DNA of 64,000 nucleotides from Sphagnum compactum (GCA_965153455.1 OZ234494.1:8680001-8744000); one strand, 5' to 3'; shown: positions 1-64,000, counted from the stretch's first letter. Program-made: numbers and translations. The notes: generated by a model from the letters alone, not told the origin.

Positions 1-643
1 TATCCTTGTTGGATCTATGGCTTAGTCACATATGCATTGAGAATGACTACAAGTTGTGGGATGGGGGAGGTCCAATTTGGTGCGTAATGTTGAAGAAAAA
101 ATGTTAAAGGCCATCCTAAAAGATAAGATGACTAGGCGGGTAGAAAGTCAAACATTTGAACTTGGGCCTGCACAATATTTTAACCAAATGCCATGACAAT
201 TTGAAGACAACTCTAAGATGATGCTGAAAAATGAATGCTCATGTATGCTCTCTGAAATGTTTTCATGAAGATGATTCATTCCTCTATTTGATAGTTGCTC
301 AATGGTGGGATGGAAACTTGAGCAACTAGAGGTAGAAGGTCATGAACCCACCTAAGGTGAGTTTGGAATGGAAGTGGACTTAAACTGTTGGCCCCTATAG
401 CCCCCAATAAAAATGGGTGGCCATTTTACAAAAATTTAGATGTGATGATTGGGGTGACAATCCCCCAATTCTTCAAATACGTTGTTGGGGAGATAACCTC
501 CGTAAAGACAAGACTTATCCCACCTTTGGAAATGGGAAAAAAGGCTTGTCGACAAACTAAGGGAGCGTCTGGACACTCCAAAGAACCTAGCCTTAAGAGT
601 TTCCTAAATATGCAAATGAAGGTCGAATAAAAAAAAGCTAGTT
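1..643 (-). pseudogene. Degenerate non-LTR retrotransposon RT (RLE/CRE-like), 3' part; continues at 21726-21950
   Basis: Manual minus-strand translation gives ...RQAFFPISKGGISLV...TTYLKNWGIV..., resembling the QAxLPxxxGGxGL post-RT motif, with a stop. Removing 644-21725 plus one TAGTT joins it in frame with FQHQLAFF from the right flank. Confidence 0.55.
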
Positions 644-1462
644 TGACGCTCTCCTAAGTCCCTTGTTGAACCCACTTGAGGGTCCAACTATATAGAGTTG
701 CGAAAAGTTGGGACTTGGGGGCCGCTCCCGACTTCCAACACTAAAGAGGGGTAGAGGGGCGTGCTAGAAGTCCCGGGATTAGACTAGGAAGAGGACAAGC
801 ATTTCACCTACTCAAATCTGCATCAAAACCAACCCCAAGTTGGTTAGAACCCATTCTGCACCCTTTTGGTGTTGGGACAAGCCACGGGCTAACTCGGATT
901 CACTTGACTCACCACGGCCCGGACTCGGGGGAAGCCACCACCTTCCCCCATATAGTATATTCTGCGTCTCACCGCGGAGGCTACATCCGAATGGCTCTTT
1001 TTCCCGGGACTCCCAAGTTGGAGTCCCGAAACTGTCTCGGGTTGGAGTCCCGAAACTTTGGGAGCTCGTATCTCCCGGCTTCGACCTCTGATTGGAGTGA
1101 GGTCTGAACCAAAGTTGTAGCCCTCTTTGAGAGCTTTCCAACGCCATGTCGCACTCCTTCAGGCGACGTCGGAAAAGGGTCAATTCCCGACTTTTAGTGG
1201 TCGGGAGTCAAACTACCAGTTTGACTCCCGGCCCTTCTTTTGCCCATAACTTGGGCTGCAGATGTCCAAATTGCCAATGCGAGGGCATTTTAGACATCTA
1301 CACTTCAAGACATTTTCATTGATATAAAGAACACATCAAGGCGAGGTGTTTTGACCCCCTGTAATTGCTTCTGAATTTTCGGGAGCCTCGGAGGACTCCA
1401 ACTTCCCACTTTTGGGAGTGTGGGCTTCACCCTCACACTTAGCCCAAAGTGGGGTTGCGACA
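644..1462 (-). repeat. 3' LTR of element A
   Basis: Direct repeat of 20907-21725 with roughly 25-30 substitutions by eye (~3%); adjacent PPT. Confidence 0.97.
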
Positions 1463-3499
1463 CTCTCCCCCACTAGAAGAAAAGGTCAATGTCCTCATTG
1501 ACACTTAGAATTTTCTCTTACAATTGCAATTGCCTTCATTTGGATCCTTGGCCATTTTTGCCGACTTTTGCGGCTTGGACCTTGTCTCAAGCTAACTTAG
1601 GCGTCCCCAAGTTTCCAACACTTTCTTGACAAGTCCAAGAGGGTCCTATAGAAAACCCTCTACCAACGCTTCGTCAAAAGAGGACTAAACTAGCCTAATT
1701 TGACGAAGCTCCTCATTTGGGAGGAACTTTTTCATTCTTCCCCTCATGAGGAACTTAAGTCAAGTCTACTTTTGACCTAAGCTACTTGACATGACTTTTT
1801 TCCCTATCTCGCGCCTTGGTCACAACAACCAAGCCTTAACAAAAAGGTTTGCTTATCAAGGTACGAGAAGCAACACTTGGGTCTTACCAAAACCCAAGTC
1901 CCAAAATACACGATTAAAGTACGCGAGCGGGGTCATGACTTCCCGTGTTGGCCGCCACTACCAACCAACCTTTTGGGATGCACTTAAAGCATGTGCATGT
2001 CCCCGCATTCCATATCGGATTCGGTCACCCAAGAAGCCTCTATTGCATGATATCCTTTCCACTTAACTAGGTATTCCCGCTCTCTTCCCCTAAGTTGCCT
2101 TGACTTGAGCACGGCCTCCACCTCAAACTCTGGTTCATTATGAACCAAGTCAGGTGGGGGCCTTGAGTTTTGCTCTCGATTAGGCCTCGAGGCATCAGGG
2201 GAGACCGGCTTCAAAAGAGAGACATGAAATGTGGGATGAACTTTAAAATTTTCCGGCAATTCTAACTTATAAGTGTCGGAAAGTTTCTTTTCCAACACTT
2301 TGAATGGGCCCGCATATGGGCCCAAGAACTTATGACTTAACCCTTCGGGCAACCGGAAGTTCTTGATGTTCAACCACACTTCATCCCCTTCTTGAAACTT
2401 CACCTCTCTCGGGACTTGTCCGCAAAATCCTTGTACCTTTTGTGCGCTTTTTCCAAATTGGCCTTGGCCAACTCCCACAAGCGCCGCCTTTCTTCATCAA
2501 GTTGTTGGACCATCGGCACTTCCTCACTTGCATCATTCGAGGTGTGTCCTTGTGCTGCCCAAGTCATGGGCACAATTGGTGACTTGCCCGTCACCATTTG
2601 GAATGGGGTGGACCCAGTTGCGGAGTGTGCCGAGTTGTTGTAATAAAACTCGGCTAACTCCAAATGGTCCACCCAAGTTCACCCTCTCGGTTTGTCCATC
2701 GGTTTGGGGGTGGAATGAAGTGCTCATCTTGAGTTCCGACCCCATTCGCTTCCACAAGGCCCACCAAAATTTACTTGTAAACTTCGGGTGTCGATCCGAC
2801 ACTATGTCCTTTGGAAGGCCATGATGCTTGAAAATGTGGGAGAAGAACAACCTTCCCGTCTCTTGAGCCGTGGCTTCATCCTTTGTGGGAATGAAGTGTG
2901 CCATTTTGCTAAATTGATCCACCACAACCATGATGGCATCAAACCCCTTTGAAGGGGGCAAACTTACCATGAAGTCCATTGACACACTTTCCCACGGCCC
3001 TTCGGGAATTGGCAAAGGTTGCAACAAACTCGCTTGCTTCTTGTTGAGGGTCCGGTTTTGTTGACAAGTTAAACAAGTCTTCACATACTCCTCCGCACAA
3101 TCCTTCAAGTTGGGCCAATAGTAGGACTTCTTTAGGAATGTTGTGGTGCGCTTTGCACCACCATGGCCCGCAAGCGGTCCATCATGACATTCCTTCAAAA
3201 GTAAGTCCCTTATCTTCCCTTCCGGCACATAGAGGCGATTTTGCTTGTACCATAATAATCCATTTCGCAAATGGAAGTGGGACTTGGCTCCATTTTGGAT
3301 GTTTTGCCTTACCTCCTTGGCAAAGGCATCCCGACGACTCGCTAGTCTAACTTCCTTTTGAAGTTCCGACTCTCCCACATACACCACTCTAAGTTGGTGT
3401 TTCCGGCTCAAGGCATCGGGGACTATGTTCTCCTTTCCCGGCTTGTGCCGGATGTCCACATTGAACAAGGCCAATGTGTCTTGCCACCTTACTTGTTTT

Positions 3500-4441
3500 T
3501 GTCGCGCTCCCAAGTTCCGAGTAGACCCACTTGAGGGTTTAGGTATATGGCAATGCGGAAGGAGTTGGAACTTGGAGCACGATCCCGACTTCCAGCACTA
3601 GAGGGGGGGGTAAGAGGGGCGTGCTAGAAGTCCCGGGAAAGACTAGGAAGAGTTGACAAGCTTTACTCACTCACACGGGCCTGCATGAAACCACACAAAG
3701 TGGTTAGAACTCATTTTGGGTCCTTTTGGTGTTGGGACAGCCACGGGTGAACTCGGACTCACTTTGACACACCACACCCCGGGCTCGGGAGTAAGCCACC
3801 ACCTTACTCCCTATAGTATACTCTGTGACTCGTCGTGGGGGTGGCATCCAAATGGCCTTTTTGTTCCGGGACTCCCGCGTGGGAGTCCCGAAATCGCGCA
3901 ACTTTGGACTCCCGCGACTTTGAAGCCTCATAACTTTCGGAGCAGACCTCTGATTGAGTTGTCGTCTGAAGCAAAGTTGTAGGTCTCGTCAAGACCTTTC
4001 CAACGGTATGTCGCACGTTTTCTGCAGCCAAGTATTTCGGGTCGATTCCCAACTTTTAGTGGTCGGGAGTCAAAACTGGCGGACTCCCGGGAGTTCGACT
4101 CCCGGGCCTTCTTTTGGCCATAACTCGTGTTTCAGATGTCCAAATGAGCAATGCGAGCCCATTTTAGACATCTACACTTCAAGAGATTTCCATTGATATA
4201 AAGAGCGTAATAAGCCATTGAGTTTTGACCCCTCAAAATGCTCTCTGAAGTTTCGGGAGTCCTTTTGGGACTCCACTCTCACCAACTCCCAACATGGGAG
4301 TTCACTTGGGAGTGTGAGGGTTCACTCCCTCACACTCTTTGCACTCCCGGGAGCATGTGATATGACTCCCGGGTCTACTTATAGGCTCGCACACTTGCGA
4401 CCCCCTTGCCTTGGTCGCGAGCCAAGGCTAGGGTTGCGACA
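3500..4441 (-). mobile_element. Solo LTR (element B) of a related chromovirus family
   Basis: TGTCGC...GCGACA termini; TSD GTTTT at 3495-3499 and 4442-4446; no PBS, PPT or internal sequence; similar to element C LTRs; splits the RNase H region of A. Confidence 0.93.
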
Positions 4442-4959
4442 GTTTTGATGACATTGGGTTGAGTGGAGAAGTACTTCAAGGTCACATTGTCGGTCCAAAC
4501 CACCACATCTTTGGAGCCTATGTAGTGGCCCCAAGTCTTGAGACAATGTATGACCGCCCACATTTCCTTCTCGTGTGTTGGCCACCTTCTCTCCGTCTCA
4601 CTCAACTTCTTGCTTTCAAAGGCCACTGGTCTTCCATCTTGCACTATGACACCTCCAATTGCAAAGTCGGAGGCGTCGGAATGGATTTCAAAGTCTTTGT
4701 CAAAGTCGAACAACTTCAACACCGGCGCCTTCACCAAAATGCCTTTCAATGTTTCAAAGGCTTTGTCGCATGCTTCATCCCAATCATAAGTGACGGCGAA
4801 CTTCTTCAAGAGGTTTGTCAAAGGGGCCGCTATTCTCGTAAAGTTCTTTATGAACTTGCAATAATAGGAGGCCAATCCCAAAAAGGATTTCAAGGCGGGA
4901 ACCGATTTAGGCGGTTCCCAATCCAATATTGCCTTGACCTTATGATCATCCATCATCAA

Positions 4960-5995
4960 TGACGCACTCCCAAGTTCCTAGTGGACCCACTTGAGGGTCC
5001 AAGTATGTGGCAATGCGGAAGGAGTTGGAACTTGGAGCACGCTCCCGACTTCTAGCACTAGAGGGGGGGGTGAGAGGGGTGTGCTAGAAGTCCCGGGATA
5101 GACTAGGAAGAATTGACAAGCTTATTCACTCACACGGGCCTGCACACAACCCACACAAAGTGGTTAGTGCATAGTTGGAGCACCTTTGGTGCTAGGACGA
5201 GCCACGGGCAACACGGACACACAAGACTCACCACGGCCCGGACTTGGGGGAAGCCACCACCTTCCCCCTTATAGTATACTCTGCAGCTCTCCACGGAGGC
5301 TACATCCAAATGGCTATTTTTCCCGGGACTCCCGCGTGGGAGTCCCGAAATCGCGCCAAATGCGACTCCCGCGACTTTGGAGCCCCATAACTTTGCGAGC
5401 AGACCTCGGATCGCGATGCGGTCTGAAGCAAAGTTGTAGCTCTCGTCGAGAGCTTTCCAACGATATGTGGCACGTCCTCTGCAGCCTAGTATTTCGGGTC
5501 GATTCCCGACTTTTAGTGGTCGGGAGTCAAAACTGGCAGACTCCCGGGAATTCGACTCCCGATCCTTCTTTTGGCCATAACTTGTGTTTCAGATGTCCAA
5601 ATGAGCTATGCGAGCCCATTTTAGATATCTACGCATCAAGAGCTTTCCAATGATATAAAGAACGCCACAAGACATTGAGGTTTGACACCTGCAATTGCTC
5701 TCTGAAGTTTCGGGAGTCCACCGGGACTCCATCTCCCCAAAGTGGGAGTTGCCTTGGGAGTGTGAGTGTTCACTCCCTCACACTCCCTCACACTTTCTTA
5801 CACTCCCGGGAGTGTGATGTGACTCCCGGGCTTTCTCTTGCCTTGGCTCCCGGGCTTCCTCTTGGTTTAACTCCCGAGCAACCTCTTGGTTTAACTCCCG
5901 AGCAACCTCTTGGTTTAACTCCCGGGTTTCCTCTTGACCCGCAACCTTATAACCCCTTTGCCTTTGGTCCCGGGCCCAAAGCTAGGGTTGCGACA
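4960..5995 (-). repeat. 3' LTR of element C, including three 24-bp tandem repeats near 5858-5930
   Basis: Matches 11323-12358; CCTCTTGGTTTAACTCCCG repeated. Confidence 0.97.
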
Positions 5996-6782
5996 CTCTC
6001 CCCCACTAGAAGGAGAGGTCAATGTCCTCATTGACACTTAGAATTTCTTTCAACAATTACAATTGCTTTCTTTTGGATCCTTGGCCATCAAATGCCGACT
6101 CCTTGCGGCCGGACCTTGCCTCAAGCTAACTTAGGCGTCCCCAAGCTTCCAACACTCTCTTGGCAAGTCCAAGGGTGTCTCAATAGAAACCCTCCATCGC
6201 TTCGTCAAAAGACCTAACTAGCCTAATTGACGAAGCCCTCATTTGGGAGGCCATTCTTTCAACCTTCCCCTCATGAGGAACTCAAGCCAAGCCTAATCTT
6301 GACCTAAGCTACTTGACATGACTCCTTTCGCAATCTTGCGCCTTGATCACAACAATCAAGCCTTTCCTAAAGGTATGCTTATCAAGGTACGAGAAGCGAC
6401 GTTTAGGCTTTGCAAAAGCCTAAGTCCCAAGATACGCGATTATAGTACACGAACGGGGTCATGACTTCCCGCGTTGGCCGCCACTACCAACCAACCCCTT
6501 GGGATGCACTTTGGGCATGTGCACGTCCCCGCAAGCTCACCTTGCTTGCCTCCTCTTTTCGGACCAAGATTTCTCCTAGCCCCCAAGTAGGAGTCCGATT
6601 TTGATTTGGGCTTACGCAAGAAAGTTCCATTTGTCCATGCCACTTGACAACGCCCCCTTTTCTAACATATTATTATGTTTGTGATGCAATCTCTCGGAAG
6701 TCTTTAGCCTTTATTTCACTTACAACTTGATTTGGTACATTTGTGTAACTTTCCGCCCCCTAAAAGAAAGGTGATGTCCTCA

Positions 6783-9700
6783 TCACGCTCTATGTTTCCT
6801 TTGCCTTTTAGCCGGTCTATTGTGGAATTCTTCTATGGCTTCTTGGGCATGTTCCATGTCGGACTCATTCACCCAAGATGCCTCTATTGGATGGTATCCT
6901 TTCCACTTGACCAAGTACTCCCGCTCTTGCCCCTTTAGTTGCCTTGACTTGAGCACGGCCTCCACTTCAAATTCCGGTTCATTATGAACCAAATCCGGAG
7001 GGGGCCTTGAGTTGTGCTCTCGATCGGGCCTTGAGGCATCACGGACGACCGGCTTCAAAAGCGAAACATGAAATATGGGATGAACCTTGAGATTTTCCGG
7101 TAGTTCTAACTTGTAAGTGTCGGGAAATTTCTTTTCCAACACTTTGAATGGACCCGCATATGGGCCCAAGAACTTATGGCTCAATCCTTCGGGCAACCGG
7201 AAGTTCTTGATGTTCAACCATACTTCATCCCCTTCTTCAAAATTCACCTCTCGACGGGACTTGTCCGCAAAACTCTTGTACCTTTTATGCGCCTTCTCAA
7301 GATTGGCCTTGGCCATCTCCCACAAGCGTCGCCTTTCTTCATCAAGTTGTGTGACCATGGGCACTTCCTCACTTGCATCACTTGGGGGTTGCCCAACCCA
7401 AGTTGTGGGCACAATTGGTGACTTGCCCGTCACCATTTGAAATGGGGTGGCCCCCGTTGCCGAATGCTCCGAATTGTTGTAACAAAATTCGGCCAACTCC
7501 AAATGGTCCACCCAATCTTGTTGATCCGCTGCCACATAATTCCTTAGGAATTGTTGGATCACCAAGTTCACCCTCTCGGTTTGTCCATCCGTTTGAGGCC
7601 GAAAGGAAGTGCTCATCTTGAGCTCGGACCCCATGCGCTTCCACAAGGCTCTCCAAAACTTGCTTGTGAACTTGGGGTCTCGGTCCGACACAATGTCCTT
7701 TGGGAGGCCATGATGCTTGAACACGTGGGTGAAGAACAACCTTCCCGTCTCTTGGGCCGTGGCACTATCCTTGGTAGGAATGAAATGTGCCATCTTGCTA
7801 AACCGATCCACCACCACCATGATCGCATCAAACCCCTTTGATGGTGGCAAACTCACCATGAAATCCATGGAGACACTTTCCCACGGCCCTTCCGGAATGG
7901 GTAACGGTCGCAACAATCCCGCTTGCTTTTTATTGAGTGCCCGGTTTTGTTGGCAAGTCAAGCAAGTCTTCATGTATTCCTCCGCATCCTCCTTCAAGTT
8001 GGGCCAATAATAGGACTTCTTGAGGAATGTGGTGGTGCGCTTTGCACCACCGTGACCCGCAAGGGGCCCATCATGGCATTCCTTCAAAAGCACATCTCTT
8101 AGCCTCCCTTTTGGAACATAGAGCCGACTTTGCTTATACCACAAAAGTCCATCTCGCAAGTGGAAGTGGGACTTGATCCCCTTTTGAATGTCTTGCTTCC
8201 TTTCCTTGGCAAATTCATCCCGACGGCTCCCAAGTCGAACATCCTTTTGGAACTTTGTTTCTCCCACATACACCACTTTGAGTTGGTGTTTCCGACTCAA
8301 TGCGTCCGGCACCACATTTTCCTTCCCGGGCTTATGCCGAATGTCCACATTGAACAAAGCCAATGTGTCTTGCCATCTCACTTGTTTTGATGACAACTTT
8401 GGTTGAGTTGCGAAGTACTTCAAGGTGACATTGTCGGTCCACACCACCACATCTTTGGAACCTATGTAATGGCCCCAAGTCTTGAGACAATGTATCACGG
8501 CCCACATTTCCTTTTCATGGGTTGGCCACCTTCGCTCCGTCTCATTCAACTTCTTGCTTTCGAAGGCCACCGGCCTTCCATCTTGCACTAGGACTCCTCC
8601 TATGGCAAAGTCGGACGCATCGGAATGGATCTCAAAGTCCTTGTCAAAATCGGGCAACTTCAACACGGGCGCCTTCACCAAAATGCCTTTCAAAGTCTCA
8701 AAGGCCTCATTGCATGCCTCCTCCCATTCATAAGTCCCGGATGACTTCTTCAAAAGGTTTGTCAAAGGTGTGGCTATCTTTGCAAAGTTCTTGATGAACT
8801 TGCGATAATAAGAAGCCAATCCCAAAAAGGACCTTAAGGCGGGAACGGACTTAGGTGGTTCCCAATCCAAGATTGCTTTCACCTTGTGGTCATCCATTTT
8901 CAAACCTTCTTGGGTGATCCTATGCCCAAGGAAGTCCACCTCCGAGACTCCAAACTCACACTTCTCGAACTTGGCATACAACTTGTTTTCTTTTAACCTT
9001 TGGAACACCTTACGAAGGTGCTCCGCATGCTCCTCCAAGGAGCTACTATAGATCAAAATGTCGTCTATGTAGACGACCACAAAATCATCAAGCCACTCTC
9101 GGAAAATGTCATTCATGAGGGTGCAAAATGTGGCGGGTGCATTGGTGAGCCCAAATGGCATCACCAAGAATTCATATGAACCATACCTTGTGCGGCAAGC
9201 GGTTTTCTCTTCATCCCCTTGTGCAATTCGAATTTGGTAGTATCCCGAACGTAGGTCAATCCTACTAAACACTTTGGCTCCCGAAAGCCGATCAAACAAG
9301 TCATCAATCCGAGGCAATGGGTACCGATTCTTCACCGTCACCTTGTTGAGGGCTCTATAATCTACGCACATCCTCAAAGTCCCATCCTTCTTGTGAGCAA
9401 AAAGGACGGGCGCCCCATATGGTGACTTGCTAGGCTTGATGTATCCCTTTGCAAGGAGTTCTTCGAGTTGAACCTTGAGCTCTTTTAACTCTTCATGACT
9501 CATTCGATACGGGGCCTTAGCGGGAGGTGCCACTCCCGGGACCACCTCAATGGCATGGTCCACTTGTCTTCTCGGGGGCAACTCGTCGGGCAACTCTTCG
9601 GGCATCACATCCGGGAATTCCTCTAACACTTGCTTGATGCACTTGTGGGGGCTCACCACCTTGGTGGCCTCCTTTGGTTCAAACTCATCCAACACCCGCA

Positions 9701-11273
9701 TCACACATAACATGCCGTAGCCTCCCCCACATTCTTTTTCCAAGTTCTTTCCCAACATCAAGTGGATGGTGGTCTCACCCACACTAGGCACTTCATGTGC
9801 CTTCACCCGCACAATCCCACTCTTGGATGGGATCCTAACTAGCCTATTGTGCCCTTCTATGAGCACATTGTTTTGTGTGATGAATTCCATTCCCAAAATG
9901 CAATCCATGCCCCCTAAGGTGGAGACTAACAAATCCACCTTGCCTCTCCAATTCCCCAATTGGAGCGGCACATCTCTTGCTTGCAACTTGGTGGGATGGG
10001 GAATCCCATCCGCAAAATGCACCTCTATGGGTGCCTTGAGCTCCTCCAACCGGAGCTCCATTCTTTGGGCACTTTCTTGGGTTATGAAGTTGTGGGAAGC
10101 GCCTGTGTCCAAAAGACATAAAACTTCCCGCTTAGAAACTTTCCCTTTTAAGAAAATAAGGCGGTTACATTCACCTTCGGCTAGGTGGGAGGTGAGGGCA
10201 ATTACCTTAGAAGCCCCACTCCCCGGTTTGGGTTTGGGGCAATCTTTGGAGTAATGGCCCACTTCATTACAATTGAAACATGTTCCCTTAGGTTTGCCAC
10301 TAACATCTCCTTTGGGTTGGCTCCCTTTGAAAGGAGCCCCTTTCTTCACAAAATTTCCCTTGGGTTTCAAACCCGAGCCTTGGAATTGTTTAGGTTTTTC
10401 CCCTTTTGAGGTGTCTTGGCCTCGGTTCCATTCCCCTTCATGGCGTGCCTTCTTATGAGGGAACTTGTTATCCCTTTTGAATCCGGACTTCTCACCACGC
10501 CCAACATCCGAAAAGCCTTCCACTTTCATGATGGCTTCGGTTAGTGAGGTGGGCCAATTCTCCTCAAGCTTGCGTTTGGCCCAAGTGGGAAGTCCCATCA
10601 CAAAGTGGCACACCCGGTCTAACTCATGCATATGTCGAATCTCAAGCATGAGTTCGGAGTAAGCCCTCACATATTGGCGCAAGTTGTCATTGCTCCCATT
10701 CTCAAGGTCACGGAGTTTGCATCTTGAAATGTAGTCGGAATTCTTGGGAATGAATTCCAACTCAATACGCTCCTTGAAGAATTCCCATGTGTAGCCATGG
10801 GTCTTCCCTTCTTCTTGCCTCACCGTCCTCCACCATGTGGAGGCATAGCCCTTCAAATAGGATTGGGCAAGTTCCACGGCCGAATGCCGACCAACCTTGG
10901 CGGCATGAAGGTAGTCCTCCATTTCCGCAAGCCAAGCATCCACAACCTTCCGATCCCGGGCCCCATCAAAGTTCCCGGGCCTAGCGGGCTTGAACCCCAC
11001 ACTTTTGGATGAGCCTCCCTTGAGGGCCTCAACCAATTCACTAAAATCGGGCCTATTCATTTTGAGTAAGACCTCCAATTGTTCCGGGGTGAAGAGCACC
11101 GCATTAGGTTGCTCCTCTTCATTTTCATGCTCCTCAAGGCTAACACGGTCTTCTTCATCTTCGGAATGGTTTTGTTCCTCCTCCCTCATAGCTTCGGGAG
11201 GAACATCTAGGTCTTGGGTGGGTTCTTCCACCACGGGCTCTTGGACTAGCTTGCGGGTCTTCCTTGGTGCCAT
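6783..11273 (-). CDS. Gag-Pol polyprotein, 1496 aa: gag, zinc knuckle, aspartic protease, RT, RNase H, integrase, chromodomain
   Basis: [32 protein letters not shown]; integrase [25 protein letters not shown]-terminal FEVEAVL...YLVKWKGY...SW chromodomain. Confidence 0.98.
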
Positions 11274-11322
11274 CGGAACTCCCCAATAAGTGGATCGAGC
11301 TCACCGGAGCTCTGATACCAAG

Positions 11323-12358
11323 TGACGCACTCCCAAGTTCCTAGTGGACCCACTTGAGGGTCCAAATATGTGGCAATGCGGAAGGAGTTGGAACTTGGAG
11401 CACGCTCCCGACTTCTAGCACTAGAGGGGGGGGTGAGAGGGGTGTGCTAGAAGTCCCGGGATAGACTAGGAAGAATTGACAAGCTTATTCACTCACACGG
11501 GCCTGCACACAACCCACACAAAGTGGTTAGTGCATAGTTGGAGCACCTTTGGTGCTAGGACGAGCCACGGGCAACACGGACACACAAGACTCACCACGGC
11601 CCGGACTTGGGGGAAGCCACCACCTTCCCCCTTATAGTATACTCTGCAGCTCTCCACGGAGGCTACATCCAAATGGCTATTTTTCCCGGGACTCCCGCGT
11701 GGGAGTCCCGAAATCGCGCCAAATGCGACTCCCGCGACTTTGGAGCCCCATAACTTTGCGAGCAGACCTCGGATCGCGATGCGGTCTGAAGCAAAGTTGT
11801 AGCTCTCGTCGAGAGCTTTCCAACGATATGTGGCACGTCCTCTGCAGCCTAGTATTTCGGGTCGATTCCCGACTTTTAGTGGTCGGGAGTCAAAACTGGC
11901 AGACTCCCGGGAATTCGACTCCCGATCCTTCTTTTGGCCATAACTTGTGTTTCAGATGTCCAAATGAGCTATGCGAGCCCATTTTAGATATCTACGCATC
12001 AAGAGCTTTCCAATGATATAAAGAACGCCACAAGACATTGAGGTTTGACACCTGCAATTGCTCTCTGAAGTTTCGGGAGTCCACCGGGACTCCATCTCCC
12101 CAAAGTGGGAGTTGCCTTGGGAGTGTGAGTGTTCACTCCCTCACACTCCCTCACACTTTCTTACACTCCCGGGAGTGTGATGTGACTCCCGGGCTTTCTC
12201 TTGCCTTGGCTCCCGGGCTTCCTCTTGGTTTAACTCCCGAGCAACCTCTTGGTTTAACTCCCGAGCAACCTCTTGGTTTAACTCCCGGGTTTCCTCTTGA
12301 CCCGCAACCTTATAACCCCTTTGCCTTTGGTCCCGGGCCCAAAGCTAGGGTTGCGACA
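11323..12358 (-). repeat. 5' LTR of element C
   Basis: Adjacent to the PBS; matches 4960-5995. Confidence 0.97.
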
Positions 12359-14321
12359 ATCAAACCCTCTTGAGTTATCCTATGTCCAAGAAAGTCTACT
12401 TCCATCACCCCAAATTCGCACTTCTCAAGTTTGGCATACAACTTGTTTTCCCTTAGCCTTTGGAACACCTTGCGAAGGTGCTCCGCATGCTCCTCCATGG
12501 AGCTACTATAAATCAAAATGTCGTCTATGTAGACGACCACAAAATCATCAAGCCATTCGCGGAAAATGTCATTCATGAGAGTGCAAAATGTGGCGGGTGC
12601 ATTGGTGAGCCCAAAGGGCATCACCAAGAACTCATATGAGCCATACCTTGTGCGACAAGCGGTCTTTTCTTCGTCCCCTTCCGCGATCCTTATTTGATAA
12701 TACCCCGAACGTAGATCAATTCTACTAAAAACCTTGGCTCCCGAGAGACGATCAAATAGATCATCGATGCGAGGTAAAGGATACCAATTTTTCACCGTTG
12801 CCTTGTGGAGTGCTCTATAATCAACACACATCCTCAAAGTCCCATCTTTCTTGTGAACAAAAAGGACGGGTGCCCCATATGGTGACTTGCTTGGTTTGAT
12901 ATAACCTTTCGCGAAGAGTTCTTCAAGTTGAACCTTGAATTCTTTCAACTCTTCGTGGCTCATTCTATATGGGGCCTTGGCGGGAGGTTCCACTCCCGGT
13001 ATCACTTTAATCGCATGATCAACTCGTCTTCTCGGGGGCAAGTCTTCGGGCAATTCGTCGGGCATCACATTCGGGAACTCTTCCAAAACTTGCTTTATGC
13101 ACTTGGCGAAAGTCACCAACTTGGTGGCTTCCTTGGGCTCATATTCATCCAACACTTGCATGACACACATCATGCCAAAACCTCCCACGCATTCTCTTTC
13201 CCAAGCTTTTCCTAACATAAAGTGGATGGTTGGACCACCCACACAAGGCAACTCATGTGCCTTGACTCGCACAATCCCACTTTTAGATGGGATTCTAACT
13301 AACCTATTGTGCCCTTCTATGAGCACATTGTTTTGGGTGATGAACTCCATTCCCAAAATGCAATCCATTCCACCCAAGGTGGAAACCAACAAGTCCACCT
13401 TTCCTCTCCAATTTCCCAATTGGAGAAGCACTCCCTTTGCTTGTAAAGTAGTTGGATGGGGAACCCCATTCACAAAGTGCACCTCGATGGGTGCCAGTGG
13501 ACCTCCATCCTTTCGGCGCTTTCCCGGGTTATGAAGTTGTGGGATGCCCCTGTGTCCAAAAGACATAAAACATCCCGCTTAGCAATCTTCCCCTTCAAGA
13601 AGATAAGTCGATTGCATTCCGGTTGGGCTAAGTTGGCATTGAGAGCAAGTACCTTAGAGCTCGCACTCCCCGGTTTGGACTTGTGATAATCTTTGGAGTA
13701 ATGCCCCACCTCGTTGCAATTGAAACATGCTCCCTTGGGTTTTGCTCCAAAATCTCCCTTGGGTTGGCTCCCTTTGAAAGGCGCCCCCTTTTTCACAAAA
13801 CTCCCTTTTGGTTTGAACCCCGAGCCTAGGAATTGTTTGGGCTTATCCTTGGTTGGGCTACCTTGCCCCCGGTTCCATTCCCCCTCATGCCTTGGTTTCT
13901 TGTGAAGGAACTTGTTGTCCTTCTTGAACCCGAATTTGTCGCTCCGCCCCACATCCGAGAAGTTCTCCACTTTCGTGATGGCCTCGGATAATGAGGTGGG
14001 CCAACTCTTCTCAAGCTTTCGCTTGGCCCAAGTTGGTGTTAACAAATAGGAGATCTACTCAAGTGCAAACATAAATCTTTATTGAAAGGAAACTACAACA
14101 TAATGCTCACAACACAAAACACAACATCAAGAACTCTCCAAGGTTCTTGTCACAAGAAATACACAAACTTGTGTAATGAAGAAAAGAGAGGCAAACCATC
14201 AACACCAAGGTATTTAACTAAAAAACCAAACCATAAATAACGAAACTAAAATAAGTAACGAAAGTAATTCAACCTTGTGAAAGTAACCTAGTTACTTTCC
14301 TACTTTAGTAACTAATGAAAC

Positions 14322-17300
14322 CTAACTAGTTGAACTTGAATTCTCAACACTCCCCCTCAAGCTCAAATCCACTTCTAGTACACCAAGCATTTTTCTAAAC
14401 TTCTTTAGCTTGTCTGTACCTAAAGCCTTTGTGAAAATGTCAGCAACTTGATCTTCGGTACTGACATGAATGAGGTCAATTTCTTTTGCTAGAACTTTTT
14501 CTCTAATAAAGTGGTAGTGCACCTCAATGTGCTTTGTCCTAGCATGATAGACCAGGTTGTTAGCAAGTAGTATGCTACTAATGTTATCACAATAGACGAT
14601 AACAGGAGCATCCACTAACTGTCCCAAATCTGAGAGTAGTTTTTGTAACCAAACTACTTCACATGCAGCAATTGCTGCACTTCTGTATTCTGCTTCCGTG
14701 CTTGATAATGCAACTGTTGGTTGTTTTTTACTACTCCAACTAACAACACCACTTCCAAAAGAAAACATGAAACCACTGGTTGATATTCTCTCTGAACCAT
14801 TGCCAACCCAATCAGCATCTGTGTATCCATGTACTTGTAACTGGCTCTTGGCTTCATAAAAAATTCCACATTACAAGGTATGTTTTATGTACCTCAGTAT
14901 GCGCCTCACTGCATCCAAATGTGGCTTTCGTGGTGTTTGCATGAATTGACTCACCACTCCAACTGCATAACTCAAATCTGGCCTTGTGATGGTCATGTAA
15001 ATCAAATTCCCCATTATGTGTCTGTACATAGTGGTATCCTCCACGAGGTCTCCTTCATCTGCACTCAACTTCACATTTTGCTCCAATGGAATTGAAATGG
15101 GTTTACAACCCGTCATCCCATATTCGGACAATTTGTTCAAGGCATATTGCCTTTGTAGTAACCATATCCCTTTCGGGGAATGGATTACCTCAATGCCGAG
15201 GAAATAACGCAACTCTCCTAAATCCTTCATCTCAAACTTTTGTTTCAAAAGCTTCTTCAAATCAGAGATGTCTGCATCACTATCTCCTGTGATAATCAAG
15301 TCATCAACATAGATGACTATGACTACAATCCCATGATCTGTCTTTTTCACATATAGTGAAAAATCTGCATTGGATGTTTGAAATCCACTTGTGACAAGAT
15401 ACTGACCTATCTTGTTTGACCAAGCTCTAGGTGCTTGCTTCAAGCCATACAAAGCTTTCTTCAACCTACAAACCAAATTAGGATGTGTTTGGTCCACATA
15501 ACCTGGTGGTTGTTCCATGTACACTTCTTCCTGTAAATCTCCATGAAGAAAAACGTTCTTTACATCCATTTGATGTAAAGACCATCCTTTTGCTGCTGCC
15601 ATAGCAATGATTGCTCTTACAGTTGTCATTTTGGCAACTGGACTATAGGTCTCCTCATAGTCTATGCCATACGTTTGGGCATAACCTTTGGCAACCAATC
15701 TTGTTTTGTATCTGCTCACAGATCCATCTGCATTGTGTTTGACTTTGTACACCCATTTGCACCCAATTGCTTTCTTGTCTTTTGGTAAAGCTACCAATTC
15801 CCAAGTAGCATTCGCATCCAAAGCCGCCATCTCTTCATCCATGGCATTGTCCCACTTAGGATTTCCAACCGCTTGTTCAAAACAAGTGGGTTCAACCTCT
15901 TGTATAACTCTCACCATGTATGCGTAATGATGAGCTACAAAGCCATCATATGTGAGTCTTTGTACAGGGTACTTGACTCGTGTGGATCTTCGTACTCCAA
16001 TGTTGTTGTCAGGTGTTTTCAAAGCTTTCTTGACCATCCGAGCTCCAGGAGTAGTAATTGAGGTGATTCTTGATTCTTCACCCTCACTCTTCTCTAACTC
16101 ACTTGATTCACCATCTACATGAAAATTTCTAGATGATGTTTGTGAACTACCATGTACAATGTTTGAAGATCTTAATCTTCCTTTCCATGGAGTGCTACTG
16201 GACCCACTAATTGAAGACTCTTGTGGTCCACTAATTAATTGTGATTCTTGTTTGACATTTGATGAAACATCACCATTTCTAGCTTCTTCATCTTCTGCTA
16301 CCTTCAATGGTGAGTACCAACTAGCCATCTCATCAAACACAACATCTCTACTCACTTGCAACTTCTGAGTGGAAGGGCTGAAACATCTATATCCCTTTTG
16401 TTCTGAGGAGTATCCAATGAAGATACATTTCTCAGCTTTTGGGTCTAGTTTTGATCTCTTCTCATTAGGAACATGCACGTATGCAATGCAACCAAACACT
16501 CTGAGGTGTGAAACATCGGGTTTCTTGCCTGTGAATTTTTCTTCAGGTGTCATGCCATGAACTGCCGCTGTGGGTGTTCGATTCATGATGTAGACTACGG
16601 TTGCTACCGCTTCAGCCCAAAAGTAATTTGGCAAATTCTTCTCATTCAACATGGCATGTGCTATTTCTGCAATGTGCCTGTTTTTCCTTTCAACAACTCC
16701 ATTTTGCTGTGGGGAATAACTACATGAGTACTTCCTTTGAATTCCATGCTCCTTCAAGTACTCACTGAATTCATTTGAAAAATACTCTCCCCCTCCATCG
16801 GACCTTAGGCACTTGATGCTCACACCTTTCTCCTTCTCCACCATTGCTTTGAAATTCAAAAAATGTTGAAACACTTCACCTTTGTGTTTCATGAAGTAGA
16901 CCCACACCTTCCTTGTGTGGTCATCAATGAAACTCACGTAGTATTTGCATCCTCCAATGGATTCTGTCTTCGTGGTCCACACATCTGAGTGGATCATTTC
17001 CAAAGTTTTGGAACTTACATGAGTTGTTTGAGTTGGGAAAGGATGCCTAGTTTGCTTCCCCAATTGGCATGCTTCACAAACCTCTGACATCACCTCTTCT
17101 GCTCCAAATTTGGGAAGACCTCCAACAAGTTTTTGTTTCTCCATGAGTTTAAGACGTTGGAGATTAACATGGCCAACTCGCTTGTGCCAAATTTCAATGT
17201 CTCCAGCTCCTTTTCCATGTGTGAATAACATGGAATTCACCTCAGGCATGTTCACATCCAAGGTGAACATTCGTCCATTCCTTTCCCCTTTTGCAATCAA

Positions 17301-18617
17301 TTTGCCTTGGTTCTTCATGTCTTTCACAAAACATCCATTTGGGTTGAATGTCACCTGTAAACCTTGTTCCACCATCTGGCCTACGGAAACCAAATTTTTT
17401 GTTATGGTTGGAACATGAAGTACATCTTTTAGGTACTTTGTTTGCCCATCTTCCATGGACAATGGCACCTTGCCAATATGTGTGATGGGATGTGTAGTGT
17501 CATCACCAGTTTCCACAAACCCTGGTGTCTTCAAATCCTTTGCGTCTCTAAACCATTCTCCATGGCTAGTCATGTGGTTTGAAGCTCCAGAGTCCACATA
17601 CCAGACATTGTTGTCTGATACACCTCCTATCATTGAATTTGCCATGTGCTGCATCACAAACAGTTGTTCATCACCTTGATTGCTAGTTGATGCATAATTC
17701 CCTTGTTGTAGCTTTCCATTTCGTGCATCATGCTCCCTTTGATAACAGTTCTTTGCCATGTGCCCAGGTTTCCCGCAGTAGTAGCAATTTGAATCGCTAT
17801 TTGGTTGTTGACCTCGATGATTTCCACCACGACCTCCACGACTTCCTCGACTTCCTTTTCCTCCAAAGTTTCCTCGTCCACCTCCATGAGCTTGACCTTC
17901 ATGTTGTTGATGTCCACCATGCGAGCTTCCGGATCGACCTCGAAATGAGGTTTTACCACCTCTGCCTCTACCTCTATTGGTATTTGAGTAAAAAACACTT
18001 TCTTGTGATCCTCCATTGGATGAAGTACCAACAATTCTCATCGCTTCACTTATAAGTAATGTTATTAAGTTTTGGAAGTTGGGAAATGTTTCTCGAACTG
18101 CAATTGAGGTACGGAACTGATTATAGTCTTTTCCAAGTCCATTTAAGGTCACGGCCACAAAATCTTCATCATCTACAGGGGCTCCTATAGATGCAAGAAC
18201 ATCTGCAAGGTTTTTCACCTTTGTAGTTTAGTCATTGATGTTCATCTTGTTTTTCTGTAGATTATGCAACTCTTGCTTGAGCTGCATTTTGCGGGCTTGT
18301 GTATTGGTGCTGTACATTTTCACCAATGTATCCCAAGCTTGCTTGGGTGATTTTGCATCTTGAATATGCACAATCATGGAATCAGACACACTCACAGAAA
18401 GCCAATACAAGACTTTCCTTGCTTTTTCATGCCAAGTTTTATTGGCTTGAATTTGTTGTTGTGTGGGGTATTCTAGGAGAGGAGGTTCTTTCTCATCACC
18501 AGTTATGAATTCCCAGTAGCCTTTCCCCATCAAGAAATTCATAATCCTAAATTTCCACACTTGGAAATTGTTCTTGTCTAGTTTCTCAATTGCAATTTGA
18601 GAAAGACCGTCCGCCAT
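14322..18617 (-). pseudogene. Copia polyprotein with two in-frame TAA stops (18228-18230, 14871-14873)
   Basis: ORFs 18228-18617, 14871-18218 and 14322-14768 share one frame; CYYCGKPGHMAKNC, WYVDSGAS, LRSDGGGEY, YVDDL, YTDADW, YCDN, ADIFTKAL; the ORF runs into the 3' LTR. Confidence 0.95.
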
Positions 18618-18683
18618 CTCTCAAGGCACTACTCAATGTCTTCTTGGGGTTTCAAAATGATTTTAATTCCTTCCTTGGGTTTC

Positions 18684-18748
18684 TAGGGTTAGGGTTAGGG
18701 TTTTCCTTCCTTAGGTTTCTAGGATTAGGGTTAGGGTTAGGGTTAGGG
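18684..18748 (+). repeat. Telomere-like (TTAGGG)n tracts in the Copia leader
   Basis: TAGGG-TTAGGG-TTAGGG at 18684-18700 and (TTAGGG)4 at 18725-18748. Confidence 0.9.
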
Positions 18749-20906
18749 CTGAACAAGATAGACCTTGCATATGTATGTATGTCTTGAGTATTGTACGAAA
18801 TTCTATACTATACATAGGTTTTACGTATAGGTACGTATCTCATATAATATTTCGTATGGTATTAAGTACATGATTACATACCACACTTTTGTACGAAGGT
18901 CTTGATAATGTATTTGCGCTTCCCAATCTTCAAACTCCTTCCTTCAAGTTCTCCCAAGTTGTATTTGCTCCACTTCAAAACTTTGCTTTGGTGTCTTCTC
19001 AAAACAAACTTCTGTCACAGCAACTTTGCAAAGCTACTCCACACACATATGACCTTGGATCGATCTAAAATTTTGGTGAAACATAGAACACTATGTCTAC
19101 TACCTTCTCTCAAAATTTCAGCTCATTTAACTTCATAAATTGAGAGATCTTGCTACTTCCTTGAAGTCACCTCAAACTGGGACCTGAACACAAAATGACT
19201 TACAACTCACTCTCAGCAACTCCAAAATCCTTGAGATTTTGGAAGACACATAAAATATATGTCTTCTATATTTGCTCAAAATTTCAGCTCTATTGATGAT
19301 GACTACAAAGAGATATCACTTTCAAAAGAAACTGACTTCAAAACTGAGATTGAAACTTCAGATGCTTGGATCTCTCTCAATACAAATCCAAATGACATGA
19401 AATTTCTCTCACACATATATTCCTATATGATCTATAAGATCTCAAAGCTGCAGATCCAAAAAGGCTCAAACAAAGGAGATATGACCAAAAAACCAGATCT
19501 AGCACAGAGTTTTCAAAAGCTCATAACTCTCACAAAACATATCCTTTTCTTTTGAAAATTTGAGAATAGAAGAGTCCTATAGTCTTCTACAACCTCTCTA
19601 AGTTTCATTTCAAGATCTTTTCACAGTAGCTCTAGATCTAGCTTTAAAGATCTGACTTCCACAACTTTGATATGTTGATCTCCTCTCACCTCTTTTCTTT
19701 TCTTTTCTTTCTCTTCACATTCTTTCCTTTCCCCGTTTCTCTTTTGCACTTGACAAACTCCTATGATATTACTAGAGACTTTCAAGTTCTAGTTTTAGAG
19801 ACTTTCTAGCTCTAGATCTCTTTCAACTTTCTCACCAAACAACCTAAGCTCTGATACCATGTTAACAAATAGGAGATCTACTCAAGTGCAAACATAAATC
19901 TTTATTGAAAGGAAACTACAACATAATGCTCACAACACAAAACACAACATCAAGAACTCTCCAAGGTTCTTGTCACAAGAAATACACAAACTTGTGTAAT
20001 GAAGAAAAGAGAGGCAAACCATCAACACCAAGGTATTTAACTAAAAAACCAAACCATAAATAACGAAACTAAAATAAGTAACGAAAGTAATTCAACCTTG
20101 TGAAAGTAACCTAGTTACTTTCCTACTTTAGTAACTAATGAAACCTAACTAGTTGAACTTGAATTCTCAACAGTTGGAAGCCCCATCACAAATTGGCACA
20201 CACGGTCCAACTCATGCATGTGCCGGATCTCAAGCATGAGCTCGGAATAAGCCCTCACATATTGCCTCAAATTTACATTTGTGGCATTCACAAGGTCACG
20301 GAGTTTGCACCGCGAGATGTAGTCGGAATTCCTTGGAACAAATTCCGACTCAAGGCATTCCTTAAAGAACTCCCAAGTATACCCATGGTTCTTCCCTTCC
20401 TCTTGTCTCACCGTCCGCCACCATGTGGCGGCATAGCCTTTCAAGTAGGATTGGGTAAGCTCCACGGCGGAATGCCGTCCAACCTTGGCGGCATGTATAT
20501 AGTCATCCATCTCCGCAAGCCAAGCATCCACAATCTCCCGGTCGCGGGCACCATCGAAGTTCCCGGGCTTGGCCGGTTGAAACCTTTCACCTTTGGAGGT
20601 CCCCGTTTTGAGGGCTGCCACCAACTCACCAAAGTCGGGCCTATTCATCTTGAGGAGGACTTCAAGTTGCTCCGTGGTGAATAGAACCGAGCTTCGTTGT
20701 TCCTCCTCACTCTCGGGTTCCACTTCGGGCTCATTTTGGTCCTCCCGGGAATTTGGTTCCTTCTCACCAATTGATTCCGGCGGGGCTACTAGGTCTTCGA
20801 CATGTTCCTCGGACCTAGGTTCCGGAGCTTGCTTCCGGTTCTTCTTGGGTGCCATCCCAAACTCCCAAGAAGTAAGTCGAGCTTCACCTTGAGCTCTGAT
20901 ACCACG

Positions 20907-21725
20907 TGACGCGCTCCTAAGTCCCTTGTTGAACCCACTTGAGGGTCCAACTATATAGAGTTGCGAAAAGTTGGGACTTGGGGGCCGCTCCCGACTTCCA
21001 ACACTAAAGAGGGGTAGAGGGGCGTGCTAGAAGTCCCGGGATTAGACTAGGAAGAGGACAAGCGTTTCACCTACTCAAATCTGCATAAAAACCAACCCCA
21101 AGTTGGTTAGAACCCATTCTGCACCTTTTTGGTGTTGGGACAAGCCACGGGCTAACTCAGATTCACTTGACTCACCATGGCCCGGACTCGGGGGAAGCCA
21201 CCACCTTCCCCCATATAGTATATTCTGCGTCTCACCGCGGAAGCTACACCCGAATGACTCTTTTTCCCGGGACTCCCAAGTTGGAGTCCTGAAACTGTCC
21301 CGGGTTGGAGTCCCGAAACTTTGGGAGCTCGTATCTCCCAACTTCAACCTTCGATTGGAGTGAAATCTAAACCAAAGTTGTAGCCCTCTTTGAGAGCTTT
21401 CCAAGGCCATGTCGCACTCCTTCAGGCGACATTGGGAAAGGGTCGATTCCCGACTTTTAGTGGTTGGGAGTCAAACTACCAGTTTGACTCCCGGCCCTTC
21501 TTTTGCCCATAACTTGGGCTGCAGATGTCCAAATTGCCAATGCGAGGGCATTTTAGACATCTACACTTCAAGACATTTTCATTGATATAAAGAACACATC
21601 AAGGCGAGGTGTTTTGACCCCCTGTAATTGCTTCTGAGTTTTCGGGAGTCTCGGAGGACTCCAACTTCCCACTTTTGGGAGTGTGGGCTTCACCCTCACA
21701 CTTAGCCCAAAGTGGGGTTGCGACA
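20907..21725 (-). repeat. 5' LTR of element A
   Basis: PBS adjacent; TSD follows. Confidence 0.97.
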
Positions 21726-21950
21726 TAGTTGGTGTTGAAAATTCGAGAGTGGGGGGAAATAACAAAGAAGGTAATAAGGCCTTTGTGCAAAACAACGAGT
21801 GAAAATCTTGAATGCCACCGGCACATCTTCCAACCTAGGAAGGGCATTTATGTGTTACGCATCATCATCCAAAACATCTTGGAAAAAAGAAGATGTGAAA
21901 GAAAGGGACCCCAAAGGAACACCCAAAACCCTAATTGTGAGGTGACTTTC
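21726..21950 (-). pseudogene. Degenerate non-LTR RT, 5' part
   Basis: Minus-strand IRVLGVPLG (RT domain-7-like xLGxPxG motif), then ALPRLEDVPVAFKIFTRCF. Confidence 0.55.
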
Positions 21951-22201
21951 CGTCCCTCTACTCCCGGTTCTACAAGGTGATTATGCATGGAAGCACAAAT
22001 GCTACTAATGAAGGAAGAATACAAATGTAATTTTGGAAATTAGATTGCGTTTGTAGTTGAAATTAAGTAACCTACCTCCTATGCATTATTTATGATTAAA
22101 ACTGATAGATATATTTTTCCAAGCTCACACACTACACGTTCTAGGACTTGTGCCAAATTGTCATTCTCCAAACCAATGTTTAAGGACTTAACACCATGTC
22201 C

Positions 22202-22565
22202 AACCTTGCTGCAGACCACTAGTCACTTAAAATGTTGTTTCTCACACATAGACGGTTCAAATCTAGCTTGCCATAGCTCTCTGGAAAGCTAACAACAAGG
22301 CGCACCAACCTACCAAATCTCAAGATCTGCAGCTACAACAGTAAGGAGTTATACCACCAAACCCGAGAGGGTTTTACAAAGGTGATGATCAAACCTTGCT
22401 GCAGACCACTAGTCACTTAAAATGTTGTTTCTCACACATAGACGGTTCAAATCTAGCTTGCCATAGCTCTCTGGAAAGCTAACAACAAGGCGCACCAACC
22501 TACCAAATCTCAAGATCTGCAGCTACAACAGTAAGGAGTTATACCACCAAACCCGAGAGGGTTTT
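22202..22565. repeat. Direct duplication of 174 bp (period 190)
   Basis: 22202-22375 equals 22392-22565 by eye. Confidence 0.9.
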
Positions 22566-22784
22566 TGAGATTTCTCTAGAGTTCTAACCTTCAACACTAT
22601 CACTAGATTTTCATTCTAATTTTTCTTCCTTCTTCCCTCCACCAAGACTAAACATTATTTCCCTCTTCAAGAAGCTTGTGAAATAAGTGTTCAAGATTGC
22701 ATGAAAATTATCCTCGAGGCAAAAAGAGAGGCTCCCCATGATCCAAGTCCGCCTTTTAAAGAGAAGGAGAAGGGAGGTGAAGGT

Positions 22785-22997
22785 GGATCCAAAGCTTGGT
22801 GGCCAATGGAAGGATCCAAAGCTCGGTGGCCATTGGAAGGTTCCAAGCTTGGTGGCCATTGGAAGGATCCAAAGCTTGGTGGCCATTGGAAGGATCCAAA
22901 GCTTGGTGGCCATTGGAAGGTTCCAAGCTTGGTGACCATTAGAAGGATCCAAAGCTTGGTGGCCATTAGAATGTTCCAAGATTGGTGGCCAATGGAA
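22785..22997. repeat. Minisatellite, 8 copies of 26-27 bp
   Basis: Unit GGATCCAAAGCTTGGTGGCCATTGGAA with a GGTTCCAAG variant. Confidence 0.92.
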
Positions 22998-23244
22998 TGT
23001 GAAGGATAAACACCTTTTCACCTCTTCCATTTTCCCCCAACAACTTTACTTACACCCCCAATTTTTCCCTTCGACCTCACGATTTTACTTTACCATGGTC
23101 CTAAACCGTTACTCCCGCCTTTCTTTCCTCTTCTTCGAACTATAAATTACGATTGCGCACCTCAACGTGACAAGTCTTTCCCACCTCCATTGTCAAATTG
23201 ATTTCGATTGAAGATCTAACCTTTTTCTTCCTTTGCTTGAAATT

Positions 23245-23667
23245 ATGGCGTCGCGCATGGTTTCATCTTACGGGCCGCAAGCCGCACAAGCGAACGAAGA
23301 ACCACCTCCGGAGTCGTCCCTAGATCTTACCCTAACCCAGCATCCTCGCGATGAAGAACCCGAACTTCGAGAAATGCGTGCTCGTCTTGAAGTCGAACCT
23401 CCTCGAGCCTGGTACTATCGCATTTCTCCGAACTCTCGCACCCTGGTGATCTTGCTGCAAGTTGACCCCGCTTCTGGTGACGAACCCGAGACTGTTTGTG
23501 AAGGTTGTTACGAAACTGAAGATACTTCTATCTTCGCATGGTCTTCAGTTCCCGGTGTTGGTCACTATTGTTGGTTGCGCGGTCCGATTCATCGACTGCC
23601 TCCCAATAGCAAGGCGGACTACCTAGTTCGCACCATTCGGCGCATCTTAGATTTCCTGCAGTTGTGA
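23245..23667 (+). CDS. Small intronless orphan protein (140 aa), homologous to 62874-63317
   Basis: ATG at 23245; TATAAA near 23141; AATAAA near 23738; C-terminal 82 aa align without gaps to the second copy. Confidence 0.75.
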   Translation: MASRMVSSYGPQAAQANEEPPPESSLDLTLTQHPRDEEPELREMRARLEVEPPRAWYYRISPNSRTLVILLQVDPASGDEPETVCEGCYETEDTSIFAWSSVPGVGHYCWLRGPIHRLPPNSKADYLVRTIRRILDFLQL

Positions 23668-26600
23668 ACTATCACTAAGGCATAACTCAGGATTCTACAT
23701 GTACTTGTAGCTCCTTGCTGAGCTTATCCCTATCATAAATAAATGTTTCAATTATCATCAGACTCCTATTGCTATTAGCATACTATCTGTTTAATTGTTG
23801 AGTTGCCTTGAATTAACCTTATGTTCAACGGCTTGAAGATTATTCTACCTCTATTAAATCTTTCATCAACACCCCTTTAGCTGCTTTTAGAATTTTTAAC
23901 ATCCTTGCTACTTTCTAAATACCATAACAAGATTAATGTTGTGTTGAACACCGTAAATTTTGGTGTCTATTGCTACCCCCAACCCTCTAGAGATTTCTCA
24001 CCCCTAATTATGCAACAAGGTTTCTAAAACTATGGTTATTAGCCTTTGCTGAAGAAAAGAACTAATCCAACTCCTTAATCACCAACAACGCATTTCAGAA
24101 AAGAAAATAACCCCCTTCGCACCATGCACACTCAACATCCCTATGAAGTCGCTAAAAGCCCTTAATAACCTTACCCCATTCAAATAACCCTGATGTAACT
24201 CTTAAAAACTGAGACTACCGCACATGGTTGTGTCGGTATGGCTCACATTAATGCCCCAAACATGGGTACATAAACCTGATGGAGGTGAGGACCCTGAAGG
24301 CAAGTCTAAAGGAAACCAAACGACACAATTGCGGGGTTGAACCACAAAACCTACCAAGTTTAATTGGGAAGAAAAATGATGAGAAAATTTCACCTATTGC
24401 TTTTTGATCTTAAGGTAGCTTGGAAGGAATACATGAATAATCATTTAAAAATATTGTAAGTTGATAATATGGGAAATGATTATTTTGTTAATGCCACATT
24501 ATTATAAATGATGAATCTTTTAAATTGTTGCTAGATATGAAAAAATGTTTATTTTTATTGGTGTCCACATTATTGTATGGTTTCCCTATTTTTGCTATTA
24601 GGGCACCTTCCTTAATCATGCCATATATGTCTTTCAAATGCACTTTTCGAAAGGAAAAAATAAAAATAAAAATCAATATCCGTTTTCCACATTTTTACAC
24701 GTCGGTCATTATATTTGCTTCACTTTTGAAAAATTAAACTCAAAATTCTTAAACATCTCTTCAATACATATAGGTACTTTGCCATATTACTAAGCCACTT
24801 ATATTAAAATTCTTGGAACTTAATCTAATTTCAATTAGATTAAGTTCCATGAATTTCAATATTAAATTATATAATATATAAAAGAGTCAAACAAATAGAT
24901 AGATAAGTAAGCAATTAAATACATACCTCTACACATATATTTACATATGTTTTGTTTTGTTATGCTAAAATCTCCCAAACCATGGCGCTTCATGCCACAT
25001 TCTTGGTATCTTCAAAAAGCTCTCAATGAATAAGGGCACATTGACTTGGTTTGAAGCTATGGTGTAAAAGTTATTGATTATTGAGTTATTTTTTTAATGA
25101 AAACTAGATAAAATCGAAATTGAAAACTATATTGAAGTTTGGGGGCGTTGCTGATGTTATTGGAAAGCCCTTGGAAAGTCAGACTTAATAGAGTTTATTC
25201 TACAATTTTCAGAGCTAAGGTGTGGAAAATATTGATATGTGAGTGGATTTTGCTGTTGGAAATTCAAACAAATTGAAAAAGTTGGGTTTGGAAGGAAAAA
25301 TCAGTTAAGCCCTCAACGTGCTCACACTTGGGGCAACGACACAGGCTACAGTAATATATGTACACTAGTGGGTACCCGTGACCTTTGGACACTGTGAAGA
25401 CCCCAAAAGTGAGTTGGGGGGGGGGGGGGAGCAAAAAAAGACAAAATTATCAAATGTATTTGGTTGGTTTTGAGTGTGTAGTCAAAGATATAGAAGCATG
25501 ATTATAGTTGTTTACTTCATATCCGGCTTTAATAGCCAGTTTTGGCACAATCTTCTTGAGGAAGGTCGCCACATTTTTCTATGGAAGATCCCCACTGTGG
25601 TTACAAACAAAAAATCTTAGAAAAATAAAATGAAAAACAACACTGCTAGGGACGACCTGGGGTCGGTCCCTCCTGGCAACTACCTCCTTACTATGAGATA
25701 AATTGCCACATGATTGTCTCCTCCATTCCATGGATGGATGACGGGACCCCCACCCCCAATAGAAAAAAGAAAAAATTTCTCCCTTTCCCCATCTCCCCAA
25801 AACCCAAAAAAGGAAAAAATTGGCTGCACTGATTGCATACCGAGCCTTCCTCAGTTATGGGCCAATACCCCTTCATAACAGGATGGATACCTATTGTGCT
25901 ATAAATAGGGCAGAATGGGCAATTCCCTGAAACAGTGGAGTTTTGCAATTTAAGAAAGGCCCGCGCCCTCCCCCCCCTCTTTGCCTTGGATGGATGGAGG
26001 GATGGATGGATGACGGGATGGACGACAGGACGGATGGATGGAAAGGACGACCGCCAACCACAACAGGACAAAACCTAAAATATTATATAAGTAGACTAGT
26101 GGGTACCCGTGACCTTCGGGCACTGTGAAGTCCCCCGGTTTCTTTAAACTTGGTTCATGTTTTAGTTTTTTTAGAAACTTTCATCTTTTTCTTTTTTTTA
26201 ATGTGTTTTCTGTTTTTATTATTATTTTGTATAATAAAAATAAAGTGTTTCTTTTTCACTTTTATATTTTTGTTTATTTGGATGCAAGTTTGAAGTTTGG
26301 AGAAAGAAGATACACCTCATTCTTTTTCAAGTAGGGCTTTTCTTCATTATTATAAGTTTTATTTCTTTAATTTTTTACTCTTTACTTGGTTTTTTCATTT
26401 TTGTAAAAAAATTTTCTTTTAAAATTATTTTACTGTATTTCCCTTTCCTTGTTTCATTTGTTTCCATTCCTTTTTTAAAGTTTTTGCGTTTTTACTTTTT
26501 TTTTAAAAATGTTTGTTTATGGCTTGTCTTCCAAGTATTCTCTGACAGCACTGTGGTATGCATTGTGCGTGTGTGCGTGCAAGATTGGGTGTGAATCAAA

Positions 26601-27136
26601 ACCCATCATTCCATTTGTCTTTCCCAGAAAGATGAAGCTTTTGCCACTGCTGTCAAATACATGTCTAAAGAGAATAAAGATTCTCAAACTAATGAATATT
26701 TTTCAAGCATTTTGAGAAATGTTTTTCAGGAATTTTTTAAAATGCCCAATTTTAAACCTAATTGTAAGCCTCAGTGCTAAATTTTTGTTAATCTTAAGTC
26801 AAAACAATAAAAAGATTCTAACCCAAGCCAAAATGGCAATTTTTAAAAATCCTAAGTCAAAATAATAAAAAGATTCTAATCCTTAGGCCTAAATAGAAAT
26901 TTTGTTAACAAAAAACTCGAATTGAAATTTTCTTTAAATTTAAAAAAAAAAGTGATTATGAAATGACCCACCTTTGTGATGAAGTTGTTTGGAAACACTG
27001 GAAAATCCTCACACTGAAATCCTGACAAAAGCCTCAGAACTTCAAACCTTTCATAAAGTACACGCAAAGCATGTTGAGAAAGAATTTTCAAGTTCTCTAA
27101 TGGCATCTTCCAGGAATTCCAAGCAAGAATTGCCTT

Positions 27137-27299
27137 CTAGAAACAAAATAGCAAGCCTATTGTGCACATCCGGAATGTCCATACCGGCAGACTCGGATCA
27201 TTCGTATTGGGAACCGTTTGTCTCACTTGTTCCCTTGGCGACTCGTCCACGTTCCCACCCTGTTCCAATGCTTTCAGTCCCTCCAGTCCCTCCCCCGGA
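27137..27299 (-). pseudogene. Captured oligopeptide transporter (OPT family) exon fragment, copy 1
   Basis: [27 protein letters not shown] matches the OPT N-terminal motif SPxEEVRxTVPxTDDPxLPxxTFRM; preceded by a TTTTGTGCAG acceptor. Confidence 0.8.
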
Positions 27300-28081
27300 C
27301 TGCACAAAACTAAAACCCACATCAATCTTCAACATTTATAAGGTGTCGGTTATTATTGAGCAAAATGAGAATTCCCAAAATGCCAAAAAATTTCAAGCAT
27401 CCAGTGCATAATATATTTTGGGCAGAAACGATAAAAATCAGCATTTATAACTTTCCAAAGCAAGTTAAAATTTCCAAAATTGCCTGAAATTTTTTCAAGC
27501 ATCTTAGAAAAAAAATCTCATGAATATTTCCGAGCATAGGATTTGTTGATTTCCCAAATTCTTCAGCAAAAATGAAAAAAAATCAACCTATATAAGCTAC
27601 CCAAAATATATTGGGCAGAATAAAGATTCTCAAACTAATGAATATTTTTCAAGCATTTTGAGAAATGTTTTTCAGGAATTTTTTAAAATGCCCAATTTTA
27701 AACCTACTTGTAAGCCTTAGTGCTAAATTTTTGTTAATCTTAAGTCAAAACAATAAAAAGATTCTAACCCAAGCCAAAATGGCAATTTTTAAAAATCCTA
27801 AGTCAAAATAATAAAAAGATTCTAATCCTTAGGCCTAAATAGAAATTTTGTTAACAAAAAACTCGAATTGAAATTTTCTTTAAATTAAAAAAAAAAGTGA
27901 TTATGAAATGACCCACCTTTGTGATGAAGTTGTTTGGAAACACTGGAAAATCCTCACACTGAAATCCTGACAAAAGCCTCAGAACTTCAAACCTTTCATA
28001 AAGTACACGCAAAGCATGTTGAGAAAGAATTTTCAAGTTCTCTAATGGCATCTTCCAGGAATTCCAAGCAAGAATTGCCTT

Positions 28082-28192
28082 CTAGAAACAAAATAGCAAG
28101 CCTATTGTGCACATCCGGAATGTCCATACCGGCAGACTGGGATCATCCGTATTGGGAACCGTTCGTCTCACTTGTTCCACTGGCGACTCGTC
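28082..28192 (-). pseudogene. Captured OPT exon fragment, copy 2
   Basis: Manual translation [35 protein letters not shown]. Confidence 0.8.
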
Positions 28193-28260
28193 TGCACAAA
28201 ACGAAAACCCACATCAATCCATCTTCTTCTTCTTCTTGTTTTTCCTTTGTTTTCTTGTTT

Positions 28261-28495
28261 TTCCTGGCATCCCCCACTTTCCACAACAATGGAGGAAGAC
28301 GGGACGGCCGGACACCACCGCAAGAGGACAGTCTTCTTCTTTTTCCTGGCATCCCCCACTTTCCACAACAATGGAGGAAGACGGGACGGCCGGACACCAC
28401 CGCAGGAGGACAGTCTTCTTCTTCTTCCTGGCATCCCCCACTTTCCACAACAATGGAGGAAGACGGGACGGCCGGACACCACTGCAAGAGGACAA
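28261..28495. repeat. 82-bp tandem repeat x3
   Basis: Units start at 28261, 28343 and 28425 (TTCCTGGCATCCCCCACTTTCC...). Confidence 0.9.
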
Positions 28496-30610
28496 CCATG
28501 CAAAGCTGAGCTGCATGCTGCTGCCATCCGTCCTCCTCCTCTTCCATCATCTTCTTCTTCCGGGATGAAGAACTTAGATGGATGGAAAACGGGACGGATG
28601 GATGGAAAGGACGACCAGACACCACCGCAAGAGGACAAAACCAAGGATATTATATATATGAGACTAGTGGGTACCTGTGACCTTCGGACACTGTGACATA
28701 TGACATCACTTTCTCTTCTATTAACAATATTACGAACTCTATACATAACAAAACAACATAATTCAAAATGTTTATTTTTGAAAAAAGGTGTAATTTGCAA
28801 GTCTAAGTTCAAATAATTTGTTGAAAATTTCAACAAACCTTGTCATACTTGCAACATAAAAAAATTAAAAAATAAACTCATGAACATGTGTGAAAACAAA
28901 ATCCTTAAAAATAAATATATTGATTATTCGATAGTTACTTGCTGAACCCAATCACAGCCTATGATATATCATCCCTCCCCCAAATTACACATACCCACTA
29001 AAGCGCCCCCAACATACAACCCAAGGAGGACGACCGGACGGACAGTGACCTTCGGGCACTGTGAAGTCCCCTAGTTTCTTTAAACTTGGTTCATGTTTTA
29101 GTTTTTTCTAGAAATTTTAAAATTTTTTTTTTTTTTAATGTGTTTTTTGTTTTTATTATTATTTTGTATAATAAAAATAAAGTGTTTCCCTTTCACTTTT
29201 ATATTTTTGTTTATTTGGATGCAAGTTTGAAGTTTGGAGAAAGAAGACACACCTCATTTTTTTTCAAGCAGGGTTTTTCTTCATTATTATAAGTTTTATT
29301 TTTTCTTATTTTTTACTCTTGATTTGGTTTTTTCATTTTTTTTTATTTTTTTCTTTTAAAATTATTTTACTGTATTTCCCTTTCCTTGTTTCATTTGTTT
29401 CCATTCCTTTTTTATAGTTTTTGCGTTTTTACTTTTTTTTGTTTATGTTTGTTTCATGCTTTAATTTTTTCTATTCTTATTTTGTCTATCTTCATTATTT
29501 TTAAAAATTATACATTTATTTATTTTGTTTCTATTTTCTTTTTCAAAAAGATTCTAGTTTTTCTAATATGTTTTGTAATGAAAATAATTTTTAAAAACTT
29601 TTGTATTTTTGTTTGATTAGATACAGGTCTGAAGTTTGGAAAAAGAAGATAAACCTTTTTTTTTTTTCAAGTATGGTTTTTTTCTCTTTCTTTTGCTGTC
29701 TATTTTGTTTTTTAATTTTTGTCATCTATTTTTAAATTTTCTTTTAAGATTATTTTACTATATTTCCCTTTTTTGTTTCATGTTTAAATATATTTATTTT
29801 ATATGTTTTCATTTTTTTTCTATTAAGTGTTTTAAAAAAGTTTCTAATTGTTAAGGTGTTTTTCTGTTTTTTTTTCTAGCTTTTTCCCTTAAAAAAAATA
29901 TTTGTTCTGTTTTTTTCTTTTTTGTTACAACTTTGTTTCATTTTATTTATTTGTTAATAACTTGTTTTTTTCTTTTTTAATTTGAAATTTCTTGTGTTGT
30001 TTTAAAAAGATTTCTTCTCTTGTTTCTCATTTTTTTTCAACAATTTTTAGTTTTTTAAAATTAGTTTGTAGCTTTTGGCAAATTGCAAGACTACACGAGT
30101 TTTTCATAAACTACAAGATTGGATCACATAAACATTTGGATAAACTACTGCTGCCGCCATTCGTCGTTGTCGTCCTCCTCTTCCATCATCTTCTTCTTCC
30201 GGGATGAGGAACTTGGATGACGGGACGGATGGATGGAAAGGACGACCACCACTGGACAGACTAAGGATATTATATAAGTAGATACATACTCTTTCTATTT
30301 ACAAGCGACCTTTTGCAACACTACTTTTACTTTACAGTTTATCTTACATTCTTTTGACAGGACTTTTCATTGGTATCATTGAATTCCTAAGAGCAATACT
30401 CAAAAACCCAATTCCCACCTAACCCCCAAAAATACTAGAACCCCCTGGGAATTTTGTAGTGTACCTAGTACGAAGGCACGTTATTGCGTGTGATTTGCCT
30501 ACATGAAGGCCAAACATTTCAAAAAATGGAATGCTTGCTTCTGTTGGCATTTTGTTCTTTTGTTGGCCTCATAAGTTTACGGATAGTTCATGAATTTAGT
30601 TCATGAACCC

Positions 30611-33056
30611 CAGTCCTCATAAGTTTACGGATATCCATAAACTAAATAAACTAAGCTAGTTTATGGACGCCACCCAAGCTTAGTTTATGGACGCAAGGAA
30701 TTAGTACTCCAGGCTCTGCAGGATGGGGCGCTGCTTGGTCTAGAAGATGCCCTCCAGCAACAAGTGCATCAGGCAGGTGCGGAACTCATCCATCTCCCAC
30801 TTGAGAATGGAGAAGTCGGACTCGACAGCAGTCGTGTTGGCGAAGGCGGTGGCCAATCCGCCGAGGAAGGCGCGCAGGCGCTCGACCCACGCTTGTTGTG
30901 GCACCGCGTCCCAGGCGTCGTTGAAAGTCGTCTGCACGTCGTGCTTGTCCAGGGCGACGTGCAGCACCGCGTCCTCGTTATACATCTTGAGCAGGTAGCG
31001 GTGACCCTCCTCGACTTGGTCGATGGACTCCTCGGACCAGAACTTGGAGTGATGGTCGCGGTACGGGTCGAGCACTTGCTCAATGAAGTCGCCGTGGCGC
31101 AGCTTGACGATCTGGTTAGGCATCATCGGCGGGGCATCTTGCTCGAGCGGCTCATTATTTTCTTCGCGTTCAGCGCGGATGTTGCCGAGCCCGGTGACGA
31201 GGAACATGGCGTACTGGGTGAGCTGGCTCATGACCTCCTTCTAGGCTGGCGTGTCCAGGCGCTCGTAGCACGACTTGGGGAACGAGCCCTGGTCCTTGAC
31301 GTAGAGGACGAGTTTGGCGCGCTCGATGCGCCACTGCTCGAACGTCTCGTCGCCGTCGTCGTCGTCGTCGACGTCGCCGGCGTGGAAGATGCCGAACATC
31401 GCGACCAGAGTGCCGATGAGCGTCTGGATGAGCGATTCTGGATGCGCGATTAGCAACGAGCGGTTCTGCGACATGACAAACGTCTTGTTGATCTCCTCGA
31501 TGGCGGGCGCGATGGCGCAAGCGATAACCCACCATTGATCCGACGGCAGCTTGTCGCTGGCATTGGCCGTCACGTGCTAAACGATGGTGCGGCGGTACTG
31601 CTTGAAGAAGTTGAGCAGCACGCCCAGACTGACCCAACGGTTGGTCTTCTTGGGGCACTTCACGTTCATGCGCGTGATCAGGTTCGCCTGCGAACGTAGA
31701 TAGACCGACAGCGACCACGCCTGCTTGGACCACTCGCCGTCATACAGCATGTCGGCGCCGTCCTTGACGACGACGTCCATCTGGTGCAGTGGGCACCAGA
31801 TGCGCAGGACGTGATGCTCTGCCTCGCAGGCCATGCGCGTCACCAGGCTGTTGAGTCGCCCGACCATGTTCGGCTCGCCGTCGGTGCCCACGTTGATCAG
31901 CTTGCGGCGCCGGAGGCCGTACAGCGCGTCCAGGAACTTCACCAGCATGTTGAACGTGTTGAGCCCGGTGTGGCGGTCAAACTGGGGGATGGCAACGAGG
32001 TGAAGATTTAGCAGGACGTCGCGGTAGCACACGCGCAGGCGCAGGTCGAAGAAGTGCTGGCCGCGGTGGGTACTGCCGTCGTCGGCGAGTGACAGCGCCC
32101 AGATCGACTCGTTGACGCCGAGGTCGGCGATGCGCTGAAGGGCGAAGCGACGCCAGCGCGAACGTACTGGCCGACGATAGTGTTGTTGATGCCGCCTAGC
32201 TTGGACAGGCTGCAGCGCTGCTTGGTATGCTGCATCGCGGCCGCCACTTGGCGGAACGACATTCCTGTCGAGACATGGTCCATGGCGAGCTCGTATCACA
32301 TCGTGCCCTTGATGGTGACGACATATTCGTCCTCGTCGACGTTTGCCACGTCCTTGACGAACAGCTTGAGCGCTAGAGTCTTCTGCTTGGCCTTGGCGGC
32401 GGCCTTCTTGGCGATTGCGACGGCCGCGTCGCCATCGTCGTCGTCGTCGTCAAAGTCGACGAGCACCTCGTCGGGCCGGAAGAACAGGTCGAAGATGATG
32501 ACATCGACGATGGGCGTCGACACGTGGAACGTGAGTGAGTCGGAGTCCAAGTTAACGTACCGGTGCAACATGTTGGCGCGGTTCGCCTTGCCATCGAAGT
32601 GCATGTGCTTCTCTTCGTTGGACAGCGCGCTGTACTCGGCCCATAGATCGGTGTGCTGCGACTCGTGGTGACTACGGTAGTTCTGCGGCGTGAACGACGT
32701 CCAGTACTTGGTGTCGTTGCGCGAGCTGCACTGGCGCTTTTCGCCAGCGTGCTCGTCACCAGCCTTGACCTTAGTGCGGCCGAAGAAGGCACATAAGTTA
32801 TAGCGCACCGACGTGACGCGCTTGTTGGCCTCCTCGGCGATCTTCAGTCCGAATTGGAGGCAATGCGCCGGCTGAAACAACGTGGCAGGCTTCTTCGACA
32901 TTTCGAGCCACCGACGATTGTGAACGGCACCGATGCGCAACCCGTGCTGCGCAAAACCGCAGGAAAACAGCCCTTCTTAGTTTATGGACGGCGCCGGAGC
33001 TTAGTTTATGGATATCCGTAAGGGTTTTTGCCAAATCTGTAAACTTATGAGGCCAG
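30611..33056 (-). mobile_element. GC-rich hAT-superfamily DNA transposon
   Basis: TIRs CAGTCCTCATAAGTTTACGGAT and ATCTGTAAACTTATGAGGCCAG; 8-bp TSD ATGAACCC/CTGAACCC (7/8); subterminal TAGTTTATGGA repeats at both ends. Confidence 0.85.
30701..32901 (-). pseudogene. hAT-like DDE transposase pseudogene, intronless
   Basis: ORF pieces give LSLADDGST, VGTDG, WCPLH (CxxH), NRW and TTAVESDFS; four premature stops and a frameshift near 32150. Confidence 0.85.
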
Positions 33057-33562
33057 CTGAACCCCCTTACACCAAGCACCATATCTTCCCCATTCCTTTA
33101 CCAGATTGAGCAATTTTTGTTGCCTTGGAAGGGGGTTGAGGGCTACAAATGTTCTTTGAGCTTCAGAAGAGAAGATTTGACCTGCTTTGACTTCTTAAGA
33201 GTTCGCTCACTGGCCTATTTACACTATCACAGAAAAAACAATTAAAAAGAAAAGAAAAGAAATCCAAGTAGTCCTTACGCAGGATAAAGCCCTTGACCCG
33301 CAAGCTTTATCAGAATGGGGCCCACATAAAAACATCAATTCGTCCTCTTATTGGAGGAGAGGGTGAAATAATGGACAACCCAAATTTGCAAATTACACAA
33401 AGTATGTCTTCTTCAGTTTTCAGAAGTTCGCAGTTTTGAGTAGTTTTCAGGAGCTTCGTAGTTCGTTGTTGTTTGCGTGATTCTGGAAAAATGCACAGTT
33501 GTTGTTGTAGTTGTTTTTCAATCGCTTGAATTTTTTCTGTCATCGTCGAAGAGACGGACGAA

Positions 33563-36500
33563 ATGGGTAGACAATCTTGTCGTCCTGTAGGAGGTGGAGG
33601 TGGTGCTGCTGCAGCAGCAACTGTGCTTGTTTTCTTTCGTTCAAGCTCATTATTCTTGTTGCTGTTTTTCTTGTGCGTTCTGGGTGCTGCAGTAGCAGCA
33701 GTAGACAACACAGCAGGAGAACTAGTAGCAGCTACAGCAGCATCAGTGAACCATAACAACAATCTCGCAGTGGTGGAGCTTCTGGAAACATTTGTGACCG
33801 CAGAAGAAGAAGAAGAGGACTTCAGGGTTTCAGATAAATCTCTACCAAGCTTTTCTTCAATTGTTTTAGAACAACAGCGAAGAAGTGAGTATCATCATTC
33901 TAGGGTTTCAAGAACTTTATTATTTCAATCTGATGGGAAAGAGGACAAGACACTAGAATCCGTTGAAGAAAACCAAGAAGAAGAGGAGGAGGTAGAATCC
34001 GCACCCTGGGTTGTTCTTTCAGCATCATGAATTCATACTTTTTTGCATAGGAAAGTTCTGTTTCTGTATATGGTCAGTTGCATGAGATATCATGGCTGCA
34101 TGAGAAAACTTCACAATGCGATCTTCGTGTTCAATTGTTTGGACGGCCGTGTCATCATCATGATCAGCACATGATACTCCTACCATCATCCACATTGCTG
34201 ATTTGCTTAGTAATGGTCATGAAGTTACCTACCGCATTGTGCCTGTTTTCTTCTTGACATGGTTATTGCTACATGGCATTTTGAAAAGCATGGCACAACA
34301 GTTATGGAGGCAATTGAAATTTGGATTTGAGGATTGACTACATTTTGGTTGGTGCAGAACTCTCGCTCCATGCTGAAGAAGTACCTGACCAACAATGACA
34401 ACAGTGAGGAAGTGGCGGGAATTTTGGTAACCCTTTCTGAGGTGGGCATCACTTATGTGAAAGAAGTTTTGGTGAATCAGATACTGAGTGACATTATACC
34501 GCTGGCACTTCCGGATATACATTTGCAAGTGAAAGCTCCAGTTGGCCTGGTTGATACCACCATTACTCGGCTTGAGTTATCGGGTGCTAATGTTTCTCAC
34601 TCTGATGTCAAGTTGGGGAAGACTGCAATTACAGTCTCTGCTGAGAATATCAAGGCAAAGATACACTTTCATTGGGTGTACCAATATACTTCCAGTTATA
34701 TCCCATTTCCTGTAACAGATGGAGGATGGGCTGATGTGGAGGTCAGTTCTTTTTGCTCCCCTTTCTATTTCCATGACCATGTTATATAATAGCAATGGCT
34801 TACCTTTGGTCCATGATGATGATGCAATGTTGGGCTCACATGAAAGAGAAGACTTAATGCTACCCATGATGGGGGATGTCAGTGTTGGGACAAAAGAAAA
34901 TGCAAAAGATTGCATCTCTTCTGTGCCTTGAACCAGAGAAAATTTGATGGGTTTATTTGGACAATTTCATACTACAGAATTGTTCTCAACATCCCTAGCT
35001 TGTTCATTTGGTAATAATAGCATCACATTTGTTGGTTTCTTTGCTAAACCCTATCAGTGAAGAAAACCACAAGGGCATTGAGGGTTTGTGGTATTTTCAG
35101 GTGACAGGCATGCAGGCTGGTGCTACTGTCATGTTGCAAGCACAGAATGGAACTTTGCGGGTAATTGTTCTGGAGCAGACGACTTCTATTCAGAATCTGG
35201 ACATCCAGTTGCATGGTGGTGCTTCCTGGCTTTACCAGTGGTAATCAACTTATCCTTCTAGGATGCACTAATTGGCTATGTTGTCTTATTGTTTGCATCT
35301 TGTTGCAATAATTCACACATGGTACAAAGAAGCATTCCCAGGTTTGAGTTACAATGTTGCATACTGGTCACTGACTTTTGCTGTGATTGAAACTTCTCCT
35401 TTGTAATTTTTGTTTTTTCCTCTGTTCTTTAGCATTGGCTTTCCTCTTATTCTTGTTCGCTGACATGTTTGCCCGATGCAAAATTTCTATGTGTTATTGG
35501 TTCATCTCTCAATTCTATTCAGGTGTCACTTGTAAGTTTGGAGAAGTTCTCAGTAATTCTGAACATATTCCGAACCAGGTTTGTCTATGCATTTGATGAT
35601 GAAATCCGCGCAGAAATTGAGTCAGCCATCTTGACAACAATCAACACATGGGCTGGAAAGTTGGATGCTCTCCTTATGGAACTTCCACGAAGTCTCCCAA
35701 TTGATGACACATCTGCAATTGATGTTGCACTTGTTGAGGATCCTTTTTTGGGTCCGAACTTTTTGGCTGTACGTGCAAATGGTGAATTTGTTTCTTTGAA
35801 GAAACCCACTGTTCCCCCACAGCCTGGCCATTCCTTGCACCCAGGTATCGTCTGTTGTGAATTAGAAAAGATGGTCACCATTGCTATAAGTGATTATGTC
35901 ATCAATTCAGCTGCCAAAGTCTATTTTGAGGTATGTTCCTCTCTTTTTGGAGTTGATAATGTTCTTAGTCTTTGGCTTTCCATTTCTCCCTTTCCATGAG
36001 CCTCTCGGGTTTGATCTGTCCTTTCTCTGGTTTTACCCATATTCTCTTTGAGCTATTGATACATGTTTCTTTTTAATTCTGCTTGTCCTACTGCATTTAA
36101 TTTTGTGTTCTCTTCTCATTGTTATTCTCCTCAATCCCCTAGCTCTTGGACCTACCCACAAAGTTATCAAACTGTCCTTGGTCACACAACTCCTTTGAAG
36201 GCATGTGAATGCAACATTGCTAATGTTCTTTTTCCCCCTACCCTGTTCTTTTCACCCCTCGTTTTGATTTCAGCAGTGTTGGCTTTCTCAGGCAGGGGTA
36301 TTGGATTGGTTGGTGGACGAGTTACCTCAAGAGTCAATATTAAACACCGCCTTCTGGAAATGGATTATACCACAGCTGTACAAAAAATATCCAAATGATG
36401 ACATGGTGCTTCACGTGTCTGCCTCTGCTGCACCTCAAGTTGAGCTTACGAAAGATGGAGCAAAGGCATTGGCAGTTGCTGATGTGACAGTTCTTGTCAA

Positions 36501-37351
36501 GACTGGCAATGGTTCAGTGCCTGTAGCCTGCTTATCCATGGTGGGTATCCTGTTCATTGTATTGGTTTGATAAGTTGTTCTCAAAGGTATATACAGTGGT
36601 ATTTAGTGAACCATTCTGGCATCAAGGTGTACTATTTGGGCTGCAGTATGTGATGCTCATGAAGCAGCATTCTTGTGAGTAATGCTGCTGGATATGCTAG
36701 TTGTACCAAAAAAAAGGGTTCTAATTGAGTAGGTAGGGTGTGGAAAGACATTGCACATTCCTTGGGTGATGTTTTAAAGTACCACCTTGTATGTGTGTTG
36801 TAGGTGCTGAAATAACACTTGGGGGGCCCTTTTGTTACAGACTTTGTCAATGGATGCGATAGCTGGCCTAGATGGGATCAATGTCACAGGAGAAGTCACT
36901 CTGAATGATCTTACCCTGCAGCTGAAATGGAGTGACATTGGGACATTCCCTGTCAAACTTTTGCAGGTACTATTAAATGCTTGTCTTTTGTTGTTGTTTG
37001 TGCCTTCAGTTGTCAGGCTGACATCAAATGTGCTTTAGCCTCTTCAGACACATGTTTGCAGTTTTACAGAACATCACTAATACATGTCAAGAATTGGTGA
37101 ACTATGGTGTCTGACAGTTGCCCACTGGGTGTTACCTTTTTTCTGTGCAGCCAATGGTGCGCATGGTCTTGTCAAAGGTAATCATACCCATATTGAATAT
37201 CAATCTGAAGAGGGGGTTTCCGCTACCAGTGATCCCAGCAATTGACCTCCAAGATGCAGATGTCAGATATGATGATGGCTGCATCCTTATTTGTAGCAAT
37301 GTTTACTACAAGAGCGGCTACATCAAAACCTTCAGTCTGCCTTTTGGGTAA
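33563..37351 (+). CDS. BPI/LBP-family lipid-binding glycoprotein, 7 exons, ~626 aa
   Basis: Exons 33563-33991, 34358-34741, 35101-35240, 35579-35930, 36292-36540, 36841-36966 and 37151-37351 have GT-AG boundaries and keep frame; N-terminal hydrophobic signal; motifs GILVTLSEVG, LHGGASWLYQW, LNTAFWKWIIPQLYKKYPN, RGFPLP. Confidence 0.9.
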
Positions 37352-38675
37352 ACTATATTTGCAAAATGCCTTTTCTTAATGGAAAAACATCATGTTGGAG
37401 ACTTCCAAGACATGCAACAAGATTATATTCTGCTGAAAGAAGCAGAGGACGCATGGCTGATCGAAGAAGCTTGGGATGTAATGTGGAATTCAAGAAGATG
37501 GGGAATAACAATGTGGGTTCTAAAATATTGGTGGGAAACATGCAAATATGTGCTGTGCCCTATCATGGTGTGTCAGGGCACAGGTATGAATCTGCACTTT
37601 ACTCTTTTGATTTGAGATGTTCCTAAACTTTCCAAAACCACCAATTGTACTAAGCCCTTTGTCCCTGACCGATTTTAGAACGTAGTAGTACACTTATGGA
37701 GGTGTACAACAATATTAGGAGGAGTTTCAGTAAAGGGCATTTGTTCCAGAGGTAAATGAGCCCTAGTGCATGGATAGTGTAGAATAAGCAGCATGCAAAA
37801 GGTGTTGTTGTAGTGATGGATTTGAAGTGATTTGACTTGTAAAATATGACAAGGTGGTTTACACTAGTAATTAGTCCATCCAGTGGACATGTCCCTCTTA
37901 TTATGTGCATCTTGTCAGACCATTTTGTTGTAAGTATATTCCAGTTAGTTCTCTTTTATGAAAAAGGTGTCGAGGATGCATGTTCAAGCATTTTGTGGTA
38001 TGTATATTCCAGTTAGTTGCTGGTAATGTTGATGACTGATTGAAATTGAAGATTGTGCTCGTTTTTTGTTGCCTTAGATAAACTGTGCTCAGTCTGGTGA
38101 TATGACATGGCTGCTGAGCAATTTGTTAGTTTGGCAAGGGAGTTCTTTCTCTTGTGGTTGAAAAGATACTCTTACAATGTGGATCTGAAAGGATGCAGTC
38201 TGGTGATATGTGGTATCTGTAAATACAAGAGTGGTGCAAATTTGAACAATCCTAGAATGAAATCATGTCATAATGCTTTCTTAGGGTTTTCAAGGTCCCC
38301 TTACAACAACCACTGTTTCCTTGGATTAAAGCGAAGAGATTCAATTGAGCTAAGTCCTGGTGGAAGTACACAAAAACATCAAAGATTGAAGTCAAAACAA
38401 TTATTCAGGAACAGAGTTTCCATTATAGCAATGCAAAGAACACTTGTAAATGAAAACTTTAATGTCAGTTAGATATGAAGGAAACTCACAGGACGCTGTG
38501 AATCTACTCACTCATAACTGGACTGTGAAAAGAAACAGGCACTTCGTACAGAATGATTGAATGTATTTCTAACGTTTTGGGGAAAAAAAAGAATTCAGCA
38601 ACCTGATTACTACATAGTACATATCACAACTGTTGCCACCATAATCCAGGTATGCATTTTGGAGCTAGCAGAAAT

Positions 38676-41600
38676 TCATTTTTTCAAGTGATCATGAATT
38701 ATGCACATAATTCTAGCAATTCCTCTTAATGCATGTGTGACAAAGCTTTTCAAATGGGAGTTTCTTAGCTGTGGTGTAGCATCATGTCGGAGGGCATCTG
38801 CAAGTGAAGAAAAGCCATGATGAATGGCCTTTGAGGAGCCATCATGCTCCATCACTGGGACTTCACAAAATTCAAGGAGTTTTGCCTTGTGTGGGGGGTT
38901 AAGTGCCCATTGCATTGCCCAGATGGCTAGTGGCCTCATGTATGTAAGTGATCTGTAGTAGCCATCGATAGTCCATGCTTCTGGTGTTTGGAAAGAGTAC
39001 CTGTTAACAAAATACACTAGAACTTCTTGAACAAGTTCAAAGCTTACAACAAATGTGAGATCCCTTCCTTCAACACATCTAGTCATAATATCCAGAAGCC
39101 TCCACATCAATAAGCTGAAGAAAGCACATGATCAAGCGCAACATATTATGGAGGTCATGGATTCATTACCCAAGGTCAGACCAGCCTGCAAGAAACACAC
39201 CCTCAGCTACAGTGAATGCTTGGTCCTTCATGCCTTCTTGTATCATGGCAGCAGCAATGGAATACGTAACACCTGTCCAAATCTCCCGAGATTGCATAGA
39301 TGTTGTATCAAGTGTTGCATTAGGGTGCATTCCATTCACGGCACCAAACTTACCACCTTTGACTTTCATCACATTGAAGTCATATATTTTCTGAAATGTG
39401 CTGCGAGATTTGTCGTTGTCAACAATGGGAGGCAGCTCTAAAGCCCGAGAATACCATTGTCCAGCCATCTGATCTGCCTGCAATGTAGGTTTCACACAGA
39501 TTTTTGTAATCAAGCAAAATGTGGAGCTCTACCTGCAGTAATCCTGACCTTCCACTCTCACAAGAAAAGACCAGTTCATTGCACTTACTACAACCAACAG
39601 CACTCACCTGAATCGCATTGCTGTCACTGCTTGTACCAGAATCATAATTGAAGTAGGAACCATTCCATAATTTCTTCTCATACACTTCCTGAGCTTGGTG
39701 GAATTTTGCTCGAAAGTACTGTGCAGTCTCCTTATCTTCTACTATGTCTGCCATGGCTGCAGTTGCTTGGAGAGCAGCCAACCATAATCCCCCACAGTAA
39801 GCACTAACACCATGCACAGACCAAGCATCATATGTCTGGTCAGGGAACCCATCATTTTCAATCATACCGTCCCTGTCTCTGTCAAATTGGTCCATATATG
39901 CCATAGCTGCAAACACCGCAGGCCACACTGCCCTTGCAAATACTGTGTCTCCTGTTGCCACCACATCCCTGTATACCTGGTTTATAAGGCAAAAAATTCA
40001 GTACCTTCTTGACATGATTGATGATGCCAGGGAAAAATTCTGCTGGGATCTCAGGGAGGTTACTCTTTGTATATTTTATGAAGCATGTGAGATAAAGGAA
40101 TAAAGGGGCATTTTTTCATATGCTATGAAATAATAGAATATTAAAAAACTATTTTATTAAAATTGGGAATATTTTAGATATATTTCAGGTATATTTGCAT
40201 AATCCAATTCTTGGCACCTTATTTATATTGAAGTGAATTATAAAATCTACTTTTTTTCATTAAGTTGCACCTTATATCTTTTTGCACATCATTTGGGAAA
40301 AAATAGAAGTAACCTCCCCTAAGTTGGGATGCCACAACCGCAACAACCTTAGATGGGAATTTCAGGAGAGAAACCGAACAACCTTGAAGGGAGTTGTAAT
40401 AATATCAAATACCTGAAGCACAAATTTTGGGTTGAGATCCTTCCACCGACTGGTATCATGAATATTGTATGCATTGACTTGTATCCATGGATTGTGTTGA
40501 CCGAGATCATGTGGCACAGCACCAAAAACTTTTCTGATACCTGTTCTTCCATCATCCAGGAACATAACTTTCTCTCTATCATTGGAAAGAGTGGCAGCTG
40601 CAAAATCTCTTTGCAGGCTGAGCTCGAGCTTGGGGAAAAGAGATACAAGAGCAAATGAGGCATAAAAGTGCACATCATATGTACACCACATTATGTACTC
40701 CAGGCCTTCCAAATAAAGAAACTGACCCACATTTTCTTCTCCTTTCTGAAGAAGAGCTAAACCAGAAGGCAGTCCTGCTTTTGATCCATCTTTTGGATCA
40801 TGAGTCATTGCTGCCTGCACAGCCTTCAGTAACAATATCTCTGTTCTCTCTATTGGTGCAAGCTGCTCTGTATTTTTCTCTACTGACTCAGTTATCTTTG
40901 CTGTCTCCATATTGATTGAATTTTGGAGAACTCGGGAAGCAGGAGTTGAGTTTGCCAACAAGATATCTGAGCCTGCTTCAATTGCTGCTTGCCCATCTGC
41001 ACCAGAGAGCAACACAGTGGTATATGGATCATGAGAGTTCTTGCATCAGCGGGGTGAGGGAATTGGGCGATGGGCAGTGTGGGAGCTGAGACAAAAGGGA
41101 AATTAGTTTACATAAGTCTAGTAGGACTGCATTGCTGAACACATATAGATCATTCATACCTGTCCAAACTGTGCCCCCAGCAACCAGATAATACAACTCA
41201 TTGAAGAGAGTAATACGGTACCTGAAAAGTACCCATGAACACCCAAATCAACATCAAAGTTAATAATTGTTTTTGAGAAGAAAGGAGTATACAAACTCAG
41301 TCCATTTTGGTCATTTCTTTAGAAGTGTCTCCAAGATTGTATCAGGTCCCCTTGTGTTCACAGCAACATTATCACTCAATGAGACCTTAACCTACTGAAC
41401 ACCCAAATTGGTGAGCTTCAGTGTAACACACTTGTTGCAAAGCCTCTCTCTATATGGTTGGGGTTAAAAATGGGGTATAATGAGCAGGCAATGCATATTG
41501 AAGCACACTTAGGTAACCTTGAAAATGTACTGACATGTTGATGTGGTATATTAGGATTGGTTGCTCTTTTTTATTTGGATTGATTATAGTGTTTAAATTT

Positions 41601-44600
41601 TGCTTAAAAGAATTGATTATAATTCTTCAAAAATGCTTTTGGGATACTTTATCCTCATTAGATTCATTTCAAATTTATTCTAATGTTACAGTGAGAGATC
41701 AGAAGTATCTGTAAAAACATCACACGTTTTCAACAGTAACCTAGTCTGTAATTGAAAACGATGTAAAATAAGCAATTGCTATAGGGCTCTATAACTACGA
41801 ATGTACTACATGAGTTTGAAAGCCACAAGTCAATGTGTTGCAAAAACAACTAAGTACCTATTAGTCTATTTCTGATTTATGCAAAAAATTTAGCATCTCT
41901 AATGACACTGAAGTAATAGCAACCTTTTGAGAAGAGATCATCAAGGCACTGTACTCACCATTCAGGTAAGGTTTCATCCCTTAGGATTGGTTGCTGCCAA
42001 TCTTCAATTGCAACCTCCCACTTTCGATAATCTGTATGCATCACCTAGTAAGCAGAGGAGTGTAGTAAATTTCTTTCTATTCACAAACTAAAGTTCTGAA
42101 ATCCAAGTTAATGTCCAATGTAAGATTTCTTAGTAGTTCAAGGAGTCTTAAGTACCAAGAAGTGCATCATGTGCAAGCTTTGAAGCAGCATGGCCCTTGG
42201 GACCATAGAACTGTGTATATCGCCTGCAATCAACGCGAAATATGTGGTTACTAATTTATAAGGTAAAAATAAACACAAATTTGGCATTCTTTTGAAGTGA
42301 CCAGAAGCGCACCGGTAATAGGAACTTCCTTTCCCAAACTTGGCTTCTGGAGAATCCCATGCCAGTGCAAAGACAACCTCTTTCTTTTCATTTGGAGGTA
42401 TTAGGACTTGAGCTGCAAGAGCTGCACCAATAGATGCACCTTTTTGTGAAGGCTTGGAGATGCCAGAATGCCAATTTCCACTATCAAAGGCACCCTTCTG
42501 CAAAACAGAGAGGAAAAATAAAGCATGTGTTGTTATAGCTGTCAAAAGGCCGACTAAAATATAACATAAAGATGTAAGGCAAACTTTAGCTGCACATGAG
42601 TACATGACTTGGAAGTTTTTTTCATCAAAATCAACAACATTGCCAGCCACTTCAACAAAGACATGGGATTGATCACATTCAACATGGAAGCTTGACCTCC
42701 TCTAAGTGCTTCAAGAGCCTTTAAGAACCAAATAAGCCATCCTCAAGCAACGCTCACTATTTGCTTCCACATCCATCACTGTACAAAAGAGTTGAAGAAT
42801 TACACCTGCGGATTGATGCGGAAGTCTGGCTGGCACAAAGTGCAAAGAGCAACTGACAATTTCCAGTTGAAGATAACATGTCAACAACATAAAACAATAG
42901 CCAACAATATAGAAGAGGAGCTCAAGGGATCATACCTCCTTCATTTCCCTCCAGATTGCCTTTGCACTATGGTCACCCTCTTTATCAAGAATTGAGAAGC
43001 TGGGAAATGTTGATATTGTTACGCCCTGCGTCTCCTTGGCTGCAATTGCAAATGTGACTGGGCTGCCTCCTTTAGCAGCTGTCCTGCATATTTCCCAACC
43101 TAATTATTAGCAAAAAAAATTACATAAGCTACTTCGATAAAAGATATTAACTAGCAGAAAGATGGGTTTGAAGCTTGTTGAACTAGTTTTCAATGGCTGA
43201 TCAATGCTTTTGTCATGAATTCAGAAAAGCGAAGAGTGTAACGGACTTGTTTTCATGGAAACCAAGTTACTCTTATCTCTTGTTAGATTGCTGCAAGAAT
43301 TCTCCTAAATACCTGACAAAGCTCTCTTAGAGGAAACAACGTTCCTAACCATTTGTCTTTCTAGATCCTAACGGTCGATGTCAACTGAAACTTGCATGAA
43401 TATGCATGCAGGGTATCAGATCTGTCACACAAGCATCGATGTGAAATTGGATGAAAAGGTAGAGACTTGCTCATGATGAAGGTGCACACCGCGTACTCCA
43501 TCCTCATCCCTGGAACCACCAGAACCATCAAGAAGTTTTTTATTTGATTTTCCTCAAACCCCCCCATAAGAAACCCTTCAAATCATTTGGGTGAGATTTC
43601 TGACCCTTGTTATTTATATAGCAAATGCTCTCATACTTGTTTCTGTGTAGGCATGGAGTAAACATCTTGTACATAGTAATCCTGAGAACAATATCAGCAT
43701 TCAGCTTTTGGTATATGGGAATTGTGACTAACACATATGGTTCGTTGAAGTGTCCACCTGTTGAAGCAGAAGTTCCACCGATTGAGTTCTGTCACAAACC
43801 CAGTGTCCACAAGACCGAGGTCAGCACACTTGAACTGTCAATGTGAGATTAGTTTAAGAGATTTGAGTCCACAAAACACACAAATCAAACAAGAATTGAA
43901 ATCCTCAAATGTTTGTACACGTTATCCGCATCTGTCACAGTGTCATGAGGCTCCAAACTATCCAAGCAATTTTCAGGCCCCATTAATGCTGCTGAAGAAC
44001 TTAGGGAGGTTACTCTTTCTATATTTTATGAAGCATGTGAAATAATAAAGATTTTTTCAAATGGTATGAACTTGTAATAAAATTAAGAAAATATTTTATT
44101 AAAATTGAAAATATTTTAAATATATGAAATGAAAGCACACTCTGGTGGTTAAAGATTATTATAAATATTATTTTTTAAAATTGTGTGTTTTTGAAGTTTT
44201 GCTAAGTTAATATTGAAATGATTTTCTGTAATATTATTTCAAATAATGGAGTTCAAAATTCAAAGAATAAGATTGTTTAGAAAAAAATTGATATTAAATG
44301 ATTGAAAAATATATGACTGAAAATATTATAATCATGCCGATATATTGCAAAGTGCAAATATATTTTAAAAATTATTCAACTGATTATCAAATTTAACTTC
44401 ATAAAATATTTAATCATACATTACATATGAGTTCATTGTCCCATTTCAATTTTATATGAACAATTTTAATCGTGAGATTTCATAAAAAAACATTTGAATG
44501 AGTTTTTTATTCATAATTTAAAAAAAAAACACTAACATTTAAAAAATAACAAAAATTATGTTGGAAGATTTGTGTTAAAAATCTAATTTCAATGTTTCTC

Positions 44601-47600
44601 AAAACACTAAATAAAAAAAAAAAATCTGTTTCAAAATATTACAAAATATATTAAAAAACGAATATTTTTTTTTGGACCTAAAATGTACCATCGTAATGTG
44701 CTTTCACCTTATTCTAAATGTATTCTTCTAATCCAATTCTTGGCACCATATTTATATTGAAATGTATTATAAAACTTACTGATTTTCATTAAGTTGCAGT
44801 TTGTATTTTTTCGCATGTCATTTGAAAAAAATTGAAAAGTAACCTCCCCTGGCTGAAGAAATTAGGCATAAAGAATAAGTCTTATATCATACCAAGTGGA
44901 ACTCTTAATAAAGAACTGGAACGATGACTTACTGCCCATGTGAAAAGGAGGCTCACATCTGCATTTTCATTTCCTGTGTTGACGAGCTGCAACAAAAAGG
45001 GTCAATATGCACCTGGCTGATCAAATGACAAACTTACAGATAGCATACGTCACCAGATTCAAGATTAACCCAACAAAAATTGTGAATTATACAAGATTTG
45101 TGGAGCAGTGGTTTCTCACCACATATGAAAACACGCACACCGGGAAGCTGCTTTCAGTGTAGTTATGAGGTATGAATGGAGATATCTGTCGGCATGAGAT
45201 CTTCAGATCTGAATCCGGTTCACCTGCAGTGTGATTGATGATACAATTGAGGAGTGATTTGATAAAAGGGACAACCCAGAAACTATTCAGAAGCTATGAA
45301 ATCGACAACTGGATCAACATCACAATGGAGATAGAATTTGCCTCTAACTACTAGCTTGGGAAAAATGCATCGTCTAGGAGCTGATGTGAGCAGATCTTAT
45401 ATTATCGTAGTAAACAGGCAAGGAGTAAAATTTGTATGAACTACATGAGGAACAAGAGATCTTACCATCGTATATTGTCCAAGCTCGCGGAAAAAGAGCA
45501 TGGTATGTAGAATACTGACCATTTAAGTTCCAGTCCCAAGATAAGATGCCTGGATTCTTGTCCTCTCTACAATCAAAAGCATACAATTTGGGTCAAACCT
45601 TCCAATCTTGAAGGGGGATTTTTTGAAACACTATAATTTTACAGACAAATGGAGGTTTGTGGCAGGTTGAGAGAACTTAGAAGGTCCAGGATCAACCAGT
45701 TTTATGTCATGAAGAACTTCAGATTTCTAAATGCTATCGTGTAAATATAACCTTTCAAGGTCCTGAGGACGACCAGGTGCAAGAACTGAAGAAATCTTTG
45801 TCTGCTTCTTAGCACCCCCATCTTCTTTGTCACGCGTGACAAACACCTACCCAACATTCAGCAAGAGGTTGTCAGAGCACTGTTACGCTGTAATTTGAGC
45901 TTCAACATTGTAAGTTATAGTTTCTGTTCTTGAAAATCTTTAGACCATTTACTTAATTCTGGATTGAACTGTTCATTTTGGAGTTTTTTAACCTGGCGAT
46001 TGGATCAAGTTTTCTACAGGCAAAACATCTATTGGTTGAACTGTCTAATGAAACAAAACATTATTAATATGTGTTGTCGCATCATCTAGTGATTCCCAAA
46101 TCAAAATTCTCTCTAGTTTTTGAATTTTCAAATGGTCAATTGTTAATTCTGAACTGAAAAGTTCAGAGTCAACTAAATATATGCAACCAATTGTGTTGCT
46201 GGTCATGATCTAGAAGAATCCATGCCATCTTCTTCACTTGCAATAAAGACAGTGACATCATCATGTGTCGGCTGTAAATATATGGGATTTCACATAAAAC
46301 TAATTTATGAAGGTGCCCAAGTTTGAGATGAGGGGAATTCAGGCTGAAAGTTTACAGAGAATTGGTTGGCCAACACGGGGGATTCCTCACATACACCTGG
46401 GATCAGCTGCCACCGATTGAATTCACCTCTGAAGCCCCGGCCAATACTTCCACCTCTGCACATCAAGTATGATGTCAAAAGGTTACATAGTATAACTATG
46501 CTCAAGATTGTAGAAAAAAACTTCACAAAAACACTTTGAGAGTAACCTGCAGTGTGTCAGTTAGTTCTAGCCAGACCCAAAACACACACAGCAAGAATGT
46601 GCACTGCAATCACATTACATTACTCCAATGTGGGAATGTGATTCCTCTGAACAAAATTGTGGAACTTGGGCTAGTGAACATCGTGCGGACAAAAGATTGG
46701 AAAGGACAGTCGCAATTGTAGTAAAAGAAGAAAGTTTCCTGGCACTGACCCCATTCCACCAAGAGGTACCCCATGGCAGGCTGAAGGTTTTGGTCCCCAG
46801 GTAAAAGGATCAATTGGAGGGGTCTGCACAGCCAAAGCAGCTTGTCAAAGCTGGTAATCAGAGCTTACAGCAGCAGGAAAAAAAACCCATGGTCCAAAAG
46901 AAGCAAAAGTTTGGTACCTAGCCCTTTAGATGAAAAATTATAGCAGGACTTCTGCAAGGTTCATGATGCCAAATCTGATGGTAGATCTTGTACAAAACAA
47001 GCATGAAATCATTTGTTACACAGACAGAAAATACAAGAATCTGCATTGAACAAGAATTTTCCTATGGTTGGAAGTTTGATACCCTTCCTTGCGCAAGTTC
47101 TGATCCCACATAAAACAACATCCGCAATCCCAATGGTAACTGCCATTGCAGAGCAAATAAGACAACAATCTTCAATCTGTTTTCATATTCAATTTCTCAA
47201 ACTGAATTGCAACAAATTTTAAGCATTGTTATATGGTACCATTAAGTTATATTTTTCTTGCTGAGACATGATTTGCCAGGAGCAGCAGCACTTGAGCAAG
47301 AAAATACAAATTGGTCACATGCTCCTAGTTCTAAACTGGTGAAGGCCGGTGCAGTGGGGGCAAAAGATGATGTAAAGATCACCATGCTTAAAAGCTCCAT
47401 GAATGTCAGTGAAAATGATCTCAGAAAATTGACATGGCTGTTCAGCTTGCGCCGCCACGCCTGCTCTGGAGGAGCTCCAGGATCATGATCCAGCTGCACC
47501 CCCAAGAATTAGGTCATGCAAAGTAACATCAATTCAAACTTTAAAGTTGAGTAGTTTGGAACTTGACTCTTCTGCAACGGTCTAGATCCATCCGAGGTGC

Positions 47601-47919
47601 ACACACATTATGACACAATGCAGCAAAATCTGCAGTGCTATCCATCCTCTTATGCAGTTCAATTATTATCTTCCCTGGATCATCATACCCTGGCTTATAG
47701 AACTCTTAAGAAACTTGCACCTGATCAAGGCTTCAACTCCAGGAACACACATGAGATTTTACTATATACTCATTGTAAGTCTATATCATCGAGACATACC
47801 AAAGCCAGAGTAGGCTTGTGGACGTAGTCAGCAAGCGGCCAGTACGATGCAGACCTTGGATCATGATCATGCAAGATTGTCTTTCCAGTACTCCATGCAT
47901 CTCCGTAGAAAGCTGCCAT
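38676..47919 (-). CDS. GBA2: Non-lysosomal glucosylceramidase (GH116, GBA2-like), multi-exon
   Basis: Exon motifs [111 protein letters not shown]; probable ATG at 47919; first exons 47800-47919, 47383-47493, 47083-47139, 46750-46823, 46356-46455. Confidence 0.93.
40050..40322. mobile_element. Intronic MITE (hAT-type), short form
   Basis: TIR core AGGGAGGTTACT / AGTAACCTCCCCT; TSD GCTGGGAT/GTTGGGAT. Confidence 0.75.
44000..44852. mobile_element. Intronic MITE (hAT-type), long AT-rich form of the same family
   Basis: Same TIRs and subterminal sequence as 40050-40322; perfect TSD CTGAAGAA at 43992-43999 and 44853-44860. Confidence 0.85.
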
Positions 47920-50900
47920 TGCTGCACTGACGTATAATCAAACGATCTTCCTGAAGATGTTCCTTATTCCTTCCACAAATCGCTCTTATTTTCTCGGGTT
48001 AGATCATACATTCTAACCCCGAATATCCCAGTAGTACTTGGAGCAGCAGCAGCAGCAGATCTGGTGACGTATTTGCAGGAAGGTATTTTCAGATCAATGT
48101 CGAAGGAAGATTTGATCACTCGCAAGTTATTTACAGTTAGAAAAGTTCGGAACAAACCGCAATTTCATGTATAAATCTGCAATATCAGAAGGCAGCAGCT
48201 GAGTTCTTTGCCATTACAACAACAACAACTGCAGCAGCTAGCTGGGTCCATGAGGAGGAGGAGAGGAGAAAAGCTTCCGCTTCTTCCGTGAAGTGCAAAT
48301 AAGCTATAATTTAAGACGTCTTCAACAAACAAACTTTTTTTCCCCCCGGTGATCCACCACGTCCCCGCCGTCCGGCCCCATTGAAAAGTTTAGGAGAAGA
48401 AAGTTGCGCACGAGGTTGACAAAAACATGATTCATATAAGCTTGTCCTCAACTCAACCATACTTAAGGACGCGGCAAAACGACTGTAGCTAGTCTTATGT
48501 TTGAAGCTCTGATCCTTTCTACCAGAGAATTTCTCCGATCAAATCCTCTTAAAGTCCATATACCTGTGGATTCAGTGGTGGCCAACTGCCCTATTCTGAT
48601 GATCAGGTTGAAAAGAAACTCGTTCGGACAACGAGGTGTTGACATGATCGCTACGTCCACTCAGACGAAAAACCTACATCCATCAGCAAACCATCTACAA
48701 CAAGGAAAAACGATAAAGTGCCGATGGTCACATATAAATTAACTATTGCTAAAATTAAGTAACAACGTACCCAAATTCGAAATTTGCTTGGAGGCTAAAG
48801 GTTTAGGGTACTTGAATTGGGGATAAAAGAAAAGGTCAACAAGGAGAAGGCTTGATTTATGGAAGTATCGAAGTATTGAACATGTGGGGGATATAGGGCC
48901 TCTTGGGTGTGTATGCTGGCTCACCTCATTGGCTGCCAGCAAATTCGATGTCCACCTCTGTTTTTACCATTTTTGACCTATGGCAAGGGCACAAACTGCG
49001 GGACATTGAGGACGTAAATTAAAGAGACCCTTATTTGAAAATCCCAGAAACATGGGTTTCCTTCGCCTTGGCTCCTCCTCATCACTATTTTTTTTCCTCA
49101 TTTTGTCATGTCGAAATTTTGGCGAAATTTAACAGTAAATTGAGCAAAATTAATCGAATTTTACACTAGGCATAAAAAATCCAAAAAAATCCCAATTTCT
49201 TTGTCGAAAAGTGGCGAAATTTAGCCAGAAAAAAAACACTGCGAGTCCTCATAACGGGCAGGGCTTTACCAGGTTCTTCCGTCACTAGGAAAGCCGCCAG
49301 AAGCTGAGCCCGGTAGGATCCTGTCCGTTCCCTTGCGTAAAGGTCTGTAGTAAAATGGCTGAGTTAGGTCGTAACTATAAATAGATAGGTAGCAAATCCA
49401 GAATCGGCCACTGTGGTAGCCGATTCTGCCATTTAACAAGGTCTGGGAAACCGGCCGAATCGGCAGGTACTGGAGAGCTCGGGGAGGGGGACTGGGAGAC
49501 CCGCGCGCAACGACGAAGGTGACGTATCGTGTCGAACTCGTGCATTCGAGACTGGGATCAGGACTGAAGAAGAATCTTAGGGGAAATAAATTTCAACTTT
49601 GGCTTTAGGGAATATTTTTGTGTACGCGAGTCCCAAAAGCGATTAGCAGTCTAGAGATATTAATCACAAGCAACGTTTTTAGGATCCCTGTGGGACCATC
49701 AACAAAACCTTGAATTTCCCCGATGCAAACATGAAATCGTTTGTTTGACAATGGGAAAATACAACGATTCCTCTGTTTCACACACAATGGGAAAATTAGG
49801 AGACGAACATTGAAATATTGATCCCACGATTCCCTTGGAGAGATTTCCAAAAGTTTTGTTAACTCAACTTTAACTCGTTAGAGGTTTCTACTCTTTTTTC
49901 CCTACAGGGAATGGCGAAAAAGTTTCTTGTCAATCGTCGACCAAAGCGGAGAGAAAATGACTTAGATGATCCGACTTTTATGCTTCAAAGGTCTCTCTAG
50001 TTGATGCACTACTGAACGAAGCAAACGAAAAAAAAGAGGAAGAAAAGGGTTAACACGGGTGAGATACTGAGATCCACGATTCAGAAGAAAATCTAGCCTT
50101 CCCAATCAAGCATCTGCAATCTCAAAAAATTATCTAGCACATGGAATAAGACACGCCATCCCCAAAACCTTGCACTCAAAGTTTTTAAAGATATTACGTG
50201 TGCATGACGCATGATCGAGTGTGCAATCTTTCACTGAACGCCACAAAATTACGAGCTGCCACAAAATGCAGCCGCTAGCTCCGTGTAATTAACACTCGAC
50301 GCCCATTCACCGACCTTCAGTCGTAACGTATAACTGTTTAAAGAAGTATGATAAAATCTGGTAGCAAACAATTAAACCAGCAGAGTAGCTATATATCTAG
50401 ATTGAGCTGCCAGCTGTAGAAGACAAAATGGCAGTAGTAGAATGCAATTGATTAAGTAAACTTTCTCATGTATATAACAAGGCGCCCAAGGAAGTGCTCC
50501 GCATCAAACAAGGGAACAGGACGACTACAGCGGCAGCGATCCGTCCACCACCAGCTCACGAAAGCAAAGCTGCTGTGCGTAAGTTTGAATACACAACAAC
50601 AGTAGCAACACTGGCAGTAACAACTGTAGAAACCAAGGTACAGCAACAACTCCTGGACCAAAACCCACAAAAAGAATCTCAAAAGAAAGCTCCAAACAAG
50701 GCCTACACGACCAATACCTCATCACAGGACGCTCGTCACAACACAATTCACCGCTGCGCTCGGCGATGATCCTCGCAAACACCGGAGAAACAGAACAGAG
50801 AAAATGACTCGCACAAAGGAGAGGGGAAAAAAAACGCAAAAAAGGGCAAAAAAGAAGACAACCGTCGATTTCTCCTTATCCCACATAATTAATTAATTAA

Positions 50901-52214
50901 TTATTCGAATCAAATCACATATGCAAAAATCTTTTATTGAAATTAAAGTAGTGATACATTTATTTCATTCAAGCAAGAAATTTCGTTTTTATTTCGATTC
51001 TAAGAAAATTTGTTGCAACCTAAAACAAAAAGGGTACATAACACTATTTAAAAAAAATTTGGTGAATTTTTGCATCCTGGCGACAAAAGAAAAGCCAATA
51101 GGACCCATTCAAAGGCTTAAATTATTGGAAAAAAATGGTCAGCATTTGCCACATTATGAGTATTTTTTTTTGAAATCATAAGATTTAGATAACAGGTTTT
51201 CACATGTTGCCAAATATAAGAGTATTCATTAGCTTTTTAAACCTACCTCTCTTACTGTCACCAAATTTGGCGCTGTCCTCTTTGTGGATGATGCCCACAC
51301 CACGTACCTCACAAAATCGGAAAAAAAATACACTGGTACCTAAGTATGTGTGCACACATGCACATTTTCCCCCAAATTTATGAAGTAGCACAAGTTGTGA
51401 TCATCCATGGTAAAATGATCTAGCCAAATTTGGTTACAAACAAAATATGAAAGTAGAAATTTTTAAAGGATTTTTAAAAAAAACTTTTACCTGTTAAAAC
51501 TTGAAACCTGAGGTACAATCTAGAAGATTCAGGAAAAAAACAAATTGGCACTCAGAAAGCCTAAAAAGGTTTGTGCATTTTTCAAAAAAATAGTCAGGTT
51601 GGTGGTTACTAAATTTCACAACACAATGATTACTACCTTTTACCTACAATTGAAGTAGTTTTAAATAATATATATTTTTTGTTGGCTGTCTGTAAGGGAG
51701 AGACTATTGAACAGTGTTATTTTCATTTGGTCCCAAACTTTGAGGAATGTTCACCAGGTATGCTGTGAACGAACACTTCAAATTTTAAAGAAATATGTGG
51801 AACATTTCATAACTTGGAAGTGTTGCTGGTTTGAACTTGCCATAAAGAACAGACACATGTTTTGTTCTAGCATGTTTTGATCTTGAATAGCAATTGGGCC
51901 AACAATCCCTTTGAGGTGAGCACTGTAATGAACCATCCCCTAAAATAACTAAAGAAGTGTTACTAAATTGTTTTTATTGTGCAAGATTATTATTCATACA
52001 CCTCAAAAGATGGATCAACAAGTTTGTTTCTTTTTCCAAATGAAAACAAAGCGGAGAAGGAAAGGGAAATGTAGAAAAAACAAAAAACAAAAGAAAAAAG
52101 TGACACTTTGCTGAAAGATTGTTGCGGTTGCTGTGCCTTCACTGTGCTTCAATTGCAAGTGTGTGTAGCAATTAAGAAGGGCCACTATGGAAAAATACTT
52201 GACAATTTGAAGTT

Positions 52215-52476
52215 AACAAATCTAATAAAACATTGGACATCTCGAATAGAAGCTGGAATAGCCCAATTGACAATTATTTAAGCCTTACGAGGATTCATGC
52301 AAATACCATTGCCAAAGATGACATAACTCAAAAGTTCCACTTTAGATTGATGAAATTCACATTTCCAATTTGGCATAAAATCCAACTTCCCAAAGCTTCT
52401 CTAAAACCAAATATACATGGCATGGTCCTCCATGTTCTTTGAGAAAATGAAGACGTCATCAATGTAACAGACCAAC
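52215..52476 (-). pseudogene. Ty3/Gypsy RT fragment
   Basis: Manual translation VCYIDDVFIFSKNMEDH...FYAKL...EFHQSKVELL...IRDVQCFIRFVNF, with frameshifts. Confidence 0.75.
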
Positions 52477-53916
52477 GACGTTAGCAAGTGAGCAGGTGAC
52501 CATGACAGTGCAAACATGATACAATGAGCCAACGGGGTTATTGTAAAAAAGGATTGCATGTCCTTTTTGCCAAAAAAACTTTTTCATATGAATGAATTTT
52601 AGAACATTTTTTTTGGCAACTTGTTATAATAAATGTTTATAGTTGTCCAAGTACATGACATGTTTTTTTTCTCATCATTTTTGAATAAATATGAATTTTT
52701 GAAAGTGTCTTGACTCCTTGTAAATTTAATGTTTCGTCATTGAAAATGATAATAATTTCAAATCATAAACAATTTTATTCTTTTTACATTTTTATGTTTT
52801 CTTGTATGATAAATTACAAATTTTTTTAACACATCATGTACATTTTACCCCATTTATGTGTGGCAAAGGACTTTTGAAGTTGTAAAATTCTGGATCAATT
52901 TTGAAAAGTTGAAAATTTTTGTTTTACAATTCCACATATCTTAGGGTATGAGTTTTTTTTAATGTGGTTAATAGGTATTTATCCTCTTAATTTTTTTCCA
53001 TCAAATGTGATTTATTATATGAGTCCTTTTCATAGTCCTTTACAAAATTGATTCATGTATGATGCATTCCTATTCACTTTTAGATGTCTTAAATCAAAAC
53101 TTAAAGTTTAAAATTTCATCAAATGGATTTCTGGTTTTGAATTCCTTGACATTCATATGAATGAAAAAGCAATAACTTGCCATGATTGCCATGGCTTTAA
53201 ATTGCAAAACAGAAATATTTATCCAATTTTGATTACTTTTCTTTGCGGTTCGATGTTTTTTTTGGTTCATTGGATTGTGACTGCACTCGCGAATAGGTGA
53301 GAAGGTGAGCGTGAGCAGGTTCGCATGAGCAAGAAGGAATCTTTTAAAATATTCCATGCCACATCATGGAATATTCTTAATATATTTTTCTACCACGTGG
53401 AATTAATATATGACATGGCAAAATATTCCACACCTTGTCATGGAATATTTTACCATGTCACATAGATGATTTGTTGGCGTATCAACAATGATTTATTGAC
53501 TCTAAACATATTATCATTCTTGGTGCAACCAATGCTCCAAATATCTAAGGTTCCTATACAATATCTTTAATATTTTTAGAATTGTTTGAAATGATGAGAA
53601 ACTACATGCCTAAGAAATATTTGATGAATTTAAACTAATAAATATATTAGTTTTCAACAAACATGTGCTACGATGGCAAGGTACTACAACATTTTACATA
53701 ATAAGATAGTATACATGAAAGCACGTTATGACTATCAATGGGTTTATTGTAAATAAAATGTATAAAGTTTTATCAAATTACATATTTTGATGCCACACCA
53801 CTAGTTTAATCGTAACCAGAAACAAAACTTCTTACATAATGGAACCAACTATAGCAAGCTTGATGAATGAAAAAACACATTGGATTTGAAACAAATGTAA
53901 TTATTATGCACTATCA

Positions 53917-56400
53917 CTAGAGTCCAAAGGCTTTAGAGTGTTCTAACAAACGTTGAACTTCATCCCAACTCCACTTGCAATAATGAATGAACTCTTCTCT
54001 GAGCCCACAAAACATAATCGTTTGCAAGATGCGATACACATGTTTGCATTGCACATATGCCCCACAGCCACCCAACGAACCTACCAACCACTACTAGAAA
54101 ACATGGTATTTTTTGATTGGCAAATTTAGTTAAAAAGTACCCAATTTGAATAGGCATAAAAAAAACCACTCTATCATTTTGGACAAGTCGATTTCGACAT
54201 GTCCATTGTGACTAGGGTGGTTTTTTTTTACTGGACCATTTAATTGGTCATTTTGACTGGTAATTTTGATGAGTCAAATTTTTGTCTAGATAAATTTTTT
54301 TATGGTTGGTAGGTAGGTAGGTAGGTCATAAAAAGGTAGGCAAGTAAGTAGTAGCCTACCCTAGCCTACCCTATCCTACTTGACCTACTTTAATTTAACC
54401 TAGTATATATTATTTAACCTACCTTACCTACTTTAGCCCCTTAAGCATGTACGTAAGTTATAATGTTAAGAATTGAACCCTTGACCTCCACAATGATAAA
54501 CCAAGTCCTTAACCAATGGACCACACCATCAAAAGGTGTGGTAGTATGTAGGTAGGTAGGTAAATAGATAGGCAAGTAGGTGGGTAGGTAGTATATAGGT
54601 AGGTAGGCCGATGGGTTTGTAGGTACGTAGTACATGTATATAAATAGGTGTGTGGGAAAGCAGGTAGGTAGTACATCCATGTAGGTGGGTGGGTGGGTAG
54701 GTAGGTAGGTAGTTAATATGTAGGTAGGTTATAGGTGGGTGGATAGGTAGGTAGGTAGTACATCTAGGTAGGTGGGTGGGTTGGTAGTTAGGTAGTACAT
54801 TTAGGTAGGTAGGTAGGTTGTAAAACATTGTAAGTGGGAGGTAGGAAGTAGGTATGTAATAGGCATAAGGTGTTCCATTTGATTAGAGAACATTGGTCAT
54901 TTTGACTAATGATGTCATTTCTTATGTTCAATTTGACTAGATGTCCCATTTGACTAAAACCCATTGGCCATTTTAACTAGGGTTATTTAACTTGACTAGA
55001 TGTATTGATCAAATAAGTCACCCTAGTCAAGTTGATTGGTCAAAAAATACATGTTTCAAGCCCCTAGTCAAAATGGACATGTCCATTAGTAAAAAAAAAC
55101 CAATTAGTTAACTTGAACCATTTGAAAAACCATGTTTTGTAATAGTGAACATTCTAACAAAGTAGACACATGAACATCCATAGAAATTGCCAATAGTGAC
55201 ATCATATCGGTTGTCATTATAAAGAATATTGTAAATTCATCCATACCCAGGTGGCGAGACATCAACAATAGGGAAAACAATGCATTGGAGAAGTAACTTG
55301 CTAACTTCTTAATTGTTCGTGTGCTGTTGTGTTATCTTGAACACAAAAGGTCATCTCACTTTCTTGCCACCACGAGTTCTAGGCCAACAACTTGCATTGG
55401 ACAGCCTCATAAGGCTATGATAACTCACAACAAGCACATGGGAATTGCTTGAACTAGAAGATTGCAAACCAAATAAACTTTGAGCATTGTTTTTACGTAG
55501 GTGGTCAAGGGAAAACCCTGCCTCTTCTAGAGTTGTTACTTCCTTTTGGGTCAAGTTAGTACCTTTTTGGATTGGCCATACAGTTGGAACTATAGGCCTA
55601 ACAACTGTAAATTTTTGGGTTCGCCCACCCACACAACAGCTCAAGTCATTGGGACTAAACTAATGTTTATGGTGTTCGAGTGATCCACTGTGATATTCAA
55701 CCTAGAAACTTGAGTAACATGGAGTAGGAATTCCACTTGCTAATTTGTAAATTTTGATCCTTGCTCTGCATTTAAGAGTTGTGGTTTTTTGGAGTGCAAA
55801 ATATTGAATTGCAGATTTGGGTGGGCAACTTTCAATACACCACTGGCCATCAACACAAATACTTTCCTTCAACTATAAGCCACCTTGAAAGAGCAAAGGT
55901 AGCAAATCATTAGAATTAGGTGGTTGTTGTTGAACGTGTACATCCTCCACAATATCAAATTCAGGAATCGAAACGGATACATGTGGATGAGAAAAATTCA
56001 CACGGTCAAGATGATGGGAATTTTCATCTATGTTTAGAGGACAATCAACAGGTTGTTTGGTAGACCCAAACACCTCTTCTCCCTCGAGGTGCAGAAGGCA
56101 ATTTGTGAAAGGTGACCTAAATGTGTAATTTGCCACAACGGCCACAAGTTTGGCATGATCACTCAATCCTTGTGCTTTCCTCAACAGTAATTCATTTTTA
56201 TTGGGTCCATGACTAGTTAGACCACCTTGCAAATATTTTCTATACAATGTAGACTATTTGAAAGCATGAACATAGTCATCGGACGTTGCTATGTACAGAC
56301 AAATGCCACGTTTTCCTGATTATTGCAACCATATGTTATGCACAATTTTTATTAGATTCCAAGTGGGCATGTCCACCCACTCCTCATCATTGAACTTCTA
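53917..56400 (-). pseudogene. Degenerate SWIM-finger, transposase-like (Mutator-related?) gene, split by a CACTA element
   Basis: Removing the CACTA element restores YDVTIGNFYGCSCVYFVRMLVGSLGGCGAYVQCKHVY (SWIM CxC..CxH); upstream MPTWNLIKIVHNIW resembles the TxNxxExxH motif; many stops. Confidence 0.6.
54089..55147. mobile_element. Non-autonomous CACTA (En/Spm) element, 1059 bp
   Basis: TIRs CACTACTAGAAAACATGG and CCATGTTTTGTAATAGTG; 3-bp TSD AAC; subterminal TTTGACT(A/G)-type repeats; internal (TAGG)n-rich tract ~54300-54860. Confidence 0.92.
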
Positions 56401-57139
56401 TAGGTGAAAGGAAAAAAAAGGTCAATAAAATTTGAAATATCACAACGGACTTAGAGCGAGAGTGCAAATGGAATTAAAGAGCAAATGAAGTTCCTATATT
56501 AAATGTAAACAAGAAAGAGAGTAATAAAAATTTGAACAACGAAATATTCACATGGACCATGAACCCTTCCCATTATCTAACACAAAAATGTTAGAAGCTA
56601 AACCAATTGCCAAGCTCATGGACACCTGCCTCAAAAGTAACCCCAAATGAAAGCCACCAACAATAAATTAAACCATATAGACTATTGACCTCACCAAGGG
56701 ATTTTGCACCCTTGTATTAGTGGGAAAGAAAGATGTGTTGATCTTGAAATTCAGGTTTGATCAGTTGTTTTGATGCACCCCCAATTTTGATTCAAGAAGA
56801 AGAACAGAGATTCAACAAATCAGAAAGGGAAGAAGTAGTACCAAGGTATAAATCTGTTTACCTCTTTATTATCGAAATCGTTAGGAGAATGAAAAGTTTG
56901 AACAAAAAGCTCAAAATTTTGAACCTCCGATTTATTATGTGGTTGAACAAGAAGCCACAACTCAGGGTATCAGAATGTCCAAAGGAATTAAATTGGTACT
57001 TGTAACTAAACAAAAAATTGTAATCTTACCAAGAGTAGAACTAAAAGTAGCAAAAAGTGTTTCAGTGGTTGTAAAAGTGAAGTACAGTAAACTGAAATTT
57101 AATCAGTAGAATGAAAACATAGTTAAAGTTCCAAGGGAT

Positions 57140-57453
57140 TAGAGTAGAGGGATTCATAATGTGAATAGAGTTCCAAAACCAAATTTTCCACATTGCACAT
57201 ATTGCCATTAAATTGGACATCAAATCAATGAATGTCCATTTATTGAAGATAATGTGAGGCAAGGATTTGTTGAACATTTTTAGAATCTGAATTCGGAACC
57301 CACAAGAGTAGGGAATCATGGATATATTGAGCTAAAGGATCTGTACCATGAAAAGGTTAGAATTCCAGATAGACTCAAATAACAAATTTGGAGAGAAAAC
57401 AAAGTGGAAATGAGAGCTCAAATTGTGGCAGATGTAATGCCTATTTCTATAGC
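57140..57453 (+). pseudogene. Retrotransposon gag remnant with zinc knuckle
   Basis: Manual translation PHCTYCH*IGHQINECPF (CX2CX4HX4C). Confidence 0.55.
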
Positions 57454-57580
57454 TGACGCACTCCCAAGCTCCTTGATAGACTCAAGAAGAGTTTAAGGTA
57501 GTGAACAGCGGAAATGTTAGGAGCTCGGGGCACACTCCCAGCTCTCAGCACTTCAAAGGGGTAGAGGGGCGTGCTGAGGC
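57454..57580 (-). repeat. Truncated chromovirus LTR end, related to the LTRs of A-C
   Basis: Starts TGACGCACTCCCAAG and contains GGGGTAGAGGGGCGTGCT as in those LTRs. Confidence 0.75.
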
Positions 57581-59919
57581 TAAAATGTAAGAAAAATTTG
57601 CACACAAATGGTTACTTGGTAGGCTATATATGTGTCACGACTTAGTTCATTCCATCACGTAATCAAGGTGAACCACAAACCCAAATTAACCAATTCACTT
57701 TTAAGCCAATGCCCATTTAACCTGCAAAAACATCTAAGGTAAAATCAATTGAAACAAACATGTCATACAACATGCATTTAAAGCACCAATGAGAAGTTGC
57801 AACCCTAAACCATATTTCAGTCAATACATGCAATTTTCAACCAAAAGATCACATGTACATCTAAAGTTATAATGGCTGAGCACAAACATCCATAAATTGA
57901 ACTTCACATAAATGTGAAATGTGTACAATGTCTAGGACTTTCTCTTTTTCCTTTGTTTCACTTGTGATAACATAGGTTTAGCAAACTTGGTCTGTAAGTC
58001 TTGGGAGGTCATTAGGTTGCATTGGGTTCTTCCTCTTTTGTTTAGAATCATTTGAGTGTTGACTATTGGTGGGGTTACAGCTGCAACAATCTACATTGCC
58101 ATCTACACATTGACTAGAGGAAGGTTTCTGTCTAGGAAGGGCAACTTCAAAAGTTTTTGAAGGTGATAAACTAGTGTTCAAATTAAGAAGAAGTTCAACA
58201 CCTAATTCATCATTTCTAGTTGAGTCAGCTGCAACTCCCTTGGAACCGGTGAAGATATTTGTTAAGGGGGTTGGATGATTACATGATTTTGGATGAACAA
58301 GCATTTAGGATAGGGACTAATCAAAGAACTTTGTTAGTTTGAATTTTGAATTCTTATTGGTTTTGAATCATGATGAGGAGACGGGACTGCCCAAAGGGGG
58401 AGGTTTTAGAAAAGAAAGGATTCTTAAACACATAGTTTTGGGAAAGAGTGGGAGGCACTATAGGAACTTTGTAGTAGAAAACCATAGACTATGTTTTGAT
58501 ATACCACTTATTTAATTGTTGTTTTGGTTGTTTGCAATAAAACATGGGATTCTATTGTAATTTTGATTCATGTTTTCAATAATGTAGAGAAGCACAAACT
58601 TTTGTACTGAATTCTATGTTTATACCGTTGTGTGAATTTTCTGTAGTATCAAAATATGATGAAATGAATTGTAATCTTGTTTTTGGAGTTTTTTTCAATG
58701 TATTTTAAAGTGTAGATTTTGGTTATATGAAATAACCATGAATCTGGTGTTTTAATGAATGGCAGTGTAAAGTGTTGAGAAACAAGGTAGAAATAGTGAA
58801 TGTATGTAAGTGAAATGCAAATCTGTTATTACATTAGTGTGGAAATTTTTTGTAGGAATTAAATTTCACTTCTACCAATATTTGTAGCTCCTTTTTTGGT
58901 GGAGTCATGATCTCTACCTCTTTTTCTAGCAAAGTCATTTGCAGCATCATTTTCAGCACCAGAATCAGAATCGACAGCTCCCTTTGTGGAGGAATCTATT
59001 ATAGCTCCATCATCAACCTTTTGATTTTTTGGCGAACCATCAACCCACCTCTCCAATTTTGATCCATCATCACTTTTTGACCCAAAATCATAATCACATT
59101 CATCCTCCCCAAAGATTTCCAAGCCATTTTCCTTATCACTTTTCCTTGGTGTCATCTTTATATGTGATGATGAAGTAGGTAGGTTTGTTGTAGAATCAAA
59201 AGCTTTTGCAAGTGAAAGCATAAGAGGACTTATGGATGTAGTAAGGGAGGTAATTCGTTCCCACCCACTTGTGCCAATTTTACATGAGGGACACATTGTT
59301 TGACCTTAGACGCATGCATAACAAAAATCACAGTGGCCACAAGGTTGCACAAAGATCAATAAGGTATCACAAGGTTAGTCATCAAATACAATGGTAAAAT
59401 GTAGCTGTTCATTATATAAGATAAATGAATTATAACAGTTAAGTATTGAACATGCATTTCATGAACTGTCACGTTAGTTTACCTTCAAGCAAATAGTGGC
59501 CTTGGTTTCAAAACACAATGCATAGACTTTGGGCACTTTTTTAGGCTTCTCGATTGTAGGCACTGCAACCGGTTTTGAAATAGTTGATGTTGTTTTTTGG
59601 GTAGCTCGTGAAAGGTTGGATAGACCCTCCTTTATAGTTGGGTTAGATAGATGACCTTTATCTAACACATATGACCCCAAGTTTGCAAGTTGCGACCCAA
59701 TTTTGCATACATTTAGATCAAATGTTACAACTTCTACATTGAAACACAGGTCCATCATGCAATTTCCATGAGTCCTCAATTTCATTTAGTATTCACAAAT
59801 TTTTATGGGAAATTGTCTTGAGTTGAATAGGACTCATGTAATAAATTTCCTTGAATATGTAAGTCCAATGTGCATTCAAGGACTTTAATAACTTATGCAA
59901 TTCAAGAAAATATATTGCA

Positions 59920-60500
59920 AACTTCCAAGATTTTGAAACCCAATGTTAAGATTATTGAGGGCAAAACTTGAAAATTTAGGATTTTGAACCCAATGTCAGG
60001 ATTATTCAGGACAACATGAAAATTCAGGACTATGAGAGTCAATATCAAGACTAGATTCAGGACAAAACTTGAAAATTGAAGACTTTGAGACCTTACGTCA
60101 GGACTATCATGACAGAACTTGAAAAACTTAGGATTTAGACCCAATGTTAGGACTAAATTCAAGACAGAACTTGGCAAATTTAGGATTTTTTTGAAACCCA
60201 ATGTCAAGACTATTCAGGACAAAACTTCAAAAATTCAGAACTTTGACCTAATTTCAAGATTATTCAAGACAAAACTTGAAAAATCCAAGACTTTGAAACC
60301 CAATGTCAACACTATTCAAGACAAAACTCGAAAAAGTTAGGACTTTGAAACCCAATGTTAAGACTATTCAAGACAGGACTTGAAAATTTCAATACTTTGA
60401 CCCAATGTTAAAACTATTCATTGCAGAACTTGAAAAACTCAAGATTTTGACCCAATGTCAAGATTATTCAAGACATAACTTAATAATGTTCAAAACTTTA
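59920..60500. repeat. ~51-bp tandem repeat, about 11 diverged copies
   Basis: Unit ~CCCAATGTCAAGACTATTCAAGACAAAACTTGAAAAATxxAGACTTTGA. Confidence 0.85.
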
Positions 60501-60973
60501 AGACATAATTACAAAGTTCAATAAGTACTCAACCAACTCCTTAGTGACATCAAAACCATGAAACAAAAATTGACTTTTGAAGTAGGACATCATTTAAGTG
60601 TTTAGGACTTTCACACACATTCGTAGAGTCCTTGGAGAACTTAATTAGTTCTTGAATGGACATAAAAGGAATGCCAGATGGAAATTATGTCCTAAAACAA
60701 GACCAGAGATTTGTTCATGACTTTTACATCCACCTTATTAATACTCAATTACTTCATGCATGGAATGGAATAAAACTTGTACCATGAGATGGAAATTAAG
60801 TCCTGAAACAAGACAACATATTTGTTCTAGGACTTTTACATTCAACTTGGGTCGTTGAATACTCAAGCAATTCTTGAATGGAATATACCCATGACACACA
60901 ACTTCAGAATTCCCCAACAAAATGAAATTGAATGAACTCAAAACATTAAAAAATTGAAATGAATTGTCTTGTC

Positions 60974-62402
60974 TTAAAAGGACTTACCACCCTTTTTGGA
61001 CTTGAAATATTGTCTTGTTGGTATTTTGTTGCCACCGTTAGATGCTCCCAAGATTTCATTTACAACATTTTGATTTCGACTTGGTGGCCTAATCCCCCAA
61101 GCACACCACTTTGGAGTGAAAGGAACTCCACAATCTGGAAGCAAACATTGGAGGTTAAAGGCAATATGCTCAACAATACAACATGGGTGGTATGAGTGAC
61201 CACATGGGGCTATCAAATGATTATGGCATTTGTACTTAAACTTGCAAACTGGACACACATTCAAAATGTAATTAGTGTCTCCAACCATCTTTAGGGTATC
61301 TAGGATTGGTAAAAGGGTACAAGGACAATCCCCTTCCTTTTTCCATCTTTTGTAGTTGGCACTGAATATGATGGATCCTTGCTTCTACTACTTTGAGGTG
61401 TTTCAATGTTATCCCATACACATCCATGTGTATGGCTAAATACTCCTTCAAATTGCTACAATTCTTTTTAGCCAATGTGAATCTCTTGTTGGCTCATGTA
61501 AAATCAATTTAATCATTTGCCTTGTTTGCTTGAACGTTATGAACCTTCTGGTCTGCATTTTCAATTTTAACATTTAACTTTACAATTTGATCCTTAATGA
61601 GATTCAATTCATCATCCTTGTATTCGACGTCAGTGAAATTTACCTTATTCTTCAAAAAAAGTGTAAGCTTGTTTTTCAACCTAGACAATTCTTCTTCAAC
61701 ACCTACAATATCAATGTTAGTTTTTTCCAACTTAACCTCAGTTTCTACAAGCAACTTTTCCCTATCTTGAAGGTTCATGTGAGCTCTATGAATATCTCCA
61801 TGCACATTTTCAAACTCTTTATCAAGACTATTTAATTCCTCTCTCAAAGTTGCACACATTTTTGATTTGGACACCAAAACAGACCTCACATCCTCAATCT
61901 CTGATGTTGACTAGCTAGGAGCACTAGTTGCCCTAGGGTGTGATGTCTTCCGTCTTGACATTTTTGCCTCACACATATCTACTTTGCACAAATTTGTTTG
62001 ACCTTGAGCTGTAGAGCTAGGCTCATCAAATAATGGGGAAGAAAGGTTTAGCACATGGGATCAAGGGGGTCATGGAGGTAGAAGAGTTGATTCAAGCATA
62101 GAGAAATCATTTGTTGATGTGAGGGCTTGCTTTTTTTACTATTGTATCTTTTCACCTCTTGAATCTGTGATTGGAACTAATGCAATTGGGCACCAAATTT
62201 TGTCCAGTTCAACTCTATGCCCTTCACTTTGCACACCAAAGCTCTTGCAAACTGTAGTGATTAGGGTGTTTAATCTTTGACATAACCTTCCAATAAAAAA
62301 TTTCAATCTTTTCACAATGTCTGCTTCAAACTTTTGGTCATATTGCCAACCATTTGTGAGCCATGGATTATAATACCAAAAATTGTTAAGCTTTAGTTCC
62401 AT
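60974..62402 (-). pseudogene. Degenerate coiled-coil + C-terminal RING finger gene
   Basis: Consecutive broken ORFs; heptad-rich segment 61509-61889; CPVC..PCGHSYHPCC..CLLPDC RING-H2-like pattern in 60974-61288. Confidence 0.65.
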
Positions 62403-62873
62403 AGTTTTCCTTAGTATTAATGATTTGAATCCTGATAAACCTCCAAGTAATAATTATTAGGATTTGGATTAACCTTTGGATATTTCAGCGTAGAAGACTC
62501 TTTTATTTAAATTGATGCAAGGCTTAGTTAGTTTTAGGACCTAGTAAACCTATTTAAGTGCATTATCCTTTTATGTTGTAGAGAAGGGAAAGGGGATGTA
62601 GAATTAGATGTGATTTATTGATATATTGGGAATACAAGCCCATAACTAACAATAGCATTTCGCCATGACAATATTAAGTTAGCCTGTAGAATAATCTTCA
62701 GGCACGAATGATGTACTGGAAAGATTTCTAGGATGCAGTCCTAATACATCTTTATTTAGTCTTCACTTCTATCAGACGCTTAGATAGAATCAAAATCAAA
62801 CTTAAGTATTAACATTTCCACTTGAGTGGCCTCAGGTGAATTACAACTTAGTAAACAACTTTAAGAAGATAGA

Positions 62874-63317
62874 TCACAATTGCAAAAACTCTAGAATGCG
62901 ACGTATGGTGCGAGCTAGGTATTCGGCTCGATGCTGCATGGAAAGGGGGTTAATTGGGCCTCGTAGCCAACGGTAATGGCCATCACCAGGAACCCAAGTT
63001 CGACAATGAAGACAAACATCGTCGTCTTCACATTGACACTCTTTAAACCTTTCTGGCGCGGTTCCTCGAGCAGGAACGAATTCTAAATAAATTGCTAAAG
63101 CATGTTGGTTAGGAGACAATCGATGATCGCATGCCGAACGATCGACTCGAGTGCGCACCACTCTTCTGGATGGTTCTTCTTTGCGTGACCGTTGAGAGAC
63201 ATTCACCGCAAGCGCTACTGCGTCAAGCGGTGTTTCGTCAAGCGGTGCTTCTTTAAGCTCTTCCTTGTCTACTGGTGCAACTGGAGGATTCGAAGGCGTA
63301 GCGACATCATCTGCCAT
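62874..63317 (-). CDS. Small intronless orphan protein (147 aa), homologous to 23245-23667
   Basis: ATG at 63317; intact ORF; ends RTIRRILEFLQL*. Confidence 0.75.
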   Translation of the reverse strand: MADDVATPSNPPVAPVDKEELKEAPLDETPLDAVALAVNVSQRSRKEEPSRRVVRTRVDRSACDHRLSPNQHALAIYLEFVPARGTAPERFKECQCEDDDVCLHCRTWVPGDGHYRWLRGPINPLSMQHRAEYLARTIRRILEFLQL

Positions 63318-64000
63318 GACTAAATTATCACCTGCATCAACAAAAATAGAGGGTAGCAGAAACAATGTGGTACTTGCATTCAGAAGGGGTCAAGGCCTTT
63401 TTATTTAACAAATTAGGGTAGGCGTAAAGTGTGGGAATGACGGCGGAACCTCATGAAAATTCAAACATCCTAGATCTAATGGATTCATCGAACCCTAATT
63501 TCGACGGTGGATCTAGGAGTATGTGAGGGTTTTTGTGATGCAAATTTCAATTCCAATTTACTATGTACTACATAGTTCATTAATGCATGGAAGAAAAAAT
63601 AAGTAGGGAATATCAAAAGAGTAAATGGTACGTGGGGATGTTACTTCAACCATTGAATTGATTTAGTCAAGTAAGGATTCAAGGATGTTTACTTGTTACT
63701 ATCGATAAATTGTCTTAGTAGTTAGTTATTTGAAATAATTAGGATGAAGAAGTAGGATGTGAAGGTCAACGGACGGAAAGGATAAGGATCAAGCTCAAGA
63801 ACCTCATCAAGCTATCTAAGATAAGGGGAAGGATGAGTCCTCCAATCCCATTAGTCATGAGGATTGTTATCCTATTTGATTGGAGGATGGAATATTTTTT
63901 GTGTCTCATTGGGTCCAATAATTCTCAACCTAAAATCAATTAGAGGGTAAATCATTCTCAATTCTCATTAACTCTTAAAGGATGAGGAGGCCATTGATTA

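Follow-up and report, generated by a model that had tools for sequence, protein, structure and literature searches.

The window analyzed here, a stretch of 64,000 nucleotides from Sphagnum compactum (GCA_965153455.1 OZ234494.1:8680001-8744000), contains two small ORFs on opposite strands, copy 1 and copy 2 (Table 1), which a sequence-only reading had located at these very coordinates and had described as two divergent paralogs in transposon territory. The setting is indeed rich in transposons, with nested Ty3/gypsy (chromodomain) and copia elements at 1-21.7 kb of the window. The two ORFs are, however, not an isolated pair; each of them lies inside an LTR-type unit, and the family to which they belong numbers thousands of copies, the majority broken. 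The window is nuclear plant DNA, with exons of a GH116 gene at 38.6-42.7 kb.

Table 1. Positions of the two ORFs, of their carrier units and of associated sequence signals in the window.
Feature	Position	Strand	Remarks
Left target-site duplication of copy-1 unit, CTAAT	21931..21935		4 of 5 bases match right-hand TTAAT
Solo LTR-type unit carrying copy 1, 2312 bp	21936..24247	+	TGTGAGG...ATGGCTCACA; boundaries from homology in metagenome loci
190-bp tandem repeat, 1.9 copies	22202..22565	+	Upstream (U3-like) part; sister loci match the repeat at least 2 times (BLAST)
27-bp tandem repeat, 8 copies	22785..22997	+	CCAATGG/CCATTGG core, CCAAT-box-like; ~150-360 bp 5' of TATA box
TATAAAT box	23141..23147	+	98 bp 5' of copy 1 ATG; kept in 26/27 units, adjacent bases vary
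Copy 1 ORF	23245..23667	+	140 aa, intact; acidic/Pro-rich disordered N-terminus with LDLTLTQ, then C-terminal domain of ~88 aa
AATAAA polyadenylation-type signal	23738..23743	+	71 bp 3' of copy 1 stop; kept in 27/27 units
Right target-site duplication of copy-1 unit, TTAAT	24248..24252		Read from sequence
Copy-2-type LTR unit, 3' 1646 bp	62355..64000	-	ATGGCTCACA terminus at 62364-62355; 5' part beyond window end
AATAAA	62751..62756	-	~118 bp 3' of copy-2 stop; kept in 6/6 copy-2-type units
Copy 2 ORF	62874..63317	-	147 aa from conserved ATG, intact
TATA-like TAAATAAAA	63399..63407	-	~85 bp 5' of copy-2 ATG; kept in 5/6 copy-2-type units; putative promoter

The ORFs and their carrier units

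The two ORFs are real relatives. Their products are 43% identical over 129 aa (BLASTP, E 5e-27), and copy 2 would be 163 aa long if it were counted from an upstream TTG. The C-terminal 82 aa align without gaps and with 42 identities, as had been claimed; in 2000 shuffles the mean was 5.0 and the maximum 13. Codon by codon, this stretch of 82 shows 15 identities, 27 synonymous differences and 40 differences that alter the amino acid. The final 12 codons comprise four identical ones, seven synonymous changes and a single D/E change, which reproduces the earlier count exactly. Between the two copies dN amounts to 0.40, and dS is saturated.

The boundaries of the unit that carries copy 1 were taken from metagenome loci with relatives of this ORF (605 pattern matches, 566 confirmed), the best 80 of the 566 being used. 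In the loci of this set that reach the 5' end, DNA homology to the window starts at 21932-21938, and in nearly all of those reaching the 3' end it stops at 24245-24254, the exception being locus L073 with 24102. The termini of the copy-1 unit are read as TGTGAGG...GGCTCACA, TGTGAG and CTCACA making up a short inverted repeat. Twenty-eight whole sister units were recovered, the best of them being ~93% identical to the unit in the window; they represent 26 distinct insertions, because two pairs have common flanks. TGTGAG is found at the start of 24 units and CTCACA at the finish of 25, the remaining seven termini being one base off. The 5-bp target duplication is perfect in 20 of the 28 units, agrees in four of five bases in five units, and is absent from three. 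Ends of the type TG...CA combined with 5-bp duplications mark integrase-made insertions of LTR retrotransposons, and a single unit with an intact duplication has the appearance of a solo LTR. The ORF starts 1309 bp inside the 5' end of the unit and ends 580 bp before its 3' end. Further upstream, length varies most in the zone of 27-bp repeats, where column identity is 0.16-0.54; these repeats may be an enhancer.

The unit that carries copy 2 shares an identical terminal 10-mer with the copy-1 unit. Five copy-2-type sister units within the metagenome loci align from position 64000 and stop at 62352-62355. Four of this type are whole; they measure 2337-2640 bp and start with TGTGAGG or TGTGAAG, and one of the four has a perfect duplication, two have four of five bases matching, and one has none. 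Because whole sister units are of this length, the copy-2 unit is predicted to continue for ~0.7-1 kb past the end of the window. The ORF occupies an equivalent relative place in units of both types. Beyond ORF and ends, similarity between the two units is 3.5 sd above shuffles in the downstream DNA and 1.1 sd in the upstream DNA; a BLAST comparison of the window with itself detected no similarity between them. From these features it is probable that both ORFs represent one protein-coding family that resides inside the LTR of a moss lineage of LTR retrotransposons, copy 1 being carried by a solo LTR and copy 2 by a diverged sister unit. The earlier proposal of an accessory gene of a large mobile element would hold insofar as the gene is carried by a mobile element, but the carrier that is seen is a solo LTR and not a large element.

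No partner unit was found for any of the 28 copy-1-type or five copy-2-type units in the metagenome loci, where flanks of up to 10 kb were available, and the sequences adjoining the units within these flanks had no internal sequence in common except in re-sampled loci. The 64-kb window does not contain a second copy-1 unit. Since metagenome contigs break at repeats and flanks do not exceed 10 kb, the missing pairs constitute weak evidence. The LTR status, the orientation of the ORF and the autonomous partner are therefore putative, being read from end structure. Several candidates for linked element sequence were discarded. The neighbouring gypsy LTR at 20907-21725 recurs in 30 loci, yet its location there is scattered and either orientation occurs, and it is considered unrelated. 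Neither the gypsy nor the copia LTRs in the window qualify as partners, as their ends differ (TGTCGC...GCGTCA and TGTTGA...TTAACA). RT-like sequence abutting the unit in three loci (L007, L052, L073) is explained by insertion into old gypsy copies rather than by an element interior; L007 and L073 have one flank in common. A hint at orientation may be provided by two gene models of Physcomitrium patens, in which the domain and a gag-like region point the same way within one model, the latter with a DUF4100 match below threshold; in long P. patens models DUF4100 scored 22.9 and 19.1 bits, below the cut-off of 27.9.

According to another explanation, the unit of 2.3-2.6 kb would itself be mobile, as a gene-carrying element with one repeat only that depends for its movement on integrase supplied in trans by a different retrotransposon. 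All units being single, with neither a partner nor a common internal flank, perfect duplications in 20/28 copy-1-type and 1/4 copy-2-type units, and the size of a family whose best members are so close to the window unit would be in line with such an element. To our knowledge, however, there is no route by which a lone LTR could be copied, and a transcript running from its own TATA box to its AATAAA would miss U3 and U5. Solo LTRs with intact duplications arise by unequal recombination between long LTRs, metagenome assemblies favour solo copies, the flanks covered were 10 kb at most, and in the two P. patens gene models the domain is found beside gag-like sequence. A mobile unit of this kind is accordingly regarded as very unlikely.

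Coding selection, gene signals and RNA

Among full-length sister copies of the copy-1 type, the ORF is intact in 20 of 76 and broken in 56 of 76; copy-2-type sister copies are broken in five out of five cases. Broken copies of the copy-1 type carry one to four internal stops at almost constant length, only 2/76 copies measuring 420 nt instead of 423. The stops are mostly due to CAA>TAA, CGA>TGA, TGG>TAG and CAG>TAG changes, and C>T plus G>A account for 1901 of the 2785 differences from the majority sequence. The same differences fall preferentially on third codon positions (1504, versus 726 on first and 555 on second positions). Pairwise dN/dS of copy-1-type sister copies has a median of 0.24 (2700 pairs), with 0.20 among intact copies. 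In the ORF frame pN/pS is 0.27, and 0.175 when only CpG-free codons are counted; four control frames gave 0.75-1.02, and the antisense frame with shared third positions gave 0.40. The ratio of nonsynonymous to synonymous counts is 1.21 for variants present in at least five copies and 1.98 for singletons, with 2.2-2.9 as the neutral expectation. Purifying selection, which had been postulated from the final codons of the two copies, is borne out by the pairwise dN/dS of 0.24 against the values of the control frames. Frequent disabling mutations together with a dN/dS near 1 had been named as speaking against it; disabling mutations are frequent (56/76 and 5/5), but dN/dS lies far below 1. The pattern fits a gene that would be kept intact in the replicating lineage and would decay after each insertion.

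The signals around the ORF are conserved as well. Although the 27 aligned units are only 70-93% alike, the ATG of copy 1 is kept in all of them, as is the copy-2 ATG in six out of six aligned copy-2-type units. Nucleotide conservation is 0.83-0.87 in the ORF, compared with 0.65-0.82 in the remaining unit outside the repeat zone. In its base composition the ORF is a CpG island within a CpG-poor LTR. CpG observed/expected is 1.18 for the copy 1 ORF and 1.19 for the copy 2 ORF, versus 0.30 and 0.47 in the flanks of copy 2, and the medians over 27 units are 1.21 for the ORF, 0.33 upstream and 0.46 downstream. Because the CpGs of copy 1 fall in all codon phases (13, 9 and 13), this richness goes beyond what amino-acid constraint alone would produce.

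This composition would suit the view that the frame is open by chance or is kept by constraint on LTR DNA or RNA, such as a CpG island or an RNA structure of the R region, as would a nucleotide conservation of the ORF that is little above that of the remaining unit. On the other hand, pN/pS is lower in the ORF frame (0.27) than in four other frames (0.75-1.02), similarity at the protein level persists in spite of saturated synonymous sites, the domain can still be identified in Physcomitrium and Ceratodon, and the ATG is kept in 27/27 units. A non-protein reading is thus disfavoured and is deemed extremely improbable.

RNA-library contigs from four out of four moss metatranscriptome runs cover the entire unit, including its U3-like part, and run into differing flanks at 21936 and 24247 with no halt at AATAAA; such cover would also be expected from DNA carry-over or read-through. 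In two runs the summed depth is 2-8 times greater over the ORF and unique flanks are uncovered, but this excess is not a proof of transcription, because the ORF is the most conserved part and more copies pile up there. On the basis of the conserved signals, the chances are about even that a promoter and a poly(A) signal belonging to the LTR itself bracket the ORF. With TATA box, ATG and AATAAA in this arrangement, the LTR would be a transcription unit in its own right. Should TATA box and AATAAA also serve as promoter and terminator of the LTR, the ORF would be located entirely within the R region. An ORF in R would be the first cistron of the element RNA, and any LTR, even a solo one, could give rise to an mRNA of ~0.6 kb.

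Range of the family and properties of the protein

Relatives of the two ORFs are plentiful in moss and peat metagenomes and metatranscriptomes. At 90% identity, 1674 protein clusters were retrieved for copy 1 and 1155 for copy 2, with identities of up to 97% and 85%, respectively. A profile search of 1.84 billion representatives returned 394 clusters (50% identity) at E <= 0.001. Organism names were looked up for 30 of these 394 clusters; named members come from Physcomitrium patens (A9U498, A9U643, A9U5N5) and Ceratodon purpureus, the other looked-up clusters being unnamed metagenome proteins. No named member from outside the mosses was present among the 30 clusters, in a set where most clusters are nameless. 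The family is multi-copy in three moss genera; one cluster of C. purpureus comprises 138 members spread across many chromosomes, and two Ceratodon proteins (P0299, P0331) contain the domain twice in tandem. Mosses seem to harbour a retrotransposon lineage with an extra protein in its repeat. Relatives in viral contigs were searched for as well, and none of 79 pattern matches was confirmed. With neither such a relative nor a match among the viral folds of BFVD, the earlier suggestion of an endogenous viral protein finds no support.

Two of the distant clusters, P0349 and P0386, are uniform and of small size, as might be expected of single-copy host genes. Host origin in a broader sense would mean either a host gene family whose location in repeats is accidental or a gene of the host that was recently captured by an LTR as a useless passenger. 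Apart from these two clusters, it could draw on the CpG observed/expected of the ORF, which at 1.2 versus 0.3-0.5 in the surroundings resembles that of an unmethylated host gene, and on the presence of a TATA box and an AATAAA of its own. The ORF is, however, found at the equivalent place in two LTR subfamilies with flanks that are barely recognisable as related any longer, it is multi-copy across three moss genera, and selection is visible among the repeat copies themselves. Neither has a longer or fused host form been found: among proteins of 287-2000 aa, none of the 308 candidates scored, and the long P. patens models P0367, P0379 and P0412, which came from the profile search, look like gene-model chimeras or tandem copies. 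An origin as host gene is for these reasons considered unlikely.

The N-terminal half of the protein is acidic, Pro-rich and predicted to be disordered. It contains the motif hydrophobic-x-hydrophobic-x-hydrophobic-[ST]-Q, which is present in 105/112 copy-1-type, 95/116 copy-2-type and 13/35 distant members. At this site copy 1 has LDLTL, the EAR-like sequence that had been pointed out before, and copy 2 has LAVNV, LEVNV-type variants being found in the copy-2 subfamily. The strict form LxLxL occurs in 107/112 copy-1-type, 1/116 copy-2-type and 14/35 distant members. Several of the distant members continue with an Arg-rich stretch.

The C-terminal domain comprises 85-89 aa with the consensus W..L....ALVI.L.V...P...FEG.YE...D......PG.GH.RWL.GP..L....R..Y...TI.RIL.FL. 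A model of the full-length protein was set aside because of its pLDDT of 54.5. Folded alone from 39 sequences, the domain is predicted to consist of five strands and a C-terminal helix (pLDDT 70.9, pTM 0.57), with the most conserved part, the GH.RW loop, at a pLDDT below 50. The following fold searches are limited by the only moderate confidence of this model: Foldseek against the PDB gave a best E of 0.33, VIA-align against 48,161 chains a best Z of 3.8, and the search of BFVD a best E of 0.1. Weak rows for PUR-alpha, PC4-like, SRP14 and COMM folds were no better than noise and are not taken as evidence. ESM Atlas yielded no look-alikes for copy 2 or the family member P0121. At the level of sequence, no Pfam family was matched at E <= 0.01 by either window ORF or at E <= 1 by five distant members, and a profile search of PDB sequences returned nothing at E <= 10. 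The statement that no domain is recognised stands with respect to Pfam and PDB sequences, and no fold match was obtained with the moderately confident model.

Possible function and relation to known systems

Selection would act on the replicating element lineage; it would follow that the protein helps the element to propagate. Tentatively, the protein may be a small nuclear adaptor that modulates host transcription or silencing in favour of the element. By analogy with known repressors, the short motif in the disordered acidic N-terminus would dock onto a host factor, for instance a co-repressor of the TOPLESS type. The modelled C-terminal domain, with its beta-sheet-plus-helix arrangement that would be new and its invariant GH.RW motif, could bind a second partner. 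In the most far-reaching version, which is conceivable but still doubtful, the LTR would be a complete Pol II gene whose R region encodes an EAR-like adaptor of new fold. This adaptor would have persisted since Sphagnum and the other mosses separated because it steers host transcription or silencing in favour of the element. Thousands of solo LTRs would then be potential expression units, both ends of the genomic RNA would contain the gene, and the strategy of the element would include the CpG-island character of the ORF.

Conversely, a protein made from solo and full LTRs could be a brake on copy number that inhibits transposition or recruits repression to the family, as might be imagined by analogy with Ty1 p22 and other dominant-negative element products, which are precedents for such a brake. 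EAR-type LxLxL motifs, which recruit repression, would point in this direction where they are present, and dosage would scale with the number of LTRs, promoter-like signals being found in each. Most copies are broken, however, which means that dosage need not track copy number, and a helper is the simpler fit to selection on the replicating lineage. A brake of this kind is judged improbable.

Accessory ORFs of plant LTR retrotransposons are known from Ogre (ORF1) and, in antisense orientation, from Grande, RIRE2 and Retand, where they lie between the LTRs. The moss ORF resembles them as a lineage-specific extra protein gene of an LTR retrotransposon that is conserved within the lineage. Compared by location, it differs: the known ones are internal, either ahead of gag or in the interval from pol to the 3' LTR, whereas the moss ORF would lie wholly inside the LTR and would have a TATA box and an AATAAA of its own. 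Genes in LTRs are familiar from retroviruses, with sag of MMTV located in U3 and nef of HIV/SIV overlapping U3, both expressed from spliced or internal-promoter RNAs. As with these genes, coding sequence located in the terminal repeat would be present twice per provirus and retained in solo LTRs, and the host-directed accessory role of sag and nef is likewise proposed for the moss ORF by analogy. Unlike sag and nef in U3, the moss ORF would, judged by its conserved signals, lie between TATA box and poly(A) signal of the LTR and hence in R, and no structural likeness to the moss domain was found (best BFVD E 0.1, best PDB Z 3.8).

EAR-motif (LxLxL) repressors recruit TOPLESS co-repressors. Copy 1 and 107/112 of its close relatives resemble them in having LxLxL in a disordered acidic N-terminus. 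In contrast to EAR repressors, the copy-2 subfamily has LEVNV-type sequences and the conserved unit is longer, ending in [ST]Q; a co-repressor would be a candidate partner. A different kind of host-directed factor is represented by the anti-silencing proteins of the VANC type, which are encoded by VANDAL (Mutator) DNA transposons of Arabidopsis and are the analogy that the earlier reading favoured. The moss ORF belongs to another class of element and has no Pfam match at E <= 0.01. Accessory proteins of transposable elements are small, fast-evolving and element-encoded and are thought to act on host pathways (PMC13547354). Small size, fast evolution and, within the reading preferred here, coding by the element would be shared by the moss protein, for which action on the host is proposed by analogy. 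Cassandra TRIM elements are described as carrying a 5S rRNA-like gene with its promoter in their LTRs (10.1101/2023.07.14.548913). A functional gene-like module with its own promoter within the LTR would be common to both systems, Cassandra having a Pol III RNA module and the moss LTR a protein-coding gene of the Pol II type.

Full-text searches of the literature turned up no account of this ORF family, and none of any protein-coding gene within an LTR of a moss or other plant. Within the text of a study on P. patens transposable elements, from which transcripts of solo LTRs were discarded, the terms 'ORF' and 'open reading frame' are absent (PMC7466625). Only a small number of accessory proteins, little understood, are known from LTR retrotransposons of plants, and LTRs are normally regarded as non-coding control regions. 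If the interpretation is true, a protein gene internal to the LTR in three distant moss genera, subject to coding selection and equipped with conserved promoter-type and poly(A)-type signals of its own, would be a new layout for such elements, and its product would be a tangible example of a putative host-directed factor encoded by an element; with Physcomitrium being readily engineered, this function is directly testable. For annotation it would mean that hundreds to thousands of 'hypothetical proteins' from mosses and peat metagenomes are one and the same LTR-borne ORF.

The nested retrotransposon cluster

The two LTRs of 819 bp seem to belong to an outer gypsy element that encloses the entire nested cluster; from the second of them, only 210 bp lead to the start of the solo LTR-type unit that harbors copy 1 of the small ORF. 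The Ty3/gypsy chromovirus is nested within older members of its own family and seems to have been active recently. Its LTRs, at positions 4960-5998 and 11323-12361, are 99.8% identical, and its gag-pol frame (6783-11300) encodes 1505 amino acids without interruption. After the 5' LTR comes TGGTATCAGAGC, which we take to be the primer site for the initiator-Met-tRNA; this 12-mer is common to the chromovirus and the copia element of the window, following the LTR in both. The copia element is a very young insertion, the target of which was a gypsy gag region. Its LTRs of 313 bp each are identical (100%), and the polyprotein frame contains one in-frame stop, at 14871-14873, by which it is split into portions of 1118 and 182 amino acids.

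Features of the window other than the two small ORFs and their LTR-type units
Feature	Position	Strand	Characteristics
LTR pair	644-1462 and 20907-21725		819 bp each, identity 96.7%
Ty3/gypsy chromovirus	4960-12361	-	paired LTRs and gag-pol frame
copia element	14037-20172	-	paired LTRs and polyprotein frame
Local repeat pair	26109-26518 and 29045-29454		identity 92%
Local repeat pair	26671-27247 and 27617-28192		identity 98.6%
GC-rich stretch	30650-34030	both	GC 0.51-0.53; long overlapping open frames, up to 290 aa
Open frame	35433-35999	+	weak match to LBP/BPI/CETP C-terminal domain
GH116 (non-lysosomal glucosylceramidase-type) gene exons	38676-42701	-	DUF608 catalytic region and GH116 N-terminal domain
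Degenerate tandem array	59900-60500		unit-to-unit identity about 75%

Other genes and open frames

Besides the GH116 gene, an open frame matches the LBP/BPI/CETP C-terminal domain weakly (E 9.8e-06; 25.6 bits at a cut-off of 23) and, judged from this sequence match, probably represents one exon of a gene for a lipid-binding protein. In a Pfam scan of six open frames of the GC-rich stretch, none of the six gave a match.

The small ORFs and their moss relatives

The ORFs of copy 1 (23245-23667) and copy 2 (62874-63317) are CpG islands with an observed/expected ratio of about 1.2, surrounded by CpG-poor LTRs (0.3-0.5). Their CpGs are spread over all codon phases, and the island state of the ORF is retained in the copy-1 and copy-2 subfamilies alike.

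In P0299 and P0331, two relatives from Ceratodon purpureus (KAG0576639.1), the C-terminal domain common to both copies occurs twice in tandem within a single protein. Such tandem copies in some moss relatives hint that the domain may function as a pair. A metagenome locus of 20.4 kb, L060, which encodes a close relative of copy 1, comprises three ORF-bearing LTR units, one of the copy-1 type and two of the copy-2 type; since both types are present there, the two subfamilies co-exist and accumulate in the same repeat-rich regions. The two copy-2 type units of this locus are oppositely oriented.
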